Position numbers and translations under genes: made by a program
Notes under the pieces: model-generated
The model's database searches: none
What the model was told of the DNA's origin: nothing
Seen by the model: the letters and a program-made list of their open reading frames with translations, nothing else
In this document: positions 1-64,000 of the stretch, one piece after another
How positions within the stretch are numbered: the first letter of the stretch is position 1
Layout: every line of letters starts with the position of its first letter
From: an uncultured Planctomycetales bacterium
Lineage (GTDB): Bacteria > Planctomycetota > UBA1135
Length of the DNA stretch: 64,000 nucleotides
Assembly: GCA_964637165.1 (NCBI GenBank)
Contig: CAZWVI010000001.1
Location: 28,488 to 92,487 of the forward strand
Reading direction: 5' to 3'

Positions 1-1
1 C

Positions 2-766
2 CTTGGTGCGCCACCAACATACTGGTTAGCCAACAACAATCTGACCGATCCTATATGGGCACCAACCAAAGCGCCGTCGATTGCGATGCCTCTACTGGCG
101 CGCTTTAGAACTTACCCACGGTCAACCGGAAACGAGTTCGGTTCAAACACCTTCCAGGTAACTCAAATGGTTGCTAGTTCACAGTTGCCGGCATTTAGAG
201 TGTTCTCTGCTGGGGGACTAGACTCTGCTGGAGATTGGCACTTTGTGATTCCAGATGATCCAGACACCGGTGGAACCATGCCAGTTGGCGGCTACGCAGC
301 CGGACAAAAGACTTCCGCATTTGACACCTTCGTTTATTGGAGTGAAATCGATTTTGTGGTGCGCGTCTCACGAGTGTTTACTCACTGGTTTGACATGAGC
401 GTGGCACTTCCAACTGGCGGCGCGATTGGCGTTTTGTTGGAGCCTGAAAATTCAAACCAGCCAACCGGTACTTATGTCACGGTTGAATTACGCGGAGCGG
501 AGCAGGTCGCACATGGTGGCGACCCAACTCAGCAGCCATCACCTCTCACTGACGCTGCAACAGACTTCAATGACTTTGCAGAGTACTCTGCTGCGGGCAA
601 CGGTGATGTTAGTTCACCTTCGGAGTGGACAACAAATTTTGCCGATCTTGAAGCGCAGAATTACCGCTACTTTCAAGTACGTTTAACTTTTGTCAATAAC
701 ACTACACAAGGAACTGAGCCGTCAATGGATGGTCTTGGAATCGCATGGAAGTGGTCAACCCTCTAA
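2..766 (+). CDS. 3' end of a giant secreted/lipoprotein-family gene (5'-truncated by the window edge); carries the family's conserved C-terminal domain
   Basis: Frame 2 is open from nt 2. The residues before the first Met at 86 (LTDPIWAPTKAPSIA) still align with the next paralog (GLDKIWGPEEHRSIGVPLLARFRCYP vs LTDPIWAPTKAPSIAMPLLARFRTYP). The whole 226 aa aligns with the last ~230 aa of the 778..3948 product. Confidence 0.8.
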   Translation, partial: LGAPPTYWLANNNLTDPIWAPTKAPSIAMPLLARFRTYPRSTGNEFGSNTFQVTQMVASSQLPAFRVFSAGGLDSAGDWHFVIPDDPDTGGTMPVGGYAAGQKTSAFDTFVYWSEIDFVVRVSRVFTHWFDMSVALPTGGAIGVLLEPENSNQPTGTYVTVELRGAEQVAHGGDPTQQPSPLTDAATDFNDFAEYSAAGNGDVSSPSEWTTNFADLEAQNYRYFQVRLTFVNNTTQGTEPSMDGLGIAWKWSTL

Positions 767-777
767 TAAAAAAGTAA

Positions 778-3700
778 ATGTTTAACCCACAATCCCGCTC
801 AACTAATAAAGGTACTCCCCGGTCCTTCGGTTCGCGGCTGTGTGTTGTTTCGCTCCTAATTTTTAGTTCTTGCTTTGGTGGAGCCTCTCCATCAAATTCC
901 GCAGGAACTGGTCGTAGTACCCTCTTCTTGGAGAATGTCGAATGGGGCCGCCTCGTCGATGTTCTTGATAGTAATGGCGTAATCGTTGAAACCGACGTGT
1001 TAATCCGTGAAAGCTTGCAAGATCAATTGGGCTTCTACTCACTCGGCTTAAACCCGCTAACGCAATCGGAAATCCTCACTATCGAACGCAGTTCGAGTGA
1101 TTCTGAATTCCAACAGTTGTTAGATGCCGCCCAAGTTGGTCGTTCATCGGTTGCAACCAAGGGATTGGATGGCGCGCCGCCATTTTCACTGGTCGCGAGA
1201 AATGGAGCCATGCGACTTCAGTTTTCGGAAATCCTCGATCCAGATTCAGTTAATCGTGACACCATTCAGATTGCCTTTGGCGATCCACCGACTGGCGCGC
1301 AACAGGTGCGCTACATTGTTGATAACGATGTGATTGGTGCTGACGGTAAACCGAAAGGCGTGGTGATTGTCGACCCAACGGTGTCTCGTTTTGACTCAGC
1401 AAATTTGGGTATTTCACAAAACGGAACTGGCTTTCCTGAATCATTCGACTCGGAAAGTCCAAATATTGACATGCGCATTCCAACCGTGATTGACCCGGTC
1501 GAGGGACAATTCGAAGTGTTGCGCAACTTGGCTGGCAATCAAAGTATTTCGCCAACTACATCGGATCCTCTTGAGTACACCCAACTTGGCAACAACCCGG
1601 TAATTGTGCGGGCATTTAGGTCTGGTAATTCAAGTGACCCATATAACGGCTTCATGATTGACAATAGCCGTCCGGAAATGGTGGGGGAGTTTGAAACTTC
1701 AATCACTTCAATTCAAGAGGCCAGCTTTGATCCAAATCTGCTAACCGTAGAATATTCATTGGACGCCGTTTTTTGTCGTGATGTCACCCCTAAACTGGGT
1801 GATGTTTTCGAGCTGGATGGCAATTTGATTTTGGTGTCACGTATCGAAGACGCGAGTCGTCCTGAAAATTACATTATTTCAGGCTCTGAAATTGGCGGCA
1901 CTTCGGTACCGCGGGGAGATTTTTCAGCCGACCCGCTTGGTGCAAGTTTGACCACTAGCTATGGTTCAGCCGATGCGCAATTCCAGCTCTGCTTTGTCCG
2001 TTTTGATCCCGAGCCAGAGTTCGGACTTCCAGCACGAGGCATTGATCCAATGTCAACATTGACCTTGCGCTTTAACGAACCAATTGATGTCGCAACGGTA
2101 AAAGCATTAGAGTCTTTTCTTTGTGTTTCATACTTAGTCTCACCTGTCCAGCCAAATGGATCCTCAAGTCAGGAAGAAATTGACGCGTGGCCAGCTCGCC
2201 AATTCGGCTATCCAAACCCAGAAACCGTCGCTAGCTACATTGACCGCCAAAGTGGCTATCAACTTTCGGGATCCGGTAGTGGCCGAATTAAATTCGGAAC
2301 GGTTATCGCGTCCCCAGATGGACGGGAATACACCTTGGTGCCGAGTTTCGGAATCACCGACTCTCATGACGATGGCGGAAATCTGCGAATTGCTGTTGCT
2401 GTTCGTGACGGCTCAGACGGAATTCTTGACCTCGCTGGAAACCAACTCAACCTGAATGCCTTTGTTGCGGGCAATCAAGGTCAAGATGAGTTAGTTACAC
2501 CTGGCCCAACCAACCCCTGGCCAAGAGACCGCTACTTCTCTCTGCGCTTTAACAGCACTGACGAAAACGGTGATGGCCTAGCGGAATTCGCTGGCCAATT
2601 TGATTTTTCAAACCCTGGCGAAATGGCCGGCCGAGATGTCGCACGTTTTCCACGCCAAGCCGACCTGTCAAACGCCTACGTTGCTCAGCGCATCGCCTTT
2701 AGTCAAGGTTTGATGACCCCGCTGACCCCAGCTGGCGCAGTCTTGCATACATGTTGGCCTTACCACTTACTTGGCTTTGGGCTGTTCACAGTTTCGGAAT
2801 TGAACGTTGACATTGAAGGCATGAACTGGGCACCTTTTGGTGGCACGGTTTTTGACGATTTGTTCTTCCGTTATTCGTTGGCTCTTTCTCACTGTGAGCG
2901 AACACCTGACGACTTGATTGATACTCAGTCAGGCTATCCCGCCTACAAAAACTCAGGTCTTCAAAGAAATAAAGACTTTGATGAGAACGTTCTCGGTTGG
3001 ACCCCAACCAACACCGAGCATGACGAAGTAGTTGTGGCGGACAGTCAGTACAATATTTCTGCTGGTAATGTTTTTGAAGCCACAAGTGGTACCAAGATGA
3101 TGCCGTGGATGGACTTTGATACCACCTACACTTGGCGCGACACCAATATTTCTCAGTACGGTACTCTTGATGGGGCCGGATTCATGGGGGGTAAAAGTGG
3201 CGGCTTCCTGAACCCAGAGGTGACTGGTCTCGACAAAATTTGGGGACCGGAAGAGCACCGTTCAATTGGTGTTCCTCTGCTTGCGCGTTTCCGCTGTTAC
3301 CCGAAAGGTGAAAAATTTGGAACCAACGGTTTCCAAGTTCAGATTATGGTTGGCTCGTCAGCCTTGCCAGCTTTCCGTGTTTATTCGGCAGGCGGACGTG
3401 ATAGTTCAGGTACTTGGCACCAAGTTATTCCTGATGATCCAGGCGCTGATGGTACTTACCCAGGTGGTGGATTTAACACCAGCACCGGTGTTGGCACCAA
3501 AGCCTATGGTCCAGAACTCTACTGGCATCAATTTGACTTCGTTGTTCGTATTTCCCGAGTGTATACCCACTGGTTCGCATTTGGCGGCGACCCTATTCAA
3601 ATTAGTGGTGTAACAATGGAGCCTCGCCCAGAATTTCAACCACTTGGCACCGAAATAGTAGTTGAATTCCGCGGCTCGGCCGACGTAAACACTACCAACT

Positions 3701-3948
3701 GTGACCCGAACGACATCTTAAATGATGCAAACGTTCTGGACCTGTACGGAGATAAATATGAATTCCCAGAGGGATGTGGCGTGGTCGCTACACCAACTGG
3801 TTGGAATTCTGATGTCTCCCATCTGCTCAACCATTCGAGCGGTCAAAAATTCGACTTCTTCCAAATTCGAATGACATTCGTCTCCAACATTGAAATGGAA
3901 ATTAAGCCGGTGCTGGATGGCCTGGGCTTTGCATGGAGCGTTGATTGA
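778..3948 (+). CDS. Giant predicted lipoprotein (1056 aa) with SbsA/Big_5-like Ig repeats and the conserved C-terminal domain; function unknown
   Basis: ATG start. N-terminal signal with a Cys lipobox-like site (VVSLLIFSSC). Ig-like repeat signatures are present (MRLQFSEILDPDSVNRDTIQIAF; LTLRFNEPIDVATVKAL). The C-terminal ~230 aa are paralogous to ORF 2..766 (PLLARFRCYP...FQVQIMVGSSALPAFRVYSAGG...VIPDDP...FFQIRMTFVSN). Confidence 0.85.
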   Translation: MFNPQSRSTNKGTPRSFGSRLCVVSLLIFSSCFGGASPSNSAGTGRSTLFLENVEWGRLVDVLDSNGVIVETDVLIRESLQDQLGFYSLGLNPLTQSEILTIERSSSDSEFQQLLDAAQVGRSSVATKGLDGAPPFSLVARNGAMRLQFSEILDPDSVNRDTIQIAFGDPPTGAQQVRYIVDNDVIGADGKPKGVVIVDPTVSRFDSANLGISQNGTGFPESFDSESPNIDMRIPTVIDPVEGQFEVLRNLAGNQSISPTTSDPLEYTQLGNNPVIVRAFRSGNSSDPYNGFMIDNSRPEMVGEFETSITSIQEASFDPNLLTVEYSLDAVFCRDVTPKLGDVFELDGNLILVSRIEDASRPENYIISGSEIGGTSVPRGDFSADPLGASLTTSYGSADAQFQLCFVRFDPEPEFGLPARGIDPMSTLTLRFNEPIDVATVKALESFLCVSYLVSPVQPNGSSSQEEIDAWPARQFGYPNPETVASYIDRQSGYQLSGSGSGRIKFGTVIASPDGREYTLVPSFGITDSHDDGGNLRIAVAVRDGSDGILDLAGNQLNLNAFVAGNQGQDELVTPGPTNPWPRDRYFSLRFNSTDENGDGLAEFAGQFDFSNPGEMAGRDVARFPRQADLSNAYVAQRIAFSQGLMTPLTPAGAVLHTCWPYHLLGFGLFTVSELNVDIEGMNWAPFGGTVFDDLFFRYSLALSHCERTPDDLIDTQSGYPAYKNSGLQRNKDFDENVLGWTPTNTEHDEVVVADSQYNISAGNVFEATSGTKMMPWMDFDTTYTWRDTNISQYGTLDGAGFMGGKSGGFLNPEVTGLDKIWGPEEHRSIGVPLLARFRCYPKGEKFGTNGFQVQIMVGSSALPAFRVYSAGGRDSSGTWHQVIPDDPGADGTYPGGGFNTSTGVGTKAYGPELYWHQFDFVVRISRVYTHWFAFGGDPIQISGVTMEPRPEFQPLGTEIVVEFRGSADVNTTNCDPNDILNDANVLDLYGDKYEFPEGCGVVATPTGWNSDVSHLLNHSSGQKFDFFQIRMTFVSNIEMEIKPVLDGLGFAWSVD

Positions 3949-3962
3949 CACTACCCCCCGCG

Positions 3963-6900
3963 ATGACAAACAAAAACCTCACCTCGCGCCTAGCGCTTTT
4001 CCTTCCACTTGCTTTTCTTGCCGGATGTTTCGGTTCTGCTGATGGTGGCACCAACGCTAGCAATTACTCTGGCAACTTCGAGTTCGTTTCCGCAAACATT
4101 TCCGATGGAGATGTTTGGGAGCTAAACCGACCAATTGTTTTAACCTTCAATCACCCAGTTGATCCATCATCAATGGGATTCGGCTCGATCCGATTGCGCG
4201 CACTTGATAGTGCGGTGGTTGGTAATCCAGTAACAGGGAGCTTTGAAATCCTCGCCGGAACTCAAGGTGTAGCAGTGGCCTTCAGGCCCAGTTGTCCGAC
4301 TAATTTCGACAACTCTAACGGGGCATTTGTTCCTGGTGGGTATGACTATGAAATTAGTTTGCCAACAGCTGACAATTTCGGTGCCTCAACATTGCGCGAC
4401 ACCGATGGCCGTGGTTTGCAAGTCGGCATGACTCGAACCTTTCGTTCGCCAATCGATCCAGTTGAACCACTTTTCATTGATACCAAAGCTGGTCCAGTTG
4501 TTCTGGATACATCTATTAGCGCGCCGACAGGTTTAAACTTGTTCACCGACCCAGACCCGGTAATTGAAATCCTTTTCGACCAGCCCATTAATGCGGACGA
4601 ATCAAACTTGAGCGCTAGTCTGGTGCGTCTGGTGTACTCCGATGGTGAAATTGGTTCTGGTCAAGAACTAAGTTTCAATGACGCGAATGTAGTCCCTGGT
4701 AATGTTGTGCTTAATAATAACTGTACTGCAACTGGCGCCAGTGTCTACTACCTAGTGTCTGGCGTTTTATTGCCAAATCGCAATTACCGAATTGAGTTGG
4801 AGGCAGCATTTGAGGATCTGTCAGGTCAAACCAACTCACAAGAACAAGTGTCCTCTGCGTTCGCGTCCCCATCTTTGGATAGCTATTACGCAAGCACTGG
4901 CGGCTTTGCTGATAGTAACGACCAAAGCTATGACGAAGTGCGAGATTTCTTCGCCGACTCAACATTGCTTGACAACAACGCTGAGCTTGCATTCCCGACC
5001 GCCGATTTCGGATTTGGTGGCATCACTGCGGCCTTTGACTTCCCCGGCAACCAAGTTGATTCAAGTCAAGACCTATACGTTGCACCTTTCCAAACTTTGG
5101 AATTGAATACAACTGGTACTTACATTTTTACCGATTCCAACGGACGTGAATTCGTCATGCAAGATGGAGTGCTGGAACTCGATGACATTTTGGTTGACGA
5201 CTCAGCTTACTTGCGTGGTTACGGTGACAATCCACTGATCATTTACGCAACTGGTGAAGCCAACATTCGGGGCGTACTTGACGTCAGCGGTGACAACTCA
5301 CAAACACCTCCGGCAATTACATTCCCATACATTCCTGAGCCTGGCGCGGCCGGCCAGTGTGGTGGTGGAGATGGTGGCGATGCATCGGCAGAAACCGAAA
5401 TGGAAACCTTGCGCGCTGGTCGTGGTGAAGGAGCCTTTGGTTTAGGTATTGGCGGCGGCGGCGGCGAAGGCTCTGTTACTTGGTACGTTGACGATCCGAA
5501 CAATAACTGGAACCCTTATTACCCAGTCATGGAAGCTGAAATTGCAGCCGGTGGAGCGGGCGGTACTTTCGCCATGACTCCAAACGTCGCAGTGACTTGG
5601 GCACTATGGGATGGCGATTCCAACCCGAGTGCTTTTGACGATGCCGGTCCTGACTTGCGCGTTGACCGCCACACTGTTTTTGATGCAGGTGGTGGAGTGA
5701 TTGATGCCGCTGAGGTTGCAGCTTGGTTTACCGGTGGAGAAGATGGCTTGCGAGGAAATTCTTGGCGCCAAAACAACACCAACGAACCTCCGGGAAGCGC
5801 AACCCAACCATTTGGCCAGTACGGTGGATACGGCATGGAAGACCTGGAACGGGACGAGGATGCCGGAGACTTCAACAGCCTCGATCCAGCTTGGATTACC
5901 AATGGACCAACATCGGCTGACCCACAGCCGGCATTTGGTTTTGGGCACCCAACTAATGGTGCTGATCAAGGCTATACAAATACTAGTGTTTTTGCAGTTA
6001 CAGCATCAACCAACGATGATTTCTGGGGCAGTCGTTATAACGGCTTCGATAGTCCGCCATCCTTGGTGCTCGGCGAACTTGCCAGCCCTTGGGCAGGCGT
6101 TGGTGGTGGAGGATCAGGTGATTCCTCAGTTGTTGTTCGAGTCGATGTCGACTCGGACAGTTTCCTCGAGCCAATCTCAGATTTCTTCCCAGACCCTGAC
6201 TTCCCAAACCTAACTACCCTGGATTACTTTAAGGGTGCTGCTGGTGGCGGTGGTGGAGGTCAACTTCAATTGATGAGCATCGGACCAATTATCCTTGGCA
6301 CCAATGCGCGCATCCTGGCCAATGGTGGCTCAGGTGCTGGCGGCGAAAGTGATTGGTCCTTAACCACTCAAGTATCTGGTTCTGGCGGTGGCTCTGGAGG
6401 ACACATTATTTTGAACTCGGCATCCGGTTTGGATCTGTCGGCTTTAGACCTTGGCGCAAACCCCGAAGCTGCTGCATCGCTTGATATGATTCAAGCAATT
6501 GGTGGTCGTCGTGGTTGGTCAGGCTCTGAACTAATCACCACTTCCGGTGGTGGTGAGGGAGATGGAAACTCTGACTTTATGATTGGCCGCGGTGGGGCTG
6601 GTGGTAACGGAGTGGTACAAATCCACTTACCTGAACCATTGTCTGACATCGGCTGGCACTTGAATTCATCTGCTGGCGCGGCCGATTACATGACTCACTC
6701 AAACTTAGCTGGTGCAGTTGATACCGACCGAGTGGAAGATCTTTTGGATAAGATTTGTGAGCCACGTCCCTACGCTTTGATTCCGGTCTACTCACCTAAA
6801 ACCCAAATTCAAACCCGTTGGTTTGATACTGGTCTTGCAGGTGCGCGCGCTCCGGCGAACGCCGTTGGGCCATGGCCAGCATTTGGTAATGCTGTGCAAT

Positions 6901-7520
6901 TTTTTGCTGGAACTGACCCGGTAACAGGAAGTGTGCTTAGCACCGGCGAAGTTGTTGACGCCGGAAGTTCCGTCGCAACGGGCAGTACTGTCAATGCCTT
7001 GATTACAAGTAACGAAGTTTACATCTACAGTGCATCGGCCTTAGCAAACCCCTTTGCCGGACAGTTGCTAACAAATCCAGCGCTTTTGATTGGATACGAC
7101 TTCTTGCCGGATTCCACCGGTAGCTCCGTGTTTGAAATTTCTGATGCAAGCTACAACGTAAGCTCGGACGTCTTAACGCTGACAACAGCCTCGACCGATG
7201 GAGATTTGACTGCCGCCCTAAACGGGTCAAACCCAGTTTGGCAAGTGCGCCAAAAATTCTTCCGACTTTCTACCAGCGGCTTCCGAGATCGCTTACCAAA
7301 CCAGTCTGATGTAATGTTTGAATTCCAGGGAGCAAGTGACCAAGATGATCCAGGAAGCTTCACTAGTTGGACTACAGACCCAGCCAATGGTGCTGTTCTT
7401 GATGGTTCAAGGTTTATTAGAATGCGGATTACCTTCGACATCAACGCTGGTCTTGGTGCGCTTGGACTGGGCAACGAACGCCCATCATTGGAGTACTACA
7501 AGTTGCCATTCGGCTTCTAG
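3963..7520 (+). CDS. Giant predicted lipoprotein (~1185 aa) with an Ig-like N-terminus and a poly-glycine-rich (beta-helix-like) core; function unknown
   Basis: The track ORF starts at TTG 3945. The in-frame ATG at 3963 gives a clean lipoprotein signal (MTNKNLTSRLALFLPLAFLAGC). SbsA-Ig-like motif present (NRPIVLTFNHPVDPSSM). Repeated G-runs occur (GIGGGGGEGS, AAGGGGGGQLQL, GSGGGSGGHIILNS, GRGGAGGNGVVQIHLP). The C-terminal FIRMRITFDIN segment resembles the FQIRMTF/FQVRLTF motif of its neighbours. Confidence 0.85.
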   Translation: MTNKNLTSRLALFLPLAFLAGCFGSADGGTNASNYSGNFEFVSANISDGDVWELNRPIVLTFNHPVDPSSMGFGSIRLRALDSAVVGNPVTGSFEILAGTQGVAVAFRPSCPTNFDNSNGAFVPGGYDYEISLPTADNFGASTLRDTDGRGLQVGMTRTFRSPIDPVEPLFIDTKAGPVVLDTSISAPTGLNLFTDPDPVIEILFDQPINADESNLSASLVRLVYSDGEIGSGQELSFNDANVVPGNVVLNNNCTATGASVYYLVSGVLLPNRNYRIELEAAFEDLSGQTNSQEQVSSAFASPSLDSYYASTGGFADSNDQSYDEVRDFFADSTLLDNNAELAFPTADFGFGGITAAFDFPGNQVDSSQDLYVAPFQTLELNTTGTYIFTDSNGREFVMQDGVLELDDILVDDSAYLRGYGDNPLIIYATGEANIRGVLDVSGDNSQTPPAITFPYIPEPGAAGQCGGGDGGDASAETEMETLRAGRGEGAFGLGIGGGGGEGSVTWYVDDPNNNWNPYYPVMEAEIAAGGAGGTFAMTPNVAVTWALWDGDSNPSAFDDAGPDLRVDRHTVFDAGGGVIDAAEVAAWFTGGEDGLRGNSWRQNNTNEPPGSATQPFGQYGGYGMEDLERDEDAGDFNSLDPAWITNGPTSADPQPAFGFGHPTNGADQGYTNTSVFAVTASTNDDFWGSRYNGFDSPPSLVLGELASPWAGVGGGGSGDSSVVVRVDVDSDSFLEPISDFFPDPDFPNLTTLDYFKGAAGGGGGGQLQLMSIGPIILGTNARILANGGSGAGGESDWSLTTQVSGSGGGSGGHIILNSASGLDLSALDLGANPEAAASLDMIQAIGGRRGWSGSELITTSGGGEGDGNSDFMIGRGGAGGNGVVQIHLPEPLSDIGWHLNSSAGAADYMTHSNLAGAVDTDRVEDLLDKICEPRPYALIPVYSPKTQIQTRWFDTGLAGARAPANAVGPWPAFGNAVQFFAGTDPVTGSVLSTGEVVDAGSSVATGSTVNALITSNEVYIYSASALANPFAGQLLTNPALLIGYDFLPDSTGSSVFEISDASYNVSSDVLTLTTASTDGDLTAALNGSNPVWQVRQKFFRLSTSGFRDRLPNQSDVMFEFQGASDQDDPGSFTSWTTDPANGAVLDGSRFIRMRITFDINAGLGALGLGNERPSLEYYKLPFGF

Positions 7521-7523
7521 AAC

Positions 7524-8378
7524 TTGCTTGGTTCGAACTTAATTACGGCGAGAATTCTAAGGAGTTCTCGCCGTTGTCTGTTTTTTGGGGTCGTTCTTTG
7601 GAGCGGGGGATTCACAAGTTGTACGCCTGCAAGTCCCCAAGAATTAACCGTTGCAACGTGGAGTGCGTCTGACGCTGCAGCAATTTCTTTAGAGCAAACT
7701 TTGCGAGTTGAATTCTCTAGCCAGCTGTCACCCCAAGTTAGGCAAGCGTCGATAGCGATTGAAGATACTCGCGGTTTAGCGGTCGGTGATTACCAAATAG
7801 ATGTTGCTGGCACTTACTTAAGCTTAATTCCGACTCTTCCCAAAAAAGTTGATTGTTCTGATAGTGGTTTTCCACCAGGACAAGAATTGCGCTTAAGACT
7901 ACGCGGCTTGCCAAGCTTGGCTGCACTTAGTTCTACCGATGGCGCAGTTTTGCATGATGATGTTGTTTTGCTTTTTCGCACTTTAGATGTTGAGGAACCT
8001 GAAGCATTATCAGGATTTGTCGGCGGTGATAATTTTTTTCATATAACTACGCTCGGCGATGTCGGTCGTCAAATACTGATTCCCGAGAATGGATTTTTGA
8101 AAATATCATTTTCTCATCCAATCGACCCACGCAGCATTAACGCGCCCGCAAAATTGAAAATTGCTGGGGATAATTCCGAGAAGTTAGTTCACTTAGTCGT
8201 AGAGCAAAACGCACGGGACGGCTCCCAGGTAAGCGCTGAAATCGGCGAATTGTCCAAGTGGGCAGTCTTGGAATTGCCAGAGTCCTTGCAAAGTTTTGGT
8301 GGCTTTCAATTGCCGCCAGGGCAAAATCAATTGCGAATTGCGCCGCGCGCTCAGCAAAGTTTGGAAAAAAACCGCTAA
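7524..8378 (+). CDS. Predicted lipoprotein (284 aa) with Ig-like (SbsA/Big_5-type) repeats; function unknown
   Basis: TTG start 4 nt after the previous stop. Signal plus lipobox-like site (FFGVVLWSGGFTSC). Ig-repeat signatures present (LRVEFSSQLSPQ; LKISFSHPIDPRSINAP). The exact start is uncertain. Confidence 0.65.
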   Translation: MLGSNLITARILRSSRRCLFFGVVLWSGGFTSCTPASPQELTVATWSASDAAAISLEQTLRVEFSSQLSPQVRQASIAIEDTRGLAVGDYQIDVAGTYLSLIPTLPKKVDCSDSGFPPGQELRLRLRGLPSLAALSSTDGAVLHDDVVLLFRTLDVEEPEALSGFVGGDNFFHITTLGDVGRQILIPENGFLKISFSHPIDPRSINAPAKLKIAGDNSEKLVHLVVEQNARDGSQVSAEIGELSKWAVLELPESLQSFGGFQLPPGQNQLRIAPRAQQSLEKNR

Positions 8379-8395
8379 TACAGCACAATCCCTTT

Positions 8396-9382
8396 ATGGA
8401 TTGGTGGCAAAGCCTGCTGGATAGTGAGTCGATTTATTTCGGCATGCTCCTAATATTAGGGGCCATGGCTGGTTCATTTTCTTCGGCGGCGATATTCCGT
8501 CTGCCTAAAGAAGATATGACCATGACTAAGCCACGCCGTTCAAAATGTACGAATTGTGGTTATCAACTGCGATGGTTTGACAATTTGCCGATTTTAAGTT
8601 TCATAATGCTCGGCGGTAAATGTCGCAGTTGCAAGCAGCAATTTGGCTTTGCATATTTGTTCAATGAGGTCTTGTTGGCCGGGGTCTTCTGCTGGGTCGG
8701 ATTGAATAGTTGGGCTCTTGAGGCCGGTCCCACCGCATTACTGATAGTGTTGGTGGTAATTACAGCTCTTTGGATTGCCACGGTTATTGATTGGCAGCAC
8801 TTTATTTTGCCGGATGAAATCACTTTGGGAGGGCTACCTTTCGCCTTGCTGGCCTCGGTATTGGTGCCGCAACTTCATACATGGGCGGGAGATGGGCTGC
8901 CGTTTGGGGTTTCGTTGCTCGGTTTTGACCATCAAACTGCCATCTGGAAAGTGGGCTTGGCCTCCTCTTTGATTGGATCTAGCACTTCTTTTGCTTTGCT
9001 ATTTGGAATTAGAGCCCTGTTTTCTTATCTTCTAGGGCAAGAAGCACTAGGCTTCGGCGATGTCAAGTACATGGCATCGGTGGGCGCACTGCTTGGAATA
9101 GAAGGTTCCTTGTGGGTGCTCTTGGTGGGCGTAGCCGCTGGCGCCATTCTTGGCGTGGTTAATGTCCTCCGCATGATCTTTGTAGTACGAGCTCGCAGGG
9201 TGCTAAGACGGCGTAAAAAATGCCGGATTGGTTCAATGTATTTGGGCTGGCTTTTGGGGCGCCAAATACCATTTGGACCGCCACTTGTGTTGGGCACAAT
9301 CCTCGTATTACTGTTTCCTCTCGCAACTCGCAGTTTCTTCCTTGAAACATGGCCTGCCTTTCTGCGAGACTGCCTCTACTGA
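8396..9382 (+). CDS. Prepilin peptidase (A24 family, PilD/GspO-like)
   Basis: Starting at ATG 8396 (MDWWQSLL...) removes the overlap with the upstream gene. N-terminal zinc-ribbon cysteines are present (CTNCGYQL...GGKCRSCKQ). Both catalytic Asp motifs are present (ILPDEITLGG and GFGDVKYMASVGALLG). The protein is polytopic. Confidence 0.9.
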   Translation: MDWWQSLLDSESIYFGMLLILGAMAGSFSSAAIFRLPKEDMTMTKPRRSKCTNCGYQLRWFDNLPILSFIMLGGKCRSCKQQFGFAYLFNEVLLAGVFCWVGLNSWALEAGPTALLIVLVVITALWIATVIDWQHFILPDEITLGGLPFALLASVLVPQLHTWAGDGLPFGVSLLGFDHQTAIWKVGLASSLIGSSTSFALLFGIRALFSYLLGQEALGFGDVKYMASVGALLGIEGSLWVLLVGVAAGAILGVVNVLRMIFVVRARRVLRRRKKCRIGSMYLGWLLGRQIPFGPPLVLGTILVLLFPLATRSFFLETWPAFLRDCLY

Positions 9383-9409
9383 ACCAACCCCCTCACCTGA
9401 CCTACTACG

Positions 9410-10102
9410 ATGAAGTTCACCCCACTCTCAATAATGAGCCTTTTACTCTTGCTCCCGGCTTGCCAGTCGGAGTCACTGCAGGAGACCATCCAAGACCAAG
9501 ACCAGCAACTAGAGTACGCGCAAATGACATTGCGCCGTCTCGAAGCTGAGCGCAGCACGCTCGACGCACAAGTTCAAGAACTTCGCGAAGAGTATGTCTA
9601 TGAGCAGCAAAAACGCGAAAAGGCCGAAAGTCGTTTCAATGCATTAAATGCATCCTACCAAGCTAGCCAAGCTGAAGTCGATGATTTGACTTCGCGTTTG
9701 GAAGGCACTGGAGTTGGTGTCACCAAGCGCGGTGATGTGCTCGTACTCGATCTGCCAAGTGCAATTACTTTTGCGCCTGGGTCGGCGAACTTGAATTCCA
9801 AAGGTCAGAAAAGCATCTCCACGGTTGCTGACATTCTTAACACAAGTTATGAAGGTAAAACCTTCTGGGTTGAGGGTCACACTGATAATGACAAAATCAA
9901 AAAGTCTGCCGACAAATGGGGCAGCAACCTTGAGTTGTCTTTAGAGCGTGCTTTGGCTGTTGCCAACTTCTTGATTAATGACAAGAAAGTTCCTGGCGAA
10001 CAATTCCGCATTGCCGGGCACGGCGAATGGATGCCAAAAGTTGCCAATGATTCACGCAAAAATAAAGCGACAAACCGCCGCGTTGAAATCTTAATTTTCT
10101 AA
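9410..10102 (+). CDS. OmpA/MotB-family peptidoglycan-binding lipoprotein with an N-terminal coiled coil
   Basis: Lipobox LLLLPAC. A Q/E-rich coiled-coil segment is present. The C-terminal OmpA-like domain shows FAPGSANL...GHTDNDK...SNLELSLERALAVANFL...NRRVEILI. Confidence 0.85.
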   Translation: MKFTPLSIMSLLLLLPACQSESLQETIQDQDQQLEYAQMTLRRLEAERSTLDAQVQELREEYVYEQQKREKAESRFNALNASYQASQAEVDDLTSRLEGTGVGVTKRGDVLVLDLPSAITFAPGSANLNSKGQKSISTVADILNTSYEGKTFWVEGHTDNDKIKKSADKWGSNLELSLERALAVANFLINDKKVPGEQFRIAGHGEWMPKVANDSRKNKATNRRVEILIF

Positions 10103-10125
10103 ACAAGAATTGCTTCTTGTCCCTA

Positions 10126-10162
10126 AAGCGGGGTGGAACAGGTATCCTGCTCCACCCCGCTT
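10126..10162 (+). terminator. Hairpin downstream of the OmpA-like gene (candidate intrinsic terminator)
   Basis: Perfect 12-bp inverted repeat AAGCGGGGTGGA (10126-10137) / TCCACCCCGCTT (10151-10162) with a 13-nt loop. The trailing T-tract is weak (GTTAATTG). Confidence 0.5.
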
Positions 10163-10197
10163 GTTAATTGTCCCTGCCCTTAGGGCCCCCCGAAAAA

Positions 10198-12153
10198 ATG
10201 CGTAACGTAAGTTTCATTGGTCATTCCGACGCTGGTAAAACCACCTTGGTTGAAGCGTTGGCTCATCATTTTGGTGCAACTACTCGAATTGGCACAGTTG
10301 CTGAAGGTAATACTATTTGCGATTTCACGGAAAGTGAAAGGGAGAAAAAACATTCTCTGGGCGCGTCAGTTGTTCACTTAGCAGAGCAGGAATTGAATTT
10401 AATTGACACTCCTGGTTATCCAGATTTTGTCGCTGATGCAATTACATCATTGGGCGCAGCTGGTTGTGCCGCTATCACAGTCTCGGCGCGTAACGATGGC
10501 TTGCCATTCCACGCAACTCGTATGTGGGAAGCCGCTGGAAAGTGTGGACTTGCCCGGGCGATTATTGTCACTAAATGTGACCATGAGAATTTAGATACTG
10601 AAGCTATTATTGAGAACCTGCACGAGGTCCTTGGGAATCAGGCGGTGCCGTTCACCATGCCCGATCAGGTTGGCCCCGGCTTTTCATCGGTGCAAAAAGT
10701 AGCTGCTGGCGAAAGTCCGTATCGCAGCCAGTTAGTTGATGCAATCGTCGAATCTGACGATGACTTGATGGAGAAATATTTAGAGGAGGGCGATGTAAGT
10801 GATGCCGAACTTGAAAAGGCAATTCCTATGGCGATGGCTAAGGGAACATTAGTGCCAGTGTTTTTTATAGACCCAGTGCGCAATATTGGACTAGAGGAAT
10901 TCGCTGAATTTTTAATTACAGAATTTCCGACCTCAAGCTTGCAATTGCAAGCAGTTAAAGGGGAGAACGTTGAAGGTGGTGGCGCGGACGAGCGTTTGGT
11001 CGCCCGTTGTTGGAAAGTTCTTTCAGATAAGCACCTTGGACAAATTTCGTATTTGCGTATTCTTCAGGGTACATTGAAAGCTGATATGCAGGTGCCTTGC
11101 CCAGAAGGAAAGCCTTTGAAAATGTCGGGTGTGTCGACATTGTTCGGTAGTGAAGTTAAAACCATTGCCAGCGCTGGCCCCGGTTCCATTGTGGCCGTCA
11201 CTCGTGTCGATGGAATCAAAATCGGGGATACTTTAGTATCTGAAGGATCAGCAAGCGCGTTTAATTTTCCACTTCCCCAACCATTTTCATCGCTGGCAGT
11301 TCGCCCCGCAAGTCGTGACGACGAGCAAAAAATTGGTTCGGAATTGGCTAAGATTGCCGCAGAAGATCCAACATTTAAAGTTACTCGCGATAACGTTACC
11401 CATGAAATGGTGGTTAGCGGGATATCCGATCTGCACTTGAAGGAATGTTTGCATCGATTGGAGTTGCGTGGAGTTAAATGCACAACATCACTGCCAATCA
11501 TTGCTTATCAAGAAACGATTACTAAGCCGGCTGATGGACACCACCGACACAAAAAGCAGTCAGGTGGTTCAGGTCAATTCGGTGAGTGCTACATCAGGGT
11601 CCGCCCAAATGACCGTGGCGCTGGCTTTGAATTCGTCGACAAAATTGTCGGTGGTTCAATTCCTCGTCAGTTTATTCCCGCGGTTGAGAAGGGACTCGTT
11701 GAGCAAATGAACGCTGGCATCATTGCAAGTTCACAAGTTGTTGACTTAGTCGTCGAACTTTACGATGGTAAGTATCACGACGTTGATTCTGATGAAGTGT
11801 CCTTCCGAATGGCAGGAGCGCGCGCATTGCGCGAGGCTTTTGATAACGGCAAGCCTATTTTGTTGGAGCCTGTGATGGACGTCAGCATTCATGTACCTAA
11901 CCGATACTTTGGTGACGTGAGCGGAGACTTAAATACTCGCCGCGGACAAATCCTTGGAATGGAATCTGAAGGGGATATGCAAATAATTAAGGCGCATGTT
12001 CCGAAAGCTGAAATGCAAAGTTACAGCACTCCGCTGCGCTCCATGACCCACGGGGAGGGCTTCTTTGAAATGGCATTTGACCATTACGACCAAGTCCCAA
12101 GTCAACTTCAAGATAAGGTTGTTGCAACGCTTGGCACTGAACACGAAGAATAG
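10198..12153 (+). CDS. Elongation factor G-like translational GTPase paralog with non-canonical G2/G3 motifs
   Basis: G1 GHSDAGKT, G3 DTPGYPDF, G4 TKCD. EF-G domain II-V-like regions follow (e.g. QETITKPADGHHRHKKQSGGSGQFG...). ATG 10198 (MRNVSFIGH) is preferred over the TTG at 10168. Confidence 0.85.
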   Translation: MRNVSFIGHSDAGKTTLVEALAHHFGATTRIGTVAEGNTICDFTESEREKKHSLGASVVHLAEQELNLIDTPGYPDFVADAITSLGAAGCAAITVSARNDGLPFHATRMWEAAGKCGLARAIIVTKCDHENLDTEAIIENLHEVLGNQAVPFTMPDQVGPGFSSVQKVAAGESPYRSQLVDAIVESDDDLMEKYLEEGDVSDAELEKAIPMAMAKGTLVPVFFIDPVRNIGLEEFAEFLITEFPTSSLQLQAVKGENVEGGGADERLVARCWKVLSDKHLGQISYLRILQGTLKADMQVPCPEGKPLKMSGVSTLFGSEVKTIASAGPGSIVAVTRVDGIKIGDTLVSEGSASAFNFPLPQPFSSLAVRPASRDDEQKIGSELAKIAAEDPTFKVTRDNVTHEMVVSGISDLHLKECLHRLELRGVKCTTSLPIIAYQETITKPADGHHRHKKQSGGSGQFGECYIRVRPNDRGAGFEFVDKIVGGSIPRQFIPAVEKGLVEQMNAGIIASSQVVDLVVELYDGKYHDVDSDEVSFRMAGARALREAFDNGKPILLEPVMDVSIHVPNRYFGDVSGDLNTRRGQILGMESEGDMQIIKAHVPKAEMQSYSTPLRSMTHGEGFFEMAFDHYDQVPSQLQDKVVATLGTEHEE

Positions 12154-12640
12154 ACAAGGGTTCACCTTGTCAGAACTGTTGTTGGTGGCGCTGTTGTTCG
12201 GTGCCACATCTGCGCTTGCTTTGCCGCATTTGTTGCGCCCGCGGCAAGAATTCAATCAAGAAAATGCTCTCCTGCATTTGAGATTGATTAAATCAGCGCG
12301 CAACAGTTGGCAGGCTGCTGGAAATCCCGCCCCGCCATTTTTTGCTTTAAGCGGTCTGGTACCGCGAGGCGATGCTGGATTAATGCGCCAGTTGACTCCT
12401 GCGTGTTATAAATTCCTGGGGCGTGGCGGAGTAGTTTTTTCTGGTTACTATTTCAGCGAACGCACATCAGCAGAAGGCGGTGGGGCGGGAGTATTGGCTG
12501 CGCCGACATTCAATACATATAGTGGAGCTAAATCGTTTTGGTTCGATTACAAAACTAATGTTGTCAGTTTGATTTCTGACCTCGGAGCACTGGCCAACAC
12601 CGGCCCTCCTAGTGCCAGTGGCTTAATTAGTTTGGAATAG
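12122..12640 (+). CDS. Type IV pilin / pseudopilin-like protein (prepilin-type N-terminal cleavage/methylation motif)
   Basis: Contains ...NRQG|FTLSELLLVALLFGATSALALP, i.e. Gly-1, Phe+1 and Glu+5 followed by a hydrophobic helix. A short basic leader needs a non-ATG start (TTG 12122 or 12131). The ATG at 12065 would give an implausibly long leader overlapping EF-G. Confidence 0.6.
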   Translation: MQRLALNTKNRQGFTLSELLLVALLFGATSALALPHLLRPRQEFNQENALLHLRLIKSARNSWQAAGNPAPPFFALSGLVPRGDAGLMRQLTPACYKFLGRGGVVFSGYYFSERTSAEGGGAGVLAAPTFNTYSGAKSFWFDYKTNVVSLISDLGALANTGPPSASGLISLE

Positions 12641-13438
12641 TTCCTGGGCGTTGTCCCAGCATGCTTGGGCAACGGTTTCTAGTGACTCGGGCCGTTGCTC
12701 GGCTAGGAACTCAAGTGTGTGAATAATGAACGCCGACTCATTTCGTTGCCCGCGTTTCTTTTGCGGCGACAAGAAGGGGGCATCAGTTTCAACCAATAAC
12801 CGATCGAGCGGAACCTCTGCGATCGATTCGCGTAGTTGTTGATTCTGCTTGTAAGTGGCATTACCAGCAAATGAAATATGTAATCCGAGCGCGACAAATT
12901 CGTGAACTAATTCAGGGGTGCCCGGCCAACAATGCATTACTCCGTTAATTGGTCCGCAGTGTTGTTGCAGGCATTCCAATGTTTCGTGTAGTGCTTCACG
13001 GCAGTGGATAATAATTGGCAAGGTAAGTTCCGAGGAAAATTCGAGATGCTTATTGAATGAATAAACTTGGTCTTCGGGTGCACTGCGATCGCGGAAGAAA
13101 TCGAGTCCGCTTTCGCCTACTGCAATAAAATTAGGCGTCTTTAATAATTGGTGAATTTCGGATAATTGAATATCAAGTTGCTTGCGGTCACTGCTGATGT
13201 CGTTAGGGTGCAAGCCCGCACTAGCATATACACCATCATGTTGTTGAGCAATTGATGCCGCCAGCAAACTACTTTCAATATCGATGCCAACGCAAAGCAA
13301 CTTTTCAACGCCCGCCAATCGTGCTCTGGCGAGCCTGTTCTCAACGGGGTCTTTTTCCAAATCCCATTGAAGGTGAGTATGGCTATCAAAGATTTTCACG
13401 CTATTAACTCTTAGGATATTGTTCGCGAAGTTTCTCAA
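12623..13438 (-). CDS. TatD-family metal-dependent hydrolase/DNase
   Basis: Shows IFDSHTHL near the N-terminus, GLHP, GESGLDF, IIHCREA and VETDAPFL. The true start may be the GTG at 13399 (VKIFDSHTHL), which removes the overlap with the upstream gene. Confidence 0.85.
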   Translation of the reverse strand: MRNFANNILRVNSVKIFDSHTHLQWDLEKDPVENRLARARLAGVEKLLCVGIDIESSLLAASIAQQHDGVYASAGLHPNDISSDRKQLDIQLSEIHQLLKTPNFIAVGESGLDFFRDRSAPEDQVYSFNKHLEFSSELTLPIIIHCREALHETLECLQQHCGPINGVMHCWPGTPELVHEFVALGLHISFAGNATYKQNQQLRESIAEVPLDRLLVETDAPFLSPQKKRGQRNESAFIIHTLEFLAEQRPESLETVAQACWDNAQELFQTN

Positions 13439-14297
13439 GAAATCCGCTAATAACTGGGTCGGCTAGTGGGTCTGTTTCAGTTTGATAAATAAGTTGAATA
13501 GCAAAATCCTGATCTAGCTTGAGCAAACCCAGCAAAGCCTCTTTGCGGAGCAATGCATTTCTGGCTTCGCTACGAAAAATCATGTCGAAAATTGGAATTG
13601 CTAATTTGGAATTGCGCTCGGCAAGCGCGCGCACCGCAGTGCGTCTTTCAAAGTCACCAAAGTTACTCCGTTCGACAACCTGCAATAATAATTCTTCCGA
13701 TTGCGGGGAAAAGTTGTGGGCCAACACTTGTGAAATAATGTTCAATCGCAGCGGAGAATTTGCCCGCGGCTTTTCCTTGAAGAATAATTTTCGAGTGCTG
13801 TTGAATCCATCAAAGCTGGGCGAGTAAGCCCACAAAACCTTCTGAACTTGGAGCCGTAATTGGTCAGATGTCCGGCGCAAGTCGAAGTGCTTGGCGATAT
13901 TACTGCTGGCACTTCCTTGGCTACGGCTGGCCGCTTCGAGATATAAACTCGCCAATGTCGGCTGCTTTCGGTCGCAGGCCTCAATCCATTCTTGCCAGTT
14001 AAGCTCGGCCGTGGCGGGGGATTGGGCAAGGCCAGCAAGAATTAATTGAGCTTGCGCGACTTCTTGGTCATTGAGTCGGTCTCCGTCAGCACTGAGGTGG
14101 CCAAACAGCAGTTGGGCAGATTGGGCGTCATCGGCTCCGTCAGCGCCGCATAGCCTTGCCGCTCCTGCCAAGGCCGAGGCTGCCGTCGCGCTGTCTATGG
14201 GCGCATAGGGGCTGCTGGTAAAGCTCTGAGGCGAATTCTCCGAGCAGCCGAGGATTAAGATTAATCCAACTGTCGCCGAAATGCGTGAAGTTCTCAT
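13404..14297 (-). CDS. Predicted lipoprotein with HEAT-like helical repeats; function unknown
   Basis: Signal/lipobox GLILILGC. The C-terminal part resembles HEAT/PBS-lyase-type repeats (RRTAVRALAERNSKLAIPIFDMI...ARNALLRKEALLGLLKL). Confidence 0.55.
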   Translation of the reverse strand: MRTSRISATVGLILILGCSENSPQSFTSSPYAPIDSATAASALAGAARLCGADGADDAQSAQLLFGHLSADGDRLNDQEVAQAQLILAGLAQSPATAELNWQEWIEACDRKQPTLASLYLEAASRSQGSASSNIAKHFDLRRTSDQLRLQVQKVLWAYSPSFDGFNSTRKLFFKEKPRANSPLRLNIISQVLAHNFSPQSEELLLQVVERSNFGDFERRTAVRALAERNSKLAIPIFDMIFRSEARNALLRKEALLGLLKLDQDFAIQLIYQTETDPLADPVISGFLEKLREQYPKS

Positions 14298-14448
14298 GTT
14301 CTGTACTATTGTGGATGTACCTTAGCTTGGGAATCCTCGAGCGTTACCACCATCTTAATGGCATGTATTTTGCTAGACTTTCGGTTAGGCCCTACCCTTT
14401 CTCCCCTAAACTAATCCCGAACGGGTGGCCTGTAAATCGACTCCCAAG

Positions 14449-17400
14449 ATGCGCATTCTAGGAAAGTTTCTTCTCGGCACATTACTTGTGCTCCCTGGCT
14501 GCTTCGGCGCCACTCCGGCTAGTGCCCCTAACCACCCGGACCAGTTCGCTTTGTCAAGCTGTTCACTTGGTTGTAGTGGCACAACGTGTGCGGTTAATTC
14601 AATCTCAACTAATCAACCAATCACCTTGGTTTTTAACGACAAGATTGACCCGGCTACCGTTTCACTTACTGAACTTTCAATAATTGATATTACATCTGGC
14701 GCAACTCCGCCGGTTGAATTTTCGGTTAGTGGAAATCAAATTATCGTGCGACCAACTTTGTTTGAAACCGAAGCGGGCCTCACCTTCGGTTTTGAAGAAG
14801 ATGGCATTTACCGCATTCAATTGTTTGCCGACCCTTTTACCAATGTCATTCGCTCGGTAATCGGTCGTCCTAACATCACTACTTTGGATTGCAATATTGC
14901 TACCAGTGGCATTACCGATTTGGTTCCCGGGCGTCCGCAAGTAATATTTACACCAGACGCGAGCACTCCGCCAACTAGTAGCGACTTCGTGGTAACGATG
15001 GTCTTTACTGACTTGATGCAAAAAGCCCAATTGGTTAATTCGCCCTATGGAACTTCGCCAACAATTGGCGTTCAAATTATTGACGACACCCAGTCCTCAA
15101 CTATCGCGGTAAATGTCCCTGGAACTTTCGACGTGAATTTTGATCAGGATGCATTGACGACAACTTTGGTCTTTACTCCATTGTCACCATTTCCTGGTGG
15201 CCGTGATGGCTTGCGTCGCTTGAAACTTAATTTTTCAACGCAAATTGCAGACATTGCAGGTAATTCAATTACCAATCCAGGTTCTTACGAGATAGATCTT
15301 CCGAATGCCGCGACTGTCGTCGATAGTTTTACCGAAGGCTTCAATGATCTAGCCATGTACGATGAGGGTGGTAGTGGCGTATCAATGTGGGCTGCATCGC
15401 CAGGTGCAGTGAGTTCGAACTTGGATCCATTAACCGGTTCCCATTCAGGCGGTGGCCCTGGCTACTTGGGCTCCTTTGTGCCGACTAGTGATTTCACTTT
15501 TGATACTGATGGCATGACCCTTGAATCAGTTACTGGTGATTTTTTAAACATCACTGATGGCGTTTTCGCTTTTGATTCGATTCACATTCCAGAGGGAGTG
15601 CGCGTCACCGCAATTGGCAGTAATCCCTTGCGTCTCTTTAGTCGAGGTGAATTTTTAGTCGAGGGAGATTTAGATTTGGGCGGGCTCAGTGCACCGGCCA
15701 ACTTTGGAAAATACTACCCGCGAGAAACAGAAATTATTGTTGGCGAATCGACCGGTGGAATTTTTGAATTTGAAGCAGAAGGTGGCGACCCAGGCGTCGG
15801 CCAGTGTGGCGCCGGAAGTGGTGGGCAAGGTGGTATGGCGTGGTACTTGTTGGACGGCCCCGGCTCACCAGCCAACCCTAATTATTTAGATGAAAACCTA
15901 AATGGTTTTGCCAGTGGCAATGGCGACCCAGCACGATATACCGATAACATTCGTTGGGGCGATGTGCACGGGGCAAATGGTGACGGTATCGGTGGGATAG
16001 CTTCAAGCGGAAACCCTGAAGCAAACCCAACGGGGATTGTGACAGACCGAAATAATGGCGCCGGAATGGGTTCATGGGCGTGGCCGCCGGTTAGTAATAC
16101 GGTGCCAAGTGCAGCTGAAATGCTGAACCCTCCACCAACAGTTGTTGCCGGTATGGCAATTGAATCTCACTTCGATAGTGGCGCTGGACTTTTTGAAAAC
16201 CACGCACTTCATCGTTCTCGCGGCGGCGGCGGCGGCGGATTTTGGAGTGATGGCAGTCAAGGCGGCTTTTTTGATGCGACTTCAACAAATCCGCTGGGAG
16301 ATCCTCTAACCGCTCCGGTGATTGATGCTGGAAATAATATTTGGGAGTACAACGATTTCTTGGATTGGGATCACCAATCCGGTGGTGGTGTACTCGATGC
16401 CGATGGTGGGCAATACAGCTTGCCGCTGGGCATCGAAACACTCGACCCTAATACTGGCCTCTTGGTTGGCGGTTCAGGCGGCGGCGGTGCAGGTTCAAGT
16501 TTGCATGGTTCGTGGTCTGATCAACCGACACTGGTGGCTGGCTTCATCGACACCTACCGCAATGCGGCTGGCGCCGGCGGCGGCGCAGGTGGCGGTGCCT
16601 TACAAATTCATAGTGGTGGTCGATTGAGCATTACTGGGGAAGTTAGTGTTGTTGGAGGTGCTGGCGGCGACTCTGAGTTTATGCTGCAAATTCCCTACAG
16701 CGACCCTGCCGCGATTAACTCTGGTTTGCCCGGCGATGCCGGCGGCGGAGGAGGTGCTGGCGGTGGAATATTGATTCAAACATCCGGTAGTCTGCAACTC
16801 GGCGCTGACGTTTTTCAACTTGATGGTGGGCGTGGCGGAATCGGTTCTGCTGGCAACCACGGTGGTGCTGGTGGTGCTGGACTAATTCGCTTTGAAACAG
16901 CAACCGGCGGCGAGTCGCTAGCTCTTTTGCAAAGTTCGGTTGCTCCAGACTCTTCGGTGGAACTTGCGCCGATTGGTCAGCCTGGCGTAGCAAACTTAAT
17001 TCAAAATCTAGGAGTGCTTTCTGGAACTACTGCTGATGCCGGCATTTTCAACGGCAACTCTGCGGGTGTTCGAAGTACTTGGTTTGCACCAGCAAATAAT
17101 GTTCTACTGCTTGACTACACAGGCTATACGATTACTTGTCGCTACAACACTGGAGTTGGCGGCGACCAATTTTTAGTCTACGAATCGGGAAACATTCATA
17201 CTATCCCTGGAACAACTCCAGTGTGGGCTGGTTTTCAGGTCGGTTGGGGTAGCCCAGGTCAAAGTGAACCTGACGCAATCTCGATCACTGATTGGATTAT
17301 TCCCGGAGTCGCAGCAACTGGCGATGGCTTAACAGGATTGCGTTCTAGTTTGGGTCGCATGATGCGCTTTATGTTGGTGTTTGACCAAGACCAAGTCGCG

Positions 17401-17472
17401 GCATTGATTGGTGCCGACCCGGCCGCATTCTTCGAAGTTCAAAGTATTAACTTCGATTGGATAGGCGAATAA
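14449..17472 (+). CDS. Giant predicted lipoprotein (~1007 aa), paralog of the 3963..7520 product (Ig-like N-terminus, poly-glycine core)
   Basis: ATG 14449 gives MRILGKFLLGTLLVLPGC. SbsA-Ig-like motif present (NQPITLVFNDKIDPATVSL). G-runs parallel those in 3963..7520 (QCGAGSGGQGG; SRGGGGGGFW; GAGGGAGGGALQIHSGG; GDAGGGGGAGGGILIQTSG; GNHGGAGGAGLIRFETA). Confidence 0.85.
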   Translation: MRILGKFLLGTLLVLPGCFGATPASAPNHPDQFALSSCSLGCSGTTCAVNSISTNQPITLVFNDKIDPATVSLTELSIIDITSGATPPVEFSVSGNQIIVRPTLFETEAGLTFGFEEDGIYRIQLFADPFTNVIRSVIGRPNITTLDCNIATSGITDLVPGRPQVIFTPDASTPPTSSDFVVTMVFTDLMQKAQLVNSPYGTSPTIGVQIIDDTQSSTIAVNVPGTFDVNFDQDALTTTLVFTPLSPFPGGRDGLRRLKLNFSTQIADIAGNSITNPGSYEIDLPNAATVVDSFTEGFNDLAMYDEGGSGVSMWAASPGAVSSNLDPLTGSHSGGGPGYLGSFVPTSDFTFDTDGMTLESVTGDFLNITDGVFAFDSIHIPEGVRVTAIGSNPLRLFSRGEFLVEGDLDLGGLSAPANFGKYYPRETEIIVGESTGGIFEFEAEGGDPGVGQCGAGSGGQGGMAWYLLDGPGSPANPNYLDENLNGFASGNGDPARYTDNIRWGDVHGANGDGIGGIASSGNPEANPTGIVTDRNNGAGMGSWAWPPVSNTVPSAAEMLNPPPTVVAGMAIESHFDSGAGLFENHALHRSRGGGGGGFWSDGSQGGFFDATSTNPLGDPLTAPVIDAGNNIWEYNDFLDWDHQSGGGVLDADGGQYSLPLGIETLDPNTGLLVGGSGGGGAGSSLHGSWSDQPTLVAGFIDTYRNAAGAGGGAGGGALQIHSGGRLSITGEVSVVGGAGGDSEFMLQIPYSDPAAINSGLPGDAGGGGGAGGGILIQTSGSLQLGADVFQLDGGRGGIGSAGNHGGAGGAGLIRFETATGGESLALLQSSVAPDSSVELAPIGQPGVANLIQNLGVLSGTTADAGIFNGNSAGVRSTWFAPANNVLLLDYTGYTITCRYNTGVGGDQFLVYESGNIHTIPGTTPVWAGFQVGWGSPGQSEPDAISITDWIIPGVAATGDGLTGLRSSLGRMMRFMLVFDQDQVAALIGADPAAFFEVQSINFDWIGE

Positions 17473-18647
17473 GTGCCCCGCAGAGGACGCTGCGTTGGTT
17501 TTTGCCAGCGGCAGTTTTAAAAAACGCGCACCAGTTGCTGCGCAACTGGGCGCTTGGCGTTGATGAGTCCGGAACAATTGTCGAAATAATTCCTGTTGAT
17601 GAACTGGGAGCGGCAGTTGCACAGCTGAAGGAATACCCAGATGAAATATGGAGCGCCGCACCCATTATGATGCACGCTCATTTGGAAAGTTATGATGCCC
17701 CGTCCGAGAGTTGGCAGCGTTCATCTTTTGCGGAATGGGTGACAGCTTTGTTGTCATGGCGTTCTCAGGAGCGCTTGAACTTTCATCAGTCTGCCCGGGC
17801 AAGTTTGAAAGAGTTGGCGGAAAATGGCTGTGCTCTAGTCTTAGCGCAAAGTTCCGAGTCAGAAGAAGCTATCGCAACTGATGGTAATCTTCCCGCTTTA
17901 ATTAATTGGTGTGAAATTTTTGCGCCTGACGAATCTGAGGCCAGCACTCTTTTTGAACTTAATAAAACGAAGGCGCATGATGGGATTTCTTTGCATGCTC
18001 CGTTTTCGGTTAGTGTCAAACTCGCAACTAAACTTTTTAGCGCCGGGGGACCGGTATCACTTCACCTTGGCGAACATACAGATGAACGTGAAGCCTTAAA
18101 AGGCCGTGGTCAGCTCGCGGAAATGATAGCTAAACTTAGCGGCCAATCGCCCGCGCAAGACTGGGACTCACCAATTTCATGGTTAAAAGAAGTCGGCGGG
18201 CTTCGCCGAGGGGTTTTGGCCGTTCACTGTGGTGATTTAGACCGGGGTGAGTTGCAGACTTTGGAGATGAATGGAGTTGCTATTGCTTGGTGCCCAGGAA
18301 CGCATGAATATTTTTCACGTTCAACCCCAAATTTTTTTCACGCGGGCCTCTTGCCACCATTTATTGGTTGTGATTCACGTGCTTCAAATAATTGCCTAGA
18401 CCCAATTCGTGAATTCGAATTGGCCAACACGATTTTACCTGACTATTCACCTGAAGAGTGGTGGGATGCGCTGACGGTACGTCCGGCAGAGTGGTTAGCT
18501 AGACCCGAGTTTGGCCAACTGTCTGTGGGGAAAAAGATGTGTGCACTACGCTTTGAAGATACTTCGCCCACGAGTGCTTCACAATTCCTGTCGCAAGTTG
18601 CGAGAAATGGCCGGCAACTGCGCCGAGGAGTCTTGGCCTTAGCTTAG
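17457..18647 (+). CDS. Amidohydrolase-superfamily protein (chlorohydrolase/deaminase-like)
   Basis: HxH metal motif (MMHAHLESYD), later LHLGEH, VHCG and GCDSRASN, typical of the amidohydrolase fold. Substrate unknown. The start is uncertain (TTG 17457 overlaps the upstream stop). Confidence 0.6.
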   Translation: MDRRISAPQRTLRWFLPAAVLKNAHQLLRNWALGVDESGTIVEIIPVDELGAAVAQLKEYPDEIWSAAPIMMHAHLESYDAPSESWQRSSFAEWVTALLSWRSQERLNFHQSARASLKELAENGCALVLAQSSESEEAIATDGNLPALINWCEIFAPDESEASTLFELNKTKAHDGISLHAPFSVSVKLATKLFSAGGPVSLHLGEHTDEREALKGRGQLAEMIAKLSGQSPAQDWDSPISWLKEVGGLRRGVLAVHCGDLDRGELQTLEMNGVAIAWCPGTHEYFSRSTPNFFHAGLLPPFIGCDSRASNNCLDPIREFELANTILPDYSPEEWWDALTVRPAEWLARPEFGQLSVGKKMCALRFEDTSPTSASQFLSQVARNGRQLRRGVLALA

Positions 18648-18657
18648 AATGTAGATA

Positions 18658-19635
18658 ATGAAGGACGCCATTGAATTAATTCAAAGTTCGAAAAGCATAA
18701 TCGTTTCGGGGCATCTCCGCGCTGACGGCGATTGCTTGGGCACTGAAAGTGTTGTTTACCATTTGTGTAAGGCACTCGGTAAGAAGGTGAGGATTATTAA
18801 TCCTGACCAACCAGACTCACGATACTCAAATTTGTATGAACATACGCCTTATGAGGTCTGGACTGACGGTGCGGAATTGCCTGAACACGACCTTTTCATT
18901 GTGTGCGACTGTGCCGTTCCTGAGCGTTTAGGCGAGCTTGCCCTTGAAGTCGAAAAAGGTTCTGCCAAGCGACTAGTGATTGATCATCATCCGATGACCG
19001 CAGACGATGCCAGATACTGGGACGTGCTCATGCACGACCACACGGCCGCCGCGAGTGGAATTTTAGCCATGCGTCTTGTCGATGGTCTGAATGTTGATTT
19101 GCCGATCGCGGCCTTAGAAGCTTGCTTTGTGGCGATTGCTGCGGATACAGGTTGGTTCAAATATTCAAATGCCAATACAGAGGCGTGGCAGTGCGCAGCT
19201 CGTTTAGTTGCCGCCGGCGTAATTCCAGACGTGCTGTTTAGAACAAATTACCAGCAGGCTGAGCAAACCCACGCGCGCGGTGTGTCGGTGGCTTTAAAGG
19301 AAGTGAGATCATTTGCTGGCGGCCGTGCAATGCTTTCCAACATGACCCAAGCAGATCTCCTAGCTGCAAATGCTAGTCTCGACGATTCCGATGATGTCCT
19401 AGACTTAATGCGCGCTACCGGAAAAGTAGAAGTCGTCGCTTTTGTTTATGAACGTGAAGATGGCGTTGTCAAAGCGAGTTTACGCAGCAAAGAATTCGTT
19501 GACGTGTGCGCAATCGCCAAGGTGGTTGGCGGCGGTGGCCATGAACGCGCATCTGGAATGACCTTTGAACCCTCGGTTTCAATTGAAGATGCAGTGACTG
19601 TCTTGGAAGAATTGATAGGTAAAGCACTTGCCTAA
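18658..19635 (+). CDS. DHH/DHHA1-family phosphoesterase (NrnA-like oligoribonuclease/pAp phosphatase)
   Basis: Shows GHLRADGDCLG, IDHHP and the DHHA1 GGGGHERASG motif. Confidence 0.8.
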   Translation: MKDAIELIQSSKSIIVSGHLRADGDCLGTESVVYHLCKALGKKVRIINPDQPDSRYSNLYEHTPYEVWTDGAELPEHDLFIVCDCAVPERLGELALEVEKGSAKRLVIDHHPMTADDARYWDVLMHDHTAAASGILAMRLVDGLNVDLPIAALEACFVAIAADTGWFKYSNANTEAWQCAARLVAAGVIPDVLFRTNYQQAEQTHARGVSVALKEVRSFAGGRAMLSNMTQADLLAANASLDDSDDVLDLMRATGKVEVVAFVYEREDGVVKASLRSKEFVDVCAIAKVVGGGGHERASGMTFEPSVSIEDAVTVLEELIGKALA

Positions 19636-19644
19636 TTGGCAAGT

Positions 19645-20568
19645 TCAGGCTCTTAAGGATTCTTTACGTTTCACTAATCCCAGTAAGGCATAGCGTGCCA
19701 ACTTGGGATTTTTGCGTAGTCGTCGCTGAACATACGGTAGCCATTGACCTCCAAATGGAATGTAAACTCTTACCTTAATTCCAGCATCACGGCATTTGAC
19801 GCGCAAGTCTTCCCCAACTCCAAGTAACATTTGAATTTCACAGCGAGATTTCCATTCTGGGTTTTTCTCCAAAATAATAAGCAGTTCATCAACTAGCGCT
19901 GAGTCGTGGGTGGCCGCGCCAACAAAGCCTCCGCCGGCAAGAATGGCCGAAGTATTTCTAATGAATGAATTATTTACCTCGGCTGGATTTTGAAAAGCGA
20001 TAGATTCTGGCTCCAAGTAAATGCCCTTAACCATTCGCACATTCAATGGATCACTCGACTTTAATAAATTGGCCACATCATTATCAGTGCGTTTTAACAT
20101 GGACTGTAAAACACAACCCGTTGCATTTCCAAACTTTTCTCGAAGCCGTTGATAAACCCGTAAAGTGGCATCAGTAGTGGGAGCGTCCTCCATCTCAAAT
20201 CTTAAAAAACCATTATGTTGAATAATTGCTTTAAGAATTTCGGCAATGGACTGATAACACAAATCTTCATTAACTAACAAACCCATCTGCGTTGGCTTGC
20301 ATGACATATTTAATTCTAAATCATGTTCAATAATTGCCTCGGCCATTTTTAGATAATCGTAAACGGTGGCAGTTACGTCATCTTTGTCAGCAACAGCTTC
20401 ACCCAAAATGTCAAAAGTTAGTTGATAATTGTTAGTTGCCAAACGCTTTCCAAGCAAAAGCGCCTCGTCAAGTGTGGCACCGGCCACGTAGCGGCCACCC
20501 AATTTTCGCAAAATTGGCTTGGGGACAAGGTGCATGGTCGCGACGAAGAATTGATCGAGAAGATTCAC
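19645..20568 (-). CDS. Proline dehydrogenase family protein (monofunctional PutA-like)
   Basis: Shows LRFEMEDAPTTD, VRMVKGIY, AATHD, EIQMLLGVGEDL and RVYIPFGGQWLPYVQRRLRKNP. Confidence 0.75.
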   Translation of the reverse strand: MNLLDQFFVATMHLVPKPILRKLGGRYVAGATLDEALLLGKRLATNNYQLTFDILGEAVADKDDVTATVYDYLKMAEAIIEHDLELNMSCKPTQMGLLVNEDLCYQSIAEILKAIIQHNGFLRFEMEDAPTTDATLRVYQRLREKFGNATGCVLQSMLKRTDNDVANLLKSSDPLNVRMVKGIYLEPESIAFQNPAEVNNSFIRNTSAILAGGGFVGAATHDSALVDELLIILEKNPEWKSRCEIQMLLGVGEDLRVKCRDAGIKVRVYIPFGGQWLPYVQRRLRKNPKLARYALLGLVKRKESLRA

Positions 20569-20624
20569 GGGTAGGATTGCATGTGGGGATTGCTTAGGAT
20601 TTAGGGTGTTAACTGGTCAAACCA

Positions 20625-22151
20625 ATGCGCACGCTAATTCAGGCTTTTAATTCTAACCCTCGCCAGCGACTTCTACTAGGTTTGCTGTTGGGGCTAGGGT
20701 CTGCATTTTTGCCGGGCATTAATCAACTTGAGTATTCGGCCAGAGCGACCATGGCTATTTTGGTTCTAACCGCTTGGTGTTGGCTTAGCATGGCCTTGCC
20801 TTTGCCAATTGCCTCTTTGTTGCCGGCCTTATTACTTCCCGCTGCTGGCGTGATGTCTGCCCGAGAAGTCGCCCCGCTTTATTTTCAGGATATCCTAATG
20901 CTTTTCCTGGGCGGTTTCATTCTCGCCCTAGCTCTGGAGTTGCATGGCCTTCATCGCCGCTTTGCACTACGTGCACTTTCCTTTTTTGGCAATCAACCGC
21001 GCCGGGTGGTGCTCGGATTTATGGTGGCCTCTGCTGGATTAAGCATGTTTGTTTCAAACACTAGTACGGCGATTTTAATGCTTCCGGTTGCTCTGGCAGT
21101 TATCGATGGTTGTAGTAAAGACAATTCAAAAAAACTTGCACCACCACTATTGCTCGGCATTGCCTATGCCTGTTCAATCGGTGGAGTCGGCACTCCTATT
21201 GGAACTGCACCCAACAGTGTGCTAATTGGCCAAACCGCCGACAAATTCCCCAATGCACCCGAACTCGGTTTTGGAACATGGATGATTGGCACTCTGCCAT
21301 TCATCGTTTGTTTTCTATTTTGCGCTTGGCTGGTTTTAACCAGAGTCGCCTGGCGATTACCGAAGGAGGGATTTCCTGGTCTCAGCAAACTTCTTGCAGA
21401 GCGCAAATCTTTGCCAACTCGTAATGCCGCACAAAATAAAGTAGCCGGCATTTTTATCTTTGTAGCACTTGCCTGGATAACTCGCCAAGGGGCTGACTTT
21501 GGTGAGGTTTCAATTCCCGGTTGGCAAAAACTTCTCCCGCTAAACATTTCAGCCACAATTTCTGATGCCACCGTTGCCTTGCTCGGAGTGGTGGCACTTT
21601 TTTCTTTCAGTGACAATGACTCCAAGCCCTTAATTAAGTGGGAAGATTGTCGCGCTCTGCCGTGGGGGGTGCTGTTGCTACTTGGCGGCGGCTTTGCCTT
21701 AGCCAAAGCTTGTGAAGTTAGTGGTCTCTCTCAAGCTGCCGGTGAAGCACTTGGGCAACTAGTGGCTAATTCCAGTCCCGTAGCTGCAGTGTTTATAGTT
21801 AGCTTAGTGGTTACATTTTTAACCGAGATAACATCAAATACCGCAACTATAAACCTAATCCTACCATTACTTTTTTCAACTTCAGTCGCCGCTGGTCTGC
21901 ACCCAATGATGCTTGCTGTTCCGGCCACGATGGCCGTTTCCTGTGCTTTCATGTTGCCAGTGGCAACTCCACCAAACGCTATCCTCTTTGGCTCAGGACG
22001 GCTACGCATCGGCCAGATGGCCCGCGCCGGTTTTTTACTAAACCTATTGACGGCCATACTCGTAACAATATTTGCGCTATCCTGGACATTGCCAAAGTGG
22101 GATTACGATATTGATGAAATTCCAAGTTGGTCCACAACGGCTGAGCGTTAA
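20625..22151 (+). CDS. DASS/SLC13-family anion:sodium symporter
   Basis: Polytopic protein with the two hairpin SNT motifs typical of the family (VSNTSTAILMLPVA and ITSNTATINLILPL). Confidence 0.8.
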   Translation: MRTLIQAFNSNPRQRLLLGLLLGLGSAFLPGINQLEYSARATMAILVLTAWCWLSMALPLPIASLLPALLLPAAGVMSAREVAPLYFQDILMLFLGGFILALALELHGLHRRFALRALSFFGNQPRRVVLGFMVASAGLSMFVSNTSTAILMLPVALAVIDGCSKDNSKKLAPPLLLGIAYACSIGGVGTPIGTAPNSVLIGQTADKFPNAPELGFGTWMIGTLPFIVCFLFCAWLVLTRVAWRLPKEGFPGLSKLLAERKSLPTRNAAQNKVAGIFIFVALAWITRQGADFGEVSIPGWQKLLPLNISATISDATVALLGVVALFSFSDNDSKPLIKWEDCRALPWGVLLLLGGGFALAKACEVSGLSQAAGEALGQLVANSSPVAAVFIVSLVVTFLTEITSNTATINLILPLLFSTSVAAGLHPMMLAVPATMAVSCAFMLPVATPPNAILFGSGRLRIGQMARAGFLLNLLTAILVTIFALSWTLPKWDYDIDEIPSWSTTAER

Positions 22152-22159
22152 ACTTTTGC

Positions 22160-23569
22160 ATGCCTGAATTAAGCATCACCATTCCGAAGAAGCTTCGCGC
22201 GCTACTTGCTAGCGCGGGTTTGATGGTGTTGTTTGCATTCAATGCGTGCGCGCCTTCTCGGGAACTTGAGTTAGATTTGATTCTAGTTTCGATTGACACT
22301 TTGCGTGCTGACCGCCTTGGAATTTACGCGGCCGATCGTTCGCCAGAAGGGGATTCGCGCAGTAAATTTACTATTCCGTGGTTGGCCGAGCAGGGCACTA
22401 CTTGGGAAAACTGTTGGTCGTCTGCGGGAAAGACAGTGCCATCGCTTGGAAGTTTTTTTACCGGACTTGAGCCGCTCGAACACGGTGCCTTTTCACATTT
22501 GACTCCAGTTCAAGCACCGAGTTTAATAAGTCAACTTAAAGCTAAGGGGTATCGGACAATCGGGCGCGCAGCGAATCGATTGCTCGGTTCTGAACTCGGT
22601 TTTGATCGTGGCTTTGATGATTATGGAATTCGTCCACGTGAATACGAGCCAAGAGTTGCCTCCGAACTACTTGACCTTAGCCAAAGTTCAATAAACGAGG
22701 ACAAGCCTCTGTTGATGTGGGCCCATTTCATGGCGCCGCACCAACCATACGAGCCACCAGGTCGTTATGACCGCTGGTCGCGACCCGAATGCAGAGTGGT
22801 GGCAGATAATTCCTTGTTAAACCGTTTACATAGAAATCCCAACGGCTTAGACAGAGAACTCCTTGCTGATATCCAAAACCGCTACGATGGCGAAGTTGCC
22901 TATGCTAGTGATATGTTGCGCGGGCTACTCGCAGGGCTTGACCGCCAATATCAGGAAGCTGGCCGCGGCACTCTTTTGGAGAATGCGGTGGTGGTGTTTT
23001 TCTCAGACCATGGCGAAGAGCTTGGAGACAGAAATGCCTATTTCATGCACGCCAAGAGTCTCTATTCGGGAGTTGTTCGAGTGCCATTGGTTATCGCTGG
23101 CCCTGGTTTTGCAAGCAATCAACGTGCCGCAACAATCGCCCTCCAAGATTTGTTGCCAATGGTGATGCAGCGAATGAAACTAAGCGACCAGCAAGCACGT
23201 CCAGCTCGGGAGTTCTATGTCAGTTCTTGGATGCGTGATTATTATTCTTTACGTAATGAACAATGGACCTTGGTCCATTCGCCTAGTCCCGACCGTGGCC
23301 TTGGGCCTAAAGAACCGCCACCGGGCGTTTATGCCTATCCAAGTGTTGCCCTTTTTGACCGCCAACAAGACCCTCTTGAAAAGCGCGATGTTGCTGCACA
23401 AAATCCTGAAGTAGTTCAGCAACTTCAGAATCAACTTTGTGATTGGTTTGGTGCCTTAAAAATAGTTGAGCCAAAATTCCTTTCTGGTGTCAATCCGGAA
23501 ATGCTTGAGGAACTCGGTTACGCTGAAATTGTAGAGGATCAAAAGTTAAGCCCTCAAAGGCCAAAGTAA
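22160..23569 (+). CDS. Sulfatase-like (alkaline-phosphatase superfamily) lipoprotein with Thr at the nucleophile position
   Basis: Lipobox FAFNAC. N-terminal metal motif SIDTLRADRLG. GKTVPSLGSFFTG occupies the position of the sulfatase C-x-P-S-R motif. FFSDHGEELG is also present. Confidence 0.75.
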   Translation: MPELSITIPKKLRALLASAGLMVLFAFNACAPSRELELDLILVSIDTLRADRLGIYAADRSPEGDSRSKFTIPWLAEQGTTWENCWSSAGKTVPSLGSFFTGLEPLEHGAFSHLTPVQAPSLISQLKAKGYRTIGRAANRLLGSELGFDRGFDDYGIRPREYEPRVASELLDLSQSSINEDKPLLMWAHFMAPHQPYEPPGRYDRWSRPECRVVADNSLLNRLHRNPNGLDRELLADIQNRYDGEVAYASDMLRGLLAGLDRQYQEAGRGTLLENAVVVFFSDHGEELGDRNAYFMHAKSLYSGVVRVPLVIAGPGFASNQRAATIALQDLLPMVMQRMKLSDQQARPAREFYVSSWMRDYYSLRNEQWTLVHSPSPDRGLGPKEPPPGVYAYPSVALFDRQQDPLEKRDVAAQNPEVVQQLQNQLCDWFGALKIVEPKFLSGVNPEMLEELGYAEIVEDQKLSPQRPK

Positions 23570-25200
23570 TGCGGAATAAAGCGCCACTTTGGGAATCGTT
23601 GATATTACTTTTATTAGTGGCGGCGGTTCTCATACCCGGAGGAGAAATAGTAAGGGCTTCCTACCATTCTTATCTGCACGCTGGCGTTGGAGAAGCCGTG
23701 CTCAACCATGGCCTCCAACCGGAGAATCCCTACCATGCAAATTCAGCTCTGCGCTATTACACCTTGTATCCGGCACTCGGAGTATGGTTAGGCAGTTTTG
23801 GGATTGGCGCGGTTTGGGGATTTTGTTTAATAAATATTATTGCGGCACTTTTGTTTGCGCCGTCGCTCGACAGCTTCGGCCGTGCTTTAGGCTTAAGTTG
23901 GCGCGCCCGCAGATGTAGTTTTTGGGCGGTCTTGTTGGGTTTTAATGGCATCGGTTGGCTCGGTGTATTTTGGCCGGCAACAACGGGGCAATTAGCCGAC
24001 TCCTTGAGCCCGGTAATGTCTCTGGCTGAAATGACCATGCGCGGTCACGTATTTCATTGGGATCAACGCTTGCAGGCATTCTTGCCCAAATTTTTAAATG
24101 TCTCTAGTTTTGCAATAGCCTTGCCTTTTTCGTTATGGGCGATGTCGGCAACATTAAGCGAAAAGCGGCGCAATTATTTGTCGGCAATTTTGCCAGCAGC
24201 TCTTTCCTTAGCTTTCAATCCATTGGTCGGAGTTTTTACCGGAATTTGCATGGTGGTGTTTTTGGGGATTCGTTTTTCTCAGGAAAAGTCATTGCGCAAT
24301 ATCGCCAGCTGGTTTGCGGCAGGCATTGCGGCGCTGGTATTGGCCTTGCCGTTTTTATTGCCGGCCTTTAATCTTGGCGGCGAAGCAGGTCGCCAAGTGC
24401 AAGTAGCGCTTGGGGGCAACCCATTGGGGAACTTCTTTGGCCCGCTTTTACTGCTCCTTCCGTTAGGGCTAATCGGTTTAAGAGAATTGTCAGCTCCTGC
24501 ACGCGCCCGACTACTGGTGGCAATCACACTGTCTGCCGGGTTGCTCCTGTTCGGGAATTTCCCGTGGGGTAATGAATATAAATTTGCGCGTCTAGGCGGA
24601 ATTTTTTGGGCAATTGCTGCAGGGGCAATCCTGGCCAATTGGTGGGAGTCAAAGCGCCCCGTGGTTCTTGGCTTAATCATATTATGTATACCCACAACCG
24701 CCTTTTCGATTAATGCCTATTGGGAATGGGGGAATTCTTCTCTAAGTAGCCCGATAGTTTTGAAAGATGGACAATTGCAGGCCGGTGCTCAATTCGATCA
24801 TATAAATCCCTTAATTGAAGCGCTTCAGGCGGGCGATAAGCAGGCAGTTTTGATTGCTGCGCCAGACTTGTTTTCTCAAGCAAATGTAAACGCCGTCCAG
24901 GGTAATCCAATTGCTTGCCTTGTGCCTCAAACGCTAGCGGTTGATTTGCTACACGTTCACAATGAAGGGCAGATTGATTTGCCGGCGCGGTTGAAAGTGA
25001 TGGCCACTTTGATGCACGGTGATAATGCAAGTAAGGCAGAGGCATTACAGTTATTTAGAAGTAATTTTTCAGGGCGTAGCATTTATTTAATAATGGAGGG
25101 GTCGCCTGGAGTTGAGGAAATTCTGCGAAATGCTGATGGCACCAAACTGATTAAGGGGTCGCTTATGTTGTGGCATTTCCAAGCGGTGGACGGAAACTAA
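23569..25200 (+). CDS. Polytopic integral membrane protein, function unknown (start overlaps the sulfatase-like stop, TAATG)
   Basis: At least 10 hydrophobic segments, followed by a ~150-aa soluble C-terminal region. No catalytic motif recognised. Confidence 0.6.
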   Translation: MRNKAPLWESLILLLLVAAVLIPGGEIVRASYHSYLHAGVGEAVLNHGLQPENPYHANSALRYYTLYPALGVWLGSFGIGAVWGFCLINIIAALLFAPSLDSFGRALGLSWRARRCSFWAVLLGFNGIGWLGVFWPATTGQLADSLSPVMSLAEMTMRGHVFHWDQRLQAFLPKFLNVSSFAIALPFSLWAMSATLSEKRRNYLSAILPAALSLAFNPLVGVFTGICMVVFLGIRFSQEKSLRNIASWFAAGIAALVLALPFLLPAFNLGGEAGRQVQVALGGNPLGNFFGPLLLLLPLGLIGLRELSAPARARLLVAITLSAGLLLFGNFPWGNEYKFARLGGIFWAIAAGAILANWWESKRPVVLGLIILCIPTTAFSINAYWEWGNSSLSSPIVLKDGQLQAGAQFDHINPLIEALQAGDKQAVLIAAPDLFSQANVNAVQGNPIACLVPQTLAVDLLHVHNEGQIDLPARLKVMATLMHGDNASKAEALQLFRSNFSGRSIYLIMEGSPGVEEILRNADGTKLIKGSLMLWHFQAVDGN

Positions 25201-26671
25201 CGGCACGGATAATTGCCGATTGATCTACTTCATCTTGGTCGGCTAAATCCGCAATCGTGCGTGCGACGCGCAAGCATCGCAGACTCGCTCGACCGCTGAA
25301 TAATAATCTGTCGGCGGCATCTCGTAGACGTGTTTGAGCCGTAGCTTGAACTCCGCTCTCGAGTAACTGTTTTAAACTCATATCCGAAGCCGGGCCAGGT
25401 AAGCCGGCCGCAATTCTCTTGTCATGAATGATGAGCGCAGATTTGATTCTTGATAAGGCTGCCGCTTGTAGTGGTGGAGTCGGTTTTGCATAGAGCACTT
25501 CGGGGTTTATTGGACCCATCTCTACAAACAAGTCAAAGCGGTCAAGCAGAGGTCCGCTGGTTCGGTTTAAGTAACGATGCGCGGCGAGACTTGTACATTT
25601 ACAACCAATCTTTGGGTGAGTCGCAAAACCACAAGGACATGGATTGCGCGCGGCAATCAACAAGATGTTAGCCGGAAATCGAGCCACTGAACTTGCTCGT
25701 TGAAGACGCACTTCACGATCTTCAAGGGGTTGTCTAAGCCCTTCCAAAATAGGTCGGGCAAACTCAGGTAATTCGTCTAAAAACAGCACCCCGTTGTGCG
25801 CTCGTGAAAGTTCCCCAGGCCTTAACGGGGAACCACCGCCAAGAATGCCTTGGGCGGAGGTGCTTGAATGTGGTGCCCGAAAAGGTGCCATGCGCGGCAA
25901 CTTGGGGACTTGTCCGAGGCAAGCTTCAACCTGAGCGACAGCTAATGCTTGATCATGACGCAATAACGGCAATAGGCCACGAACTCTTTTGGCCAATAGA
26001 CTTTTTCCAGTGCCAGGAGGACCTTGCAATAACAAATGATGTCGTCCACACGCTGCAATTATTGCCGCTTCGCGCGCTTGTTCCTGGCCACGAACATCCT
26101 CAAGTAATATGTCGCTATTGTTTGTTGTTAAGAAATCACTTTGACTACTTATCCACTCACTGGTCAGTGGGTTTTCAATTATGCGAATGGCACTAGCGAG
26201 GTCGCTGGCGGGGTAGGCCTTTATCCCCGGCGCTAGAGCTGCTTCGGGGGCACTTTCTGGAGCGGTAATAATTCCGCGAAAATCTTCCGCGGCGGCCATT
26301 GCCGCCAAGAGGGTGCCGCGCGCCGGTGGGCGAATTTCTCCATTGAGGCCAAGCTCTCCCAAACACAACCACTTCCCTTTGGGGCATTCAGTTTGCTCGC
26401 TCGAAATAATTAAAGAAATGGCCAGTGCCAAGTCTTGAGGCATTCCGCCCTTGCGCAATTCGGCAGGTGCCAAGTTAAACAATATTTTCCCTTTGGGGAA
26501 TTTGAATCCCTGACTGGCCAATGCTGAGGGTAAACGGTCACGCGCCTCACGCGTGACATTGTCTACCATGCCAACCACAATTGTCCTATTCAAGCCGCGA
26601 CCCAACAGGGTTTCGACTTTTACAAGCTCAGCATTGCCGTTAATGATTGATGCTCCATAAATGAAGTCCAT
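25163..26671 (-). CDS. comM: YifB/ComM-family Mg-chelatase-like AAA+ ATPase
   Basis: N-terminal Lon-protease-like domain. Walker A LLLQGPPGTGKSLLAKR, Walker B GVLFLDELPEF, and a C-terminal ChlI-like region. Confidence 0.9.
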   Translation of the reverse strand: MDFIYGASIINGNAELVKVETLLGRGLNRTIVVGMVDNVTREARDRLPSALASQGFKFPKGKILFNLAPAELRKGGMPQDLALAISLIISSEQTECPKGKWLCLGELGLNGEIRPPARGTLLAAMAAAEDFRGIITAPESAPEAALAPGIKAYPASDLASAIRIIENPLTSEWISSQSDFLTTNNSDILLEDVRGQEQAREAAIIAACGRHHLLLQGPPGTGKSLLAKRVRGLLPLLRHDQALAVAQVEACLGQVPKLPRMAPFRAPHSSTSAQGILGGGSPLRPGELSRAHNGVLFLDELPEFARPILEGLRQPLEDREVRLQRASSVARFPANILLIAARNPCPCGFATHPKIGCKCTSLAAHRYLNRTSGPLLDRFDLFVEMGPINPEVLYAKPTPPLQAAALSRIKSALIIHDKRIAAGLPGPASDMSLKQLLESGVQATAQTRLRDAADRLLFSGRASLRCLRVARTIADLADQDEVDQSAIIRAVSFRPPLGNATT

Positions 26672-26689
26672 GCATATTTCACGGGTAGC

Positions 26690-28894
26690 TTAGTCTTTGC
26701 TTACGCAATGTTTTGGCCAGAACAAGACTCCATTCTGGGCAGTGGTGAATAAAGGGAGTTGGCGTTTTTCCACAAGTGGCCGAGCAGGTAAAGGTCGGTC
26801 GGCAAAACTGCAGGAGGCCCAAGTCACATCGGCATTACTGGCATCTAATAATTCCGGAAGTCCATCGCTACTAAGGCCATGATGGGGGAGCACTAAAGTT
26901 GTATGCATACTTTTGCCACTACCAGCAGGGGTCGCTTCGATTTTCTTTGCCAGCCACCGCAGCGCCGGTCCTTCTTGGTCGCCGGTCACAATAAGTCGCT
27001 CATTATTCCAATTCAGCTCTAATGCTTGACCTCCGGCATTTCCGTGCGCATCGGCGCTGACTGGTGCATTAAAAATTTTGCCCTCTATTGGTGTTAGGCC
27101 AGTTAACGCCAAACTGCCACCGACTGGCGCACCGATAAAAGCACTTGCCCCAATCTGTTCTAATTGAGCCAACCCACTTAAATGATCGCTATCACCGTGG
27201 CTGGCAACTAAAGACTGGGGCATCCGCCAACGTTTGCGGGCCAGTACTGGTAATAGTTTTTTTCTAATTAATGTTGTTGGCGGAATATGTCGACTGCCAA
27301 AATCAAATAATAAACTTTCCTTGGGCCCGGCCACGATTACCGCCAAGCCGTGACCGACCGGAAGCATCGCCACCCCAGCTGAACTAACTGGCGGAAATAT
27401 TAAGCCCCAAGCAAGTGGCAGCATGACTAAGACCACAATTAATTTCACTTGCGCTTTATTTAATCCCAATAATAAAAGTGCAAGCCACGAAAAACTGGCC
27501 AATCGCCACCACTCAACTTCAGGAATAAATAATGGACTGCCAGCTAAGCCGTCAAGTTTAATCAACAGCCAGTTTTCGATTGCACCCAAATTGTTTAAGC
27601 AAGCTGAAATTAGTTTACAGCAAAAATCTTGGAACTCACCAAGTAGGCCACTACTAAATTTAGGAATTGCTGCTAACCAAGAAAGGATTAAACGAAATGG
27701 AAGGAGTAGTCCTAAGAATGGAGTAAGTAAGACCGACCACGGTTCAATACTTCCCTGCAAGGCATGAAGCCAAGGCGCTGTCGCCAATGATGCGGCCAAT
27801 GATGCTTTCCATATTGTGGAAAAAACGTTCGACCGCTGCTGCTGATTAGATGTCAATAACGCAGCTTTAGGGCGATTTGCCCACAGGAGACCGGCCGTAG
27901 CTGAGTAACTTAAAACTAAGCCTAAATCACCAAGGCGGGGTGGAATGAGCAGGCATTCGCACCATAAGGCCATTGCCCATAAATTGAAACTTGAACAGTT
28001 GCGGCCAGTTGCGCGAATCATATCGCGTAAACAAATAACACTGAATGCGCGCACTACGGCCGGTCTAAACCCGGCGGCAAGGGCCGCGACCGCCAGCGCT
28101 AGCAATCGAATCCAACGAAGCTTCTTTGGTAAGAAAAGTAATAATTTTTTTAACAATAAGTCTAAACACCAAAGATGCATTCCTGAAACGGCCAGCAAGT
28201 GGAGTAGCCCAAGTGCACGATAGTGGTCGTAGCGTTCTAGTGGAACAGTATCCCTTTCGCCAAGCACCAGTGCCCGTGCAAGACCGGCTTCGGCGGGGTC
28301 TAAAACGACATCGAGGCGATCGCGTAGTGCCTGACGAAATTTCGACAACCAACCGATTTTATTAATAGGGCTTGGCTGCTTAGTCGGTAAAGTAATTAAA
28401 TCCTGGACAAAAAATCCAGTGGAAGTGGCGTAGAAATTTCCCAACGCTGAAACCGGTCCGAGTTTTGGTCGTTCTTGCGCCGAAAAAAACAACTCGGCCA
28501 AGGGAGTCTTAATAGTGCCTCGCCATTGTTGGTCATGGTCCCAGCGTACGTCGCGCACCTCGCCTTCAATTGCTATACACTGTTGTTGGTATTGCAGTTG
28601 ATTGGAAGCACGGTAAGTACGCAATTTGGCGAGGCAAAGGACTTCAATCCCCATTAATAAAACGATCGCAAATTTTAATTTATTTGATTTGTGATGGTTG
28701 AGTTGCCAAATAATTAAGGGCAGCAAAATCGCGCTAAAAATCCAACAACCGATGGTCAGCGCCGACTCGCTTGAGCTTCCCTGGTTTAAGCCGCCGCTGG
28801 AGTTGAGACAGGTCCAAAACCCAGTAGCTAGCACAAACGAGAGCGCACCAATTACCGACAAATTGGGCCCCTGTTTAGGCTGTCGGGAGTTCAT
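26690..28894 (-). CDS. comEC: ComEC/Rec2 DNA-internalisation channel protein with a C-terminal metallo-beta-lactamase domain
   Basis: Shows ALVLGERD and LGLLHLLAVSGMHL within a polytopic core, plus an MBL-like SHGDSDHLSG and HHG near the C-terminus. The ATG at 28894 (MNSRQPK...) is preferred over the start at 28966, which would overlap coaD. Confidence 0.85.
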   Translation of the reverse strand: MNSRQPKQGPNLSVIGALSFVLATGFWTCLNSSGGLNQGSSSESALTIGCWIFSAILLPLIIWQLNHHKSNKLKFAIVLLMGIEVLCLAKLRTYRASNQLQYQQQCIAIEGEVRDVRWDHDQQWRGTIKTPLAELFFSAQERPKLGPVSALGNFYATSTGFFVQDLITLPTKQPSPINKIGWLSKFRQALRDRLDVVLDPAEAGLARALVLGERDTVPLERYDHYRALGLLHLLAVSGMHLWCLDLLLKKLLLFLPKKLRWIRLLALAVAALAAGFRPAVVRAFSVICLRDMIRATGRNCSSFNLWAMALWCECLLIPPRLGDLGLVLSYSATAGLLWANRPKAALLTSNQQQRSNVFSTIWKASLAASLATAPWLHALQGSIEPWSVLLTPFLGLLLPFRLILSWLAAIPKFSSGLLGEFQDFCCKLISACLNNLGAIENWLLIKLDGLAGSPLFIPEVEWWRLASFSWLALLLLGLNKAQVKLIVVLVMLPLAWGLIFPPVSSAGVAMLPVGHGLAVIVAGPKESLLFDFGSRHIPPTTLIRKKLLPVLARKRWRMPQSLVASHGDSDHLSGLAQLEQIGASAFIGAPVGGSLALTGLTPIEGKIFNAPVSADAHGNAGGQALELNWNNERLIVTGDQEGPALRWLAKKIEATPAGSGKSMHTTLVLPHHGLSSDGLPELLDASNADVTWASCSFADRPLPARPLVEKRQLPLFTTAQNGVLFWPKHCVSKD

Positions 28895-28941
28895 ATGAAT
28901 CAGACGTGGGCAAGAGTTGCTGATTACACTAAACTTTGCGC

Positions 28942-29439
28942 ATGGGAAGTAATCATCCAGCAGCACTTTACCCAGGGACCTTTGACCCGGTTACCCGTGG
29001 GCATCTTGACTTAATTCGTCGCGGCCTCGATTTGTTTGGAAGCTTGCAGGTCGCAGTGGCAACCAACGATTCCAAGAAGCCACTATTCTCGACCGAGGAG
29101 CGGGTGCAAATGCTTCAAGACGAGACCGCTGATTTGGAGGGTGTCACCGTGCTCAGTTTTCGTGGTCTGGTCGTTGACCATTGTCGTCAACATCAAATTC
29201 CAGTAATCCTGCGCGGTGTGCGGACCATTTCAGATTTTGAATATGAATACCAAATGGCCTTAACCAACCGCGCGCTCGAGGATCAGATTGAAACTGTATT
29301 CGTCATGCCCTCAGAAGAATATTCTTTTGTTTCTTCCAGGTTAATAAAAGAAGTTTATGCGGCCGGCGGCGACTTGAGTCGCTTTCTTAGCCCGCAAGTT
29401 CGCAGTGCTCTAGTCGACCGATTAGCCGAGAAAAAATAA
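28942..29439 (+). CDS. coaD: Phosphopantetheine adenylyltransferase
   Basis: Shows AALYPGTFDPVTRGHLDLIRR, RGVRTISDFEYE and SSRLIKEV. Confidence 0.9.
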   Translation: MGSNHPAALYPGTFDPVTRGHLDLIRRGLDLFGSLQVAVATNDSKKPLFSTEERVQMLQDETADLEGVTVLSFRGLVVDHCRQHQIPVILRGVRTISDFEYEYQMALTNRALEDQIETVFVMPSEEYSFVSSRLIKEVYAAGGDLSRFLSPQVRSALVDRLAEKK

Positions 29440-29443
29440 TCAC

Positions 29444-29821
29444 ATGAAATTCATCTCTACTGAAAAAGCACCCGCGGCAATAGGCCCTTACAGTCAAGCT
29501 GTTAGTGCAAATGGTCTGCTGTTTACTTCCGGGCAAATTGCCTTGACTGCTGAAGGAGCATTACTTGAAGGTGATGTTTCCGCGCAGACCGATCAAGTGT
29601 TTGCCAACCTGTTAGCCGTTCTGGAAGCAGCTGCTTGTTCGCCATCCGATGTGATTAAGTGCACGGTTTTCTTGCAAGACCTTGGTGATTTTGCTGTGGT
29701 TAACGAAATATATGCCGAGTGGTTTGGCCAACATCGTCCTGCGCGAGCTTGCGTAGAAGTCGCTGGATTGCCGAAAGGGGTTGCTGTTGAAATTGAAGCA
29801 ATCGCTCAAATCCCCAGTTAG
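29444..29821 (+). CDS. ridA: RidA/YjgF-family reactive-intermediate deaminase
   Basis: Shows STEKAPAAIGPYSQAV...GLLFTSGQI...ARACVEVAGLPKGVAVEIEAIA. Confidence 0.9.
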   Translation: MKFISTEKAPAAIGPYSQAVSANGLLFTSGQIALTAEGALLEGDVSAQTDQVFANLLAVLEAAACSPSDVIKCTVFLQDLGDFAVVNEIYAEWFGQHRPARACVEVAGLPKGVAVEIEAIAQIPS

Positions 29822-29823
29822 AG

Positions 29824-30675
29824 TTATTCCTTAGCGTTTGCTAGGCCCCAACGCTGGCGTAAGTAATCGGCAATTAGGTTTAGTGAAAGGAGCGTTGCAG
29901 CTAATGCTACTGACGGAAAAAATAGTAGCCACCAGCAATCAACTAAAGGGTTTAATGCCGCCAGGCCGTCGGCGGCCAGGAGTCCCCAAGAAACAGCGGG
30001 TGGCTCAACGCCTAAGCCAAGGAAACTAAGGAAAGCTTCCATGAGAATAACTCGGGGCAATGTTAAGCCAAACATGATTAGTAATGATGGCGCCATATTC
30101 GGAAGTAGGTGGCGAATGATTATGCGTAGCGTCGATGCGCCACTACTTTCAGCGGCTAAAACGAAGGGTGCTGATTGCAACCGTAGGGCCTCGGCACGCG
30201 CAACTCTTGAGCTTGGCACCCAGAAAAGTAAACCGATGGCTAGATAGAAAATATGGATCCGACCGATTCCGACTTCTGCTAATTCGCTGCGGTATTCACC
30301 AAGCACTGAAAGTAGAAACAGAACGACGACTACCATTGGTAGTGATTCAAGCCCGTCGGCGATGCGCATCATGGTGCGTCCGAGGCGGCGATTGCGTAAT
30401 CCAGCAAATGCCCCGTAGGGCACCCCAATCAGCAATGCGATTAAACTTCCGAAAAGTCCTACGCTCAATGAAATTCGCCCACCGTGAATTAGCCTAGACA
30501 AAATGTCGCGACCCTTGGAATCACTTCCCAATAGAAAATCACCAGAAAAACTTGGTGCAGTTAAGGATGCATCAAGATTGATGTTTGATGGTGGTTGAAA
30601 ATTTAACCATGGAGCCAACCAACTAAGGGCGCTGATTCCGAGCAGGAAGGTCAATGCAAGTTTAGGTGTCTTCAT
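29824..30675 (-). CDS. Oligopeptide/dipeptide ABC transporter permease (OppC/DppC-like)
   Basis: BPD-transporter fold with the EAA-like loop (RVARAEALRLQSAPFVLAAESSGAS). Confidence 0.85.
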   Translation of the reverse strand: MKTPKLALTFLLGISALSWLAPWLNFQPPSNINLDASLTAPSFSGDFLLGSDSKGRDILSRLIHGGRISLSVGLFGSLIALLIGVPYGAFAGLRNRRLGRTMMRIADGLESLPMVVVVLFLLSVLGEYRSELAEVGIGRIHIFYLAIGLLFWVPSSRVARAEALRLQSAPFVLAAESSGASTLRIIIRHLLPNMAPSLLIMFGLTLPRVILMEAFLSFLGLGVEPPAVSWGLLAADGLAALNPLVDCWWLLFFPSVALAATLLSLNLIADYLRQRWGLANAKE

Positions 30676-31589
30676 TACAGAGACTCGACTTGTGGGTCTA
30701 ATTTGCTCAGCGCGATATCACCAAATAAAACCGATGTTCCGAGAATGGCGGTGTAACAAACAGTAACCCCTAGGGCTAATGTGTAATCGCGATTTAGGGC
30801 GGCTTGAATGAAGTGGGTGCCAAGTCCGGGGAGTGCAAATACTTGTTCAATGACTAATGAGCCAGTTAGTACCCCGGCCGCGGCTGGACCAAGGTAGGCG
30901 ACCACTGGTAAAAGTGCTCGGCGTAAAATGTGGCGCCGCATAATTGTTCTGGAAGGGACCCCACGAGCAGTTGCCGCGTGCACCGGTGGAGATTCAAGTG
31001 CTTCAAGTGCAGCGTTGCGGCTGAGGCGTGCTAAAGATGCCGCGAAGGGTAGGCCGAGGGCCAGAATCGGCATGATTAAGTTTTGCCAATTGCCCAAGCC
31101 AGCCGGTGGTAGCCACTTCAGTGAAAAGGAAAATAACACTAGCAAAAGTCCGGCAATTACAAAATTAGGAATAGAAAGAACTAACCCTGCAATCATTTGA
31201 AGAAGATTGTCAGTGAATTTCTGGTGGCGTTTAGCAGCCCAAAGTCCGGCGGGAATTCCAAGCATGAGTGCTAGACAGAGAGCGCCAATTCCTAATAGCA
31301 ATGAAATTGGTAAGGCTTCACTGATAATGTCCTCTACTTGATACCCGCGGTAGCGCATTGATGGACCAAACTTAAACTGGCTAAGATTTTTTAATGAGCG
31401 CCAGTATTGCAAGGGTAGTGATTCGTCGAGATGAAATTCCGCCTGCAATGCTTGTTCAACTTCAGGAGCCAGCTCGCGGTCGGCATCAAATGGACCGCCA
31501 CGGGCACCGCGTATCATTAAAAAAGTCAGTGCATGAACCGCAAGTATTACAAGCGCCCAATTAATTAAACGCGGTAATAATTTATTCAT
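30675..31589 (-). CDS. Oligopeptide/dipeptide ABC transporter permease (OppB/DppB-like)
   Basis: N-terminal LLPRLINWALVIL..., then LSRNAALEALESPPVHAATARGVP (EAA loop). Its stop overlaps the start of the next permease gene. Confidence 0.85.
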   Translation of the reverse strand: MNKLLPRLINWALVILAVHALTFLMIRGARGGPFDADRELAPEVEQALQAEFHLDESLPLQYWRSLKNLSQFKFGPSMRYRGYQVEDIISEALPISLLLGIGALCLALMLGIPAGLWAAKRHQKFTDNLLQMIAGLVLSIPNFVIAGLLLVLFSFSLKWLPPAGLGNWQNLIMPILALGLPFAASLARLSRNAALEALESPPVHAATARGVPSRTIMRRHILRRALLPVVAYLGPAAAGVLTGSLVIEQVFALPGLGTHFIQAALNRDYTLALGVTVCYTAILGTSVLFGDIALSKLDPQVESL

Positions 31590-33114
31590 CTTGGGTTAGC
31601 CAACTGAGGGTGCTCCAATCAATGCGGCCAATTAAATTGCGTTCAAAGCCCTTGAGGCGGGTGCTGACTAACTCACGATTTGAATAAAAGAATAAAGGCA
31701 ATATGGGGGCAGCGTCTAGAAGTAGCAACTCGGCCTCTTTACATAACTGCATACGGCTTTTTTGGTCGTTGCTGTTTTGAATTTTGGCTAGCAATTGGTC
31801 ATATGCTGGAGAGTTCCAACCAGTGCGATTGTTTTTACTTTTGGAATGAAAAATGTTTAAAAAGGTGCTGGGGTCTAAATAATCACCAATCCATGATGAA
31901 CGTGATACTTGATAATCAAGTTGGCGCTGAGCATCGATAAAAACCTTCCATTCTTGGTTGTAGAGGCGTGAGCTGACTTCCAAGTTTTGCGCCCACTGGG
32001 CCTGAACCGCTTCGGCGACATCACGGTGTAATTCGGCCGAATTGAAGTGAATTTCAATACTTGGCAGAGGGTTCTCGGCATCGTAACCAGCTTCTATTAA
32101 TAATTGTTTAGCGCGGGATAGATTGAATCCAGCTAAGTGGGGTGGTTGATAGTTATCCAGAAATGGTGGGACAAAACTAAATGCTGGGCTTTGTCCGCTA
32201 GCGAGGGTTTTTGCCAGTTGCGTGCGGTCAATCGCAAGACTTAATGCTTGGCGTACCAGTGGGTCATTGGTTGGGCTTTTCTCAACGTTAAAACGATAAA
32301 AGTAAGTGGCAAATGCGGGAGTAGGTTCGAATTCTTGAGGGTGACTTTGGAGAAGTCCATTGACGGCCAAAGCCGGGACGTCGGGAATCAGGTGAGCGTC
32401 GCCACTTAGGAATAAATTTAGGGCAGTGAATTGGGATTCGACCACCATGAAGTCGATTGCTGGAAGCTTAACGGTTTTTGCCCGATAGTAGTGCGGGTTT
32501 GGGATTACCCGAACTCGGTCACGCAGACGGTGGAAGGCGAGTTTGAAGGGACCACTGCTAATCTGGCCGGCGCCTTGTTGACCGTTAATCAGGCCGATTG
32601 GTAAAGGCGCAAGGGCGTACCAGGAACACATGCTGGCAAACCATGGGACTGGATTATTGAATTTGACCTCGAGTAGTTTGCCGTTGGCGCGCAGGCCGTC
32701 CGGAGCTAGGTCGTCCAGCCATTCCCGGTAGGGGGCACCGGTTTTGGGGGAACGCAGTCGCTTCCAAGACCGCACAAAGTCGGCGCTGGTGAGCGGTGAG
32801 CCGTCAGACCACTTCAGATCCTCGCGCAGGCTGAAGACCCATGAGCGGCCGCCGTCGGGGCTGTGGAAGGACTCCGCAAGTTCAGGCCGAGGGCTTAGGT
32901 CGATGGGGTCGAGAGATGTCAGGCCGGCGAAGAGTGCGCTAAGAACACGACCTTCGGGCGCGCCGCTGGCGATTTGCGGGTCAAGGCTGTGTACTTCGGA
33001 ATTATTCGCCACCACCAAAGTGCCAGGAGGGGCGGCTGGTGCAAAGCAGGCCGGGACGACTAGGCTCGCTAGCAACATCCAGCACGGTCTGGGCGGGCGA
33101 TGAAGTAATCGCAT
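31582..33114 (-). CDS. ABC transporter substrate-binding protein, family 5 (OppA/DppA-like)
   Basis: Signal peptide present. Family-5 SBP features include NNSEVHSLDPQ, LKWSDGSPLTSADF and a typical length (510 aa). It lies in an operon with the two permeases. Confidence 0.85.
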   Translation of the reverse strand: MRLLHRPPRPCWMLLASLVVPACFAPAAPPGTLVVANNSEVHSLDPQIASGAPEGRVLSALFAGLTSLDPIDLSPRPELAESFHSPDGGRSWVFSLREDLKWSDGSPLTSADFVRSWKRLRSPKTGAPYREWLDDLAPDGLRANGKLLEVKFNNPVPWFASMCSWYALAPLPIGLINGQQGAGQISSGPFKLAFHRLRDRVRVIPNPHYYRAKTVKLPAIDFMVVESQFTALNLFLSGDAHLIPDVPALAVNGLLQSHPQEFEPTPAFATYFYRFNVEKSPTNDPLVRQALSLAIDRTQLAKTLASGQSPAFSFVPPFLDNYQPPHLAGFNLSRAKQLLIEAGYDAENPLPSIEIHFNSAELHRDVAEAVQAQWAQNLEVSSRLYNQEWKVFIDAQRQLDYQVSRSSWIGDYLDPSTFLNIFHSKSKNNRTGWNSPAYDQLLAKIQNSNDQKSRMQLCKEAELLLLDAAPILPLFFYSNRELVSTRLKGFERNLIGRIDWSTLSWLTQDE

Positions 33115-33154
33115 TAGATGAAAGGATAACGAGGCGAAAGTCTAGAATCATAGG

Positions 33155-33958
33155 GTGAAGGAGCAACCCATACTCAGCATTCAGAATCTTGAGCTTCAGT
33201 CCACGGCTGGTACCAGCCTGGTGGCGGGCGTTGATTTTGACATTGCGGCTGGCGAATGCTGGGGCTTATTAGGAATGAGCGGGTCGGGGAAGAGCTTGAC
33301 AGCCGCGGCGATGATTAATTTATTGCCACACGGGGTCGTTCAAACTTCTGGCGAACTTTATTTTTCCGGCGAAAAGGTGGCTTCTGAAGATGAGGCAGCT
33401 TGGTGTAAATTACGTGGTCAACAGATTGGCTTTGTTTTTCAAGATCCAAGTACAGCCTTTAATCCAGTATTAAAAATTGGATTGCAAGTCGGAGAATCTA
33501 TTGAAGTGCATTCACCGCACCTAAGTTCTCAACAACGGCAAAGCCAAGTATTGGAATTGTTAGATGAAGTCGGTTTGGAAAATCCGATGGAAATTTATTC
33601 ATCTTATGCGCATCAATTGTCCGGTGGTATGTTGCAGCGCGCGATGATTGCCGCGGCAATTGCCGGAGGCCCCGATTTGCTAATTGCCGATGAGCCGACT
33701 ACGGCTCTGGACTTAACCGTACAGGTCAAGATTTTACAGTTGATTAACAAGTTGGTTATGCGTCGCAAGATGGCGCTTTTGTGGATAAGTCATGATTTGT
33801 CGGTTGTGGCCCAAGTTTGTCAGCAGGTGGCAATAATGAATGCTGGCCGCATTGTTGAGCGGGGCCAGATTGGTGATGTTTTTGCTAAGCCAAAGACTGC
33901 ATTTACTCGTGAATTAATGGCTGCGGTTCCTGATTTTAAGTGGGGACAAGTTTCGTGA
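33155..33958 (+). CDS. Peptide ABC transporter ATP-binding protein (OppD/DppD-like)
   Basis: Walker A GMSGSGKS, signature LSGGMLQR, Walker B LLIADEPTTALD. GTG start. Confidence 0.85.
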   Translation: MKEQPILSIQNLELQSTAGTSLVAGVDFDIAAGECWGLLGMSGSGKSLTAAAMINLLPHGVVQTSGELYFSGEKVASEDEAAWCKLRGQQIGFVFQDPSTAFNPVLKIGLQVGESIEVHSPHLSSQQRQSQVLELLDEVGLENPMEIYSSYAHQLSGGMLQRAMIAAAIAGGPDLLIADEPTTALDLTVQVKILQLINKLVMRRKMALLWISHDLSVVAQVCQQVAIMNAGRIVERGQIGDVFAKPKTAFTRELMAAVPDFKWGQVS

Positions 33959-34827
33959 TGGGTAAAACGACTTCAACTCCGCTCTTAGAGCTTGAAAAGT
34001 TTTCTGTTGTCTATCCGCAGGAAAGATCGCTTACTGGCCGGGTAAGTCGTTGGTGTCAGGCCGTAAGTGGTATTGGTTTTCAGGTTCATCGCGGAGAAAC
34101 TTTTGCATTGGTTGGTGAGTCTGGATGCGGGAAGAGTTCCACTGGTCGTGCACTATGTGGTTTGTCCGAGCATACCAAGGGCCATGCATGGTTTTGTCCG
34201 TCGGAGCAGCGCCTCGCCGCCTCGCCTAGTTTGGCTGAATTGATTGACAAGTTTGGTATTGGTGGTCGTGTTGATTTATTGAAACTTAATAAACAACAAT
34301 GGCGCCCTTTGCGCCCATCAATATCCATGGTGTTTCAAGACAGTGCGACTGCCTTAAATCCTCGGTTGAGTATTGGTGACAGTGTCGCTGAACCGCTTGA
34401 GGTTAATAAGCGAGGAAGTTCGGCTGAGATAAAACGGCGGGTGGTTGAGTTGTTTGAATTGGTTGGTATTGATCCTCAGAGGAGCCACCAGCGGCCAGCA
34501 AATTTTTCAGGAGGCCAACGGCAACGGATTTGTATTGCTAGAGCAGTTGCCTTGAACCCCGAATTAATTATCTGTGATGAAATTGTCTCCGCCCTGGATG
34601 TGGTAGTGCAAAAGCAAATACTGCAATTGCTAGAGGATATTCAAAACAAGTTCGGAACAGCTCTCTTGTTTATCTCGCATGATTTAGCAGTTGTCAGCAA
34701 TGTCGCCGAGCAGGTGGCGGTAATGCAAGGAGGTCAGTTGGTGGAAAAAGGGCCAGTTGCGAAGGTGTTTGGAAACCCGCAACACCGATGCACCCAAGAA
34801 CTGATTAAGTCAATCCCCAGACTCTGA
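33958..34827 (+). CDS. Peptide ABC transporter ATP-binding protein (OppF/DppF-like)
   Basis: Walker A GESGCGKSS, signature FSGGQRQR, Walker B LIICDEIVSALD. ATG 33958 overlaps the upstream TGA by 1 nt. Confidence 0.85.
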   Translation: MGKTTSTPLLELEKFSVVYPQERSLTGRVSRWCQAVSGIGFQVHRGETFALVGESGCGKSSTGRALCGLSEHTKGHAWFCPSEQRLAASPSLAELIDKFGIGGRVDLLKLNKQQWRPLRPSISMVFQDSATALNPRLSIGDSVAEPLEVNKRGSSAEIKRRVVELFELVGIDPQRSHQRPANFSGGQRQRICIARAVALNPELIICDEIVSALDVVVQKQILQLLEDIQNKFGTALLFISHDLAVVSNVAEQVAVMQGGQLVEKGPVAKVFGNPQHRCTQELIKSIPRL

Positions 34828-34845
34828 CTGGGGTATCCTACGCTT

Positions 34846-35565
34846 ATGTCCCTCCGCGCAATCTTCTTCGACATCGACGACACCCTGTTTTCCACCACGG
34901 CCTTTGCCGGGCATGCTCGTGAGCTTGCGGTGGATGCGATGATTGCACGTGGTCTCATGGCGAAGAAGGAGGAAGTCTTACCCGAATTGAAAAAGGTCGT
35001 TCTTGAATTTGGCTCTAATGACAATCGTCACTACAACCGACTCCTAGACCGGCTGCCAGAGTTTGCGACACGTGGTGTGAATAAGGCCCTCCTTGTTACC
35101 GCTGGAGTTATTGCTTACCACGAAGCCAAGTGGCGTGGCTTGCGGGTTCGCCCTGAGGCGCACGGACTTCTCGAAGATTTATCACGGACTGATATACGCC
35201 TTGGGGTTATTAGTGCTGGTTTGACTACGAAACAAATGGAGAAGGTTTTGCGTTTAGGACTAGATCGGTTTCTTGATCCAGGTTTACTATTTATTACTGA
35301 CCAAGTGGGAATTGCTAAGACAAATCCTGAACTTTATCGCACCGCGCTAAGTGCCGCTGAAGTGCAAGCAAGTCAGGCCATGCATGTCGGTGATCATCCG
35401 CTTCACGACATAGATTCTGCAGCGCTTGCCGGCATGGTCACAGTGTTGCATCGCGGCTCTGGTAAGCACGCTGAACTTAAGGGACAGCATCGGCCCGACT
35501 TTAACATTAATCGAATTGGTGAATTGCGCGGGATTTTAACCGACAATTTCGCCATCGATATCTAA
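34846..35565 (+). CDS. HAD-superfamily hydrolase (subfamily IA-like)
   Basis: Motif I FFDIDDTLF, motif II VISAG, motif III/IV K...HVGDHPLHDIDSA. Confidence 0.75.
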   Translation: MSLRAIFFDIDDTLFSTTAFAGHARELAVDAMIARGLMAKKEEVLPELKKVVLEFGSNDNRHYNRLLDRLPEFATRGVNKALLVTAGVIAYHEAKWRGLRVRPEAHGLLEDLSRTDIRLGVISAGLTTKQMEKVLRLGLDRFLDPGLLFITDQVGIAKTNPELYRTALSAAEVQASQAMHVGDHPLHDIDSAALAGMVTVLHRGSGKHAELKGQHRPDFNINRIGELRGILTDNFAIDI

Positions 35566-35587
35566 CGAAATAGCCAGTTAAAAAGAA

Positions 35588-35620
35588 AACTCCTGCGACT
35601 GACAAGCAGCCGCAGGAGTT
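35588..35620. terminator. Bidirectional intrinsic-terminator-like hairpin between convergent genes
   Basis: Inverted repeat AACTCCTGCG (35588-35597) / CGCAGGAGTT (35611-35620). An A-run lies upstream and a T-run downstream. On the minus strand the stem is followed by TTTTCTTTTT. Confidence 0.65.
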
Positions 35621-35640
35621 TTAAGGTTTAAGCTAAGTGC

Positions 35641-38295
35641 TTAGAGACGGTCATCAAGGTCATTTGCAACCTCAAGTGCATCAGTGATTTGTGCGCGGAT
35701 GATGATGATTACATCTTCCTTCTCGTTCGCTTCGCCTTCAGCTTTAAAGAGCATTGAAAGGAAAGGAATCTTGGCAAGGAAAGGTACCTCGGCACGTTGC
35801 TCAACATCAACAATCTTCTTAAGACCAGCAATTACAACTGAGCCACCATCAGGGATGACCGCAGTAGTGTTGGCGCTTGAAACACTTAACTCAGGGAGTT
35901 GCAGCGTAACCGGAGTGGTCAGGCCAGCAAGCGATGAGGTGAATTCAGGGATTGGACGCTTAAGTTGGGCTACGGTTGGGCGCAACTCAAGAGTGATGTA
36001 GCGACGGTCGTGACTGATGGTTGGACGCACATCAAGCACGATGCCATCAGAAACTACGCCAACTTGTGGGTCAGCGATCAAGGCAGCTTGAGCAACTTCA
36101 ACATCCATGTCCTGAACGTAAGTCACCTGGTTAACCACAGTGATGTAAGCGCGTTGAGTGTTGCGTGCTGAAACGGTGCTCGAGTTAAGTTCCTCGGCGC
36201 GGTTTGATTTTTCAACAGCGCGCAGAATCATTGACAACTGAGTGTCGTCAAGGAAAACAAACTGCATGGCCATTCCACCTGCATTTGATAGACGCGACCC
36301 GTAAGGACCGAGAATGTTTTCTGTGCGGGCGCGGATATCGCCATCGCCACCTTCGTTGTAGTAAGCACCGGCAGAAGGGTTGGCTTCAGCACCACTTGGT
36401 AGTCCAGAACCATCATTGTCTAAACCAAGTGAGGCGTTGTCCTCAAGACCTGAAGTTAGGTCGTCAAGGTTGGCCATGTCAGTTGGAGGGGAGAAGGTGC
36501 CGCCTAAGCCGCGGAAGTCAATCCCAACTTCTTGAAGGAAGTCTTTACGAACAGTTAAGAAGCGCGCTTCAATCGTAACCATTGAAGAGATGTAGCCCCG
36601 CATGTCTTGCAAGAACTCGTCAATCTCGCGCTGTACAGCTGGGGTGTGCCAAACAATTAGGTGACCGTTTGAGTAAGTTAAGGAAACTCCCTCAAGTTCT
36701 TCCCAAGTGTTCTTGGCAACGTTGGCCATAACCAAAGTCTCCAAGTTCATTGGGTCAAGAATCGGAACTGGCTCCCCAGTTACGCCACCTTGAATTGACT
36801 CTTCATCGTCTGAATCTTCATCAGGTAGGTGAATGTTGTCAATCTTTGGACCGCTGAAGTCCGTTAGGGTTGAAGTTAAATCTTGAACGTCATGCGCGCG
36901 CAAGATGAATTGACCTTGAGCGGACGAACGAGTGGTGATGTAAACAACACCATGCTTGAAGGTGTAAACAACTTCTGACCCGGCGGCATCGGTGATGACA
37001 CGCAGGGCGTTTTCAACGGTGATGGGGCGGTTTAGGTTTAAATCAAATTCAATTCCTTCTGAATCGACTGCCTCGACTGCATCCGGAGTGACCACAATTG
37101 GTGCATCGGTGTAGGGGCGAAGGCGATTAATTACTTCTTCAAGAGAAGGCTCAGCTTCAACTTGAAAGCCGGGGATTTTGGTCGAGGCAATCTCGGTAAT
37201 AATCGCTGCATTTTCTTCAGCAGTTTCAGGGTCACCACCGATTTCGCGGAAATGCTTGCGTGCTGCTGAAATCTCAGCCCAGTGGTCGAGATCTGGCATC
37301 GAAAGAATTTCGTTAGTTGGAATCATTGCCTCGGCAATGTCTTCTTGCCAACGCTTAAAGCGCTCATTGCGCTCTGTTAGAAAATCATCGTTTACCAACT
37401 CATGGCTGGCACGGTAGGTTGCATCACGCAGTTCCCGCGCGCGATCATTAAGCGGGTCTTCGCGCAGCAAATCTTCGCAAAGTTGCAAGGCCTCGTCATA
37501 GTTCTCTGAATCGAAAGAATCAATCGCAGTGTCAAGCATTAAAGCTAAACGTTGACTACGTTGTGCTGAACGAGCTTCTTCTTCAGCGCGCAATCGTTCC
37601 CAAGTCAATTGCTTTTCATTCTCGCGTTGGTTGGCCATCGCAGTATCGCGTTCAGCCTTCGCACGGTCAAGGGCAGCAGCAACGCGGCCGCTTAAACCAT
37701 TCCAGTCAATGTTGTAGCCAGTTCCCTCAATGCCGGCTTTAGCTAGGGATAGGGCCCCAACAGCTTCATCCAAATCTCCGTCTTCAAGTAGCTTGAAGCC
37801 GCGGTCAGCGTGAGCATGGATTTCTGCTTGCGCGCGTTGAATCCGCGCTTCCAAATTTAAACGTACATCGTCAATGGATCCAGTCAAGGGCACGCTTGCT
37901 CGGCCTAGTGCAACTTGGACTTGGTCAAAGAGTGAACGCACATCACGGTTTCCCGCGTCTAATTCCAAAGCAGCGATTAAAGAGTTTTCAGCTTCAAGTA
38001 GACGACCGTCAGCGAATGCTGAGCGGGCAGTATCTAAATGACCAGAAACAAGTAAAGCTGTCTTCTGCTCACGCAAATCTACATCTTTACGGCCTTGAAC
38101 AACAGGGTCTTGCACCATTGACCCAGGGTCAATGTTTGAGGTCTCGGAAACGACAGGCTGACTGGTGTTGTCGTTGTCGTTTACAACTACAGGGTTAGTG
38201 CAGGCAAAAAGGAGACCGGCCAGCAATGCAGGGCGGAGAACCGGGGACAGGGAGGCTTTCATTAACTTTTTGGGGGGCGGCTCGGAGTGAGCCAT
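35641..38295 (-). CDS. Secretin-family outer-membrane channel lipoprotein (884 aa) with a long TPR/coiled-coil N-terminal extension ('secretin A')
   Basis: Lipobox LLAGLLFAC. The N-terminal ~400 aa are helical and TPR-like. N0/N-domain-like segments are present (ITVENALRVITDAAG...VVYITT; NGHLIVWHTPAVQREIDEFLQDM). The secretin core shows GIDFRGLGG, FLDDTQLSMILRAVEKSNRAEELNSSTVSARNTQRAYI, IPDGGSVVIAGL and VPFLAKIPFLSMLFK. Confidence 0.9.
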   Translation of the reverse strand: MAHSEPPPKKLMKASLSPVLRPALLAGLLFACTNPVVVNDNDNTSQPVVSETSNIDPGSMVQDPVVQGRKDVDLREQKTALLVSGHLDTARSAFADGRLLEAENSLIAALELDAGNRDVRSLFDQVQVALGRASVPLTGSIDDVRLNLEARIQRAQAEIHAHADRGFKLLEDGDLDEAVGALSLAKAGIEGTGYNIDWNGLSGRVAAALDRAKAERDTAMANQRENEKQLTWERLRAEEEARSAQRSQRLALMLDTAIDSFDSENYDEALQLCEDLLREDPLNDRARELRDATYRASHELVNDDFLTERNERFKRWQEDIAEAMIPTNEILSMPDLDHWAEISAARKHFREIGGDPETAEENAAIITEIASTKIPGFQVEAEPSLEEVINRLRPYTDAPIVVTPDAVEAVDSEGIEFDLNLNRPITVENALRVITDAAGSEVVYTFKHGVVYITTRSSAQGQFILRAHDVQDLTSTLTDFSGPKIDNIHLPDEDSDDEESIQGGVTGEPVPILDPMNLETLVMANVAKNTWEELEGVSLTYSNGHLIVWHTPAVQREIDEFLQDMRGYISSMVTIEARFLTVRKDFLQEVGIDFRGLGGTFSPPTDMANLDDLTSGLEDNASLGLDNDGSGLPSGAEANPSAGAYYNEGGDGDIRARTENILGPYGSRLSNAGGMAMQFVFLDDTQLSMILRAVEKSNRAEELNSSTVSARNTQRAYITVVNQVTYVQDMDVEVAQAALIADPQVGVVSDGIVLDVRPTISHDRRYITLELRPTVAQLKRPIPEFTSSLAGLTTPVTLQLPELSVSSANTTAVIPDGGSVVIAGLKKIVDVEQRAEVPFLAKIPFLSMLFKAEGEANEKEDVIIIIRAQITDALEVANDLDDRL

Positions 38296-38315
38296 TTAGA
38301 GGGTTGGGGGCGCGA

Positions 38316-38825
38316 TTACTCCTCTTCGAAGGAGCCGGCAAAGGAAATCTTGGAGAAGCCCTTTGCAATTACAACATCGAGAATGCCAACGACGTCGCCG
38401 TAGACAACACCCTTGCGTGGGTCGATGGTGATGGGGGTGTCATCTTTCTGCTTTTGAGTTTTACTAAAGGCATTTAGGTGACGGTCAAGTCTCGCCAAAT
38501 CGGTGAACTTGGAGGAGCCGACTTCGAACTGAACGAGGCGTCCAACGTAGTGCTTGAGGCGACCTTGAGGTGATGAAGTTGTGCGAGTAGTTGGGTCAAG
38601 AACGAGTTGTCCTTTCTTTTTAACCTTAATGACAATGTCGACCTTTTCAATTTCGTCGGCAGTCGAGGCGCTAGTACCACGGTCCTTGGGCAGAGCAGCA
38701 TCGAGGCGCCCTTCAAGAACTTTGAACTTCAGCGTCACAATAAAGAAGATCAAGAGCAGGAAGGTGACGTCAATCATTGGCGCCATGTCCGGTTTTACTT
38801 CTTCAAACTTTTGAGGTTTACCCAT
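38316..38825 (-). CDS. exbD: ExbD/TolR-family protein (second copy)
   Basis: Shows PDMAPMIDVTFLLLIFFIV (conserved TM Asp) and a periplasmic domain ending PITIDPRKGVVYGDVVGILDV. Its ATG overlaps the upstream TAA (TAATG), with GGAGGAG upstream. Confidence 0.85.
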   Translation of the reverse strand: MGKPQKFEEVKPDMAPMIDVTFLLLIFFIVTLKFKVLEGRLDAALPKDRGTSASTADEIEKVDIVIKVKKKGQLVLDPTTRTTSSPQGRLKHYVGRLVQFEVGSSKFTDLARLDRHLNAFSKTQKQKDDTPITIDPRKGVVYGDVVGILDVVIAKGFSKISFAGSFEEE

Positions 38826-39355
38826 TACTTAACTCCTCCTACTTCCGGCTCAGAGGCAGCCAATTGAACTTTCCAAATGCGAATGCCTTCGCGGGTGCAG
38901 GTTTCCATGATTCGCGAGATGTACTTAAACTCGGTATTTCGGTCTGCACGAATCAAAATTGGATCATCAGGAAGCTTGCCCAAATTTGGATGTTCATCGT
39001 CAGCGACATGCTCCATCCGCTCAGCCCACTTCACCATTTCTTGGGCTAGCATCCAGTAGTAATCAGGTCGCCCTTTGCGGACAGGGTCGGTACGTCCACC
39101 AGAGTCAATGCCTGGCCAGTAGAGATCCTTCTTCTTATGAATGATGGTGCCGTCTGGCATTACGTTCAAAATCGGACGGCCTGGAGGAGGGTCGTCGTGG
39201 CCAGCTTCTACCGCGATTGGTAGTTTTAGGTCCTCGAGTTCCTGTTGAGTCAAGTCGTTAACAATGATGAAAAAGATGATCATCAAAAACGTAACGTCAA
39301 TCATGGGCGTCATGTCCATTTCGATGTCAGTGTCTGGTGTTCCTTTTTTACTCAT
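38825..39355 (-). CDS. exbD: ExbD/TolR-family protein (first copy)
   Basis: Shows MDMTPMIDVTFLMIIFFIIV, then a periplasmic domain (ILIRADRNTEFKYISRIMETC). Confidence 0.85.
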   Translation of the reverse strand: MSKKGTPDTDIEMDMTPMIDVTFLMIIFFIIVNDLTQQELEDLKLPIAVEAGHDDPPPGRPILNVMPDGTIIHKKKDLYWPGIDSGGRTDPVRKGRPDYYWMLAQEMVKWAERMEHVADDEHPNLGKLPDDPILIRADRNTEFKYISRIMETCTREGIRIWKVQLAASEPEVGGVK

Positions 39356-39387
39356 TTGTAACTCTGCTTAGGGTTAACGATTTTGCT

Positions 39388-40101
39388 TTACTCAGTCGGG
39401 CGGAAGCGGTCGAACATTTCTTCAACGATGGCACCAATCTCAAGCGAGAGCATGTTTACACGGTTACGGAAGAAAACGAAGAACGCAGTTACCGGAATCG
39501 CCACGGTTAGACCCAAAACGGTAGTAACCAGAGCCAATTGAATGTCACCGGCAAAATCTCGTGGTTCAACGGATGCGGACGATGCAATAACACCAAACGC
39601 ACCAACCATTCCAGTAACCGTACCGAACAAACCCATCATGGGCGAGATTCCAGCGATAAGTGAAAGGTAGCCAATCTTTTGGTGAAGCTTGACTGACTCT
39701 TCGTCTTCCATTTCTTCAACAGATTTTTCCAGAGCTGCGAAAGGGTAACCAATTCGGCGAACTCCAGCGGCCACGATGTTAGTGAACATGCATGGTTCTG
39801 TCTCGCAGTACTCAAGAACTTCTTGGTAATTACCAGCGTTCATAAGCTCCTCAACTTCGTCAATAATTTCTGGCGGCGCAAGTTTCTCGCGCTTGATGCT
39901 CATGAAGTGTTCAACGATGAGTGTTCCAGCAACAACTGAAATACCAATGATGATAAAACCAATGGTACCACCCTTAGAGATGGCGTCGAAGATTCCGACC
40001 TTGTTGGCAGCAGCTACAGGAGCGGCTTCTTGGGCAAAGGCGTATGAGGTTGTGAGGAACCAGCCGGAAAGTAGGCCGGCGAGTTGGTGAAGACGGGTCA
40101 T
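39388..40101 (-). CDS. exbB: MotA/TolQ/ExbB-family proton-channel protein
   Basis: N-terminal signal-like segment, then three TM helices with the family motif (LSLIAGISPMMGLFGTVTGMVGAF...LALVTTVLGLTVAIP). Confidence 0.9.
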   Translation of the reverse strand: MTRLHQLAGLLSGWFLTTSYAFAQEAAPVAAANKVGIFDAISKGGTIGFIIIGISVVAGTLIVEHFMSIKREKLAPPEIIDEVEELMNAGNYQEVLEYCETEPCMFTNIVAAGVRRIGYPFAALEKSVEEMEDEESVKLHQKIGYLSLIAGISPMMGLFGTVTGMVGAFGVIASSASVEPRDFAGDIQLALVTTVLGLTVAIPVTAFFVFFRNRVNMLSLEIGAIVEEMFDRFRPTE

Positions 40102-40205
40102 TTTGACTACGGGACCGAGTTTAGGGGGGGAGCTTCTAGCCTGAGTGGGTAGAAGGGGTTGAACAGGTGCTTGATTCTAACTGAGTTGTAAGGCTTTGCT
40201 CAAAC

Positions 40206-41279
40206 TTAGCCATCAAGCATTGCGCGGGCTTTAACCGCCCAACTAGTAGAAGAGTAGTCATCTACTAGGCGTTGGTAATAAGACTTCGCAGAAGTTGGGG
40301 TATTTTCCAGCTCTGCACAAGTCTCGGCCAGCTCAAAAAGTGCTCTTGCACTAACTTCTTGGCTAGCTGGCATTGTCGCAACCACTTGCGCTAAAAGAAG
40401 TTGCGCGTCGCGTAAGGCTCCTGACTGGCGCGCCGCACGAGCCGCTCCAACAGTAGCCGCTGCGCGAACATCTAGGCTGGAATTACGATCTCGACCGAGG
40501 TTTTCCCAGTAAGAGCGCGCTTTTGCTACTCCATCTTTTGCTTCAATGGAATCGCCAAGGAGGATTTGCCCACGGCTATGTAGTTTGCGGAGGCGGGTGC
40601 GGAGCGCATTTGAGCTATCTCCGGACTTCAGCGCGTCAGCTATCTTCGGCACTAAGTCGCGTAGGCGAGCTTCGGCAACAGTTGCTTGTTTGCCTATAAG
40701 GAATACCTCGCAACGACCGAGCCTAGCACCGAATTCAATGTGGTTTGGCAGGGTCTTTTCAAACGCGAATGCGGCCAATTTCTCAAAAAGCTTGGCAGCT
40801 GAATCGGTATCACCAGCGGCGGCAGTGGCCATGGCTTGACCGGTTTGAGCTCGTGCTGAGAACCAACTATCTGGGTTGGCAGCTAGCCAGGTAGCAAAGG
40901 CTTTTTGAGCTTCGCTAGCTTTGCCTCCATCAATTTGCGACCAGGCGAGAAGCGTTTCAGCATTAAGCAAGCCTGCCAAGGTAGAGGTTAGGCCATCACT
41001 GGATGCTGCGATCGAGCTAAATGTCCCAGTAGCGTTTTGATAGTCAAAGTCAGCTAGGTATCGGTTTCCAGCACTTAAAGCGGAATTTACCGCAACTAGA
41101 TCCAAATCAAGAATTTGCGAACTTTTGAGCGACTTCGACTTGCCGCGACCATCTTTCCAGGTAACTTTTGAGACCGTGGCGGTTTCAATTGTTCCGTCGG
41201 TAACTGTTCCATCAAGCTGAATGATTGCATCTTGGGCGAATGCGGGAACGGCAAGTAGTAGGGCGCAGAGAGCAGGCAT
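40206..41279 (-). CDS. Secreted TPR-like repeat protein (~357 aa)
   Basis: The ATG at 41279 gives an immediate signal peptide (MPALCALLLAVPAFAQDA), 2 nt after the upstream stop. The rest is Ala/Leu-rich helical repeats. No Pro-rich spacer or TonB C-terminal domain was recognised. Confidence 0.7.
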   Translation of the reverse strand: MPALCALLLAVPAFAQDAIIQLDGTVTDGTIETATVSKVTWKDGRGKSKSLKSSQILDLDLVAVNSALSAGNRYLADFDYQNATGTFSSIAASSDGLTSTLAGLLNAETLLAWSQIDGGKASEAQKAFATWLAANPDSWFSARAQTGQAMATAAAGDTDSAAKLFEKLAAFAFEKTLPNHIEFGARLGRCEVFLIGKQATVAEARLRDLVPKIADALKSGDSSNALRTRLRKLHSRGQILLGDSIEAKDGVAKARSYWENLGRDRNSSLDVRAAATVGAARAARQSGALRDAQLLLAQVVATMPASQEVSARALFELAETCAELENTPTSAKSYYQRLVDDYSSTSWAVKARAMLDG

Positions 41280-41281
41280 GA

Positions 41282-44167
41282 TTATTGACGGTTCTTGAGC
41301 CATTTAAGAATGTTTGCTAGGTCAGCGCCGGCTGCTTCCTCCCCGAGGTCGGGGGCTAAGCGCTCAATGCTACTGATTAGGTTCGTGTGACGACCAGCAA
41401 AAGTGGTGTCCGAAGTAGACCGCTTGTAAAGCAAGTATGCGTATTGCATACGAGCTTGCCAATAAGGGGCGTGTTCGAATTTGCTAACGTTATTATCATT
41501 AGCGTCCTTTTCGGCTAGTTGGGTAAGGGTAGTAATTAGGGTTGTGGCCTTCTCGTAACTTTCAAGTCCACCGATTCCTTCAACTTCAACAACACGGCCT
41601 TCGCGAATAACTGGCCAGCCAACCAAAACCTTTGCGGCGGCATTAATCACTCGCAAGTTGTTGGGTTTCTTGTCCAGCAGTTCGTCAATGATTGGACCCG
41701 CTTGAGCAGTGTTAAATTGCATCAGGTAAGCATCGACCAAATCTAATTGAGCAAAGAAGCGATTGCTACTTGAGAAGGATTTGTCATCAGCAAAGTTGAC
41801 AATGATTTTTTCTAGAAGAGTAGTGGCTGCAGCTGGTTGCTGAATGTCTAAACGAAGGCGAGCTTCCTTAAGAAGGTTCTGCCAAGCTACTTTGCCGGCG
41901 CGGTTATTTGCTACTCCTAGGTAGTCAGTCGCAGTGGTTAGCAAACCGAGTTTCACTTTTTCGTCAGTCTCACTGTCAGCGCGTTTACTCCAAAAACCGA
42001 ACATGTAGTGGGCAGCTTGCGAAATACGCGAGTCTGGATATCCACCGCTAAGTAGTGATTCGTAGGCGCTAGTGGCGGCCGCATCGTCACCCAAGGCTAA
42101 GTGTGCTTCAAGCATCGAGACAATTGCCGCTGCTGCGTAACTGCGTTGCTCAGGATAGCGATCAGGGAATCCAGAGTATGAGTCAAGAACGCCTTGCCAA
42201 TGAATATCTTGACCGGCTTTAGCTTGTTTGTATCGTGTTTGGCCACGATAGAAATCTGCTTGAGATGTTGCGTCTTTTCTGGTCTTACGTCCGCGTGCGT
42301 CCTGAGGAGTGTTGTCAGGATTTTGCGTGAAAACTTCTAAGTAGTCATTGAAAATGCGGAAGGCTTCATCGCCAGCGCTGGCTTGCCAGGCAAGTTTGCG
42401 AAATTCGCACATGCCAATTTGCACCATGGCATTTTCAAAATAGCGACTTCCACGTTCAATTTTTTGGTAACTTGCAATGGAAGTGTTTAAGGCTTTTAGT
42501 GCTGCAGTAACTTCAGTGGATCCCTTTGCCTTACCGCGTGCTGCTCGGCCTTTATCTTTAGCCAAGCTGTAGTCTGATTGAGCTGCGTTCCAGATTGCTT
42601 GGTCTGGTGCGCCGCCGGTACTGGAAGCCGAGACTGCCGCAATCGAATCTTTAAAAAATCGATCAAGAGCGGCGTCGCCAGGGTTGGAGCTGCGGAATTT
42701 GTCGGCTAGCTTCATCCAAGCCTCAGCATTCTTAGCAGCGAACTCCTCGTCATCTGGGAAAAGTTCAAATCCTAATTGGTGACTAACAGCAGCTTCTAAA
42801 TCTTGTTCTAGGTAGGAGTAAGAACGGGCAAGGTAGTAGTAGGTGGCCGCGCCGAATTCGTCTGTTTGGCGACTTTTTCCTAAGCGGGTTAGGAGTAATA
42901 AAAACCCATCGCGTGCTTTGGCAAACTCTTTTTGAAAGTAAGCACCCTCAGCTGCAGAGTAAGCAACCCCGAGGTCAATTTTGGCATCTTCTGGGGCCGC
43001 GGCAATTGCTAGACCCATTACCTCGTTTGCATCGAGGCGCAGGCGGCTGGTTTCATTTTCACGAGCAACCAATTCGGCAACGGCGATCGCTTCAGCAAAA
43101 TTTCCGCTGCGCACTTGATTGCGTGCTACTAATAACAAAACCCGGTAGCCACTTTGGGAGAGGAATACACCCTCGTCATCAACCCATTGACGGAAAGTTT
43201 CGCCCAAGGTTACCGCATCTGCGGCGCGTCCCCATTTGGGGTAAAGCTTCATCATGCCTAAGTAGGCATCTTGTTGAACTTCGCGGCGGCCATCTACTTC
43301 AGCATCGGCCATTTCGTGGCCTTCTGGCACGGAGTTTTCAATGACGTGAAGATAGAAGGCTTCAGACTCTTCGAAAGTCATGTCGGCATCTTCGTTTTTG
43401 CCACGCGCCAATTCGGCTTCAGCGCGCAAAACATAAGTGTCGGCCATTTGTTTGTAGGCCATGAATCCAGGACGCGAGGAATCGCCAGCTAGCAAGGCGA
43501 AGTCCTCAAATAACTCTAAGCATTTTTGGGAACGTTCCAGGCGTTCAATGGTGCTTGGGTCGTAGGCAGCCGCCCAGAAGTAGAATATTTGGGCTTTAAA
43601 GTATTTCGCCGGAAAGTAAGCGGTGTAACGCAGAGAATCTTTCTCGTCGCCACTGGCCATGCTTTCCCATTGGCTAATAATTTTATCTAGTCCATCTTTA
43701 GCGGCTAGGAATAAGGTGTTGGCCTTTTCCGTTAGGGCGCTGCGCTCCTCCGAACCAACCGGGAGATTGACAATTTCAATCTGTAAGGCGGAGCCGTATT
43801 GAAAAGCTAATTCCCCAAGTGCTACTTGGGCGTTGGTGGCTAGTCGCGCCGGCGGCGAGTCCGCCAAGAAATCGGCGTAGGCACTTGCCGCTGCATTGAG
43901 CGCTTCAAGCTTTTGCTCGGGGTTAGCGCGGCGCGCAGTAGCTTTGCGAACGTCACAGCGAGCGAGCAACAACTCACTACGTCCAGCACCGCTAGCATTT
44001 TTCAATGCCTTGGATAGGACCTCCTCGGCCATTTCGTCAAAGCCAAGTTCAGTGGTCAAAGCGCGCGCGAAGTTAGCTTCGCGGCGGAGATGGAGATCGC
44101 CGGCCGGCTCCTGGAGGGGAGCTGGTAGGCAGAAGAGAAGCGTAGCCGTGGCTAGCATGCCTAGCAT
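41282..44167 (-). CDS. Large secreted TPR/helical-repeat protein (961 aa)
   Basis: N-terminal hydrophobic signal (MLGMLATATLLFCLPAP). The whole length consists of TPR-like A/Y/L-rich helical pairs. No enzymatic motif recognised. Confidence 0.75.
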   Translation of the reverse strand: MLGMLATATLLFCLPAPLQEPAGDLHLRREANFARALTTELGFDEMAEEVLSKALKNASGAGRSELLLARCDVRKATARRANPEQKLEALNAAASAYADFLADSPPARLATNAQVALGELAFQYGSALQIEIVNLPVGSEERSALTEKANTLFLAAKDGLDKIISQWESMASGDEKDSLRYTAYFPAKYFKAQIFYFWAAAYDPSTIERLERSQKCLELFEDFALLAGDSSRPGFMAYKQMADTYVLRAEAELARGKNEDADMTFEESEAFYLHVIENSVPEGHEMADAEVDGRREVQQDAYLGMMKLYPKWGRAADAVTLGETFRQWVDDEGVFLSQSGYRVLLLVARNQVRSGNFAEAIAVAELVARENETSRLRLDANEVMGLAIAAAPEDAKIDLGVAYSAAEGAYFQKEFAKARDGFLLLLTRLGKSRQTDEFGAATYYYLARSYSYLEQDLEAAVSHQLGFELFPDDEEFAAKNAEAWMKLADKFRSSNPGDAALDRFFKDSIAAVSASSTGGAPDQAIWNAAQSDYSLAKDKGRAARGKAKGSTEVTAALKALNTSIASYQKIERGSRYFENAMVQIGMCEFRKLAWQASAGDEAFRIFNDYLEVFTQNPDNTPQDARGRKTRKDATSQADFYRGQTRYKQAKAGQDIHWQGVLDSYSGFPDRYPEQRSYAAAAIVSMLEAHLALGDDAAATSAYESLLSGGYPDSRISQAAHYMFGFWSKRADSETDEKVKLGLLTTATDYLGVANNRAGKVAWQNLLKEARLRLDIQQPAAATTLLEKIIVNFADDKSFSSSNRFFAQLDLVDAYLMQFNTAQAGPIIDELLDKKPNNLRVINAAAKVLVGWPVIREGRVVEVEGIGGLESYEKATTLITTLTQLAEKDANDNNVSKFEHAPYWQARMQYAYLLYKRSTSDTTFAGRHTNLISSIERLAPDLGEEAAGADLANILKWLKNRQ

Positions 44168-44206
44168 TCCGTGGTTTGGTGCAGGTGTGGGGGTGGGGAA
44201 ACTGAA

Positions 44207-44235
44207 GTCGGCCGAGGCTTAAATCCTCGGCCGAC
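44207..44235 (-). terminator. Strong hairpin between secretin B and the TPR genes (terminator/attenuator or RNA-stability element)
   Basis: Perfect 11-bp inverted repeat GTCGGCCGAGG (44207-44217) / CCTCGGCCGAC (44225-44235) with a 7-nt loop. It lies 10 nt downstream of the secretin B stop on the minus strand and is followed there by TTCAGTTT. Confidence 0.4.
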
Positions 44236-44244
44236 ATTTAGCAA

Positions 44245-46890
44245 CTACTGGGCAGAGCCCGGTGTAGCTGATGGTTCGAATTCTTCAGGCACGATAATCC
44301 GTGCGGATAGAAGAATGATCAGTTTCTGGTAGGACTCGTACTCGCCTTTCCGTGAAAAGAAGAAGGAGAGAATTGGAATCCGGTTAAGAATTGGGATGCC
44401 TGATTCTAGGTTTTGTTGATTAATCACTTTCATTCCACCAAGTAGCAAGGTGCCACCGTCTGGAATCATCACGCTGGTTGAAATCTTTTGCAGTTCCAAC
44501 TCTGGCAATTGCATTGTTACAGGTGAACCAGTTCCAAGTGATGTTTGGAATGAAGGGATTGGTCGAACTAGAGTCGCAACAGTTGGGCGAACATCAACGT
44601 AAGTGAAACGGCGGTCAGCTGAGACTACCGGTCGCACGTCGAGATACACACCGTCGCGGGCAACCCGAACAATCGGGTCAGCAATCGCCGCAGCTTGGGC
44701 GATTTCAACGTCAAAGTCACCAACGTATGAAACTTGGTTGGCAACTGTAAGGGTCGCACGTTGAGTATTTGAAACAGTAAGAGTTGATTCAGTTAGAACT
44801 TCACGTCGCTCAGACTTTTCAACTGCGCGCAACACCATGTTGAGTTGGGTGTCATCAAGGAATGTGTACTGCAAGCTTAAACCGCCAGAGCCCACCAAGC
44901 CTTCTTCGCTACCTAAACCTGAATCGTACAGGTGCTCAGTGCGTGAGATGATGTTGACGTTATCGCCAGCTTCACGGAAGTACATTCCTGAATCATTGCC
45001 AGTACCCAAGGTGCCAGGGGCGCCAGGTGAGCCTGGGTCAGTTCCGAAATCGTCGAAGACAAAATCATCTCCTTTACCAGAGATTCCAGATGTTGAATCA
45101 TCGCCAAGTCCGCGGAAGTCAACTCCAATGTCTTGCAAGAATGAATCTTCAACTTTTAAGAAGCGAACTTTGATGTCCACCATAATGTTTGAAGACTTGC
45201 GCAAATCTTCCAAGAGGCTCTTGATTCTTTCTTGGGTTGAAGGCGGCGCGTTAACAATCAACGTACCATTTTCAATTGCGACAGTTGCAGTGTCGTCCCA
45301 TGAGTCAGGCTCAATGTTCTCTTGGATGGCAGCCAGCAAATCATCCTCAGTAAGAACTTTTGCTTCGCGTTCAGGCAATTCTTCTTCAACTAATTCAATG
45401 CCACCAGAAGGGGCAAGGTTTACATCAGTTCCGACAAAGTCTTTAATTGGCCGAACAATGTCACGTACTTCAAACTTGTTGAGAATGTTGCCGCCGACTG
45501 ATTCTTCAGAACTCATTACATTGACCACGCCATTACGAATAACAAAACGCAATTGACCTTGGGTCATGTCTTCGATGATGGAAAGGATTTGCGAGACTGG
45601 CATCGCACGAGTGAAGGCCAAGTTAATAGTCTTTACATCTTCGTCCATGTCTTCACGTACAGCCCGCGAAACTACAAAGTTGACTCGAGTGTAGGCGGCT
45701 AAGTTGTCAGCAATTTCTTCAATTGTGTTTTCAAAGCGCGCTTCAATTCGAGTTGCGTCCAGTAGATTTTGGATTGCTGCTTCACTTGGGTCGGCCCCAG
45801 TTGCTGAAACCATCTTGTCTAGTGATTCTCGCTTAAGCACTGTGTTGCGCCAGTAATCGATGTCATGCTCGATAATGTTCTTTGGCGGCACAGCCATGGT
45901 GCGCAATTCATCAAAAGTAGCTTTCCATTGCTGACGGAAAGATGTGTCAGTTTCACGTTGACGGTTAGCGTGCCAAGCAGCGTTAGCTACTTCACGTAAG
46001 CCCAGTGCGTCTTGGTTGCGTGGATCCAATTCAAGTAAGGCGTCAAGCACCTTGACTGAATCGTTGTAATGACCTTGTGTGAACTTTTGGTTTGCGTCTT
46101 GGAATAAAGTTCGTACTCGGTTGCTTAAGTAGTTCTCGCGTGCGTCACGAGTCGCTTGTGCTTCTTGTTTGGCAGCAGCGGCTTCGGCTGAGCGTTGCGC
46201 GGTGAAGTAATCACTGCGCGCTTGGCTGGCTTCACTTAATTTTGATGCAACTAAGTTGTAGTCCAATGAACCGGCGGCCAAACTTGGTGAGGTGCGAAGA
46301 GCCATCTCAGCAGCTTGGTAAGAGCTCACGGCTGAATCAAAGTCGCCAGTCGCCATGGATGAATCGCCATCTTTGATTAGGCCTTCAACATGGATACGAC
46401 GATTCGCGCGGCGCAGCTGAGCTTGGGTGATGCGGTCTTCGGCTGAATCTACATCCCATGCACCACCAGCAAGCTGTTGTTCGCAACGACGTAAGCCATC
46501 GCGGCCATCACGGCTGTTCGGGTCAAGGTCGAGGGCATCGGCGTAAAGCATCGCGGCACCTTTGTAGTCTCCACGTTGGAACGCTTCATCGGCCTGGGCA
46601 ATAAACTGTCCACTTAGTAGACGAGCTTTTGCCTGATGGCGGTCAAGTTGGGCGCGCTCGTCAGAAACCGGCGCTTGAGGCGCAGGGTCTTGAACAGCAA
46701 CAGGTGTTGGGGCTGCGGGCGCAGCAGTGGGTGTGACCTCTACAGACGGCTCGGCTGGAGCTTCGGCAGATTCTTCGCTATCGGCCCAAGAGCCGAAATC
46801 GTCGAGAAACCACTCCTCGTCATTAGACTGGCAAGAAGCCAGAACGAGGGCGGGGAGCATGAACAGGGGGAACCGGTATTTGCGCATCAA
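44245..46890 (-). CDS. Secretin-family outer-membrane channel lipoprotein (881 aa), full-length paralog of secretin A ('secretin B')
   Basis: Lipobox LPALVLASC. TPR-like N-terminal region (FQRGDYKGAAMLYADALDLDPNS). N-domain-like segments are present (NGVVNVMSSE; NGTLIVNAPPSTQERIKSLLEDL). The secretin core shows GVDFRGLGD, FLDDTQLNMVLRAVEKSERREVL, IPDGGTLLLGGM and IPILNRIPILSFFFS. Confidence 0.9.
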   Translation of the reverse strand: MMRKYRFPLFMLPALVLASCQSNDEEWFLDDFGSWADSEESAEAPAEPSVEVTPTAAPAAPTPVAVQDPAPQAPVSDERAQLDRHQAKARLLSGQFIAQADEAFQRGDYKGAAMLYADALDLDPNSRDGRDGLRRCEQQLAGGAWDVDSAEDRITQAQLRRANRRIHVEGLIKDGDSSMATGDFDSAVSSYQAAEMALRTSPSLAAGSLDYNLVASKLSEASQARSDYFTAQRSAEAAAAKQEAQATRDARENYLSNRVRTLFQDANQKFTQGHYNDSVKVLDALLELDPRNQDALGLREVANAAWHANRQRETDTSFRQQWKATFDELRTMAVPPKNIIEHDIDYWRNTVLKRESLDKMVSATGADPSEAAIQNLLDATRIEARFENTIEEIADNLAAYTRVNFVVSRAVREDMDEDVKTINLAFTRAMPVSQILSIIEDMTQGQLRFVIRNGVVNVMSSEESVGGNILNKFEVRDIVRPIKDFVGTDVNLAPSGGIELVEEELPEREAKVLTEDDLLAAIQENIEPDSWDDTATVAIENGTLIVNAPPSTQERIKSLLEDLRKSSNIMVDIKVRFLKVEDSFLQDIGVDFRGLGDDSTSGISGKGDDFVFDDFGTDPGSPGAPGTLGTGNDSGMYFREAGDNVNIISRTEHLYDSGLGSEEGLVGSGGLSLQYTFLDDTQLNMVLRAVEKSERREVLTESTLTVSNTQRATLTVANQVSYVGDFDVEIAQAAAIADPIVRVARDGVYLDVRPVVSADRRFTYVDVRPTVATLVRPIPSFQTSLGTGSPVTMQLPELELQKISTSVMIPDGGTLLLGGMKVINQQNLESGIPILNRIPILSFFFSRKGEYESYQKLIILLSARIIVPEEFEPSATPGSAQ

Positions 46891-46968
46891 GCTTTATGCG
46901 GTGTTAAGTGAAGTAACTGCTGGCCGTTTGGCCTTTTAGGGGGGGGACAAGGATCTGAACCAAGGAGA

Positions 46969-47895
46969 TTACTCGAGACTTAGAGGTAGTAGTAGTTCTA
47001 GGTCGAGAGCAGTTCCACAAGGATCCGTAAGACGCATGCTTGCAAGCAAGCGAGACTGGTCCAACGAGCGGGTACGCTCGGCTGGACGCCCCTCGATTAT
47101 GACCCTGCGGCCCAATGCGTCAAAGCGAGGAATACTAGTTTGTACGGAGATGGTGGTATCACGGACATTCAAACCTTCTAAAACCCACTCAGTATTTCCA
47201 ATAGGAGCGCCTGGCCAGGCCTTGAAAGGACCTAATTGTGGCCGTCCTGGCCGATTCAGGAAAAGCATAATTGAGCCATCTTCAGTGAGACCTTCAGTTG
47301 TCCAATTCGTCCGCCTTGGCATGGTCGCGGTGGCCGCAACTGGCGCGGATTCAGCACGTACCTGAGAACCGTCAAGAACGCTACTCGGGCGGTTCAATAT
47401 AGTTCTTAGCCTATATCTGTAAGGTGTTCCCTCACAGTCGATTACGTCAAAATATTCATTCTTTTTTGTGCTTCCGAGCGGGGTCGCTGAACCGTCTCCA
47501 GCCCATCTCGTCAGCTTGTATTCAAGGCCATTGATGGGGTTGCGTATATCAGCAACCCAGGTAAGGCTGATTCCACCTGTTTGAGGCGAAGCGGTGAAGT
47601 CAATAGGCGGGTAAACCTGTGAAATGTCATCAAGGTCGGCGGTGTTGGACGAGGATGTTGTGGTGAAAACGCCAAATGTTTTTCTGCTAGGACGAACTTT
47701 GCGGCCACTTTTTTTAATGAATTTAGAAAAATTTTGGCTGGCGGCAAAAATTTGCTCTGAACTTACGACTCCACTTGGTGAATCAGAGTTTGTGGCCGGC
47801 GCTACTGCGGTTGGAGTTGGCAGGAAAGTAAGAACGGCAAATAGCAGGAGCGAAATCGCTGCGGTCACAATCGCCAGAAATCTATTGACCGACAT
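46969..47895 (-). CDS. Bitopic membrane protein with a possible FN3-like periplasmic domain, in the position of PilP/GspC upstream of the secretin
   Basis: N-terminal TM helix (FLAIVTAAISLLLFAVLTFL), an S/T-rich linker, then a beta-rich region (GGISLTWVADIRNPINGLEYKLTRW...YRYRLRTI). The functional role is inferred from position only. Confidence 0.5.
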   Translation of the reverse strand: MSVNRFLAIVTAAISLLLFAVLTFLPTPTAVAPATNSDSPSGVVSSEQIFAASQNFSKFIKKSGRKVRPSRKTFGVFTTTSSSNTADLDDISQVYPPIDFTASPQTGGISLTWVADIRNPINGLEYKLTRWAGDGSATPLGSTKKNEYFDVIDCEGTPYRYRLRTILNRPSSVLDGSQVRAESAPVAATATMPRRTNWTTEGLTEDGSIMLFLNRPGRPQLGPFKAWPGAPIGNTEWVLEGLNVRDTTISVQTSIPRFDALGRRVIIEGRPAERTRSLDQSRLLASMRLTDPCGTALDLELLLPLSLE

Positions 47896-48448
47896 TGTTC
47901 AAAATTTGTTTTACGCTAAACACTCTCATGGTGAAATCTAATTCAAGACCATCTCCGTTTTCGCTGATAGAAATATGGACGGGATCGCTTAAATAACCAA
48001 GGCGTTCAGGCATTTCAAGTAAGTGGAAGCAAAACGGAAGTAGGCTTGCGCTGCTGCCAGAAGCATTTAACTTAAGTTCGATGCATGAAAGTGATGCAAG
48101 ATGTTTGATTGACAAGCCATTTGCGTGCCCATCTCGACCAAGTCCAAGCTCGGTCCATCGTTCTAACTCAAGTCGCGCTAATTGACCAAGAAAGGGAGTC
48201 GCTAGTGATTCACTGCCGGCTAAATCGCTAAGACCCCAATCGCTTAAGCGCGTTTTAATTTGACTAACACTTGCCGCTGACGCAGCTTTGCCTAAAGTCG
48301 GCAAATACCAATCGTGATATTCCTCGATTGCCGGCGTCGAAGTCTTTTGTGAAGTTACAGTTTGTGGCAATGAAGTTGAACGATGCCACCACTGCTGGGC
48401 AAGAGCAATGTTGAATCCAATTAGGAGTGAGCAGAATATGTATTTCAA
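47882..48448 (-). CDS. Small bitopic membrane protein (188 aa), PilO/GspM-like by position and topology
   Basis: Single N-terminal TM (IFCSLLIGFNIALA) plus a ~160-aa periplasmic part. ATGA start/stop overlap with the upstream gene. No sequence motif recognised. Confidence 0.45.
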   Translation of the reverse strand: MKYIFCSLLIGFNIALAQQWWHRSTSLPQTVTSQKTSTPAIEEYHDWYLPTLGKAASAASVSQIKTRLSDWGLSDLAGSESLATPFLGQLARLELERWTELGLGRDGHANGLSIKHLASLSCIELKLNASGSSASLLPFCFHLLEMPERLGYLSDPVHISISENGDGLELDFTMRVFSVKQILNNVGQ

Positions 48449-49521
48449 AATTTATTCCGCTGATTGCTAACCCGACCGATTAAAACTCGGGGATCATGTT
48501 GACTTGAATTAAGTTTCATCGTCTCGATTAAATCAGTGTACTTAATTTTGTCGTTATCGCTGCGTGTTAGGCGTAAATGCACTTCACGGCTGGCGATGCC
48601 CGAGGATAATTCGATGTGGCTTAATGATTGAGCAGGTGCATGCTTTAGGATTTCGTCGAGGGCATCAATAGTTGCCATCCGCCTTTCGAGTAAACGGTCG
48701 ATTTCGAGTGGTAATTCGCCTAAACGGCGCAATCTGGGCATTTCGTCAGCAACTTGAGTTGAGCTTTCTTGCTCAGTTGTAAGAAGTGATTTTTGTTGGG
48801 TTTGATTAATCCAAAAGTTGAAAAGACTAAAGCTTGTTGCCAGCAAAACGCTCGCTAACCAAATCCGGTCAAGCGAAGATTTTTTAACTGGAGTTAGCGC
48901 TCCGTGTCGGGTTGGATTTTGCGCAAAAATAGCGGCACCTAAGGCTGCACGATTGGCTCCGTGTTCTTGCGGCGTGCTTTCAATTCTGATAGCTTTATAT
49001 TTCTTGGCAACACTTTCGAAAAGTAATTCTTGGCCACCAGCATTGGGCTCGGTTGCAATAACAATAGTGTTGATCGTGTGTGGGATACTTCGACATATTT
49101 TTGCAAAAACTTGATCAATCGACCCGTCGCGACTTTCGCGGCAATGAAAACTATCGCCGGGTGTTGCGGCACTGCAGTGAAGTGCATCATCGCTTAACCA
49201 GAGGTGTAAGTCGTTGTCGGTGAAACGGCCACATTCCCAATCCCAGCTTGCGGCTGCGACCGCCGGATGAACTAGACAGCTTGGGTGCGGACGTATTAAT
49301 GGCCAACGTTTTGGAAGTTGGCTTGGCCGGTGATTACCATCACAAATGCTGACTCCCCAGTTCAAGTGATGTCCAGCGCATAAACTTTTATAAAGTTGAG
49401 TTAGGTTTTTTAAGTTGGATTGGCCAGCTGAAATAACGCTTGGTGCTTGTTGCGGCAAACACTCGAGTAATGCCCAATCAACTTGAGTGCCGTTTAAGTG
49501 GAATCCTAATGACTTAACCAT
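48445..49521 (-). CDS. GspL / PilM-PilN-fusion-like bitopic protein (cytoplasmic domain, one TM helix, periplasmic domain)
   Basis: A ~215-aa N-terminal soluble domain, one TM helix (IWLASVLLATSFSLFNFWI), then a coiled coil and a ~100-aa C-terminal domain. This topology matches assembly-platform proteins of T2SS/T4P. Assignment is by architecture and synteny, not a motif match. Confidence 0.45.
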   Translation of the reverse strand: MVKSLGFHLNGTQVDWALLECLPQQAPSVISAGQSNLKNLTQLYKSLCAGHHLNWGVSICDGNHRPSQLPKRWPLIRPHPSCLVHPAVAAASWDWECGRFTDNDLHLWLSDDALHCSAATPGDSFHCRESRDGSIDQVFAKICRSIPHTINTIVIATEPNAGGQELLFESVAKKYKAIRIESTPQEHGANRAALGAAIFAQNPTRHGALTPVKKSSLDRIWLASVLLATSFSLFNFWINQTQQKSLLTTEQESSTQVADEMPRLRRLGELPLEIDRLLERRMATIDALDEILKHAPAQSLSHIELSSGIASREVHLRLTRSDNDKIKYTDLIETMKLNSSQHDPRVLIGRVSNQRNKF

Positions 49522-50167
49522 TAGTTTTCGGTAGGGCGTGGATACCTAAAAAACGCATCGCCACTTGCAAATCCTGCCAGCTGGCAGCTTTGAGTGCGGG
49601 CTGTTCGACAAGTTGCAGTGGGTGATAACTGGCAATTATTGGAATGTTAGAATCCTGCATACGCTGTAGTTGTCCGCGCGCATCTTCCAAATTTGTCACA
49701 TTGGGAACCAGGGCTTTGATTGACTGCTCGCCCATAGCGATTATTAATTTGGGGTTGGCAGCCAGTAATAATTGTTGAAATGGTGAAGCGTCACCGTCCA
49801 TCCAGCAGGCGAAAACGGTGGCACGGGGCAATTTCATGCCGCTTTCAAGCATTTTGGCAAGAAGTTCACCTGACTCACCGGAATAAATATTTTGACCTCG
49901 GCCGTTGTTGTCAGGCGCATCAAGGATCAAGAATAGTTGCGCATTGGGGTCGCCCTCACCATTTAAAGTGGCTATTTCTGCAGTTGGAACCGAGGAATCG
50001 GCAATTGGTGGCTTGGCGCGAGGGCTATCTTGGATAAAATCACCGAGCCCAATTTGCTCCAATTCTTCCAGCAACAGGGCGCAGGCGGCCCGTTGTAGCT
50101 GGTCGGGAGGAGGGGGGTGACTCATGTTCTGTATTGTGGCGTATTTCTGAAGGGACTCAAGCCACAA
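49514..50167 (-). CDS. Uracil-DNA glycosylase-superfamily protein (family-4-like, degenerate catalytic motif)
   Basis: Shows LFLILDAPDNNGRGQNIYSGESGELLAKML (the family-4 pattern is GEAPG..E...G.PF.G.AG.LL) and a C-terminal ASYHPL motif. No Fe-S cysteine cluster. Its 3' end overlaps the next gene by 8 nt. Confidence 0.5.
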   Translation of the reverse strand: MWLESLQKYATIQNMSHPPPPDQLQRAACALLLEELEQIGLGDFIQDSPRAKPPIADSSVPTAEIATLNGEGDPNAQLFLILDAPDNNGRGQNIYSGESGELLAKMLESGMKLPRATVFACWMDGDASPFQQLLLAANPKLIIAMGEQSIKALVPNVTNLEDARGQLQRMQDSNIPIIASYHPLQLVEQPALKAASWQDLQVAMRFLGIHALPKTNG

Positions 50168-50221
50168 TTGGGTTTGCGTTAAAGCGTGGAATTTCGTAAA
50201 CTTGCGCGGCTAAGATTCGGC

Positions 50222-50890
50222 ATGGCACCTAAAAAACCTGAGCTCCTAGAGCTACTTCGACAAAGTAGCAAAGATAGTGGAAATACCGCTTCGGGGTCAA
50301 GTTCTACACCAGAACCTGCGAATCCAGTTCACTCACAACCCGAAACCCCTTCCGAGCCGATTCGCTTAGCACCGCGCCGTCCCGCTCGCCGCCCAACTTG
50401 GTTGCCGGCCGCTGGTATTTTGGTGGTCGTAGTGCCAGTTTTGTGGATACTTGCCAGCTGGGCCTTTGGCGATAGTGAAGTTCTGAACGCTTCCGAAGAG
50501 CCAAAGACTGAAACCCCCGCTGACCCCATTTCAGTTGAAAAAGATGCTGAAGCGACTACAGAACCCCCGGCTACATCACCGCCGGTCGCTGTTAGCAAAT
50601 CTTTTGGCGTTAAGGTAATCACTTACGATTCCAACGACAAAAACATGCAGTATGCAAAAACTGTAGGCAAGGCATTGAAAGCAAATGGTTTGCCAAATGT
50701 GCAATTGCTGCAAATGCCTGGTAAGAAGGGATCCTTTCTTGAAGTCTTTGTCGGCAAAGCTGATAGCATTCAAGATCTTGCCAAACTACGTGGAAGAATC
50801 CGAGCCTACGAGTACCCCGTTGGCAGTGGGCAAAAACCATTTGCGTCCGCAGGTATTTTTGCACTTCCATCGACCACCTCCAATAATTGA
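50222..50890 (+). CDS. Bitopic membrane protein with a C-terminal SPOR-like domain
   Basis: The ATG at 50222 (MAPKKPELLE) is preferred. A disordered P/S-rich N-terminus is followed by a TM helix (WLPAAGILVVVVPVLWILASWAF). The C-terminal ~75 aa (FGVKVITYDSNDKNMQYAKTVGKALKANGL...LEVFVGKADSIQDLAKL) look SPOR-like. Confidence 0.45.
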   Translation: MAPKKPELLELLRQSSKDSGNTASGSSSTPEPANPVHSQPETPSEPIRLAPRRPARRPTWLPAAGILVVVVPVLWILASWAFGDSEVLNASEEPKTETPADPISVEKDAEATTEPPATSPPVAVSKSFGVKVITYDSNDKNMQYAKTVGKALKANGLPNVQLLQMPGKKGSFLEVFVGKADSIQDLAKLRGRIRAYEYPVGSGQKPFASAGIFALPSTTSNN

Positions 50891-50902
50891 CCAACCAGAA
50901 TC

Positions 50903-51154
50903 ATGTCCGTCCATAAGTCACTAAAATTCGACAGCGCTGCTGCTTCATCACGTTCCGTCCTGACCCGTCGCGAGCGCCTTGAGCGTTTGGCGCGTGATGG
51001 CAAGTGGGATGAAGAGTCTGCCTCTGTATATGGCCTTCCGAAGGTGCGTACTAAGTTTAAAGTGGTTAGTGCCAAGAAGAAAAAGGTCGCAGCCGCCACT
51101 GATAGTGATGCAGAAGCTTCGTCGGCCGAGAGCTCCGAAGATTCTGCTGAGTAA
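50903..51154 (+). CDS. Small basic protein (83 aa) with an acidic Ser-rich tail
   Basis: MSVHKSLKFDSAAASSRSVLTRRERLERLARDGKWDEESASVYGLPKVRTKFK resembles, from memory, the 'small basic protein' family annotated in Verrucomicrobia/Planctomycetes. Not verified by search. Confidence 0.5.
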   Translation: MSVHKSLKFDSAAASSRSVLTRRERLERLARDGKWDEESASVYGLPKVRTKFKVVSAKKKKVAAATDSDAEASSAESSEDSAE

Positions 51155-51174
51155 GCTGAGTCCTGAGGCCTTTT

Positions 51175-51930
51175 ATGGTGCAGGCCGAGGCATTTGTTGA
51201 GGAGCTTTTTTTAAGCATTCAAGGCGAAGGTGCTGAGGTCGGTAAGACACAGTTGTTTTTACGTTTGTCTGGGTGTCCGTTGCGTTGCGCTTACTGTGAC
51301 ACTCCTGAGTCTTGGACTAAATCAGAGACCTGCAAAGTTTGGCTTGGCGATTCTCCTGATTTAATTCCAAGCCAACTTAATGGCCAACAGATTCTCGAGC
51401 AACTTGACCGAATAGTCAAAGCCCACCATGTTGAGCGTCAAGATTTGGTGTTGTCCGTCACTGGTGGCGAACCCTTGGTTCAATGGCAATTCTTGCAAAA
51501 TTGGTTGCCTCAGCTTGACGGTAAAGTGATGTTAGAAACTGCTGGAATTTGGCCGCAAAGATTGGCGGCGCTGAGTGCCCACCTGGACATGGTTTCCTTG
51601 GATTGGAAATTGCCGTCAACCATGCTGCCAAGCGAAGTAACGGCCAACTCTTCTGAATGCTTGCAAGCCTTGGTTGAAAGTGAGTGTGAGTACTGGATCA
51701 AAATTGTTTTGAGCTCACAAGTTTCTCCCGGGGAGTTGGATTCAGCATTAAATGAAATTGTTGAAAGCTCTCCTGGACAACGAGTGTTTTTGCAGCCATT
51801 GTCTGAACGGCCAGGCGCGCCAAGTACTGTAAGTGCCAAATTTCTGCAAGCTGCACTCTTGCGGAATCAACCATTAGGACTCGACTTGAGAGTCTTGCCG
51901 CAGATTCACCCACAACTAAACATCTTGTAA
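51175..51930 (+). CDS. queE: 7-carboxy-7-deazaguanine synthase (radical SAM, QueE)
   Basis: Shows EELFLSIQGEGAEVGKTQLFLRLSGCPLRCAYCDT (QueE-type CX3CX2C region) and VTGGEPL. Confidence 0.8.
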   Translation: MVQAEAFVEELFLSIQGEGAEVGKTQLFLRLSGCPLRCAYCDTPESWTKSETCKVWLGDSPDLIPSQLNGQQILEQLDRIVKAHHVERQDLVLSVTGGEPLVQWQFLQNWLPQLDGKVMLETAGIWPQRLAALSAHLDMVSLDWKLPSTMLPSEVTANSSECLQALVESECEYWIKIVLSSQVSPGELDSALNEIVESSPGQRVFLQPLSERPGAPSTVSAKFLQAALLRNQPLGLDLRVLPQIHPQLNIL

Positions 51931-51932
51931 AA

Positions 51933-53273
51933 ATGGAAATTGAACGACCATTAGTCGCGATTGTCGGCCGACCTAACGTCGGCAAATCTTCTTTGTTTAA
52001 TCGAGTTATGGGAACTCGGATGGCAATTGTTGAGCCAACTGCTGGAGTTACCAGAGACCGTTTAATGATGCCGGTGTCGATGGCCAATCCCGATCTTGAA
52101 TTTAACTTGATGGATACCGGTGGAATTGGGATTGTCGATGACATGAACTTGGGCGAGTCAGTCGAGTACCAAGTTATGGCCGGTCTTGAAGAAGCGGCCA
52201 TGGTGCTATTCCTTGTCGATGCCCGAGAGGGCTTGACTTTGCTTGATGAGCGAGTTGCCACCTTATTACGTAAAGCAGACCGTCCAGTGATGTTGTTGGC
52301 GAATAAATGCGAAGGTCGTAAAGCCGAATTGAATCTCGGTGAATTTTTGGCCTTGGGCTTGGGAGACCCACACCCTTTATCAGCGCAAGAAGGGCGCGGA
52401 ATGAGCGATTTATATGATCAACTTTGCGGGGTATTGCCGAAAGCTGAAGATGTGGCCAAAGTGCATGATGGTGCTTTACGTTTGGCAGTGTTGGGCCGGC
52501 GTAATACTGGAAAGTCGTCCTTTATTAATCGCTTAGTAGGAGAGCAACGAGTTATTGTTAGTGATATTCCAGGGACCACTCGTGATGCGGTCGAGGTTGA
52601 TTTTGAATGGAAGGATCAACCGGTGCGCTTAGTTGATACTGCTGGAGTCCATAAGCGTAGTCGGGTAGCGAATGCAGTGGAATATTTTTCGCTGACACGT
52701 TCCGACCAAGCAATTCGTCGCGCGGATGTGTCGTTGTTATTTTTAGATTTAACTCAACTTCCGGCGCGACTCGATCAAGAACTTGGCCGCACCGTTAACG
52801 ACCGTTACAAGCCGGTCGTGGTGGTGGGTACCAAGTCTGACTTAGTGCCTGATATGACGGTTCCTGACTTTCGGGACTGGATTAGTAAAAAATTGCCGCA
52901 CTTGTCACGCTCGCCATTGCATTTAATTTCAAACACCGAGGGTCGCGGTTTAGGGGCAGTGATGGCGTCAGTATTTAAATTGCGCGAAGAATCGCTGCGG
53001 CGAGTTAGTACGGCTCAATTTAATAAGGCGCTAGTAACGACATTTACAAAACTTCGCTTTCGTGGCCGCGGTGAAAAACCTCAAGCTTTTTATGGGACTC
53101 AAATACGCGAAGAACCGCCAACTTTCTTGCTGTTCATTAATCGCAAAAAACTATTTGAGAAGGAAGTTGTGCGTTCGGTAAGTCGGGAATTAAGTGCCCA
53201 ACTAGGATTTAAGCGAGTTCCGATTCGATTAGTTTTGCGCGAGCGCAAACGAAGCCCATCTAAGCGCAGTTAA
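51933..53273 (+). CDS. der: Ribosome-associated GTPase Der/EngA (tandem GTPase domains plus KH-like domain)
   Basis: GD1 shows GRPNVGKSSLFNR, DTGG, NKCE. GD2 shows GRRNTGKSSFINRL, DTAG, TKSD. The C-terminal domain is KH-like. Confidence 0.9.
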   Translation: MEIERPLVAIVGRPNVGKSSLFNRVMGTRMAIVEPTAGVTRDRLMMPVSMANPDLEFNLMDTGGIGIVDDMNLGESVEYQVMAGLEEAAMVLFLVDAREGLTLLDERVATLLRKADRPVMLLANKCEGRKAELNLGEFLALGLGDPHPLSAQEGRGMSDLYDQLCGVLPKAEDVAKVHDGALRLAVLGRRNTGKSSFINRLVGEQRVIVSDIPGTTRDAVEVDFEWKDQPVRLVDTAGVHKRSRVANAVEYFSLTRSDQAIRRADVSLLFLDLTQLPARLDQELGRTVNDRYKPVVVVGTKSDLVPDMTVPDFRDWISKKLPHLSRSPLHLISNTEGRGLGAVMASVFKLREESLRRVSTAQFNKALVTTFTKLRFRGRGEKPQAFYGTQIREEPPTFLLFINRKKLFEKEVVRSVSRELSAQLGFKRVPIRLVLRERKRSPSKRS

Positions 53274-53282
53274 ACTGTTCTG

Positions 53283-53741
53283 ATGCGAGCAAATCTCTTA
53301 CTGTTGTTGGCGGGCTTGTTGCTGCCTACTTGTTCAGCTTTTGCGCCACCGGAAGTTTTTCCGGATTGGCAAAGCGCCACAGTTGATGGTGGTCCTCCGA
53401 TGCGTGATATGTTGCAGGCATGCAATCTTGCGGTAATTCGCGAACATTTCCCACCAGGTCGTCCCGACTTGGTCGATGGACGCTTGGAGTCTGGCTGGGA
53501 TGTGCAATTGTCTCCCTATTCAAAACGTGGTCGTCGTTCGAAGGCAATTGTTGAACTCATTGAAGACGGCTCACGAAATTATTTAGTGAAGGTACATGTG
53601 TTAATGCAGGCCAATACCGAAAAGCATCAACCACTAAATCCAAATGCCGCTGCCTGGGAAGACAAGGCCGCCAATCCGGGGCGCGCACGAATTGTGCTCG
53701 AACATATTTTGGCACAGGTTCGGCCGCGAGGTCGCGGTTAG
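53283..53741 (+). CDS. Predicted lipoprotein, function unknown
   Basis: Signal/lipobox LLLAGLLLPTC. No recognised domain. Confidence 0.55.
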   Translation: MRANLLLLLAGLLLPTCSAFAPPEVFPDWQSATVDGGPPMRDMLQACNLAVIREHFPPGRPDLVDGRLESGWDVQLSPYSKRGRRSKAIVELIEDGSRNYLVKVHVLMQANTEKHQPLNPNAAAWEDKAANPGRARIVLEHILAQVRPRGRG

Positions 53742-53756
53742 GGGGGGGCTTAGTTA

Positions 53757-54281
53757 ATGTCATCCAAATGGCAGATTCAACGCAGCAACGGTGCTTGCGG
53801 TAAATGCGAACGCAGTTTTGTTGTTAATGAAACTTTGTTCTCATTGCTGCGTTTAAGTGCTGATACGGTTGAACGCGGAGACTTGTGCTCTGCCTGTTTC
53901 GAACAAACTGAAACTGATGATTCACTTTTTTGGTGGCGTACTCGACCCGCAGAAAAGGCTAGTGGTCTTAAGTTAGACCTCGACGTTTTACTCTCCCTAT
54001 TAGCCGGAATGGAGGATGAAAAAAATCCAGCCAAATTGGACTTCAGATTTCTGTTGGCCTTATTGTTGGTACGACATCGCAAGTTGCGCCTAGTTACCGT
54101 TCTAAAACGTGGGTCGAAGGAATTGTTGTCGCTGAGGAAAGTACGCACAAAGATTGACTTTGAGGTTGAAGTGCGCGAGCTAGACGAGCAACGCAGAGAC
54201 AAGTTGTCACGAGCCCTGAGCAGCCTGATGGATCCGACTTTGGAGGTGGATTTAGACACCGAACTAAACCCTGGACTCTGA
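53757..54281 (+). CDS. Hypothetical protein with an N-terminal CxxC...CxxC zinc-ribbon-like motif
   Basis: Shows CGKCERSF...(24 aa)...CSACF, followed by a basic helical C-terminal half. It lies directly upstream of the dcw promoter region. Confidence 0.55.
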   Translation: MSSKWQIQRSNGACGKCERSFVVNETLFSLLRLSADTVERGDLCSACFEQTETDDSLFWWRTRPAEKASGLKLDLDVLLSLLAGMEDEKNPAKLDFRFLLALLLVRHRKLRLVTVLKRGSKELLSLRKVRTKIDFEVEVRELDEQRRDKLSRALSSLMDPTLEVDLDTELNPGL

Positions 54282-54464
54282 CCCCAAACGCTGGGTCACG
54301 AACTTTGCTAAGCCCTTTAGCGGGGAAAAGTTAGTTCATTCTTTTTACTTAGGTCTTGGCCTAGGTTTTTTTATTTCGCTACTTTTTAGCCTGAAACGGC
54401 TTAGGGTAAAAGTAAGCCCATTTGTTGGGGTCAGAGTCTATTTTGAAAAATAATTACTAAATTG

Positions 54465-54523
54465 CTGACGGATGGCCTCGGGACTGTTATAACAGTGATG
54501 TGGGGGAAAGTGGTGGAAAGTGG
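54465..54523 (+). promoter_or_regulatory. Candidate dcw promoter plus a triple MraZ-box operator
   Basis: A sigma70-like promoter, CTGACG (54465-54470)-N17-TATAAC (54488-54493), is followed immediately by three GTGG boxes at exact 10-bp spacing (54500, 54510, 54520: GTGGGGGAAA GTGGTGGAAA GTGGAGTACG). These lie ~55-75 nt upstream of mraZ. Confidence 0.6.
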
Positions 54524-54576
54524 AGTACGGTTCGTGCTTGCGAAAAAGCCACATTTAATCCCGTTAAACAGCATAA

Positions 54577-55047
54577 ATGTACATGTTCTCCGGAGAATCG
54601 ACACACAAGCTTGACGCCAAGGGGCGCTTGTTCGTGCCACGTCGTTTTTTGGAAGAAGTTAGCGTTTTAGCAGAAAAAACTAAGTGGCATGTGGTCAAGG
54701 CACCAGATGGTTGCTTGCAATTATTGACCCCGAATACGCTGCGGGCGATGGTCCAAGGAGTGCGTCAGAAAAACAAGGGCGCGCGCGCCTTCCAACGCGA
54801 GAAGAGGAATTTCATGAGACTCACCGAGGCTCAGCCAATCGATTCGCAGGGGCGAATTCTGCTGTCGGAAAAATTCCGCGAGTATGCCGAGATTAAAAAT
54901 GAGGTTGTCGTGGTCGGGACCTTTGACGAGGTCGAAATCTGGAGCGCCGTTCGCTGGGCCGAGCAGTGTGCTCACGATGAACAAAACGCTGCGGATACTT
55001 CTGACTACTTCATGGGTGATTACCCAGACCCGGAGCAAGCGTCGTGA
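54577..55047 (+). CDS. mraZ: Transcriptional regulator MraZ
   Basis: Shows MFSGESTHKLDAKGRLFVPRRF and the second SpoVT/AbrB-like repeat DSQGRILLSEKFREYA. The alternative ATG at 54583 is equally plausible. Confidence 0.9.
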   Translation: MYMFSGESTHKLDAKGRLFVPRRFLEEVSVLAEKTKWHVVKAPDGCLQLLTPNTLRAMVQGVRQKNKGARAFQREKRNFMRLTEAQPIDSQGRILLSEKFREYAEIKNEVVVVGTFDEVEIWSAVRWAEQCAHDEQNAADTSDYFMGDYPDPEQAS

Positions 55048-55097
55048 TTTTGGTCAGTCGTCATCTCCCTCGCATTAATCACAACTTCAAGCCGAGC

Positions 55098-55985
55098 ATG
55101 CATAAGCCAGTTTTACTTCAGGAAACTATCCAGTTTTTGAACCCAAGCCGTGGCGGTCGTTTCGTCGATTGCACCGTCGGCGGCGGCGGCCACTCAGCCG
55201 CGCTGCTCGAAGCTAACCCAAGTTTGGAATTGTTAGCAATCGATCGTGATAGTGACGCCCTCGAACGGTCCAAAGAACGACTCGCTGAATTCGGTGAGCG
55301 CGTCAGCTTCGCTCACGCACCATTTTCGTCCTATTCATCTCTGCTGCCGAAGGGCTGGCACGGTCATGTCGATGGAGTGTTGGCTGACTTCGGAGTTTCC
55401 TCCGACCAGATTGACGACCCAGACAGGGGGTTCTCTTTCATGCAAGATGGACCGCTGGACATGCGTATGGATGCTACCAAGCAAAAGCGCAGCGCGGCGG
55501 TACTACTTCAGACTGCAAGTGAGGATGAAATTGCCAAGTGGCTTCATGAGTACGGTGAAGAATCGCATTCACGTCGCATCGCCCACGCAATAGTTGAAGA
55601 ACGTCGCAAAAGCAGTTTGTTGAGAACTTCTCAGCTAGCTGATTTGGTGGCGCGAGTGTCTAAGCGGGGTGGCCGGGGAATCCACCCTGCTACTCGTACC
55701 TTTCAAGCAATCCGAATCGCTGTTAATCGCGAGTTAAACGAGATTGAAGTACTGCTCCGTGATGTTCCTCAAAGCCTTGCACCAAACGGTATTTTTGCGG
55801 CGATTAGTTTTCATTCACTGGAAGATCGCCTGGTAAAAAACGCATTCCGCAATGAAGCGCGCTCCGCCAAGTTTGAAATAATTGGCGGTAAAGGAATGGT
55901 GCCTGGAATTAAAGAAGTGCGCTCTAATCCGCGCTCCCGCAGTGCTCGCGTGCGTGCGCTCAAAGCTAGCGAGGTTGTGCGATGA
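55098..55985 (+). CDS. rsmH: 16S rRNA m4C1402 methyltransferase RsmH (MraW)
   Basis: Starts MHKPVLLQETIQFL at ATG 55098. Shows VDCTVGGGGHS, DFGVSSDQIDDPDRGFSF, HPATRTFQAIRIAVN and ISFHSLEDR. Confidence 0.9.
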   Translation: MHKPVLLQETIQFLNPSRGGRFVDCTVGGGGHSAALLEANPSLELLAIDRDSDALERSKERLAEFGERVSFAHAPFSSYSSLLPKGWHGHVDGVLADFGVSSDQIDDPDRGFSFMQDGPLDMRMDATKQKRSAAVLLQTASEDEIAKWLHEYGEESHSRRIAHAIVEERRKSSLLRTSQLADLVARVSKRGGRGIHPATRTFQAIRIAVNRELNEIEVLLRDVPQSLAPNGIFAAISFHSLEDRLVKNAFRNEARSAKFEIIGGKGMVPGIKEVRSNPRSRSARVRALKASEVVR

Positions 55986-56215
55986 CCGGCAAAATGGTTG
56001 GCTTTATAGCGCTTGCAGCAATGGAATTATTAGCTTCCTTGTCGCTTTACAATCAAAGCTTGGGCATTCGTGCACAAATCACTGTGCATCATCGTCGTAG
56101 TGAAGCAATCGAAGCGCGTCTCAGTGAAGTCGCAGCTGCCAGGGCAAGTTTCTTGGCGCCATCTACAGTAAATCAACGTCTCGCAACTAACTGCGAACTC
56201 AATCCTGAACTGTGA
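55982..56215 (+). CDS. ftsL: FtsL-like small bitopic division protein
   Basis: 77 aa with one TM helix (VGFIALAAMELLASLSLY) followed by a coiled coil. It sits in the canonical position between rsmH and ftsI, with overlapping start/stop codons on both sides. Confidence 0.65.
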   Translation: MTGKMVGFIALAAMELLASLSLYNQSLGIRAQITVHHRRSEAIEARLSEVAAARASFLAPSTVNQRLATNCELNPEL

Positions 56216-57975
56216 GCAAGCCCCGAGCGCAAGTGCACCCTAGTTGGTTGCTAATGCCTTTGGCAGTTTTATATTTAGGTGCTCTTGGAAAATTAATTCA
56301 GCTACAAGCTTTTCCTAACACCGAGCGCGTTCACGCCGGCTCAAGCCCGCGTCTCTCAACTAAAAAAGTCCCAGTAATGCGCGGTCGAATAATTGATCGC
56401 AATGGCTTGGTGTTGGCCGATTCAATTTGGCGCTGGAGTTTGGTGGTTGATTTGCGAGCCGATCAACGTCGTTACATCGCCCGCGGCGACGAATTCTCAA
56501 TGGCCGATATTGACGCCGAGATGGCTCCAATTGCCAATTTAGCTAATGTTGAGTTGGCGGTGTTGAAGCAACATTTGCTTGACGCCAGTCGAAATTACTC
56601 CGTAATTGCTGAGGGACTATCGTCATCGATGGTCTCTCGGCTTCGCCCCTTAATCAATTCCGCTTGGGGTTGTGGTTTGCGTTTTGAACGTCATGAAAAA
56701 CGCATTTATCCGCAAGGGAAAACCTTGGCTCATGTTCTCGGCTTTGCGCGCGACTTGAACGGCAGTGGGGTAAAGGGGGAATGCGGACTCGAACGAATGC
56801 TTGAAGAAGAATTGACTGGCGCCGATGGGCAACGAATTACTCAAAGTGTTACCAGCGGTTTCGGGGTCAATCCAGCAGTCGCCCAAAAGTCTGCCCAGCG
56901 CACTGGCGATTTAGCCATTAGCTTAGACGTTCGTATTGGTGAAGTGCTGCGCGAAGAACTAAGTGAACTACAAGCAACCCATAATCCTGACTGGAGTTGT
57001 GGAGTCGTACTGGATGTAAAGACTGCAGAAATTTTAGCAATTAGCGCCCTGCCGGACTTTAATCCTAACTTTCCTGGTGAGGTTCCGATTGCTGATGATG
57101 GAACTTTAGTCGGTCATGGCTTTCCCGGAATGTGGCCATTTGAACCGGGTTCAACCATGAAGCCCTTAGTCGTTTCCAAAGCGCTGGCTGCCGATGCAAT
57201 TAGCCCTAGCCAAACCTTTTCCCAAGAAAATGGTCGTTGGTATGCGCGTGGTGCTAAACAACCGCCGATTAGAAATGCCGATGGAGTGCCGAGTCATGAA
57301 CTCGACTGGCATCAAGTCTTAGTTTATTCATCTAATATTGGCGCCGGAAAAATCGGGCTAGAATTAGGCGCCAAAAAATTGGCAGCGGCTTTGGACGATT
57401 GGGGTCTGCGCGATCCAGCCGGTTTGCCGTGGCGCGACCAAAACGTTTTGTTCCCGCCGTCTGCCGAATGGGAAAAACGTCCCCATTGGACCATTCCGGC
57501 GGTGAGCATGGGTCATCAGATCCAAACAACTGCTACGCGCTTGGCGGCCGCTTATGCCGCCCTTGCCAACGATGGAGTGCTTAATCAACCGAAGTTGTTC
57601 AAGCACCAAGTGCTGCCTCCGCCGCGGCAAGTTTTGCCCCCGGAAGTTGCCCGTTCAGTGCATCGGGCATTACAAGACATGGTCGAGGCCGAGCACCGAA
57701 CTTGGTTGCATTTGAATGATTTGGAGTGGGGCGGGAAAAGTGGGACGGTGCAAAAAACCCACGAAACAGAGCTCGGGAAATATACAGCGGTATTTGTTGG
57801 CTTCGCGCCGATTGATGACCCGCAATTGGTGTGTGTGGTGGTTGCCGACAACCCCAAGGGCAAAGAGCATTATGGCTCCCGAGTCAGCGGTCCAGCAGTG
57901 CGCGATGTCTTACATCGGTGCTTGACGGAATCCTTGGTTTCGGGCTTGCGTGCGGATATCTTGAAGGCAGAGTGA
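56212..57975 (+). CDS. ftsI: Class B penicillin-binding protein / peptidoglycan D,D-transpeptidase (FtsI-like)
   Basis: N-terminal TM helix and a dimerisation domain. Transpeptidase motifs STMKP, SSN and KSGT are present. Confidence 0.9.
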   Translation: MSKPRAQVHPSWLLMPLAVLYLGALGKLIQLQAFPNTERVHAGSSPRLSTKKVPVMRGRIIDRNGLVLADSIWRWSLVVDLRADQRRYIARGDEFSMADIDAEMAPIANLANVELAVLKQHLLDASRNYSVIAEGLSSSMVSRLRPLINSAWGCGLRFERHEKRIYPQGKTLAHVLGFARDLNGSGVKGECGLERMLEEELTGADGQRITQSVTSGFGVNPAVAQKSAQRTGDLAISLDVRIGEVLREELSELQATHNPDWSCGVVLDVKTAEILAISALPDFNPNFPGEVPIADDGTLVGHGFPGMWPFEPGSTMKPLVVSKALAADAISPSQTFSQENGRWYARGAKQPPIRNADGVPSHELDWHQVLVYSSNIGAGKIGLELGAKKLAAALDDWGLRDPAGLPWRDQNVLFPPSAEWEKRPHWTIPAVSMGHQIQTTATRLAAAYAALANDGVLNQPKLFKHQVLPPPRQVLPPEVARSVHRALQDMVEAEHRTWLHLNDLEWGGKSGTVQKTHETELGKYTAVFVGFAPIDDPQLVCVVVADNPKGKEHYGSRVSGPAVRDVLHRCLTESLVSGLRADILKAE

Positions 57976-57977
57976 GC

Positions 57978-59471
57978 ATGCGGCTCTTCGAACTCCACAC
58001 CCTACTTGGCCCCTCAGTCAGTCTACATCACCAAGCCCAATCAACGTTCGCTGGTGACGGTGGCTTGCCCGAGCTTAGGCGCGCCTGTTTCGACTCGCGG
58101 CGTGTCCAATGCGGCGACCTTTTTTGCGCCCTTGACGGTAGCCGTGTGGCCGGTCGCAATTATTTCAAGCAGGCTATCGCGGCTGGTGCGGCGGCCATCT
58201 TGTGCGCGCACAAAATTGACGATTGCCCACTTCCACAATTGCTATGTGATGAAGCCAGCTTGGCAAAATGCGCAGGTCAAGCCGCGGCATTTTTGGCCGG
58301 TCAGCCAAGTGAACATTTGGCAAACTATGCGATAACCGGAACCAACGGAAAGAGCACCATAGTTCATCTTCTCGCGCAAGCCGAATCCTTTCTCGGGCGA
58401 CACTGTGCGCGCGTTGGCACTTTGGGAATGGAATTTAGGGGCGAAGTTAAAGCTATCCCCAACACTACTCCGGCCGCAGATGTTTTACATGATTGGCTAG
58501 GTGAAGTTGTTGGCCAAGGTGCAAATTGTTTAGCCATCGAAGCTTCCTCACATGGTCTTCACCAGCATCGTTTAGCCGGAATTAACTTCTCTGTTATTGG
58601 TTGGACAAATTTAAGTCACGACCATTTGGACTATCATAAGAATATTGAAAGTTATGCCGCTGCCAAAGCGCTTGCTGTGCAACTGGCAAACCCATCGGCA
58701 ATTGCTTTGCTACCTTTTGCCTCGACTGTTATCGAACAGGCATGCCTTGGTGCACCTTGCCAATTACTAACTTGGGCCTTAAATAATGCTAATGCAGACA
58801 TCTACGCCCAGTGCCAATTGCATGCCGATGGGTTAGCTTTAACTTGCCACGGGAAGTTCGGTTCAGCGCAAATTAAAAGTAGTTTGATTGGTGAACACAA
58901 CGGCGAAAACTTATTACTAGCTTGGAGTATGTTATGCGCTCAAGGTGTTGATCCCGAAGCAGCCGCCGAAGCTTTGTCCAACGCCCAAGCCGCACCTGGA
59001 CGACTGCAATTGATTGCCAAGGAATCACCGTGGCATCTTTACGTAGACTATGCTCACACACCTGATGCACTTAAACATGTATTGGGTGCACTGCGAAAAA
59101 CGCACCCAAGTGCCCAGCTTGGAGTGGTGTTTGGCGCCGGCGGCGACCGAGACCGTGAGAAGCGCGCGCCGATGGGCGCTGCTGTTGCGACAGCTGATTG
59201 GTGCGTCGTAACATCCGATAATCCACGTTGCGAAGACCCAAAGCTAATTGTAGAAGAAGTTGCACGTGGTGTTAATTCAGTTGCTGGCGCAGTGCTTCAA
59301 CTTGAAGTTGACCGCCGATTGGCAATTAAGTTGGCCGTTGAAAAACTTAATCCCGGCGATGTACTTTTAGTCGCTGGAAAGGGCCACGAAGATTACCAGG
59401 AAATTAATGGGCAGCGGCATTTCTTTGATGATCGAGTTGAAATTGAGGAGGCGGTTAAATGTTTGAATTAA
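57978..59471 (+). CDS. murE: UDP-N-acetylmuramoyl-L-alanyl-D-glutamate--2,6-diaminopimelate ligase
   Basis: ATG 57978 lies 3 nt after the ftsI stop. Shows ITGTNGKST, and DNPR (TSDNPRCEDP) consistent with meso-DAP specificity, plus AGKGHE. Confidence 0.9.
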   Translation: MRLFELHTLLGPSVSLHHQAQSTFAGDGGLPELRRACFDSRRVQCGDLFCALDGSRVAGRNYFKQAIAAGAAAILCAHKIDDCPLPQLLCDEASLAKCAGQAAAFLAGQPSEHLANYAITGTNGKSTIVHLLAQAESFLGRHCARVGTLGMEFRGEVKAIPNTTPAADVLHDWLGEVVGQGANCLAIEASSHGLHQHRLAGINFSVIGWTNLSHDHLDYHKNIESYAAAKALAVQLANPSAIALLPFASTVIEQACLGAPCQLLTWALNNANADIYAQCQLHADGLALTCHGKFGSAQIKSSLIGEHNGENLLLAWSMLCAQGVDPEAAAEALSNAQAAPGRLQLIAKESPWHLYVDYAHTPDALKHVLGALRKTHPSAQLGVVFGAGGDRDREKRAPMGAAVATADWCVVTSDNPRCEDPKLIVEEVARGVNSVAGAVLQLEVDRRLAIKLAVEKLNPGDVLLVAGKGHEDYQEINGQRHFFDDRVEIEEAVKCLN

Positions 59472-60847
59472 GTTCGTCGCAAATCTCCCAAATAATTAGT
59501 GGTCGCTGCCACGGTCCCGACAATTGCGTCACCGGGATAGCCAAGGCGGATAGTCGGCTTGTGGCGAATGGTGATCTATTCGTAGCATTAGCTGGCGCAC
59601 GCGTTGACGGACATGATTACTTATTGCAAGTTGCCAAGGCGGGGGCGGCCGTTGCTATTGTTGAGCGCATGCCAAGTAGCGAGGTTCTTGCAAGTTGTGC
59701 ATCTATGAGTTTTGTTGAAGTCGGAAATAGTCTTTTAGCTTTACAACTACTCGCTAAAGATTATGCATTTAAACTCGACACAACTATTGTTGGTATCACT
59801 GGCACAGTTGGTAAAACTTCAGCCAAAGATTGTTTGGCCTTCCTGCTCGGCGGAGCAGTCGCCAATGTTCACGCCGCGCCAGCTTCATACAATTCAGAAA
59901 TTGGTTTACCACTTGCTGTTTTGTCGGCACCATCGACTAGTACAACCTTGGTACTTGAATATGGTGTTAATGAGCCAGGCGAAATGGACGTATTGATTGA
60001 TATCGCCGCTCCTAACCATTGCTGGTTGACGGCCTTGTCAGAGGCCCATTTGGCCGGAATGGGTGACTTGCTGACGATAGTAAAGGAAAAGAGCAAGTTA
60101 TGTTGGAGTGCTGATAGAAAAGTATGGAGCACCCGCGAGTTGGCCGGCATCGCCGCTTCACGCGGTGAGATGTGGGGCCTAGGAGCTCAACTAATTAGTC
60201 ACAAAAACGGTGATTACAAAATATTGCGCCACACTCCTGGTGACTATCAAATTGAGTTTGATCAAGTCGGGGTAGTCGAGATTCCATTTGTTGCTTGCCA
60301 TCAGGCCGAAATCGCTGCTGTTGCTGTCGGTATTGCCTTAGAGTTAGGTGTTGATGCAAATAGCTTGGCAGAACGGATAGCCGATATACCCAGTCCGAGT
60401 GGGCGATTAGAACTGCAGTCTATTCAGGGCTTAACAGTGCTCAATGATTCATATAACGCTAATCCAAGTTCGATGCTCGCAGCCTTGCAAAGCTTAAGCG
60501 AAATGTCGTGCCGTGGCCAACGGGTTGCAATCCTTGGAACAATGAATGAAATGGGCGCTCGCTCCGCGGAATTGCACCGCCAACTCGGCGCAAAGATGCA
60601 AGGCTTCGACTTGGATTTGCTGATTGGCATCGGCGAAGGTGGCCAACAAATTGTTGCTGCCGCTAAAGCACGTGGCGGATTAAATGTCGAACATTTTCCA
60701 TCAGCTAAAGAGCTTGATCTGCCCACACTTGAAAAATTACTCGGTGCCGAAGATTTGATTTTAATAAAAGCATCTCGAAGCGAACAACTTGAACAACTTC
60801 TAATAACCATGACAAAACTTTCCGGAATTAATGAGTTTGCCACATGA
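59459..60847 (+). CDS. murF: UDP-N-acetylmuramoyl-tripeptide--D-alanyl-D-alanine ligase
   Basis: Shows GITGTVGKTS, NDSYNANP and IKASRS. GAGGAGG lies upstream of the ATG. Confidence 0.9.
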   Translation: MFELSSSQISQIISGRCHGPDNCVTGIAKADSRLVANGDLFVALAGARVDGHDYLLQVAKAGAAVAIVERMPSSEVLASCASMSFVEVGNSLLALQLLAKDYAFKLDTTIVGITGTVGKTSAKDCLAFLLGGAVANVHAAPASYNSEIGLPLAVLSAPSTSTTLVLEYGVNEPGEMDVLIDIAAPNHCWLTALSEAHLAGMGDLLTIVKEKSKLCWSADRKVWSTRELAGIAASRGEMWGLGAQLISHKNGDYKILRHTPGDYQIEFDQVGVVEIPFVACHQAEIAAVAVGIALELGVDANSLAERIADIPSPSGRLELQSIQGLTVLNDSYNANPSSMLAALQSLSEMSCRGQRVAILGTMNEMGARSAELHRQLGAKMQGFDLDLLIGIGEGGQQIVAAAKARGGLNVEHFPSAKELDLPTLEKLLGAEDLILIKASRSEQLEQLLITMTKLSGINEFAT

Positions 60848-61977
60848 TTACTTGGCTCATTCCTTGGCTAACTTCAATTTGGCAACCATTTCACGCACTT
60901 GAATACATTACTGTGCGCATCGGCTTGGCTGCAGCTTTCGCATTCATTGCCGCTTTAGCTTTAGGTCGCCCTGTCATCAATGCACTTAAACGCGCTGGCA
61001 TTAGTGAAAACGCTGGTTCCAACGATGACCCGACAATTGCCTCGATGCATCTTGCCCGCGGAAAAGGTGATACTCCGACGATGGGCGGAGTATTCTGGGT
61101 GACGGCGATTTTAGTGTCCACATTGTGCTTTGCCGATCCAAGTGAACTACTAGTTCTTTTGGGGTCAATTTTATTGGTCGGCATGGGAACCCTAGGGTTC
61201 TTCGACGATTGGGTGAAGTGGAAACGCGAAGGTAATCGTAATGGACTATCTCGTCGTACCAAAATGTTGGCCACGGTTTTACTGGCTGGCTATGTCGCTG
61301 CCATGTTGTGGTTCATGGGTGAGCGCACCGGTCGCCCTGGCATTGGCCACATTTACTTTCCACTGCTGAAAGATATAGTTGCCAACACCGGTAACGTCGC
61401 ATGGATTGGTCTAAGTGTGTTTGTCGTTTTTGAAGCCTTCGTGATTTTGGCGACTAGTCATGCTGCTAACGTTACTGATGGCCTTGACGGTTTAGCCGCA
61501 GGTTCGGGATTGATTGCCTTCTGTGCTTTAACTATCGCTACCTACGCCGCCGGGCATGCGGAGCTCGCAAATTATCTGCATATCCCATTTGTCCCAGGAG
61601 CCGGCGAAGTTGCGGTAATGGGTGGTGCCATCGTTGGTGCGACCTTGGGGTTCTTGTGGTACAACTCATTTCCAGCCGAAGTATTCATGGGGGATTCCGG
61701 TTCGTTGCCGATGGGGGCGATGGTTGGTTACTTAGCAATCATCTCTAAGCAAGAGTTGGCCCTGCCTTTACTAGCCGGAGTTTATGTTTTTGATGTAAGC
61801 ACCAGTCTGTTGCAGATTTTCTGGTTTAAAAGAACCGGTAAACGCATATTTTTATGCGCGCCTATTCATCATCACTTTGAGAAAAAAGGCATGGCCGAAA
61901 CAAAGATTGTGGCGCGCTTCTGGATTGGTGGTGCGGTGTCGGCCGCGCTTGGATTGTTGTTGATTAAGTTGCGGTGA
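60844..61977 (+). CDS. mraY: Phospho-N-acetylmuramoyl-pentapeptide transferase
   Basis: Shows TPTMGG, NVTDGLDGLA, GDSGSLPMGA and PIHHHFE. Confidence 0.95.
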   Translation: MITWLIPWLTSIWQPFHALEYITVRIGLAAAFAFIAALALGRPVINALKRAGISENAGSNDDPTIASMHLARGKGDTPTMGGVFWVTAILVSTLCFADPSELLVLLGSILLVGMGTLGFFDDWVKWKREGNRNGLSRRTKMLATVLLAGYVAAMLWFMGERTGRPGIGHIYFPLLKDIVANTGNVAWIGLSVFVVFEAFVILATSHAANVTDGLDGLAAGSGLIAFCALTIATYAAGHAELANYLHIPFVPGAGEVAVMGGAIVGATLGFLWYNSFPAEVFMGDSGSLPMGAMVGYLAIISKQELALPLLAGVYVFDVSTSLLQIFWFKRTGKRIFLCAPIHHHFEKKGMAETKIVARFWIGGAVSAALGLLLIKLR

Positions 61978-63125
61978 GCACCAGTAAACCCATTCTTGCC
62001 GCGGCCCCAGAGGCTTTGCGTACCCACCTGCTAGCGATGCTGGCATGTGTCGGTGTGCTGGCCTTCATGGGCTTGGCGGCGGGGGTGTCGGCGGCTCCAC
62101 CTGGCGAAGCTTGGAGCAAAATGGGAATGCATTGCATACATCTTGCGCTAGGCCTAGGGAGTTTTTTGTTGTGCTTCTCAACGCCTCTCGAAAGCTTTAG
62201 ACGCATTGCCCCAGTAATGGTGGTGGTGGTGTTTTTAGTTTTGTTGGCGATGAAGTTGATCCCAGGTTTTGGACATGAAAGTCATGCGGCAACACGTTGG
62301 GTGGCCATCGGCCCGATTCTCCTCCAGCCATCAGTATTTCTCCAATTTTTATGGCCGGCGGTGATTGCATCATGGGCGGCACGTGACCCATTACGTTTAA
62401 CTCAAGCGCGCCAGGTGTGGCGCATTATCATTTGCCTAGGGGTTATTTCAATTCCAATTTTGCTCCAACCTGATTTGGGTTCGGTGGTGATTTTGTGTGG
62501 TGCAACTGGTCTCATATTGCTGTTCGCTGGAACGCCTTTAGTTGTATTGAAACCATTAGTAATGTTTATCTTGGCTGCTTTGGTGGCGATGTTGTTCTTG
62601 TTCGACCATGTCGATTCGCGCATTAGTGATTTTATTTCCGGTGAACCAGGCTTCCAATTACAACGCGCTCAAGAGGCCTTTGCCGCCGGTGGTCTAACTG
62701 GCGTCGGCCCAGGGCAAGGCATTCTAAAAAATGGCTTCCTCCCTGAAGGCGACACCGATTTTATTTTGGCGCTTCTCGCCGAAGAGTGGGGTCTGTTTGG
62801 CACCATGTTGGTGTGGTCACTATTTGTCGCCTTCACTCTCCTAGGTATGCGAGTCGCGCGCCGCGCCAAGGGCCGTTACGGTTCAATTCTTATGGCATCT
62901 GCGGTATTGATGATTTCCATGCAGGCCGCCTTAAATATGGCGGTAGTTACTGGCATTGTGCCACCCAAAGGATTACCCTTGCCCTTCGTGAGTCGCGGCG
63001 GCTCGTCAATCCTCTCACTGTCAGCTCTTTTGGGCTTGGCAGTACGCGCAGTTTTAGAAAAGCGTCGTTCCAAAGTACCCGTTTCAGAATTAATCCAATG
63101 GACAGAATCCAACGCTCCGGGCTAG
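61974..63125 (+). CDS. ftsW: SEDS-family peptidoglycan glycosyltransferase (FtsW-like)
   Basis: Polytopic. Shows LQPSVFLQF, PDLGSVVIL, PEGDTDFILALLAEEWG and GLPLPFVSRGGSS. GTG start overlapping the mraY stop. Confidence 0.85.
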   Translation: MSTSKPILAAAPEALRTHLLAMLACVGVLAFMGLAAGVSAAPPGEAWSKMGMHCIHLALGLGSFLLCFSTPLESFRRIAPVMVVVVFLVLLAMKLIPGFGHESHAATRWVAIGPILLQPSVFLQFLWPAVIASWAARDPLRLTQARQVWRIIICLGVISIPILLQPDLGSVVILCGATGLILLFAGTPLVVLKPLVMFILAALVAMLFLFDHVDSRISDFISGEPGFQLQRAQEAFAAGGLTGVGPGQGILKNGFLPEGDTDFILALLAEEWGLFGTMLVWSLFVAFTLLGMRVARRAKGRYGSILMASAVLMISMQAALNMAVVTGIVPPKGLPLPFVSRGGSSILSLSALLGLAVRAVLEKRRSKVPVSELIQWTESNAPG

Positions 63126-63937
63126 TCGCCCTCTTACTTCTCCTTGCAGTCGGTGCCGCAGGTATTTTTATCGGCCCACGCAAAGTCTCCAATACCTCAA
63201 CCAAACAAGATGAAGTTCAGTTGAACCCTGGCGAACTTCCGATGGTCGAACCGGTGCCACCGGCTAAACGCCAATTGGCATTTTCTGCCGAGCGTTTCTC
63301 GGCCGATCCGGTTGAGCATCCCTTAAAAGGTGGTGGTGGTCGCAGCATTAATAATTCAGCATCGTGGACTCCTGAGGCTGCTCGGTCAGTGGCCGCCGAA
63401 TTGACTCCGCCGGAATTACGTGCGGCCTCGGCTTCGGCTGAAACTAGTTCAGTTGCTACGGCATCTAGCGCCATCAGTATTGACTTCAGTGATGCAGAAA
63501 CAGGAGTTCCAAATCAAGTTGATAAATTAAGTGAGGCGATGGTTGTTCGCACCATTCGTATTCGTGAAGGTGAAACTTTATCGATGATTGCGCAGCGTGA
63601 ACTTGGCTCAACTAAGCACCTTAACTTGTTGGCCAATTTTAATAATATTAAAAACGTTAATGCTGTTCGACTTGGACAGGAGTTAAGAATTCCTGATTTA
63701 ACTAAGTATGGAGTAGCCGCGGAGAAAGCCGGAAAATCAGATGAGCCGCCACAAGTTACTGAATCGCCGAACCAATGGCGAAGTTACACCGTTGTCGCTG
63801 GCGATATCGGTGGCCGCATTTCACAAAAAATGTACGGCACCAGTAAGTTGTGGAAAAAAATAATGCAGGCCAATGACATTTCTGATGCTCGTTCACTGCG
63901 TCCCGGTCAAGTGCTAAGGATTCCACCGGTTGAGTAA
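63098..63937 (+). CDS. Bitopic protein with two C-terminal LysM domains
   Basis: ATG 63098 (MDRIQRSGLVALLLLLAVGAAGIFI) gives an N-terminal TM helix. The two LysM repeats are IRIREGETLSMIAQRE...VRLGQELRIP and YTVVAGDIGGRISQKMYG...LRPGQVLRIP. Confidence 0.8.
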   Translation: MDRIQRSGLVALLLLLAVGAAGIFIGPRKVSNTSTKQDEVQLNPGELPMVEPVPPAKRQLAFSAERFSADPVEHPLKGGGGRSINNSASWTPEAARSVAAELTPPELRAASASAETSSVATASSAISIDFSDAETGVPNQVDKLSEAMVVRTIRIREGETLSMIAQRELGSTKHLNLLANFNNIKNVNAVRLGQELRIPDLTKYGVAAEKAGKSDEPPQVTESPNQWRSYTVVAGDIGGRISQKMYGTSKLWKKIMQANDISDARSLRPGQVLRIPPVE

Positions 63938-64000
63938 GTGAATAATTACCTGCAAGAAAGTAAACGCTTTCTCTTTGTTGGCGGCGGCACTGGTGGTCAT
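63938..64000 (+). CDS. murG: 5' end of murG (UDP-GlcNAc:lipid I GlcNAc transferase), truncated by the window edge
   Basis: The GTG at 63938 follows the LysM gene stop directly. Translation VNNYLQESKRFLFVGGGTGGH matches the MurG N-terminal G-loop (GGGTGGH). Only 21 codons are visible. Confidence 0.6.
   Translation, partial: MNNYLQESKRFLFVGGGTGGH

What the first reader, a model, noticed from the sequence alone, without database searches (positions are those of the whole stretch)
35641..38295. Secretin A and secretin B are full-length paralogs, each a lipoprotein with a ~400-aa TPR/coiled-coil extension N-terminal to the N0-like domain
- Both proteins (884 and 881 aa; the second is at 44245-46890) start with a lipobox Cys (LLFAC / LASC).
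- This is followed by a low-complexity acidic stretch and matching TPR-like helices (ARSAFADGRLLEAENSLIAALELDAGNRD vs ADEAFQRGDYKGAAMLYADALDLDPNSRD; NYDEALQLCEDLLREDPLNDRA vs HYNDSVKVLDALLELDPRNQDA).
- Then come N0/N-domain-like segments and a secretin core that I align by eye at roughly 60% identity over about 110 residues (FLDDTQL...RPIP).
- Canonical GspD/PilQ proteins are not themselves lipoproteins with TPR N-termini. In those systems, lipidation and TPR functions are usually supplied by separate pilotins or TsaP/PilW/PilF-type partners.
- Retention of two complete copies at the two ends of one locus suggests either a hetero-oligomeric channel or two channels served by one motor.
Basis: seen in the sequence. 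Interest (0 to 1): 0.6.

Follow-up and report, generated by a model that had tools for sequence, protein, structure and literature searches.

The report
Twin lipoprotein secretins flanking a TolQR-type motor
Two related outer-membrane channel proteins, each with its own lipid anchor and helical scaffold, sit at the two ends of a widely conserved Planctomycetota operon that also encodes a proton-driven ExbB/ExbD motor, a secretin-motor pairing I did not find described in the literature I could search.

Summary
SecA (35641-38295, true start probably Met12) and SecB (44245-46890, start ATG at codon 2) are full-length paralogs: 32% identity over 834 aa, E 2e-117. Both carry a lipobox whose Cys is invariant in 29 close and 50 distant relatives. 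After it come a disordered tether, a confidently modelled ~300-aa TPR/long-helix module, two N-type domains and a secretin barrel.

The architecture itself is not new. It is the PVC "Amuc_1098/PilQ" type, and lipoprotein secretins such as HxcQ and BfpB are known. About 324 clusters at 50% identity share the N-terminal module.

What I did not find described is the context. The operon reads pilM-like, two small genes, secB, 961-aa TPR protein, 365-aa TPR protein, exbB, exbD, exbD, secA. This order recurs in more than 20 metagenomic loci and in 6 of 7 distant family members. The locus has no TonB or TolA, no vWA transducer, no secretion ATPase and no platform gene.

I read it as one envelope-spanning machine in which a 5:2 proton motor and periplasmic TPR proteins serve two separate secretin channels. 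The coupling is inferred from synteny only. Novelty: new variant of a known kind. Interest: 0.65.

The parts
48445..49521 (-). h358, first gene of the operon. Predicted cytoplasmic actin-like (ASKHA) domain (res 1-205), one TM helix (about 219-239) and a periplasmic C-terminal domain. This is a PilM-PilN / GspL-like architecture.
   Evidence: The AF2 model has pLDDT about 70-80 over the N-domain. Foldseek matches ROK kinases (E 3e-7), PilM 5eoy (E 1e-4) and FtsA. The same position in related operons holds genes with Pfam PilM_2 (L084, L085). L082_514 matches the PilM_2 protein of L081 at E 1e-11. h358 itself has no Pfam or PDB sequence hit.
47882..48448 (-). h188, a small protein with an N-terminal signal or anchor and a periplasmic domain. 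It holds the PilO/GspM-like position. Function unproven.
   Evidence: Sequence. No Pfam hit. Present upstream of SecB in L043.
46969..47895 (-). h308, with an N-terminal TM anchor, a Pro/Thr/Ala-rich linker and a C-terminal domain of about 200 aa. It holds the PilP/GspC-like position. Function unproven.
   Evidence: Sequence. Conserved next to SecB in L003, L008, L021, L042, L043 and L044. Weak match to L082_345 (E 1.7e-5 in a 12-sequence search). No Pfam or PDB hit.
44245..46887 (-). SecB, a lipoprotein secretin of 880 aa counted from the ATG at codon 2. Signal peptide and lipobox Cys lie at 46831-46887, the helical/TPR module at about 45748-46662, and the Pfam Secretin domain at 44293-44826.
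44207..44235 (-). GC-rich hairpin (11 bp stem, 9 G-C pairs) just after the SecB stop codon. Possibly a partial terminator or an RNA-stabilising element.
   Evidence: This is a consensus scan only and no function has been shown.
41282..44167 (-). TPR961, a 961-aa exported helical/TPR protein. It is the partner most constantly found between the two secretins.
   Evidence: Signal-peptide-like N-terminus. Only a weak TPR_14 hit. Orthologs lie in the same position in more than 20 loci, including L002, which lacks the motor. Matches L082_971 at E 1e-21. No PDB sequence hit.
40206..41303 (-). TPR365, a 365-aa exported protein with a small beta-rich N-terminal part and a CpoB/YbgF-like C-terminal TPR domain.
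   Evidence: AFA|QD signal-peptidase site. NCBIfam tol_pal_ybgF E 3.5e-9, 37 bits against a cutoff of 90. Pfam TPR_16 and TPR_19. The only PDB hint is CpoB, not significant. Orthologs in related loci.
39388..40101 (-). ExbB/TolQ-type proton-channel subunit, 237 aa.
   Evidence: Pfam MotA_ExbB 84 bits. NCBIfam TolQ 64 bits scores above ExbB 46 bits, both far below cutoff. E. coli TolQ residues T145, T178 and P187 are conserved in the alignment.
38825..39355 (-). ExbD1, a TolR/ExbD-type subunit of 176 aa.
   Evidence: Pfam ExbD 59 bits. The Asp that aligns with E. coli TolR D23 is conserved.
38316..38825 (-). ExbD2, a second and divergent TolR/ExbD-type subunit of 169 aa.
   Evidence: Pfam ExbD 75 bits. 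The TolR D23 equivalent is conserved.
35641..38262 (-). SecA, a lipoprotein secretin of 873 aa counted from Met12. Signal peptide and lipobox Cys lie at 38200-38262, the disordered tether at 38098-38199, the helical/TPR module at 37183-38097, two N-type alpha/beta domains at 36526-37182, a conserved Gly/Asp-rich segment at 36256-36525, and the secretin core at 35644-36255.
35586..35622 (-). 16-bp hairpin followed by a T-run just after the SecA stop codon. Likely the operon terminator. The next gene, a HAD hydrolase, converges on it.

Best explanation
SecA and SecB are anciently duplicated members of the PVC-type 'TPR-lipo-secretin' superfamily, whose named relative is Akkermansia PilQ/Amuc_1098.

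Architecture, shown or strongly supported: each protein is exported and lipidated on a conserved Cys. Neither has Asp at position +2, so each is probably sorted to the outer membrane. A flexible tether of about 45 aa follows. Then comes a built-in helical/TPR module of about 300 aa that probably takes the role of a separate pilotin or scaffold, then N0- and N3-like ring domains, then a secretin barrel.

Operon, shown: the two genes bracket one conserved operon of about 14 kb. Its order is pilM(N)-like, two small envelope genes, secB, TPR961, TPR365, exbB, exbD1, exbD2, secA.

Mechanism, inferred: the products form one envelope-spanning machine. SecB is the PilQ-equivalent channel, docked to a PilMNOP-like inner-membrane subcomplex. 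An ExbB5-ExbD1/ExbD2 proton-driven 5:2 motor acts through the two exported TPR proteins, taking the place of a TonB/TolA transducer. It would gate, energise or position the secretin channels, SecA in particular. The two paralogs most likely form two separate homo-oligomeric rings. The cargo is unknown. Candidates are a type IV filament through SecB and proton-motive-force-dependent passage of macromolecules through SecA.
For: Paralogy and domains.

Lipobox: the Cys is invariant in 29/29 and 50/50 relatives, and both N-termini fit the lipobox pattern.

Fold: the helical module and N-domains are confidently modelled. The best structural matches are BfpB, InvG, PulD and PilQ. The helical part matches TPR proteins, including the pilotin PilF.

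Age of the duplication: the SecA and SecB clades are reciprocally monophyletic, and pairs from the same locus split between them.

Conserved gene order:
- Close relatives L001 and L003.
- More than 20 metagenome loci down to about 40% identity.
- L005 at 28% identity.
- 6 of 7 sampled distant representatives: L082, L083/L084, L085, L086, L087. A Pfam-recognisable PilM_2 gene leads the operon in L084 and L085.

Motor: the proton-pathway residues are intact. TolR D23 is conserved in both ExbDs, and TolQ T145/T178/P187 in ExbB.

Missing alternatives: Pfam and NCBIfam scans of the operon genes found no TonB, TolA, TolB, Pal, vWA, T2SS/T4P ATPase or platform gene.

Precedent: TPR + tolQ-like + heterologous tolR-pair modules have been noted in PVC bacteria as motors of unknown function (PMC12204202). 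Myxococcus AglR/AglQ/AglS with periplasmic TPR Glt proteins is a TolQR-driven envelope machine (PMC3169522).
Against: - Coupling between motor and secretins rests on synteny alone. No interaction was modelled or measured.
- L002 keeps secB-TPR961-secA but has no TPR365, exbB or exbD between them. The motor genes are therefore not obligatorily in the locus.
- Unrelated cytoplasmic or enzymatic genes sit between exbD and secA in many relatives: a PLP decarboxylase and sulfatase-TPR proteins.
- Some family members are stand-alone or only PilM-linked, with no motor nearby (L004, L006, L007, L081).
- The window also encodes a prepilin peptidase and a pilin-like protein about 25 kb away. An ordinary ATPase-driven type IV filament machine may therefore use SecB.
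- No force-transducer-like protein (TM helix with an SHLS motif) is present to link the motor to the outer membrane.
- The identification of h358 as PilM-like rests on a low-confidence model (mean pLDDT 54) and on gene position.
Confidence: 0.5

Rival explanations
1. Neighbours, not partners. SecB is simply the PilQ-type secretin of a conventional ATPase-driven type IV filament machine whose other genes are scattered in the genome. SecA is a second secretin for another such machine. The TPR-TolQ-TolR-TolR module is a Tol-like cell-envelope maintenance or division system. It is co-transcribed with the secretins because all are envelope components.
For: - PilM-like genes lead the operon in relatives.
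- The window has a prepilin peptidase (8258-9382) and a GFTLSE pilin-like gene (12065-12640).
- ExbB and ExbD2 score slightly better against TolQ and TolR than against ExbB and ExbD. TPR365 resembles CpoB/YbgF.
- L002 keeps both secretins without the motor.
- L081 has PilM and a secretin without the motor.
- Metabolic genes are interspersed in relatives.
Against: - The order secretin, large TPR, TPR, tolQ, tolR, tolR, secretin is kept down to 27-36% protein identity and in 6 of 7 distant representatives. That is far beyond what co-regulation of unrelated systems usually preserves.
- TolA, TolB and Pal are absent from the locus.
- The motor scores are far below the Tol-Pal equivalog cutoffs.
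Confidence: 0.27
2. One hetero-oligomeric channel. SecA and SecB co-assemble into a single mixed secretin ring, or into two stacked rings, at a fixed stoichiometry.
For: - Both copies are always retained together, with TPR961 between them.
- The barrel core is the most similar part, at 50-65% identity. That could preserve a common oligomerisation interface.
Against: - All secretin structures retrieved here are homo-oligomers of one secretin chain, in some cases with bound accessory proteins such as BfpG, TsaP, AspS or PulS.
- The two clades have diverged to 24-27% identity in the ring-forming N-domains and helical modules.
- Single-copy family members exist.
- SecB alone sits next to the PilM-like genes.
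Confidence: 0.1
3. A Glt/Nfs-like surface-transport machine. The TolQ plus two TolR motor and the exported TPR proteins would move a complex along the envelope, for gliding or for deposition of surface polymer, as in Myxococcus. The secretins would act as nozzles for a polymer.
For: - The motor composition (one TolQ, two TolR) and the exported TPR proteins match Agl-Glt (PMC3169522).
- Secretins are required for slime polysaccharide secretion in cyanobacteria and myxobacteria (PMC12475490).
Against: - No homologs of Glt-specific proteins, no TonB-C-like domains and no polysaccharide synthesis or export genes were detected in the operon.
- No cytoplasmic track-coupling component was found.
Confidence: 0.06

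Closest known systems
Akkermansia muciniphila PilQ (Amuc_1098) and its Amuc_1102-1098 cluster; NCBIfam NF042912 'Amuc_1098 family type IV pilus outer membrane protein'
   Same: - A PVC-superphylum secretin of about 900 aa with an N-terminal TPR ('pilotin-like') region and a C-terminal secretin domain (PMC4960237).
- It is preceded by an FtsA/PilM-like gene and two small exported proteins (PMC5332112), as h358-h188-h308 precede SecB.
- NF042912 matches SecB over residues 147-727, and it is the top-matching family for all 50 distant relatives.
   Different: - Scores of 75 and 96 bits are far below the 750-bit family cutoff, so these are distant relatives and not equivalogs.
- The Akkermansia papers I read describe no second secretin, no large TPR proteins and no ExbB/ExbD genes in that cluster. 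I could not inspect the Akkermansia genome itself.
Self-piloting lipoprotein secretins: HxcQ (P. aeruginosa T2SS) and BfpB (EPEC type IVb pilus)
   Same: - An N-terminal lipobox on the secretin itself.
- BfpB (9u5s) is the best structural match to the SecA model.
- HxcQ is self-piloted by its lipid anchor (Viarre 2009, as cited in PMC12475490).
   Different: - To my knowledge, which I did not test here, those proteins lack a 300-aa helical/TPR module. They lie in complete T2SS or T4bP operons with ATPase, platform and pilins.
- Sequence similarity is confined to the barrel (E 3e-3 for BfpB).
PVC 'TPR - tolQ-like - heterologous tolR pair - vWA transducer' clusters (Mol Biol Evol 2025, PMC12204202)
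   Same: The motor module is the same: a TPR gene, one TolQ-like gene and two different TolR-like genes, in PVC bacteria. It is proposed there to be a new proton-motive-force-driven envelope system of unknown function.
   Different: - In those clusters the motor is followed by inner-membrane-tethered vWA proteins with an SHLS helix. In this window it is followed directly by a secretin and preceded by a 961-aa TPR protein and another secretin. No vWA or SHLS-type transducer is present.
- The paper contains no occurrence of the word 'secretin'.
Myxococcus xanthus Agl-Glt gliding machinery (and the Ton and Tol-Pal systems generally)
   Same: One TolQ-type and two TolR-type subunits (AglR, AglQ, AglS) work with exported TPR proteins and outer-membrane components as an envelope-spanning machine driven by proton-motive force (PMC3169522).
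   Different: - The outer-membrane partners there are small beta-barrels and lipoproteins, not secretins.
- From my own knowledge, not checked in these calls, Glt includes TonB-C-like proteins (GltG/J) and cytoplasmic components. No counterpart was detected in this operon.

Membership tests
Secretin superfamily (Pfam PF00263) | C-terminal secretin beta-barrel domain above the Pfam gathering score | tested here: met
   86.3 and 79.1 bits against a cutoff of 27.5.
Secretin superfamily (Pfam PF00263) | Periplasmic N0/N1-N3-type ring-building domains ahead of the barrel | tested here: met
   The AF2 model has two alpha/beta domains at 377-470 and 509-583 with pLDDT about 75-88. Foldseek aligns about 590-650 columns to full-length BfpB, InvG and PulD at E 1e-12 to 1e-13. 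SecB has a weak Secretin_N hit.
Secretin superfamily (Pfam PF00263) | Forms a 12-15-mer outer-membrane channel | not testable with these tools
   Only monomer prediction was available, and the barrel has low pLDDT as a monomer.
Amuc_1098 family (NCBIfam NF042912, equivalog) | Whole-protein score at or above the curated cutoff of 750 bits | tested here: not met
   SecA 75.1 bits and SecB 96 bits. The best E-value among 50 distant relatives is 8.6e-42.
Amuc_1098 family (NCBIfam NF042912, equivalog) | Architecture of N-terminal TPR region plus C-terminal secretin, downstream of an FtsA/PilM-like gene | tested here: met
   for the architecture. for the PilM-like upstream gene, which for h358 is inferred from fold and position.
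Lipoprotein (self-piloting) secretins, HxcQ/BfpB type | Signal peptide ending in a lipobox with a conserved Cys | tested here: met
   Both N-termini match the lipobox pattern. The Cys is invariant in 29/29 and 50/50 relatives.
Lipoprotein (self-piloting) secretins, HxcQ/BfpB type | Actual N-acyl-diacylglyceryl modification, and outer-membrane targeting that depends on it | not testable with these tools
   Needs globomycin or palmitate labelling and a Cys-to-Ala mutant.
Type IVa pilus secretin PilQ (TIGR02515) | Score at or above the 284-bit cutoff | tested here: not met
   68.6 and 74.8 bits.
Type IVa pilus secretin PilQ (TIGR02515) | N-terminal AMIN domains (that AMIN domains typify T4aP PilQ is my own knowledge, not a tool result) | tested here: not met
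   No AMIN hit at E up to 1.
Type IVa pilus secretin PilQ (TIGR02515) | Encoded downstream of pilM-pilN-pilO-pilP | tested here: inconclusive
   Three genes with the right topologies precede SecB. h358 has an actin-like fold in a low-confidence model. The equivalent genes in L084 and L085 carry Pfam PilM_2. h188 and h308 have no detectable similarity to PilO or PilP.
Type II secretion secretin GspD (TIGR02517) | Score at or above the 351-bit cutoff | tested here: not met
   68.8 and 62.3 bits.
Type II secretion secretin GspD (TIGR02517) | Located in an operon with GspE ATPase, GspF platform and pseudopilins | tested here: not met
   No T2SSE or T2SSF hit among the ORFs of at least 150 aa scanned across the 64-kb window. 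Pilin-related genes (a prepilin peptidase and one pilin-like gene) lie only about 25 kb away.
Ton system (ExbB-ExbD-TonB with TonB-dependent transporter) | ExbB/ExbD proton-channel subunits with the essential TM Asp and Thr residues | tested here: met
   Pfam MotA_ExbB and ExbD. The equivalents of TolR D23 and TolQ T145/T178/P187 are conserved. All NCBIfam equivalog cutoffs are missed.
Ton system (ExbB-ExbD-TonB with TonB-dependent transporter) | TonB transducer and a TonB-dependent beta-barrel receptor | tested here: not met
   No TonB_C, TolA or TonB_dep_Rec hit in any scanned ORF of the window. The rest of the genome was not available.
Tol-Pal system | tolQ-tolR-tolA-tolB-pal-cpoB gene set | tested here: not met
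   Only TolQ/TolR-like genes and a CpoB-like TPR gene (37 bits against a cutoff of 90) are in the locus, with no TolA, TolB or Pal. An OmpA-family lipoprotein lies 30 kb away at 9410-10102.
PVC TPR-tolQ-tolR-tolR-vWA clusters (PMC12204202) | [quoted passage not shown] | tested here: met
   TPR365, ExbB, ExbD1 and ExbD2.
PVC TPR-tolQ-tolR-tolR-vWA clusters (PMC12204202) | A downstream inner-membrane-tethered vWA protein with an SHLS-type TM helix | tested here: not met
   No vWA domain in any operon gene. No His-containing SHLS-like TM helix in h358, h188, h308 or the TPR proteins.

The most novel reading that the evidence does not exclude
The operon would encode the first secretin-based machine powered by a Ton/Tol-type 5:2 proton motor rather than, or in addition to, a cytoplasmic ATPase. 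ExbB5-ExbD1/ExbD2 would transmit force through the exported TPR961 and TPR365 proteins to a dedicated secretin (SecA). The paralog SecB would pass a type IV filament. Together they could form the long-sought planctomycetal apparatus that captures and imports large polymers into the periplasm. That mechanism was still called unknown in a 2025 review (PMC12673574). They might also correspond to the crateriform outer-membrane complexes.
Probability: 0.25. Interest if true: 0.9.

Novelty: new variant of a known kind. Interest (0 to 1): 0.65.

Why it matters
- Energy source: to my knowledge, secretin channels are served by cytoplasmic ATPases (T2SS, T4P, T3SS) or by phage assembly proteins. None has been tied to a TolQR/ExbBD proton motor.
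- Open question on orphan motors: a widely conserved operon that links the two would add a new class to the envelope machines driven by 5:2 motors. It would also suggest a function for the 'orphan' TPR-tolQ-tolR-tolR motors recently noted in PVC bacteria.
- Open question on uptake: many Planctomycetes lack TonB and TonB-dependent receptors (PMC3422733) yet take up macromolecules by an unknown route. This operon gives concrete genes to delete, tag and image.
- Built-in pilotin: the family also shows how a secretin can carry its own lipid anchor and pilotin-like scaffold. That bears on outer-membrane targeting in phyla without known pilotins.

Tried and rejected
- Placement in a characterised secretin clade failed. 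Every NCBIfam secretin model (MshL, PilQ, GspD, SctC, PilN, HofQ) is missed by a wide margin. PDB sequence hits cover only the last 70-200 residues at E of 3e-6 or weaker.
- A full phylogeny against T2SS, T4P, Tad, T3SS and phage clades was not built, because no reference sequence set was at hand. HMM score ranking was used instead.
- SignalP and LipoP were not available. I replaced them with a pattern test and conservation.
- Sequence searches for the accessory genes gave nothing. h358, h308 and TPR961 have no PDB hits. h358, h188 and h308 have no Pfam hits even at E up to 1. h358 has only one non-identical homolog in the 5.8-billion-protein index, so its model rests on two sequences.
- The 936-aa and 374-aa proteins of L005 could not be linked to TPR961 and TPR365 by profile search. 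Their equivalence is by position and size only.
- Ten literature searches found no paper linking secretins with ExbB/ExbD or TolQR in PVC bacteria. These covered secretin+ExbB+Planctomycetes, secretin+ExbD+TPR, crateriform+secretin and similar combinations. The library lacks most subscription journals, so this absence is not proof.
- I first concluded that the window had no pilus genes. A later scan corrected this, finding a prepilin peptidase and a pilin-like gene. My first regex for pilin motifs was too strict and found nothing.
- The hetero-oligomer versus two-ring question could not be addressed, because no multimer prediction was available.
- I considered horizontal transfer or a mobile element and dropped it. 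GC content is flat at 0.47-0.52 across the window, and flanking synteny (UDG upstream; HAD, ABC transporter, ComEC and ComM downstream) is conserved in relatives.

Full report
**1. The observation.** The two ORFs are present on the minus strand as stated: 35641-38295 (884 codons) and 44245-46890 (881 codons). BLASTP between them gives 32% identity over 834 residues, E 2e-117. Identity is uneven. The helical module is 24% identical, the N-domains 27%, the secretin core 50%, and the FLDDTQL...RPIP stretch 67/103 = 65%. Pfam finds the Secretin domain at the C-terminus of both (86 and 79 bits, cutoff 27.5). It finds only weak or borderline TPR matches in the N-terminal third.

**2. Lipoprotein signal.** SignalP and LipoP were not available. 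Both N-termini fit the PROSITE-type lipobox rule. From Met12, SecA reads MKASLSPVLRPALLAGLLFA|C-T. From the ATG at codon 2, SecB reads MRKYRFPLFMLPALVLAS|C-Q. In an alignment of SecA with 26 homologs, P0030 and SecB, Met12 and Cys32 are invariant, and every sequence has the M-K/R, hydrophobic stretch, [AG]-C pattern. In 50 distant family members at 23-55% identity the Cys is again invariant. I therefore place the SecA start at Met12 (38262) and the SecB start at 46887. JGI's gene call of 880 aa agrees with the latter. Neither +2 residue is Asp. By the E. coli sorting rule, which is established knowledge and was not tested in this phylum, that points to the outer membrane.

**3. Structure.** An AlphaFold2 model of SecA built on 29 sequences has the following parts:
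- Residues 8-66 have pLDDT below 50 and form the tether.
- Residues 67-371 are helical with pLDDT 80-95. They include TPR-like hairpins and three very long helices (141-172, 201-262, 284-323).
- Two alpha/beta domains lie at 377-470 and 509-583.
- A conserved Gly/Asp-rich segment at about 590-697 has low confidence.
- The barrel follows. It is poorly modelled, as expected for a monomer.

Foldseek against the PDB ranks the lipoprotein secretin BfpB first (E 4e-13). InvG, PulD, GspD and PilQ follow. The helical part matches generic TPR proteins, including the pilotin PilF. The refutation condition 'N-terminus fully disordered' is therefore not met.

**4. How common the architecture is.** A profile of the two N-terminal helical modules was searched against 1.84 billion representative proteins. 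It finds 324 clusters at E of 1e-10 or better. Of the top 147, 71 are 800-1100 aa long with a single full-length match near residues 60-400, and most start with a lipobox. All 50 that I aligned match NCBIfam NF042912 (Amuc_1098 family). No other family has a better best E-value (8.6e-42), but the scores lie far below the family's 750-bit cutoff. SecA scores 75 bits and SecB 96 bits.

Akkermansia PilQ/Amuc_1098 was described in 2016 as a 907-aa outer-membrane secretin with an N-terminal pilotin-like TPR domain conserved in related bacteria (PMC4960237). Lipoprotein secretins are also known: HxcQ (cited in PMC12475490) and BfpB. The architecture is therefore a distant branch of a known PVC-type family and not a novelty in itself.

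**5. The locus.** All genes from 49521 to 35641 lie on the minus strand with short gaps or overlaps. The order is h358, h188, h308, SecB, TPR961, TPR365, ExbB, ExbD1, ExbD2, SecA. A GC-rich hairpin follows the SecB stop. A 16-bp hairpin with a T-run follows the SecA stop, where the next gene converges.

ExbB carries the residues that align with E. coli TolQ T145, T178 and P187. Both ExbDs carry the Asp that aligns with TolR D23. That these residues are essential for proton conduction is established knowledge. TPR365 ends in a CpoB/YbgF-like TPR domain. TPR961 and TPR365 have cleavable-looking signal peptides.

No TonB, TolA, TolB, Pal, vWA domain, secretion ATPase or platform protein was found in the operon. 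About 25 kb away the window does encode a prepilin peptidase (8258-9382) and a protein with a QG|FTLSE prepilin motif (12065-12640). The organism therefore makes type IV filaments of some kind.

**6. The three upstream genes.** h358 has no sequence match and only one non-identical homolog in the index. A two-sequence AlphaFold2 model has mean pLDDT 54, with the N-domain at about 70-80. It shows a double beta-beta-beta-alpha-beta-alpha-beta-alpha fold followed by a TM helix and a periplasmic part. Foldseek returns ASKHA/actin-like proteins: ROK kinases at E 3e-7, PilM at E 1e-4, and FtsA.

In related operons the gene in this position carries Pfam PilM_2 (L084, L085). The L082 equivalent matches the bona fide PilM_2 protein of L081 at E 1e-11. 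Akkermansia has the same layout: an FtsA-like gene, two exported proteins, then the secretin (PMC5332112). I therefore read h358-h188-h308-SecB as a pilM(N)-O-P-Q-like unit. This is an inference. h188 and h308 are assigned by topology and position only.

**7. Conservation of the arrangement.**
- Close relatives from two Planctomycetota MAGs keep the whole order.
- A metagenome scan returned 69 loci. Nearly every locus with enough flank shows secB, TPR961, TPR365, exbB, exbD, exbD, an optional extra gene, secA, HAD. That is more than 20 loci, down to about 40% identity. L002 is the exception (see below).
- The extra gene is a PLP-dependent decarboxylase in many loci. In others it is a sulfatase-TPR protein.
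- L005, at 28% identity, keeps the order.
- Of seven distant representatives whose contigs I could read, six sit in the same operon: L082, L083/L084 on one contig, L085, L086 and L087. One (L081, from a 9.3-Mb complete genome) has only a PilM gene, one other gene and the secretin.

There are exceptions. L002 keeps secB-TPR961-secA with the same flanking genes but lacks TPR365, exbB and exbD. Three Phycisphaerae-like relatives are stand-alone genes. A neighbour-joining tree separates SecA-type and SecB-type proteins into two clades, and pairs from one locus split between them. The duplication is therefore old. The L005 pair branches at the base.

**8. Interpretation.** The descriptive part is well supported: two paralogous, self-anchored TPR-secretins bracket a conserved operon that contains a TolQ plus two TolR motor and two exported TPR proteins.

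The mechanistic reading is inferred from synteny that survives to below 30% identity. It is that the motor, through the TPR proteins, serves the secretins, with SecB docked to a PilMNOP-like subcomplex and SecA as a second channel. It has precedents. TPR-tolQ-tolR-tolR modules of unknown function were recently noted in PVC bacteria, there followed by vWA transducers, in a paper that never mentions secretins (PMC12204202). Myxococcus uses AglR/AglQ/AglS with exported TPR proteins as an envelope machine (PMC3169522).

The main rival is that the secretins work with an ATPase-driven type IV filament machine encoded elsewhere, and that the motor module is an unrelated Tol-like system that happens to be co-transcribed. 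L002, L081, the interspersed metabolic genes and the pilin genes in the window speak for it. The depth of the conserved order and the lack of TolA, TolB and Pal speak against it. I cannot distinguish two homo-oligomeric rings from a mixed ring. I favour two rings for three reasons: every secretin structure retrieved contains a single secretin species, single-copy family members exist, and the ring-forming domains have diverged to about 25% identity.

**9. Novelty and limits.** Ten full-text searches found no paper that links secretins with ExbB/ExbD or TolQR. A 2025 review still calls the planctomycetal macromolecule-uptake mechanism unknown (PMC12673574). [quoted passage not shown] The library lacks most subscription journals, so prior description cannot be excluded.

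I rate the finding a new variant of a known kind: a known secretin family in a gene context that I did not find described but that is widespread. Interest is 0.65. The most novel reading not excluded is a secretin machine driven by proton-motive force, possibly the planctomycetal polymer-uptake apparatus. I give it probability about 0.25.

Noticed in passing
window 8258-9382 (+) and 12065-12640 (+): A prepilin peptidase (Peptidase_A24 plus A24_N_bact) and a 191-aa ORF with a QG|FTLSELLLV prepilin motif (N_methyl 19.8 bits, just under the cutoff). The genome therefore encodes type IV filament components about 25 kb from the secretin operon.
   Followed up: partly
window 25163-28966 (-): ComEC (Competence plus Lactamase_B domains) lies next to a ComM/YifB-type Mg-chelatase-like ATPase. 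Both are DNA-uptake/competence genes. The block SecA, HAD, peptide ABC transporter, ComEC, ComM is syntenic in many related loci. A DNA-uptake role for one secretin is an untested lead.
   Followed up: no
window 44207-44235 and 35586-35622 (-): A strong hairpin lies immediately after each of the two secretin stop codons. The one after SecB has no good T-run. It could attenuate transcription of the TPR and motor genes or stabilise the secB message.
   Followed up: no
L011 8333-9832; L036 7520-9181; L082 19122-21068; L083 6525-9665: Relatives carry extra genes between exbD2 and secA that this window lacks. They are a PLP-dependent decarboxylase (Pyridoxal_deC, 206 bits), or a membrane-anchored sulfatase/alkaline-phosphatase-family protein fused to TPRs. 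In L083/L084 there is also a second exbD-exbD pair.
   Followed up: partly
L002 1565-10497: A GC-rich groundwater relative keeps UDG, one gene, secB, TPR961, secA, HAD and the ABC transporter, but has no TPR365, exbB or exbD between the secretins. The secretin-TPR961-secretin trio is the most constant core.
   Followed up: partly
window 36256-36525 (SecA residues about 591-680) and the matching part of SecB: A Gly/Asp/Asn-rich segment of about 90 aa lies between the first barrel strands and the Pfam Secretin core. It is well conserved across the whole family (consensus ...RGLG...DD.G.G...GDxRxRxEN...GGLSLQ) but is modelled with pLDDT below 50. Its role (cap, gate or metal binding) is unknown.
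   Followed up: no
window 778-3948, 3945-7520, 7524-8378, 14425-17472 (+), 13404-14297 (-): A group of large ORFs of 284-1191 aa have lipobox-like N-termini (FSSC, LAGC, FTSC, LPGC, ILGC). Their only domain matches are weak Big_5 hits. They are uncharacterised predicted lipoproteins next to the prepilin peptidase.
   Followed up: no
window 9410-10102 (+): An OmpA-family peptidoglycan-binding protein with a lipobox (LLLPAC) and a coiled-coil-like N-terminal half. It is a Pal-like or stator-anchor-like envelope protein.
   Followed up: no
window 49514-50167 (-): A UDG-superfamily gene overlaps the h358 start by 8 nt. It is the conserved upstream neighbour of the operon in relatives (L002, L014, L022, L029, L043, L082). 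In some relatives it abuts secB directly, and the three pilMNOP-like genes are absent.
   Followed up: partly
window 54577-63937 (+): A division and cell-wall cluster: mraZ, rsmH, a PBP transpeptidase, murE, murF, mraY and ftsW. A LysM-domain ORF overlaps the end of ftsW. No ftsZ was seen in the part covered.
   Followed up: no

Follow-up and report, generated by a model that had tools for sequence, protein, structure and literature searches.

A process at the outer membrane that draws on the proton-motive force (PMF) is generally considered to require a TonB/TolA-type transducer. Secretins are regarded as gated pores that are themselves passive and rely on inner-membrane machines driven by ATP. 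The described systems closest to the locus presented here include recently reported PVC clusters in which genes for a small TPR protein, one TolQ and two TolR are joined by a gene for a vWA transducer of the inner membrane; their hosts often have no TonB/TolA (PMC12204202). As for the Agl-Glt core, it combines two signal-peptide TPR proteins, one large and one smaller, with a TolQ-like and two TolR-like proteins. GltG (FHA plus TonB_C) and GltC are invariably part of it and a secretin is not, and reports of it come from Proteobacteria and Fibrobacter rather than PVC bacteria (PMC3169522). In the flagellar motor of C. jejuni (PDB 9hmf), TPR proteins scaffold the 5:2 stators, and in Pseudomonas and Acinetobacter type IV pilus function or transformation depends on a TonB paralogue (PMC8811193). 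Regarding Planctomycetota, most have no TonB systems (PMC3422733), and their route of polymer import is unexplained (PMC11131199).

Organization and conservation of the locus

The window analysed here is a stretch of 64,000 nucleotides (64 kb) from an uncultured Planctomycetales bacterium. At 38316-44167 its minus strand encodes two TPR proteins (TPRL and TPRS, 961 and 365 aa, respectively), together with an ExbB/TolQ protein and a pair of divergent ExbD/TolR proteins. Both sides of this motor/TPR module are bordered directly by paralogous secretin genes (44245-46890 and 35641-38295), so that the gene order is secretin 1, TPRL, TPRS, ExbB, ExbD1, ExbD2, secretin 2. A previous sequence-only reading of this DNA had correctly placed the TPR partners upstream of the motor; it missed, however, the two flanking secretins and did not consider the PVC vWA relatives. 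The features are listed below in the direction of transcription.

46969..49521, minus strand: three membrane-anchored upstream proteins (358, 188 and 308 aa), no family assigned (no Pfam, PDB or hhalign match)
44245..46890, minus strand: secretin 1 (881 aa; PF00263, E 4e-22, and TPR matches)
44207..44235, minus strand: GC-rich hairpin of 11 bp (9 GC), weakly T-tailed, within the 77 nt that separate secretin 1 from TPRL; a possible attenuator or processing site
41282..44167, minus strand: TPRL, large periplasmic TPR/alpha-solenoid protein (961 aa; AF2 model, signal peptide)
40206..41303, minus strand: TPRS, small periplasmic TPR protein (365 aa, or 357 aa from an alternative start; AF2 model)
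39388..40101, minus strand: ExbB/TolQ-family channel protein (237 aa; PF01618, E 7e-24)
38825..39355, minus strand: ExbD/TolR paralogue 1, ExbD1 (176 aa; PF02472, E 6e-16)
38316..38825, minus strand: ExbD/TolR paralogue 2, ExbD2 (169 aa; PF02472, E 9e-21)
35641..38295, minus strand: secretin 2 (884 aa, or 873 aa if translation starts at the next ATG; PF00263, E 2e-24)
35586..35622, minus strand: terminator-like hairpin (16-bp stem, then a T run) directly 3' of secretin 2, probably the end of the transcription unit

The gaps between genes of the operon measure 20-105 bp and thus leave no space for an additional gene. The start of ExbD2 overlaps the stop of ExbD1 by 1 nt, and a gap of 20 nt separates ExbD2 from secretin 2, with no terminator-like site between them; the sole one sits after secretin 2.

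The seven-gene block was found in 27 further related loci, i.e., in 28 including that of the window's own organism, a count that contains a few redundant loci. The sample comprises 9 species-level Planctomycetota MAGs (GTDB), further contigs including one of 7.06 Mb, and metagenome contigs; those organisms that have names are Planctomycetota MAGs. Across these loci ExbB identity drops to about 40% and that of TPRL to 22-25%, and the outer flanks vary (L027, L029 and L030). The gene order is kept in every related locus long enough to judge, with these departures: L071 has no secretin 2, several genomes carry a PLP-dependent decarboxylase gene between ExbD2 and secretin 2, and L065, located behind a real pilM, reads secretin, ExbB, ExbD, ExbD, secretin with no TPR gene. 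Since L065 retains both the secretins and the motor, the secretin-motor link is the most persistent one. The three upstream proteins, which take the place of a pilM/N/O/P-like set, are found only in the closest subclade and are absent from L011, L016, L017 and L020. According to the census among relatives of the motor, 28 loci have secretin(s) without a vWA gene, 9 have a vWA gene without a secretin, and none has both.

Motor, TPR and secretin proteins

The motor proteins belong to the MotA/TolQ/ExbB-MotB/TolR/ExbD family of 5:2 proton motors, having a PF01618 channel, PF02472 plugs with the Asp, and the Thr ring. ExbB has a cleavable N-terminal signal sequence and scores 84.4 bits against PF01618 (MotA_ExbB; cut-off 22.9). 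Its T161 and T194 are invariant and, by the ungapped offsets of PDB matches, correspond to ExbB T148/T181 and TolQ T145/T178, which form the essential, conserved ring of Thr residues in TM2 and TM3 of channel proteins. The two ExbDs (PF02472 scores of 59 and 75 bits) are non-identical, have enlarged periplasmic domains and both contain PMIDVTF; D20 of ExbD1 and D19 of ExbD2 align with ExbD D25, the protonatable TM Asp, which is invariant among orthologues. The initial description of one ExbB and two distinct ExbDs that retain this Asp is therefore borne out. ExbD1 orthologues occur in all loci, and in L020/L021 ExbD2 is duplicated, which results in three ExbDs. The top NCBIfam matches of the motor proteins are TolQ and TolR, far under curated cut-offs, and ExbB matches known TolQ and ExbB structures equally weakly (39 and 36 bits, respectively), in line with the earlier view that the motor departs from canonical TonB and Tol systems. 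In a crude neighbour-joining tree without support values the secretin-linked ExbBs form one clade, with the vWA-type motors as nearest outgroups.

Both TPR proteins have cleavable signal peptides. TPRL, which contains no Cys, is modelled by AF2 (pLDDT 88.9) as a solenoid of about 40 helices, all-helical except for one hairpin, and the TPRS model (pLDDT 87.8) has a small six-strand beta domain at the N-terminus (residues 26-68) and, after it, 13 TPR-type helices. They had been described as two all-helical, signal-peptide-bearing proteins, which is correct for the signal peptides and, bar the hairpin, for TPRL; owing to its beta domain, TPRS is all-helical only approximately. The Foldseek matches of TPRL are generic TPR scaffolds only and those of TPRS are likewise generic TPR proteins, and PDB 9hmf is among the fold matches of the TPR proteins. 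Clustering at 50% leaves 451 representatives of the TPRL family, almost all of them about 930-1020 aa long, and the matches of the TPRL profile are confined to secretin-linked loci. The TPRS profile also matches the TPR gene adjoining ExbB in vWA-type loci (L067, L084 and L108 at E <= 1e-5, L063 at 8e-6) and in other motor loci.

The two secretins are 32% identical over their full length and identical in kind in architecture: each is a lipoprotein that has an acidic/Pro-rich tether, about 350 aa of N-terminal helical/TPR sequence and, at the C-terminus, the secretin domain. The lipobox is kept in orthologues of both (L-A-[AG/S]-C for secretin 1). With 79 and 86 bits, respectively, both exceed the PF00263 cut-off of 27.5. 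The named secretin subfamilies, however, were rejected, both proteins being under the curated cut-offs for MshL (97/110 vs 250), PilQ (75/69 vs 284), GspD (62/69 vs 351) and Amuc_1098 (Amuc_1098_fam, 96/75 vs 750).

Search for a transducer and alternative explanations

The precomputed Pfam annotation of the 64 kb contains no TonB_C, TolA, Plug or TonB_dep_Rec domain, the operon has no TonB/TolA-like gene, and no TonB protein (S-x3-H TM helix, Pro-rich spacer, TonB_C) was found in the operon, the 64 kb or the related loci. An inner-membrane vWA transducer with an SHLS-type (S-x3-H) TM helix is likewise absent from the window, and none of the 28 secretin-linked loci has a TonB, TolA or vWA protein; the vWA profile was built from four such proteins and has matches in about 10 other loci. 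The control loci, whose motors are of canonical type, do have a gene for a TonB_C or TonB-like protein directly after exbD, as the sequence-only reading had expected of such systems. Its statement that the locus itself has neither a TonB/TolA-like nor a Pro-rich spacer protein agrees with the short gaps and the negative Pfam result. The sole real ORF of the window with a Pro-rich stretch (50186-50890, plus strand) lies outside 38316-44167 and encodes a bitopic protein with a TM helix, a Pro/Glu-rich linker and a small alpha/beta C-terminal domain.

A motor between secretin genes with no TonB-like gene nearby suggests an undescribed way to power a secretin machine, and a literature search found no description of a proton motor embedded in a secretin operon of this type. 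Judging from gene content and order, the seven genes may encode one PMF-driven envelope-spanning apparatus with the secretin pair as its output, a reading that we prefer to the alternatives below and consider plausible though somewhat short of probable. In such an apparatus the ExbB pentamer would house an ExbD1/ExbD2 heterodimer and turn proton flow into movement, as in a 5:2 motor; the TPR scaffolds, together with the enlarged periplasmic domains of the ExbDs, would carry this movement to the outer membrane, replacing a TonB/TolA/vWA transducer; and the N-terminal helical/TPR regions of both secretin rings would receive it, energising gating, assembly or substrate passage at the secretin channel(s), in import or export. 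It is rather doubtful that this is the first 5:2 motor acting directly on secretins without a transducer, in which the heteromeric ExbD pair and the TPR solenoids bridge the periplasm, which is enlarged in planctomycetes, and the PMF opens or drives a double-secretin portal for macromolecules. Such a portal could be part of the Planctomycetota polysaccharide import route or of outer-membrane complexes. If true, a transducer-free ExbBD-type motor with secretins would represent a new output class for the 5:2 motor family and a candidate for energised outer-membrane traffic in Planctomycetota.

Alternatively, the genes may encode an ordinary energiser with its transducer (TonB, TolA-like or of the PVC vWA type) located elsewhere in the genome; adjacency to the secretins would then be inherited synteny, and the motor would serve TonB-dependent receptors or another output. 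Genes for TonB are often unlinked from exbBD, and the search covered the 64-kb window and the related loci rather than the whole genome. Moreover, the genes at the two block edges, one UDG-like and one for a HAD hydrolase, have no obvious envelope role and are conserved as faithfully as the block itself, so adjacency in this lineage is no proof of common function, and the decarboxylase may sit before secretin 2. We nevertheless consider this explanation unlikely: no transducer is present within 64 kb, the sister clusters hold the vWA gene adjacent to the motor, yet 0 of 28 secretin-linked loci have one, and the secretin linkage outlasts both outer-flank change and loss of the TPR genes.

A Tol-Pal-like system for envelope maintenance or division, with ExbB and the ExbDs in the roles of TolQ and TolR, TPRS as a CpoB analogue and the bitopic 50186-50890 protein as a TolA/FtsN-like partner, seems improbable. 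The Tol matches that point to it, TolQ and TolR in NCBIfam, all score far under curated cut-offs, and YbgF is matched by the C-terminal TPRs of TPRS only (E 3.5e-9; TIGR02795 37.3 bits vs a cut-off of 90.1). Given this score and an AF2 N-terminus that is a beta domain, not a coiled coil, TPRS was rejected as a CpoB/YbgF orthologue. The bitopic protein is conserved beside the block, and the dcw division cluster lies 4 kb beyond it; its TM helix, however, has no His, and it has no TonB_C, TolA or SPOR match. No TolA or TolB domain occurs in the window and no Pal is adjacent in the cluster, the only OmpA-domain lipoprotein of the window (9410-10102) being 28 kb away. A Tol-Pal-like system would also leave the two secretins and the 961-aa TPR protein unexplained.

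Finally, a relative of the Agl-Glt/Nfs core (AglR, AglQ/S, GltD, GltE) moving periplasmic or surface cargo for gliding or coat transport is highly improbable, since the agreement in composition and order (large TPR, smaller TPR, TolQ-like, two TolR-like; PMC3169522) is offset by a Glt core that has no secretin and is reported from outside the PVC bacteria, and by nearest relatives that are PVC vWA-type clusters.

Comparison with known systems

With ExbB-ExbD-TonB and TolQ-TolR-TolA the cluster shares PF01618, PF02472, the ExbD TM Asp and the two ExbB pore Thr residues. In contrast to these motors, it has two different ExbDs with enlarged periplasmic domains, misses every curated equivalog cut-off widely, and is accompanied by no TonB/TolA transducer, TonB-dependent receptor, TolB or CpoB found in the 64 kb. 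The parallel with Myxococcus Agl-Glt/Nfs drawn by the sequence-only reading stands for composition and order only, i.e., for one TolQ-like and two TolR-like proteins with two signal-peptide TPR proteins, one large and one small, encoded side by side. It does not extend to GltG and GltC, as no TonB_C or FHA protein is present in the cluster or the window; Agl-Glt has the beta-barrel proteins GltA/B/H where the cluster has secretins, and the phylum is different. The motor/secretin cluster is not a TonB, not a Tol-Pal and not a demonstrable Agl-Glt system.

The PilMNOPQ, MshIJKL-MshN and GspCD modules resemble the cluster in having a secretin domain. A set of small bitopic proteins precedes secretin 1, and a true PilM occupies that upstream position in L065, a distant relative; as in MSHA (MshN), a secretin is followed by a TPR protein; and a pilin-like ORF and a prepilin peptidase are encoded in the same window. 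Unlike all these modules, the cluster has two paralogous secretins and no ATPase or platform gene.

The nearest relatives of the window's motor belong to the PVC TPR-tolQ-tolR-tolR-vWA clusters, which share with it one ExbB/TolQ, two different ExbD/TolR and, immediately upstream of these, a gene for a TPR protein of ~350 aa. The vWA loci, however, have neither the pair of flanking lipoprotein secretins nor the 961-aa TPR solenoid. The secretin-linked motors form a natural comparison group for the vWA-transducer clusters, and the best reading of the genomic context is that the cluster represents a new variant among 5:2-motor systems.

Gene order and proteins of the block

The gene run given by the ORF listing and Pfam is as follows, and because of it the five genes that the sequence-only reading had named, as well as their coordinates, prove correct.

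Genes of the block and of its upstream neighbourhood (window coordinates)
49514-50167, minus strand: UDG-like gene (ORF listing and Pfam)
48445-49521, minus strand: 358-aa protein without family match (ORF listing and Pfam)
47882-48448, minus strand: 188-aa protein without family match (ORF listing and Pfam)
46969-47895, minus strand: 308-aa protein without family match (ORF listing and Pfam)
44245-46890, minus strand: secretin 1, 881 aa (PF00263, E 4e-22, and N-terminal TPR matches)
41282-44167, minus strand: TPRL, 961 aa (ORF listing)
40206-41303, minus strand: TPRS, 365-aa TPR protein (ORF listing and Pfam)
39388-40101, minus strand: ExbB (PF01618, E 7e-24)
38825-39355, minus strand: ExbD1 (PF02472, E 6e-16)
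38316-38825, minus strand: ExbD2 (PF02472, E 9e-21)
35641-38295, minus strand: secretin 2, 884 aa (PF00263, E 2e-24)

A secretin gene flanks the module on either side, and that reading mentions neither. The two exbD genes share 1 nt, secretin 2 follows ExbD2 after 20 nt, and no other gap exceeds 105 nt. Downstream, the sole strong terminator-like hairpin (35586-35622) lies directly 3' of secretin 2. Another strong, GC-rich hairpin (44207-44235, minus strand; 11 bp, 9 of them GC, weak T tail) occupies part of the 77 nt that separate secretin 1 from TPRL; it may act as an attenuator, or split the operon as an element for RNA processing or stability. At its start, the first operon gene shares 8 nt with the UDG-superfamily gene (49514-50167, minus strand).

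As for the 358-, 188-, and 308-aa proteins, every test of them as PilM/N, PilO, PilP or GspL/M/C was negative: no match was obtained with Pfam at E <= 1, with PDB profiles, or by hhalign against the PilMN/O/P set of L023 (an Omnitrophota locus), and their profiles had no match in the PilM-containing locus L065. The apparent pil/Gsp analogy is one of position and topology only.

The block encodes an intact motor of the 5:2 type, whose two ExbDs differ from each other. Both retain the transmembrane Asp (D20 and D19, respectively), which aligns with D25 of E. coli and S. marcescens ExbD and is invariant across orthologues. ExbB retains T161 and T194, equivalent by the offsets of PDB matches to T148/T181 of ExbB and T145/T178 of TolQ, residues of established importance. 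Its N-terminus carries a conserved cleavable signal sequence with an invariant F-A-Q. Judged by sequence, the motor proteins are very divergent: ExbB reaches 39 bits with TolQ structures and 36 bits with ExbB structures, and every one of the NCBIfam TolQ, ExbB, TolR, and ExbD equivalogs is missed by a wide margin. In L027, a 7-Mb Planctomycetota genome, the ExbD paralogues (11115-13219) reach 242 and 411 aa via long periplasmic insertions, which fits a view of the periplasmic parts of ExbD as variable connectors with an important function.

Both TPR proteins are secreted scaffolds, and their AlphaFold2 models are confident as predictions: TPRS (pLDDT 87.8) is modelled as a six-strand beta domain (residues 26-68) followed by 13 helices, and TPRL (pLDDT 88.9) as about 40 helices and one hairpin. 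Foldseek against PDB retrieves only generic TPR scaffolds for the two models (LGN/Pins, NprR, Ski3, Ctr9, and IFT-A), with the C. jejuni flagellar-motor TPR scaffold 9hmf at ranks 21-50, and reports no specific likeness to CpoB, PilF/PilW, BamD, Glt, or other named bacterial TPR proteins. TPRS is excluded as a CpoB orthologue since its C-terminus scores 37 bits against the YbgF model, for which the cut-off is 90. TPRL falls outside all Pfam and NCBIfam families; among 1.84 billion representatives its profile picks out 451 relatives (175 of them at E <= 1e-30), almost all with a length of 930-1020 aa.

The secretins are full-length paralogues (32% identity across 860 residues) and lipoproteins with long N-terminal helical/TPR regions. 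In both, a lipobox, kept in all orthologues, is followed by an acidic/Pro-rich tether, approximately 350 helical/TPR residues, and then the secretin core. The tether after the lipobox Cys spans 40-70 residues (window 46600-46830 and 38100-38200, minus strand, and orthologues). It contains a Q-[DE]-P motif, 15-25 residues ahead of a conserved (R/E)EQK helix, in most secretin orthologues but not all, L020 and L021 lacking it. The motif was set aside as a signal, because the tether sequence is of low complexity and the motif may have arisen by chance.

Search for a transducer

The claim that the locus holds no TonB/TolA-like gene is borne out by the operon interior, which has no unassigned coding space, and by the precomputed Pfam matches of every called gene in the 64 kb, among which TonB_C, TolA, vWA, Plug, and TonB_dep_Rec are all absent. 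Scanning all ORFs of at least 90 aa for Pro-rich windows returned two: an antisense ORF within secretin 1 (44837-45556), which is an artefact, and a 234-aa protein (50186-50890, plus strand) that is divergently transcribed and conserved next to the block in many loci. The topology of the latter is TolA/TonB/FtsN-like, with a cytoplasmic N-terminus bearing a conserved MA(R/P)RK-ELLDLLR motif, one transmembrane helix, a Pro/Glu/Gly-rich linker, and an alpha/beta C-terminal domain of about 95 aa. It was rejected as a TonB, TolA, or SPOR protein: its transmembrane helix lacks a His, and Pfam, PDB, and hhalign give no TonB_C, SPOR, PDB-chain or other family match.

In some orthologous loci ExbD2 and secretin 2 are separated by an insertion, which is a PLP-dependent decarboxylase (PF00282; L010 15952-17616, L016 11946-13460, and L018 3881-5455) and not a transducer. 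The closest non-planctomycetal ExbB relatives served as positive controls, since in each the gene that immediately follows exbD encodes a transducer: one with TonB_C in the Bacteroidota MAG L022, and one of 210 aa with an S-x3-H helix in the Omnitrophota MAG L023. In the latter (7451-19883), an 831-aa TPR protein, ExbB, ExbD, and the TonB-like S-x3-H protein lie immediately upstream of a full, co-oriented type IV pilus operon (pseudopilin, PilM/N, PilO-like, PilP-like, PilQ, PilB, and PilC). There, a TPR-ExbBD module adjoins a secretin system independently, and a transducer accompanies it.

Other envelope genes are present in the window. Three on the plus strand, about 25-30 kb from the block, encode a prepilin peptidase (A24; 8258-9382), an OmpA-domain lipoprotein with a coiled-coil N-terminus (9410-10102), and a pilin-like ORF (12065-12640) with a GFTLSE motif and an N_methyl score of 19.8 bits, slightly below cut-off. 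These genes place type IV pilin machinery in this genome. Adjoining the peptidase gene are several very large predicted lipoproteins without Pfam family (86-7520 and 14425-17472, plus strand; 226+, 1056, 1191, and 1015 aa), at least two of which have a similar C-terminal tail, F-Q-[VI]-R-[LM]-T-F...DGLG-[IF]-AW; they could be secretin cargo or surface proteins. A ComEC/Competence-domain protein (26690-28966, minus strand; 734-758 aa) adjoins a Mg-chelatase/ComM-like ATPase, which hints at a DNA-uptake capacity and bears on a possible secretin substrate.

Conservation among related loci

TPRL homologues, including 100%-identical copies, are found in marine and other metagenomes, and the named ones are all Planctomycetota MAGs. 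A scan of GTDB species genomes with the ExbB alignment retrieved nine Planctomycetota MAG species, all with the order secretin 1, TPRL, TPRS, ExbB, ExbD1, ExbD2, secretin 2 where the contig is long enough. The same block occurs in further contexts, one of them on a 7.06-Mb contig (ExbB 50% identical, ExbDs of 242 and 411 aa), and two loci differ in their outer flanks; the three upstream genes (358, 188, and 308 aa) are confined to the closest subclade. With the ExbD2 alignment, a metagenome scan returned loci whose identity declines gradually to 25%. All loci were annotated by tblastn and local HMMs (secretin, TPRL, TPRS, ExbB, ExbD, and vWA-transducer profiles).

Census of related loci
Secretin(s), no vWA protein: 28 loci (including L001, the window's own organism, and a few redundant contigs)
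Inner-membrane vWA protein (S-x3-H helix; Pfam VWA_3/VWA_2), no secretin: 9 loci
Both secretin and vWA: 0 loci
Neither: 21 loci, many truncated or canonical-type

Co-occurrence of the block genes is strict and phylogenetically coherent, and in the sampled loci the secretins and the vWA transducer are mutually exclusive. In a crude neighbour-joining tree of ExbB, which carries no support values, secretin-linked motors form one clade, with vWA-linked ones adjacent and TonB/TolA-type ones far off. The most persistent feature is the secretin-motor adjacency, since two distant variant loci keep it. L065 (ExbB 42% identical) has PilM (PF11104, E 1e-15) and two bitopic proteins, one with an FN3 match, followed by secretin, ExbB, ExbD, ExbD, secretin, and HAD, without TPRL or TPRS. 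L071 has secretin, TPR proteins of 1133 and 503 aa, ExbB, ExbD, and ExbD, and at the secretin 2 position a thioredoxin and a polysaccharide-lyase-like protein instead.

At the opposite end of the block from the UDG gene is a HAD hydrolase (34846-35565, plus strand). These two genes bound the block almost throughout the related loci, including those whose outer flanks differ, and HAD and secretin 2 have the same direction in L027, L029, and L030. No functional link of either gene to the block is evident.

Possible output of the motor and known systems

The feature is real and conserved, what the sequence-only reading had observed is confirmed, and the interpretation that it gave is partly supported. 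We infer, tentatively, that the block encodes one apparatus in which the secretins may be the motor output. They would replace a TonB-, TolA- or vWA-type protein and be connected to the motor through the TPR proteins and the enlarged periplasmic domains of the ExbDs. The chief rival reading, of lower probability, places a transducer elsewhere in the genome and explains the arrangement by inherited synteny. Two points keep it in play: the UDG-like gene and the HAD gene that bound the block are equally conserved, so that in this lineage neighbouring genes do not have to share a function, and the transducer search was confined to the 64 kb and the related loci. A Tol-like envelope role is less likely still.

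An Agl-Glt-like role, suggested by analogy, appears very improbable. The Agl-Glt core combines AglR and AglQ/S with two signal-peptide TPR proteins, GltD (1191 aa) and GltE (471 aa) (PMC3169522), and its resemblance to the cluster is one of composition. The core needs GltG (TonB_C) and GltC and contains no secretin (PMC3169522).

Returning to the secretins as motor output, Pseudomonas and Acinetobacter need a TonB paralogue for type IV pilus function or for transformation (PMC8811193), which shows that a secretin-based machine can have a PMF transducer at its service. Full-text literature searches retrieved no paper describing an ExbBD module embedded between secretins, and those for Planctomycetes secretin with ExbD, crateriform structures with secretin, and TolQ/TolR with secretin gave no account of the cluster, which is apparently undescribed.

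The TPR-tolQ-tolR-tolR part is common to the cluster and to the TPR-tolQ-tolR-tolR-vWA clusters reported for PVC species without TonB/TolA (PMC12204202, Mol Biol Evol 2025). The recovered vWA-protein loci fit that description, and the TPRS profile matches their TPR gene. In contrast to them, the window's cluster lacks the vWA protein and has secretins and TPRL in its place. It is best filed among PMF-driven 5:2-motor envelope systems, as a sister to the PVC vWA-transducer clusters, from which it is set apart by its coupling to a secretin pair.

Follow-up and report, generated by a model that had tools for sequence, protein, structure and literature searches.

In an uncultured marine Planctomycetota genome, three unannotated genes lie 5' of the gene for an outer-membrane secretin (secretin B), and their products, here called proteins A, B and C, probably constitute a highly diverged and reduced type IV pilus-type alignment subcomplex beside this secretin. 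The PilM/PilN-PilO-PilP alignment subcomplex, represented by GspL-GspM-GspC in the type II secretion system (T2SS), ties the outer-membrane secretin to the inner membrane. On its own, A-B-C does not make up a whole pilus or secretion system; it is inserted in a larger conserved operon, of which it is an optional part, and many close relatives lack it. Within the window, i.e. the whole 64-kb stretch of DNA that was analysed, the following features belong to the gene cluster:

49514-50167, minus strand: UDG-superfamily gene heading the operon (Pfam UDG, E 3.8e-8)
48445-49521, minus strand: protein A, 358 aa, ATG start
47882-48448, minus strand: protein B, 188 aa, TTG start
46969-47895, minus strand: protein C, 308 aa, ATG start
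44245-46890, minus strand: secretin B, 881 aa
44207-44235, minus strand: GC-rich hairpin with an 11-bp stem just 3' of the secretin B stop (terminator-like scan, consensus match)
41282-44167, minus strand: helical/TPR-like protein, 961 aa, with signal peptide (weak TPR_14 match)
40206-41303, minus strand: TPR protein, 365 aa, with CpoB/YbgF-like C-terminus (TIGR02795 tol_pal_ybgF, E 3.5e-9, below cut-off)
39388-40101, minus strand: ExbB/TolQ-like gene (sub-threshold NCBIfam TolQ and ExbB matches)
38825-39355 and 38316-38825, minus strand: two ExbD/TolR-like genes (sub-threshold NCBIfam TolR and ExbD matches)
35641-38295, minus strand: secretin A, a second lipo-secretin, 884 aa, closing the cluster (Pfam Secretin, E 2.4e-24)

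The overlap between reading frames is 4 nt for A/B and 14 nt for B/C; the UDG-like gene overlaps A by 8 nt, and a gap of 78 nt separates C from secretin B. In the 13 loci mapped as A-B-C, the gene order is kept and the ORFs are intact and coupled, with identities of 26-54% and invariant residues in each of the proteins. Based on the coupled starts and stops and the same order in 13 loci, A, B and C are real, co-inherited genes and not chance ORFs. This confirms the three translationally coupled genes 5' of secretin B that the sequence-only reading had described. Its statement that no family signature was recognisable also holds, as searches of Pfam, NCBIfam and PDB sequences returned zero matches for A, B, C or their family members.

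The AlphaFold2 (AF2) model of protein A (pLDDT 87.3) contains two beta-beta-beta-alpha-beta-alpha halves (residues 1-201) that make up a minimal actin-like (ASKHA) cytoplasmic domain (1 to ~205), from which the 1C and 2B subdomains are absent. A single hydrophobic span (220-238) follows; the model places helices at 217-255 (the TM segment plus a long helix) and 272-294, and then four strands (300-351) forming a small periplasmic beta domain. The proposed succession of a cytoplasmic domain, one TM helix and a periplasmic domain is therefore borne out, and an actin-like fold of the N-terminal domain, named beforehand as a check, is found in both the AF2 model and the Foldseek search, where all top matches of A have the ASKHA fold. 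PilM (5eou_A) ranked second with an E-value of 7e-6, six further PilM chains were matched, and the hits also included FtsA (7q6i) and the cytoplasmic domain of GspL (4pht_X, rank 44, E 3.8e-4). Rank 1 was taken by 2hoe (E 2.6e-6), with ROK kinases and PanK-II among the best matches. Since ROK kinases, type II pantothenate kinase and BcrAD activases match A as well as PilM does, the fold alone does not single out PilM.

At the sequence level, family A comprises 19 representatives (E <= 0.001) among 1.84 billion proteins, and W93, G98, R99, P121, A193, G195 and A196 are invariant across 18 sequences. None of the 18 family members matched PilM_2 (PF11104), even at E <= 5, and hhalign comparisons of A with PilM, HofM, GspL and the syntenic PilM_2 fusions described below detected no sequence or profile similarity (E 0.12-0.36; E. 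coli HofM 0.12, E. coli GspL 0.36). For the GspL families, neither Pfam nor NCBIfam gave a match to A, so that it is the fold alone that matches.

The first beta strand of A reads L-G-F-H-L, with G6 and H8 near-invariant, and on inspection the position of the phosphate-1 Asp is occupied by His; a Gly-rich phosphate-2 loop is absent, the second hairpin reading DLxLWL with no glycines. The register of these phosphate motifs is derived from the AF2 strands and from a comparison of WGIHV with WGIDV among the syntenic PilM_2 proteins. With a conserved His in place of the phosphate-1 Asp and with the Gly-rich phosphate-2 loop missing, the cytoplasmic domain of A would no longer bind ATP and could at most provide a docking surface. 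The earlier suggestion that the usual ATPase docking partner is dispensed with fits A, given its ASKHA core of ~205 aa, the near-invariant His at the phosphate-1 Asp and one related locus (L017) in which the cytoplasmic domain is missing altogether.

A syntenic bridge to PilM is provided by four sister operons (L058, L059, L060, L066), where a protein of 557-575 aa occupies the slot of A between the orthologous UDG-like gene and B'/C'/secretin. It matches Pfam PilM_2 over positions 1-338 of 340 (E 2.7e-19) and continues with a TM helix and ~170 periplasmic residues. At the phosphate-1 motif, the L060 protein reads WGIHV and the other three WGIDV, compared with LGFHL in A. The C' proteins of these loci are related to C (hmmsearch E 3e-10 to 6e-9), and jackhmmer merges both families. 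Based on the ASKHA fold matches and the PilM_2-TM protein in the same slot of related operons, A is most likely a reduced PilM-PilN-type fusion with GspL-like architecture. Across relatives, the module is found in four states: with a full PilM, reduced (A in the window), with no cytoplasmic domain (L017), or absent. Two close relatives (L018, L020) keep the secretin operon and have no A-B-C; therefore, the secretin has no strict need of the module.

Protein B starts with a signal or anchor, continues with a variable linker and ends in a conserved domain of ~100 aa; it is kept in 10 loci, with E94, L95, R97, W98 and G131 invariant. In the window's B, a short N-terminal hydrophobic stretch (3-17) followed by ALA-QQ is signal-peptide-like and stays under the TM threshold, and the orthologues in three loci (L009, L011, L012) have longer N-termini that resemble true anchors. 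A crude sketch of the hydrophobic periodicity gives a beta-beta-alpha-beta-beta pattern at residues 109-179. Profile comparison by hhalign showed no similarity to E. coli GspM or HofO (E 0.19-0.34), nor to any PDB chain. Position, topology and the crude periodicity pattern make B a putative PilO/GspM-like partner.

For protein C (AF2 model, pLDDT 85.7), a TM anchor (7-25) is followed by a disordered S/T/P-rich linker (~26-96, with low-pLDDT segments at 31-43 and 77-88) and by two beta-sandwiches, the first FN3-like (98-182) and the second highly conserved (186-302). The N-terminal TM helix, S/T-rich linker and FN3-like domain read from the sequence are thus present, but the single beta domain proposed there is in fact two. 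Tandem FN3 and cytokine-receptor domains were the top Foldseek matches; the top 50 were FN3, cytokine-receptor or Ig domains, with neither PilP nor the GspC HR domain among them, and hhalign against GspC and HofP found nothing (E about 0.2). The family has 15 members with 29-53% identity, and 33 columns are invariant, among them RFDxLGRR, DPCG and two Cys. Homologues of C lie 5' of the secretin in 24 of the fetched loci, and C or C' adjoins the secretin on this side in every locus having one. As PilP and GspC are missing from its top fold matches, C is a positional and topological analogue of PilP/GspC, homology not being supported. The overall likeness to GspL-GspM-GspC or PilM/N-O-P proposed earlier hence stands largely for A (fold, architecture and PilM_2 slot) and is putative for B, but does not hold for C, which with its FN3-type folds is only an analogue.

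Secretin B is a PVC-type lipoprotein with an invariant lipobox cysteine (LASC20, C20), TPRs in its N-terminal region and a secretin domain at the C-terminus. It matches Pfam Secretin (PF00263; E 3.8e-22, with 79 bits where the cut-off is 27.5) as well as TPR_2, and shows partial NCBIfam matches to MshL, PilQ and, over residues 147-727, Amuc_1098_fam (96 bits, the cut-off being 750). Among solved structures, phage pIV (7ofh) and Myxococcus PilQ (3jc8) come closest to it, both nearer than GspD.

The conserved core of this widespread, as yet undescribed two-secretin operon consists of the UDG-like gene, a lipo-secretin, two TPR proteins, ExbB, a pair of ExbD and another secretin. The UDG-like gene lies directly 5' of A, M' or the first secretin in about 50 related loci. 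In almost every related locus, the first secretin is followed by the gene for the 961-aa protein, a conserved secretin partner, and the position of the 365-aa TPR gene is conserved among these loci. Orthologues of the ExbB/ExbD-like genes match Pfam MotA_ExbB and ExbD, and the ExbB gene and two ExbD genes (38316-40101) are predicted to encode a proton-motive-force stator unit. Second secretins form a separate clade. The hairpin at 44207-44235 may be an internal attenuator or processing site between the operon halves, and a strong terminator-like hairpin lies 3' of secretin A (35586-35622). Genes for a pilin or pseudopilin, a PilB/GspE ATPase or a PilC/GspF platform protein were not found within the 64-kb window. 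A prepilin peptidase gene is present in the same window.

Comparing our results to known systems, A-B-C shares with the type IVa pilus PilM-N-O-P-Q genes of Pseudomonas aeruginosa and Myxococcus xanthus the order of an actin-like protein, bitopic inner-membrane proteins, a secretin-proximal beta-domain protein and the secretin. Further points of likeness are the ASKHA fold of A with PilM among its best structural matches, the PilM_2 protein in the sister slot, and PilQ and pIV as the solved structures nearest to secretin B. In contrast to that system, PilM and PilN are here combined in one chain, the ASKHA domain is reduced to ~205 aa with His at the phosphate-1 Asp, the module proteins have no sequence-level similarity to PilM, PilN, PilO or PilP, and pilB, pilC and pilin genes are not found nearby; C has a TM anchor and FN3-type sandwiches, whereas PilP is an HR-domain lipoprotein. 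With the T2SS, A shares the architecture of GspL, in which one TM helix connects an ASKHA-like cytoplasmic domain, probably incapable of binding ATP, with a small periplasmic domain, and C resembles GspC in its TM anchor and in being encoded beside the secretin. However, no Pfam T2SSL, T2SSM or T2SSC match was obtained, hhalign to E. coli GspL, GspM and GspC was empty, and genes for GspE, GspF and pseudopilins are lacking from the 64-kb window. Moreover, the gene order is not the same, gsp operons starting with C-D and ending with L-M, and secretin B is a TPR-lipoprotein and not GspD-like.

In the same superphylum, the Akkermansia muciniphila cluster Amuc_1098-Amuc_1102 encodes a TPR-secretin, an FtsA/PilM-like protein and, in addition, three envelope proteins labelled 'hypothetical' (PMC5332112, PMC4960237). 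Both clusters combine a secretin carrying N-terminal TPRs with an actin-like protein and small unannotated signal/TM proteins. They differ in that A, B and C remained unmatched in the NCBIfam scans that returned Amuc_1098_fam for the secretins, and in that ExbB/ExbD, large TPR proteins and a second secretin were not reported for Akkermansia in these two studies. The 3' half of the operon has the exact layout of the PVC 'TPR - tolQ-like - two tolR-like' motor clusters, whose force transducers are non-canonical (Mol Biol Evol 2025, PMC12204202), namely a CpoB-like TPR protein, ExbB/TolQ and two different ExbD/TolR. Here, the neighbours of the motor are secretins and the 961-aa helical protein, and not a vWA transducer; a motor-secretin link is not described in that study.

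This motor raises the question of whether A-B-C is instead the inner-membrane adaptor of an ExbB/ExbD-TPR-secretin machine, for example the missing TonB/TolA-like element that would carry proton-motive force from the stator to secretin B for gating or for polymer uptake or export. We regard this as rather unlikely. The operon encodes ExbB, two ExbD and two TPR proteins and no recognisable TonB or TolA; C is bitopic, and its long flexible linker leading to a globular domain at the C-terminus corresponds to the general layout of TonB/TolA, and the related PVC clusters were reported with non-canonical transducers (PMC12204202). However, most related operons have ExbB, ExbD, the TPR proteins and both secretins, yet no A-B-C; therefore, the transducer of the motor must be another protein. 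In addition, the TM helices of A and C lack a conserved His or SHLS-like motif, and the hairpin sets secretin B apart from the TPR/Exb half of the cluster.

The stepwise series from a full PilM_2 fusion over an ASKHA domain of ~205 aa and a protein with no cytoplasmic domain to complete loss, together with the replaced catalytic Asp of A, would also be expected if A-B-C were what is left of an ancestral PilM/N-O-P module, in decay and no longer of use in this lineage. Such decay appears improbable in view of intact, coupled ORFs in all 13 A-B-C loci and strong signals of purifying selection, with 33 invariant columns in C (15 sequences) and seven invariant residues in A (18 sequences). That A is an unrelated membrane-tethered ASKHA enzyme, sugar or pantothenate kinase-like or an activase, and adjoins a secretin by coincidence, is very improbable despite ROK kinases and PanK-II being among its best Foldseek matches, including the first-ranked 2hoe: A has no kinase family signature, lacks the phosphate-1 Asp, carries a TM helix and a periplasmic domain, and shows strict linkage to B, C and the secretin; a PilM_2 protein takes its place in the sister loci.

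In the alignment subcomplex that we favour, A would offer at most a cytoplasmic docking surface, followed by the TM helix and the periplasmic helix and beta domain. B may pair with the latter two as PilO does with PilN, and the C-terminal sandwich of C may touch secretin B at its periplasmic N-domains, like the HR domain of PilP/GspC at N0, with the linker of C contacting A and B. The module is an optional accessory to a conserved machine in which TPR proteins and an ExbB/ExbD motor are combined with two secretins. More tentatively, the operon could possibly represent an envelope machine of Planctomycetota and relatives that has not been described before, with an ExbB/ExbD proton-motive-force stator and giant TPR proteins serving two TPR-lipo-secretins in place of a cytoplasmic ATPase, the PilM/N-O-P scaffold being a vestige. 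The novelty may rest with the whole operon more than with A-B-C. If true, the reduction series from full PilM over a minimal ASKHA domain and a TM-only form to loss would record a secretin system in the course of changing its energy source and its inner-membrane partners.

The three genes directly upstream of secretin B, here called A, B and C, belong to a minus-strand cluster that runs from a UDG-like gene to a second secretin.

Features of the secretin cluster, in the order of reading:
49514-50167, minus strand, UDG-like gene, 217 aa
48445-49521, minus strand, A, 358 aa
47882-48448, minus strand, B, 188 aa
46969-47895, minus strand, C, 308 aa
44245-46890, minus strand, secretin B, 881 aa
44207-44235, minus strand, GC-rich hairpin with an 11-bp stem, directly 3' of the secretin B stop
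41282-44167, minus strand, helical/TPR protein, 961 aa
40206-41303, minus strand, CpoB-like TPR protein, 365 aa
39388-40101, minus strand, ExbB/TolQ-like gene
38825-39355 and 38316-38825, minus strand, two different ExbD/TolR-like genes
35641-38295, minus strand, secretin A, the second lipo-secretin
35586-35622, minus strand, terminator-like hairpin with a 16-bp stem, 3' of secretin A

Reading frames overlap by 8 nt (UDG-like gene and A), 4 nt (A and B) and 14 nt (B and C), and 78 nt separate C from secretin B. Judging by the two hairpins, transcription of the cluster may be split into two units or subject to an internal attenuator. The UDG-superfamily gene is the operon head and is translationally coupled to A. 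Its product carries the motif LILDAPDNNG, compared with the family-4-like FVGEAPGADED in the copy at the related locus L005, and its active-site motif looks degenerate. No TonB/TolA-like transducer was recognisable in the downstream block (35641-44167).

Secretin B is a TPR-lipoprotein with a Pfam Secretin domain (3.8e-22), TPR repeats and a lipobox whose Cys20 is invariant among orthologues. Against NCBIfam it gave partial matches to Amuc_1098_fam, MshL and PilQ, each under its cut-off, and among solved structures phage pIV and Myxococcus PilQ are nearest to it.

Across 1.84 billion representative proteins, a full HMMER scan returned 19 relatives of A with E <= 0.001; a word-indexed search yielded 15 relatives of C and three of B. 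Alignments contain many invariant positions. Planctomycetota MAGs and marine metagenome contigs preserve the order UDG-A-B-C-secretin-TPR-TPR-ExbB-ExbD-ExbD, with 26-54% identity to the window proteins, and these operons adjoin the der/mraZ/dcw region. Conservation and synteny thus exclude spurious open reading frames and bear out the three genes described in the sequence-only reading. That reading had also recognised no family signature in their products, in agreement with our searches: single-sequence and profile comparisons yielded no significant match in Pfam, NCBIfam or PDB sequences for A, B, C and their family members or for B' (the counterpart of B in sister operons), and by sequence criteria A, B and C belong to no Pfam or NCBIfam family. 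Pairwise hhalign comparisons (A with E. coli GspL and HofM, B with GspM and HofO, C with GspC and HofP, A with B, A with the PilM_2 fusions, and B with B') were likewise all non-significant (E 0.02-0.36, probability <= 2%).

The structure of A was modelled with AlphaFold2 from an 18-sequence alignment (mean pLDDT 87.3). Residues 1-201 form two beta-beta-beta-alpha-beta-alpha lobes without inserted subdomains, followed by a helix (217-255) holding the sole hydrophobic span (220-238), a disordered stretch (256-266), a second helix (272-294) and four strands at 300-351. A is accordingly an ASKHA-TM-periplasmic protein. Foldseek against the PDB returned ASKHA-fold proteins only, and the 358-aa protein therefore has the actin-like fold that the sequence-only reading had proposed to look for. 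A ROK kinase ranked first (2.6e-6) and P. aeruginosa PilM second (7e-6), with six further PilM chains; type II pantothenate kinase, BcrAD-type activases, EutJ, FtsA (7q6i) and the GspL cytoplasmic domain in its GspE complex (4pht_X, 3.8e-4) were also matched. The fold alone does not separate PilM/GspL from kinases; architecture and synteny do. A kinase, as the best structural match would suggest, is rejected, since A has no kinase motifs and possesses transmembrane and periplasmic parts. GspL and PilM-PilN fusions share the ASKHA-TM-periplasmic layout of A. Profile methods found no link of A with GspL, with HofM or with the PilM_2 proteins in the syntenic slot.

The first strand of A reads L-G-F-H-L, with G6 and H8 near-invariant, where PilM-type proteins have G-I-D-I-G, and the second hairpin, DLxLWL, is without a glycine-rich loop. 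Sequence inspection thus suggests that A neither binds nor hydrolyses ATP. The N-terminus of E. coli HofM, QIGLHLQQQEAVAVAIVR, aligns with residues 4-20 of A, SLGFHLNGTQVDWALLE, at a non-significant hhalign E of 0.12; in this alignment both proteins have G-x-H where PilM has G-x-D.

An alignment of 10 B sequences shows an N-terminal hydrophobic segment, a variable linker and a conserved domain of ~100 aa. The N-terminal segment is signal-peptide-like in the window and anchor-like in three relatives (L009, L011, L012). Within the conserved domain E94, L95, R97, W98 and G131 are invariant and an H-L-L...G-Y motif is near-invariant. Crude hydrophobic periodicity suggests beta-beta-alpha-beta-beta following a helix, a pattern that would be compatible with the PilN/PilO/GspM fold; all profile comparisons of B were negative.

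C (AlphaFold2, 15 sequences, pLDDT 85.7) is a tethered double beta-sandwich protein, with a TM helix at 3-24, a helix at 46-62 within an S/T/P-rich linker modelled at low confidence, and all-beta domains at 98-182 and 186-302. Of its alignment columns 33 are invariant, among them two cysteines, P-R-F-D-x-L-G-R-R and D-P-C-G. The second sandwich is the most conserved part, as would be expected of a secretin-facing surface. By Foldseek, C resembles cytokine-receptor and tandem FN3 domains (4e-5 at best), and the best 50 matches include neither PilP nor GspC. As hhalign against E. coli GspC and HofP also gave nothing, homology of C to PilP or GspC is not detectable. The proposed PilM/N-O-P or GspL-M-C reading is supported for A by fold, architecture and synteny and leaves B as a candidate, whereas C lacks the fold of PilP and GspC and resembles them by analogy of position and layout only: an inner-membrane tether, a flexible linker, a beta domain and a slot directly upstream of the secretin.

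A secretin-alignment scan of metagenomes returned 79 loci, which were mapped by profile searches. The conserved core comprises the UDG-like gene, a first lipo-secretin, TPR proteins of ~950 and ~360 aa, ExbB and two ExbD, and is usually closed by the second secretin. In nearly all related loci (~50) the UDG-like gene immediately precedes either A/M' (M' being the counterpart of A) or the first secretin, whether or not A-B-C is present. The interval from the UDG-like gene to the first secretin occurs in four states.

States of the module in the mapped loci:
(i) A-B-C, in the window's clade
(ii) L017, 5925-6416, A shortened to 163 aa with the TM and periplasmic part only, B and C kept
(iii) M'-B'-C', in L058, L059, L060 and L066
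(iv) nothing, the secretin directly after the UDG-like gene, in ~30 loci including L018 and L020/L044

In L017 the UDG-like gene abuts A and thus leaves no room for an ASKHA domain. M' (557-575 aa) carries a full Pfam PilM_2 domain (E 2.7e-19, profile positions 1-338/340) followed by a TM helix and ~170 residues. B' (281-292 aa; mapped in L058, L059 and L060) has a TM plus helix and no Pfam match. C', which follows B', is homologous to C (hmmsearch 3e-10 to 6e-9), and the two families merge in jackhmmer. In L060, M' has WGIHV instead of WGIDV, the same Asp-to-His change that has become fixed in A. The secretins of L018 and L020 are 55-57% identical to secretin B, yet these loci are without A-B-C. 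In a rough neighbour-joining tree of the C-terminal 620 secretin residues, drawn without support values, the second secretins form a separate clade, the M'-B'-C' loci branch deeply within the clade of first secretins, and L017, L018 and L020 are nested among the A-B-C loci. On the most economical interpretation, an ancestral PilM-PilN-fusion/B'/C' module shrank in the lineage of the window and disappeared repeatedly in others.

A, B and C are co-inherited with the secretin, and the slot of A is occupied in sister operons by a true PilM fusion. A-B-C probably descends from, and works like, a PilMNOP or GspLMC scaffold. A and, putatively, B would form a periplasmic pair in the manner of PilN/PilO or GspL/GspM, and C would bridge them to the secretin N-domains; the cytoplasmic domain of A may serve as a nucleotide-free docking surface or be in the course of loss. 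The secretin, TPR proteins and Exb motor persist in many relatives that lack A-B-C, which marks the module as accessory to this machine and not as its engine. A role as the Exb motor's transducer is unlikely, as the motor is kept without A-B-C in most operons.

The nearest described PVC counterpart is the Akkermansia Amuc_1098-1102 cluster, which encodes three 'hypothetical' envelope proteins in addition to a TPR-secretin and an FtsA/PilM-like protein (PMC5332112, PMC4960237). The downstream half of the window operon shares the TPR-tolQ-tolR-tolR layout noted in PVC bacteria with other, non-secretin partners (PMC12204202). Our literature search on PVC bacteria found no specific description of a secretin/ExbBD/TPR operon, while linkage of secretins to a PMF motor is widespread among the fetched metagenome loci.

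Other features in the window:
778-7520 and 14425-17472, plus strand, very large proteins of 1056, 1191 and 1015 aa
8258-9382, plus strand, prepilin peptidase (Peptidase_A24)
25163-28966, minus strand, adjacent ComM-like Mg-chelatase/AAA protein and ComEC

After the prepilin peptidase comes a gene for an OmpA-family protein whose N-terminus is a coiled coil (pair at 8258-10102, plus strand). ComEC matches Pfam Competence and has an HGDSDH metallo-beta-lactamase motif; this DNA-uptake hardware lies ~7 kb from secretin A. The very large proteins show at most a weak bacterial Ig-like (Big_5) match and are otherwise unannotated. No pilin, ATPase or platform gene was found in the 64-kb window, and a six-frame scan of all of it gave no match to the class-III pilin signal motif. 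Given the prepilin peptidase and ComM/ComEC, other parts of the genome may encode a type IV filament or competence system.

More surprising than the module itself are the two-secretin/Exb-motor operon around it and the graded loss of a pilus-type scaffold. Two secretins, an Exb/Tol-type motor and TPR proteins are tightly and widely linked in a manner that no described system explains. The series from full PilM through a core ASKHA domain to none represents a natural experiment on the dispensable parts of alignment complexes. With these results the type IV filament superfamily gains three families that lacked annotation, and secretin scaffolds prove able to outrun all sequence profiles yet stay recognisable by fold, architecture and synteny. 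The envelope machines of Planctomycetota are poorly understood, and this operon offers a concrete target for studying polymer or DNA transport across their enlarged periplasm.
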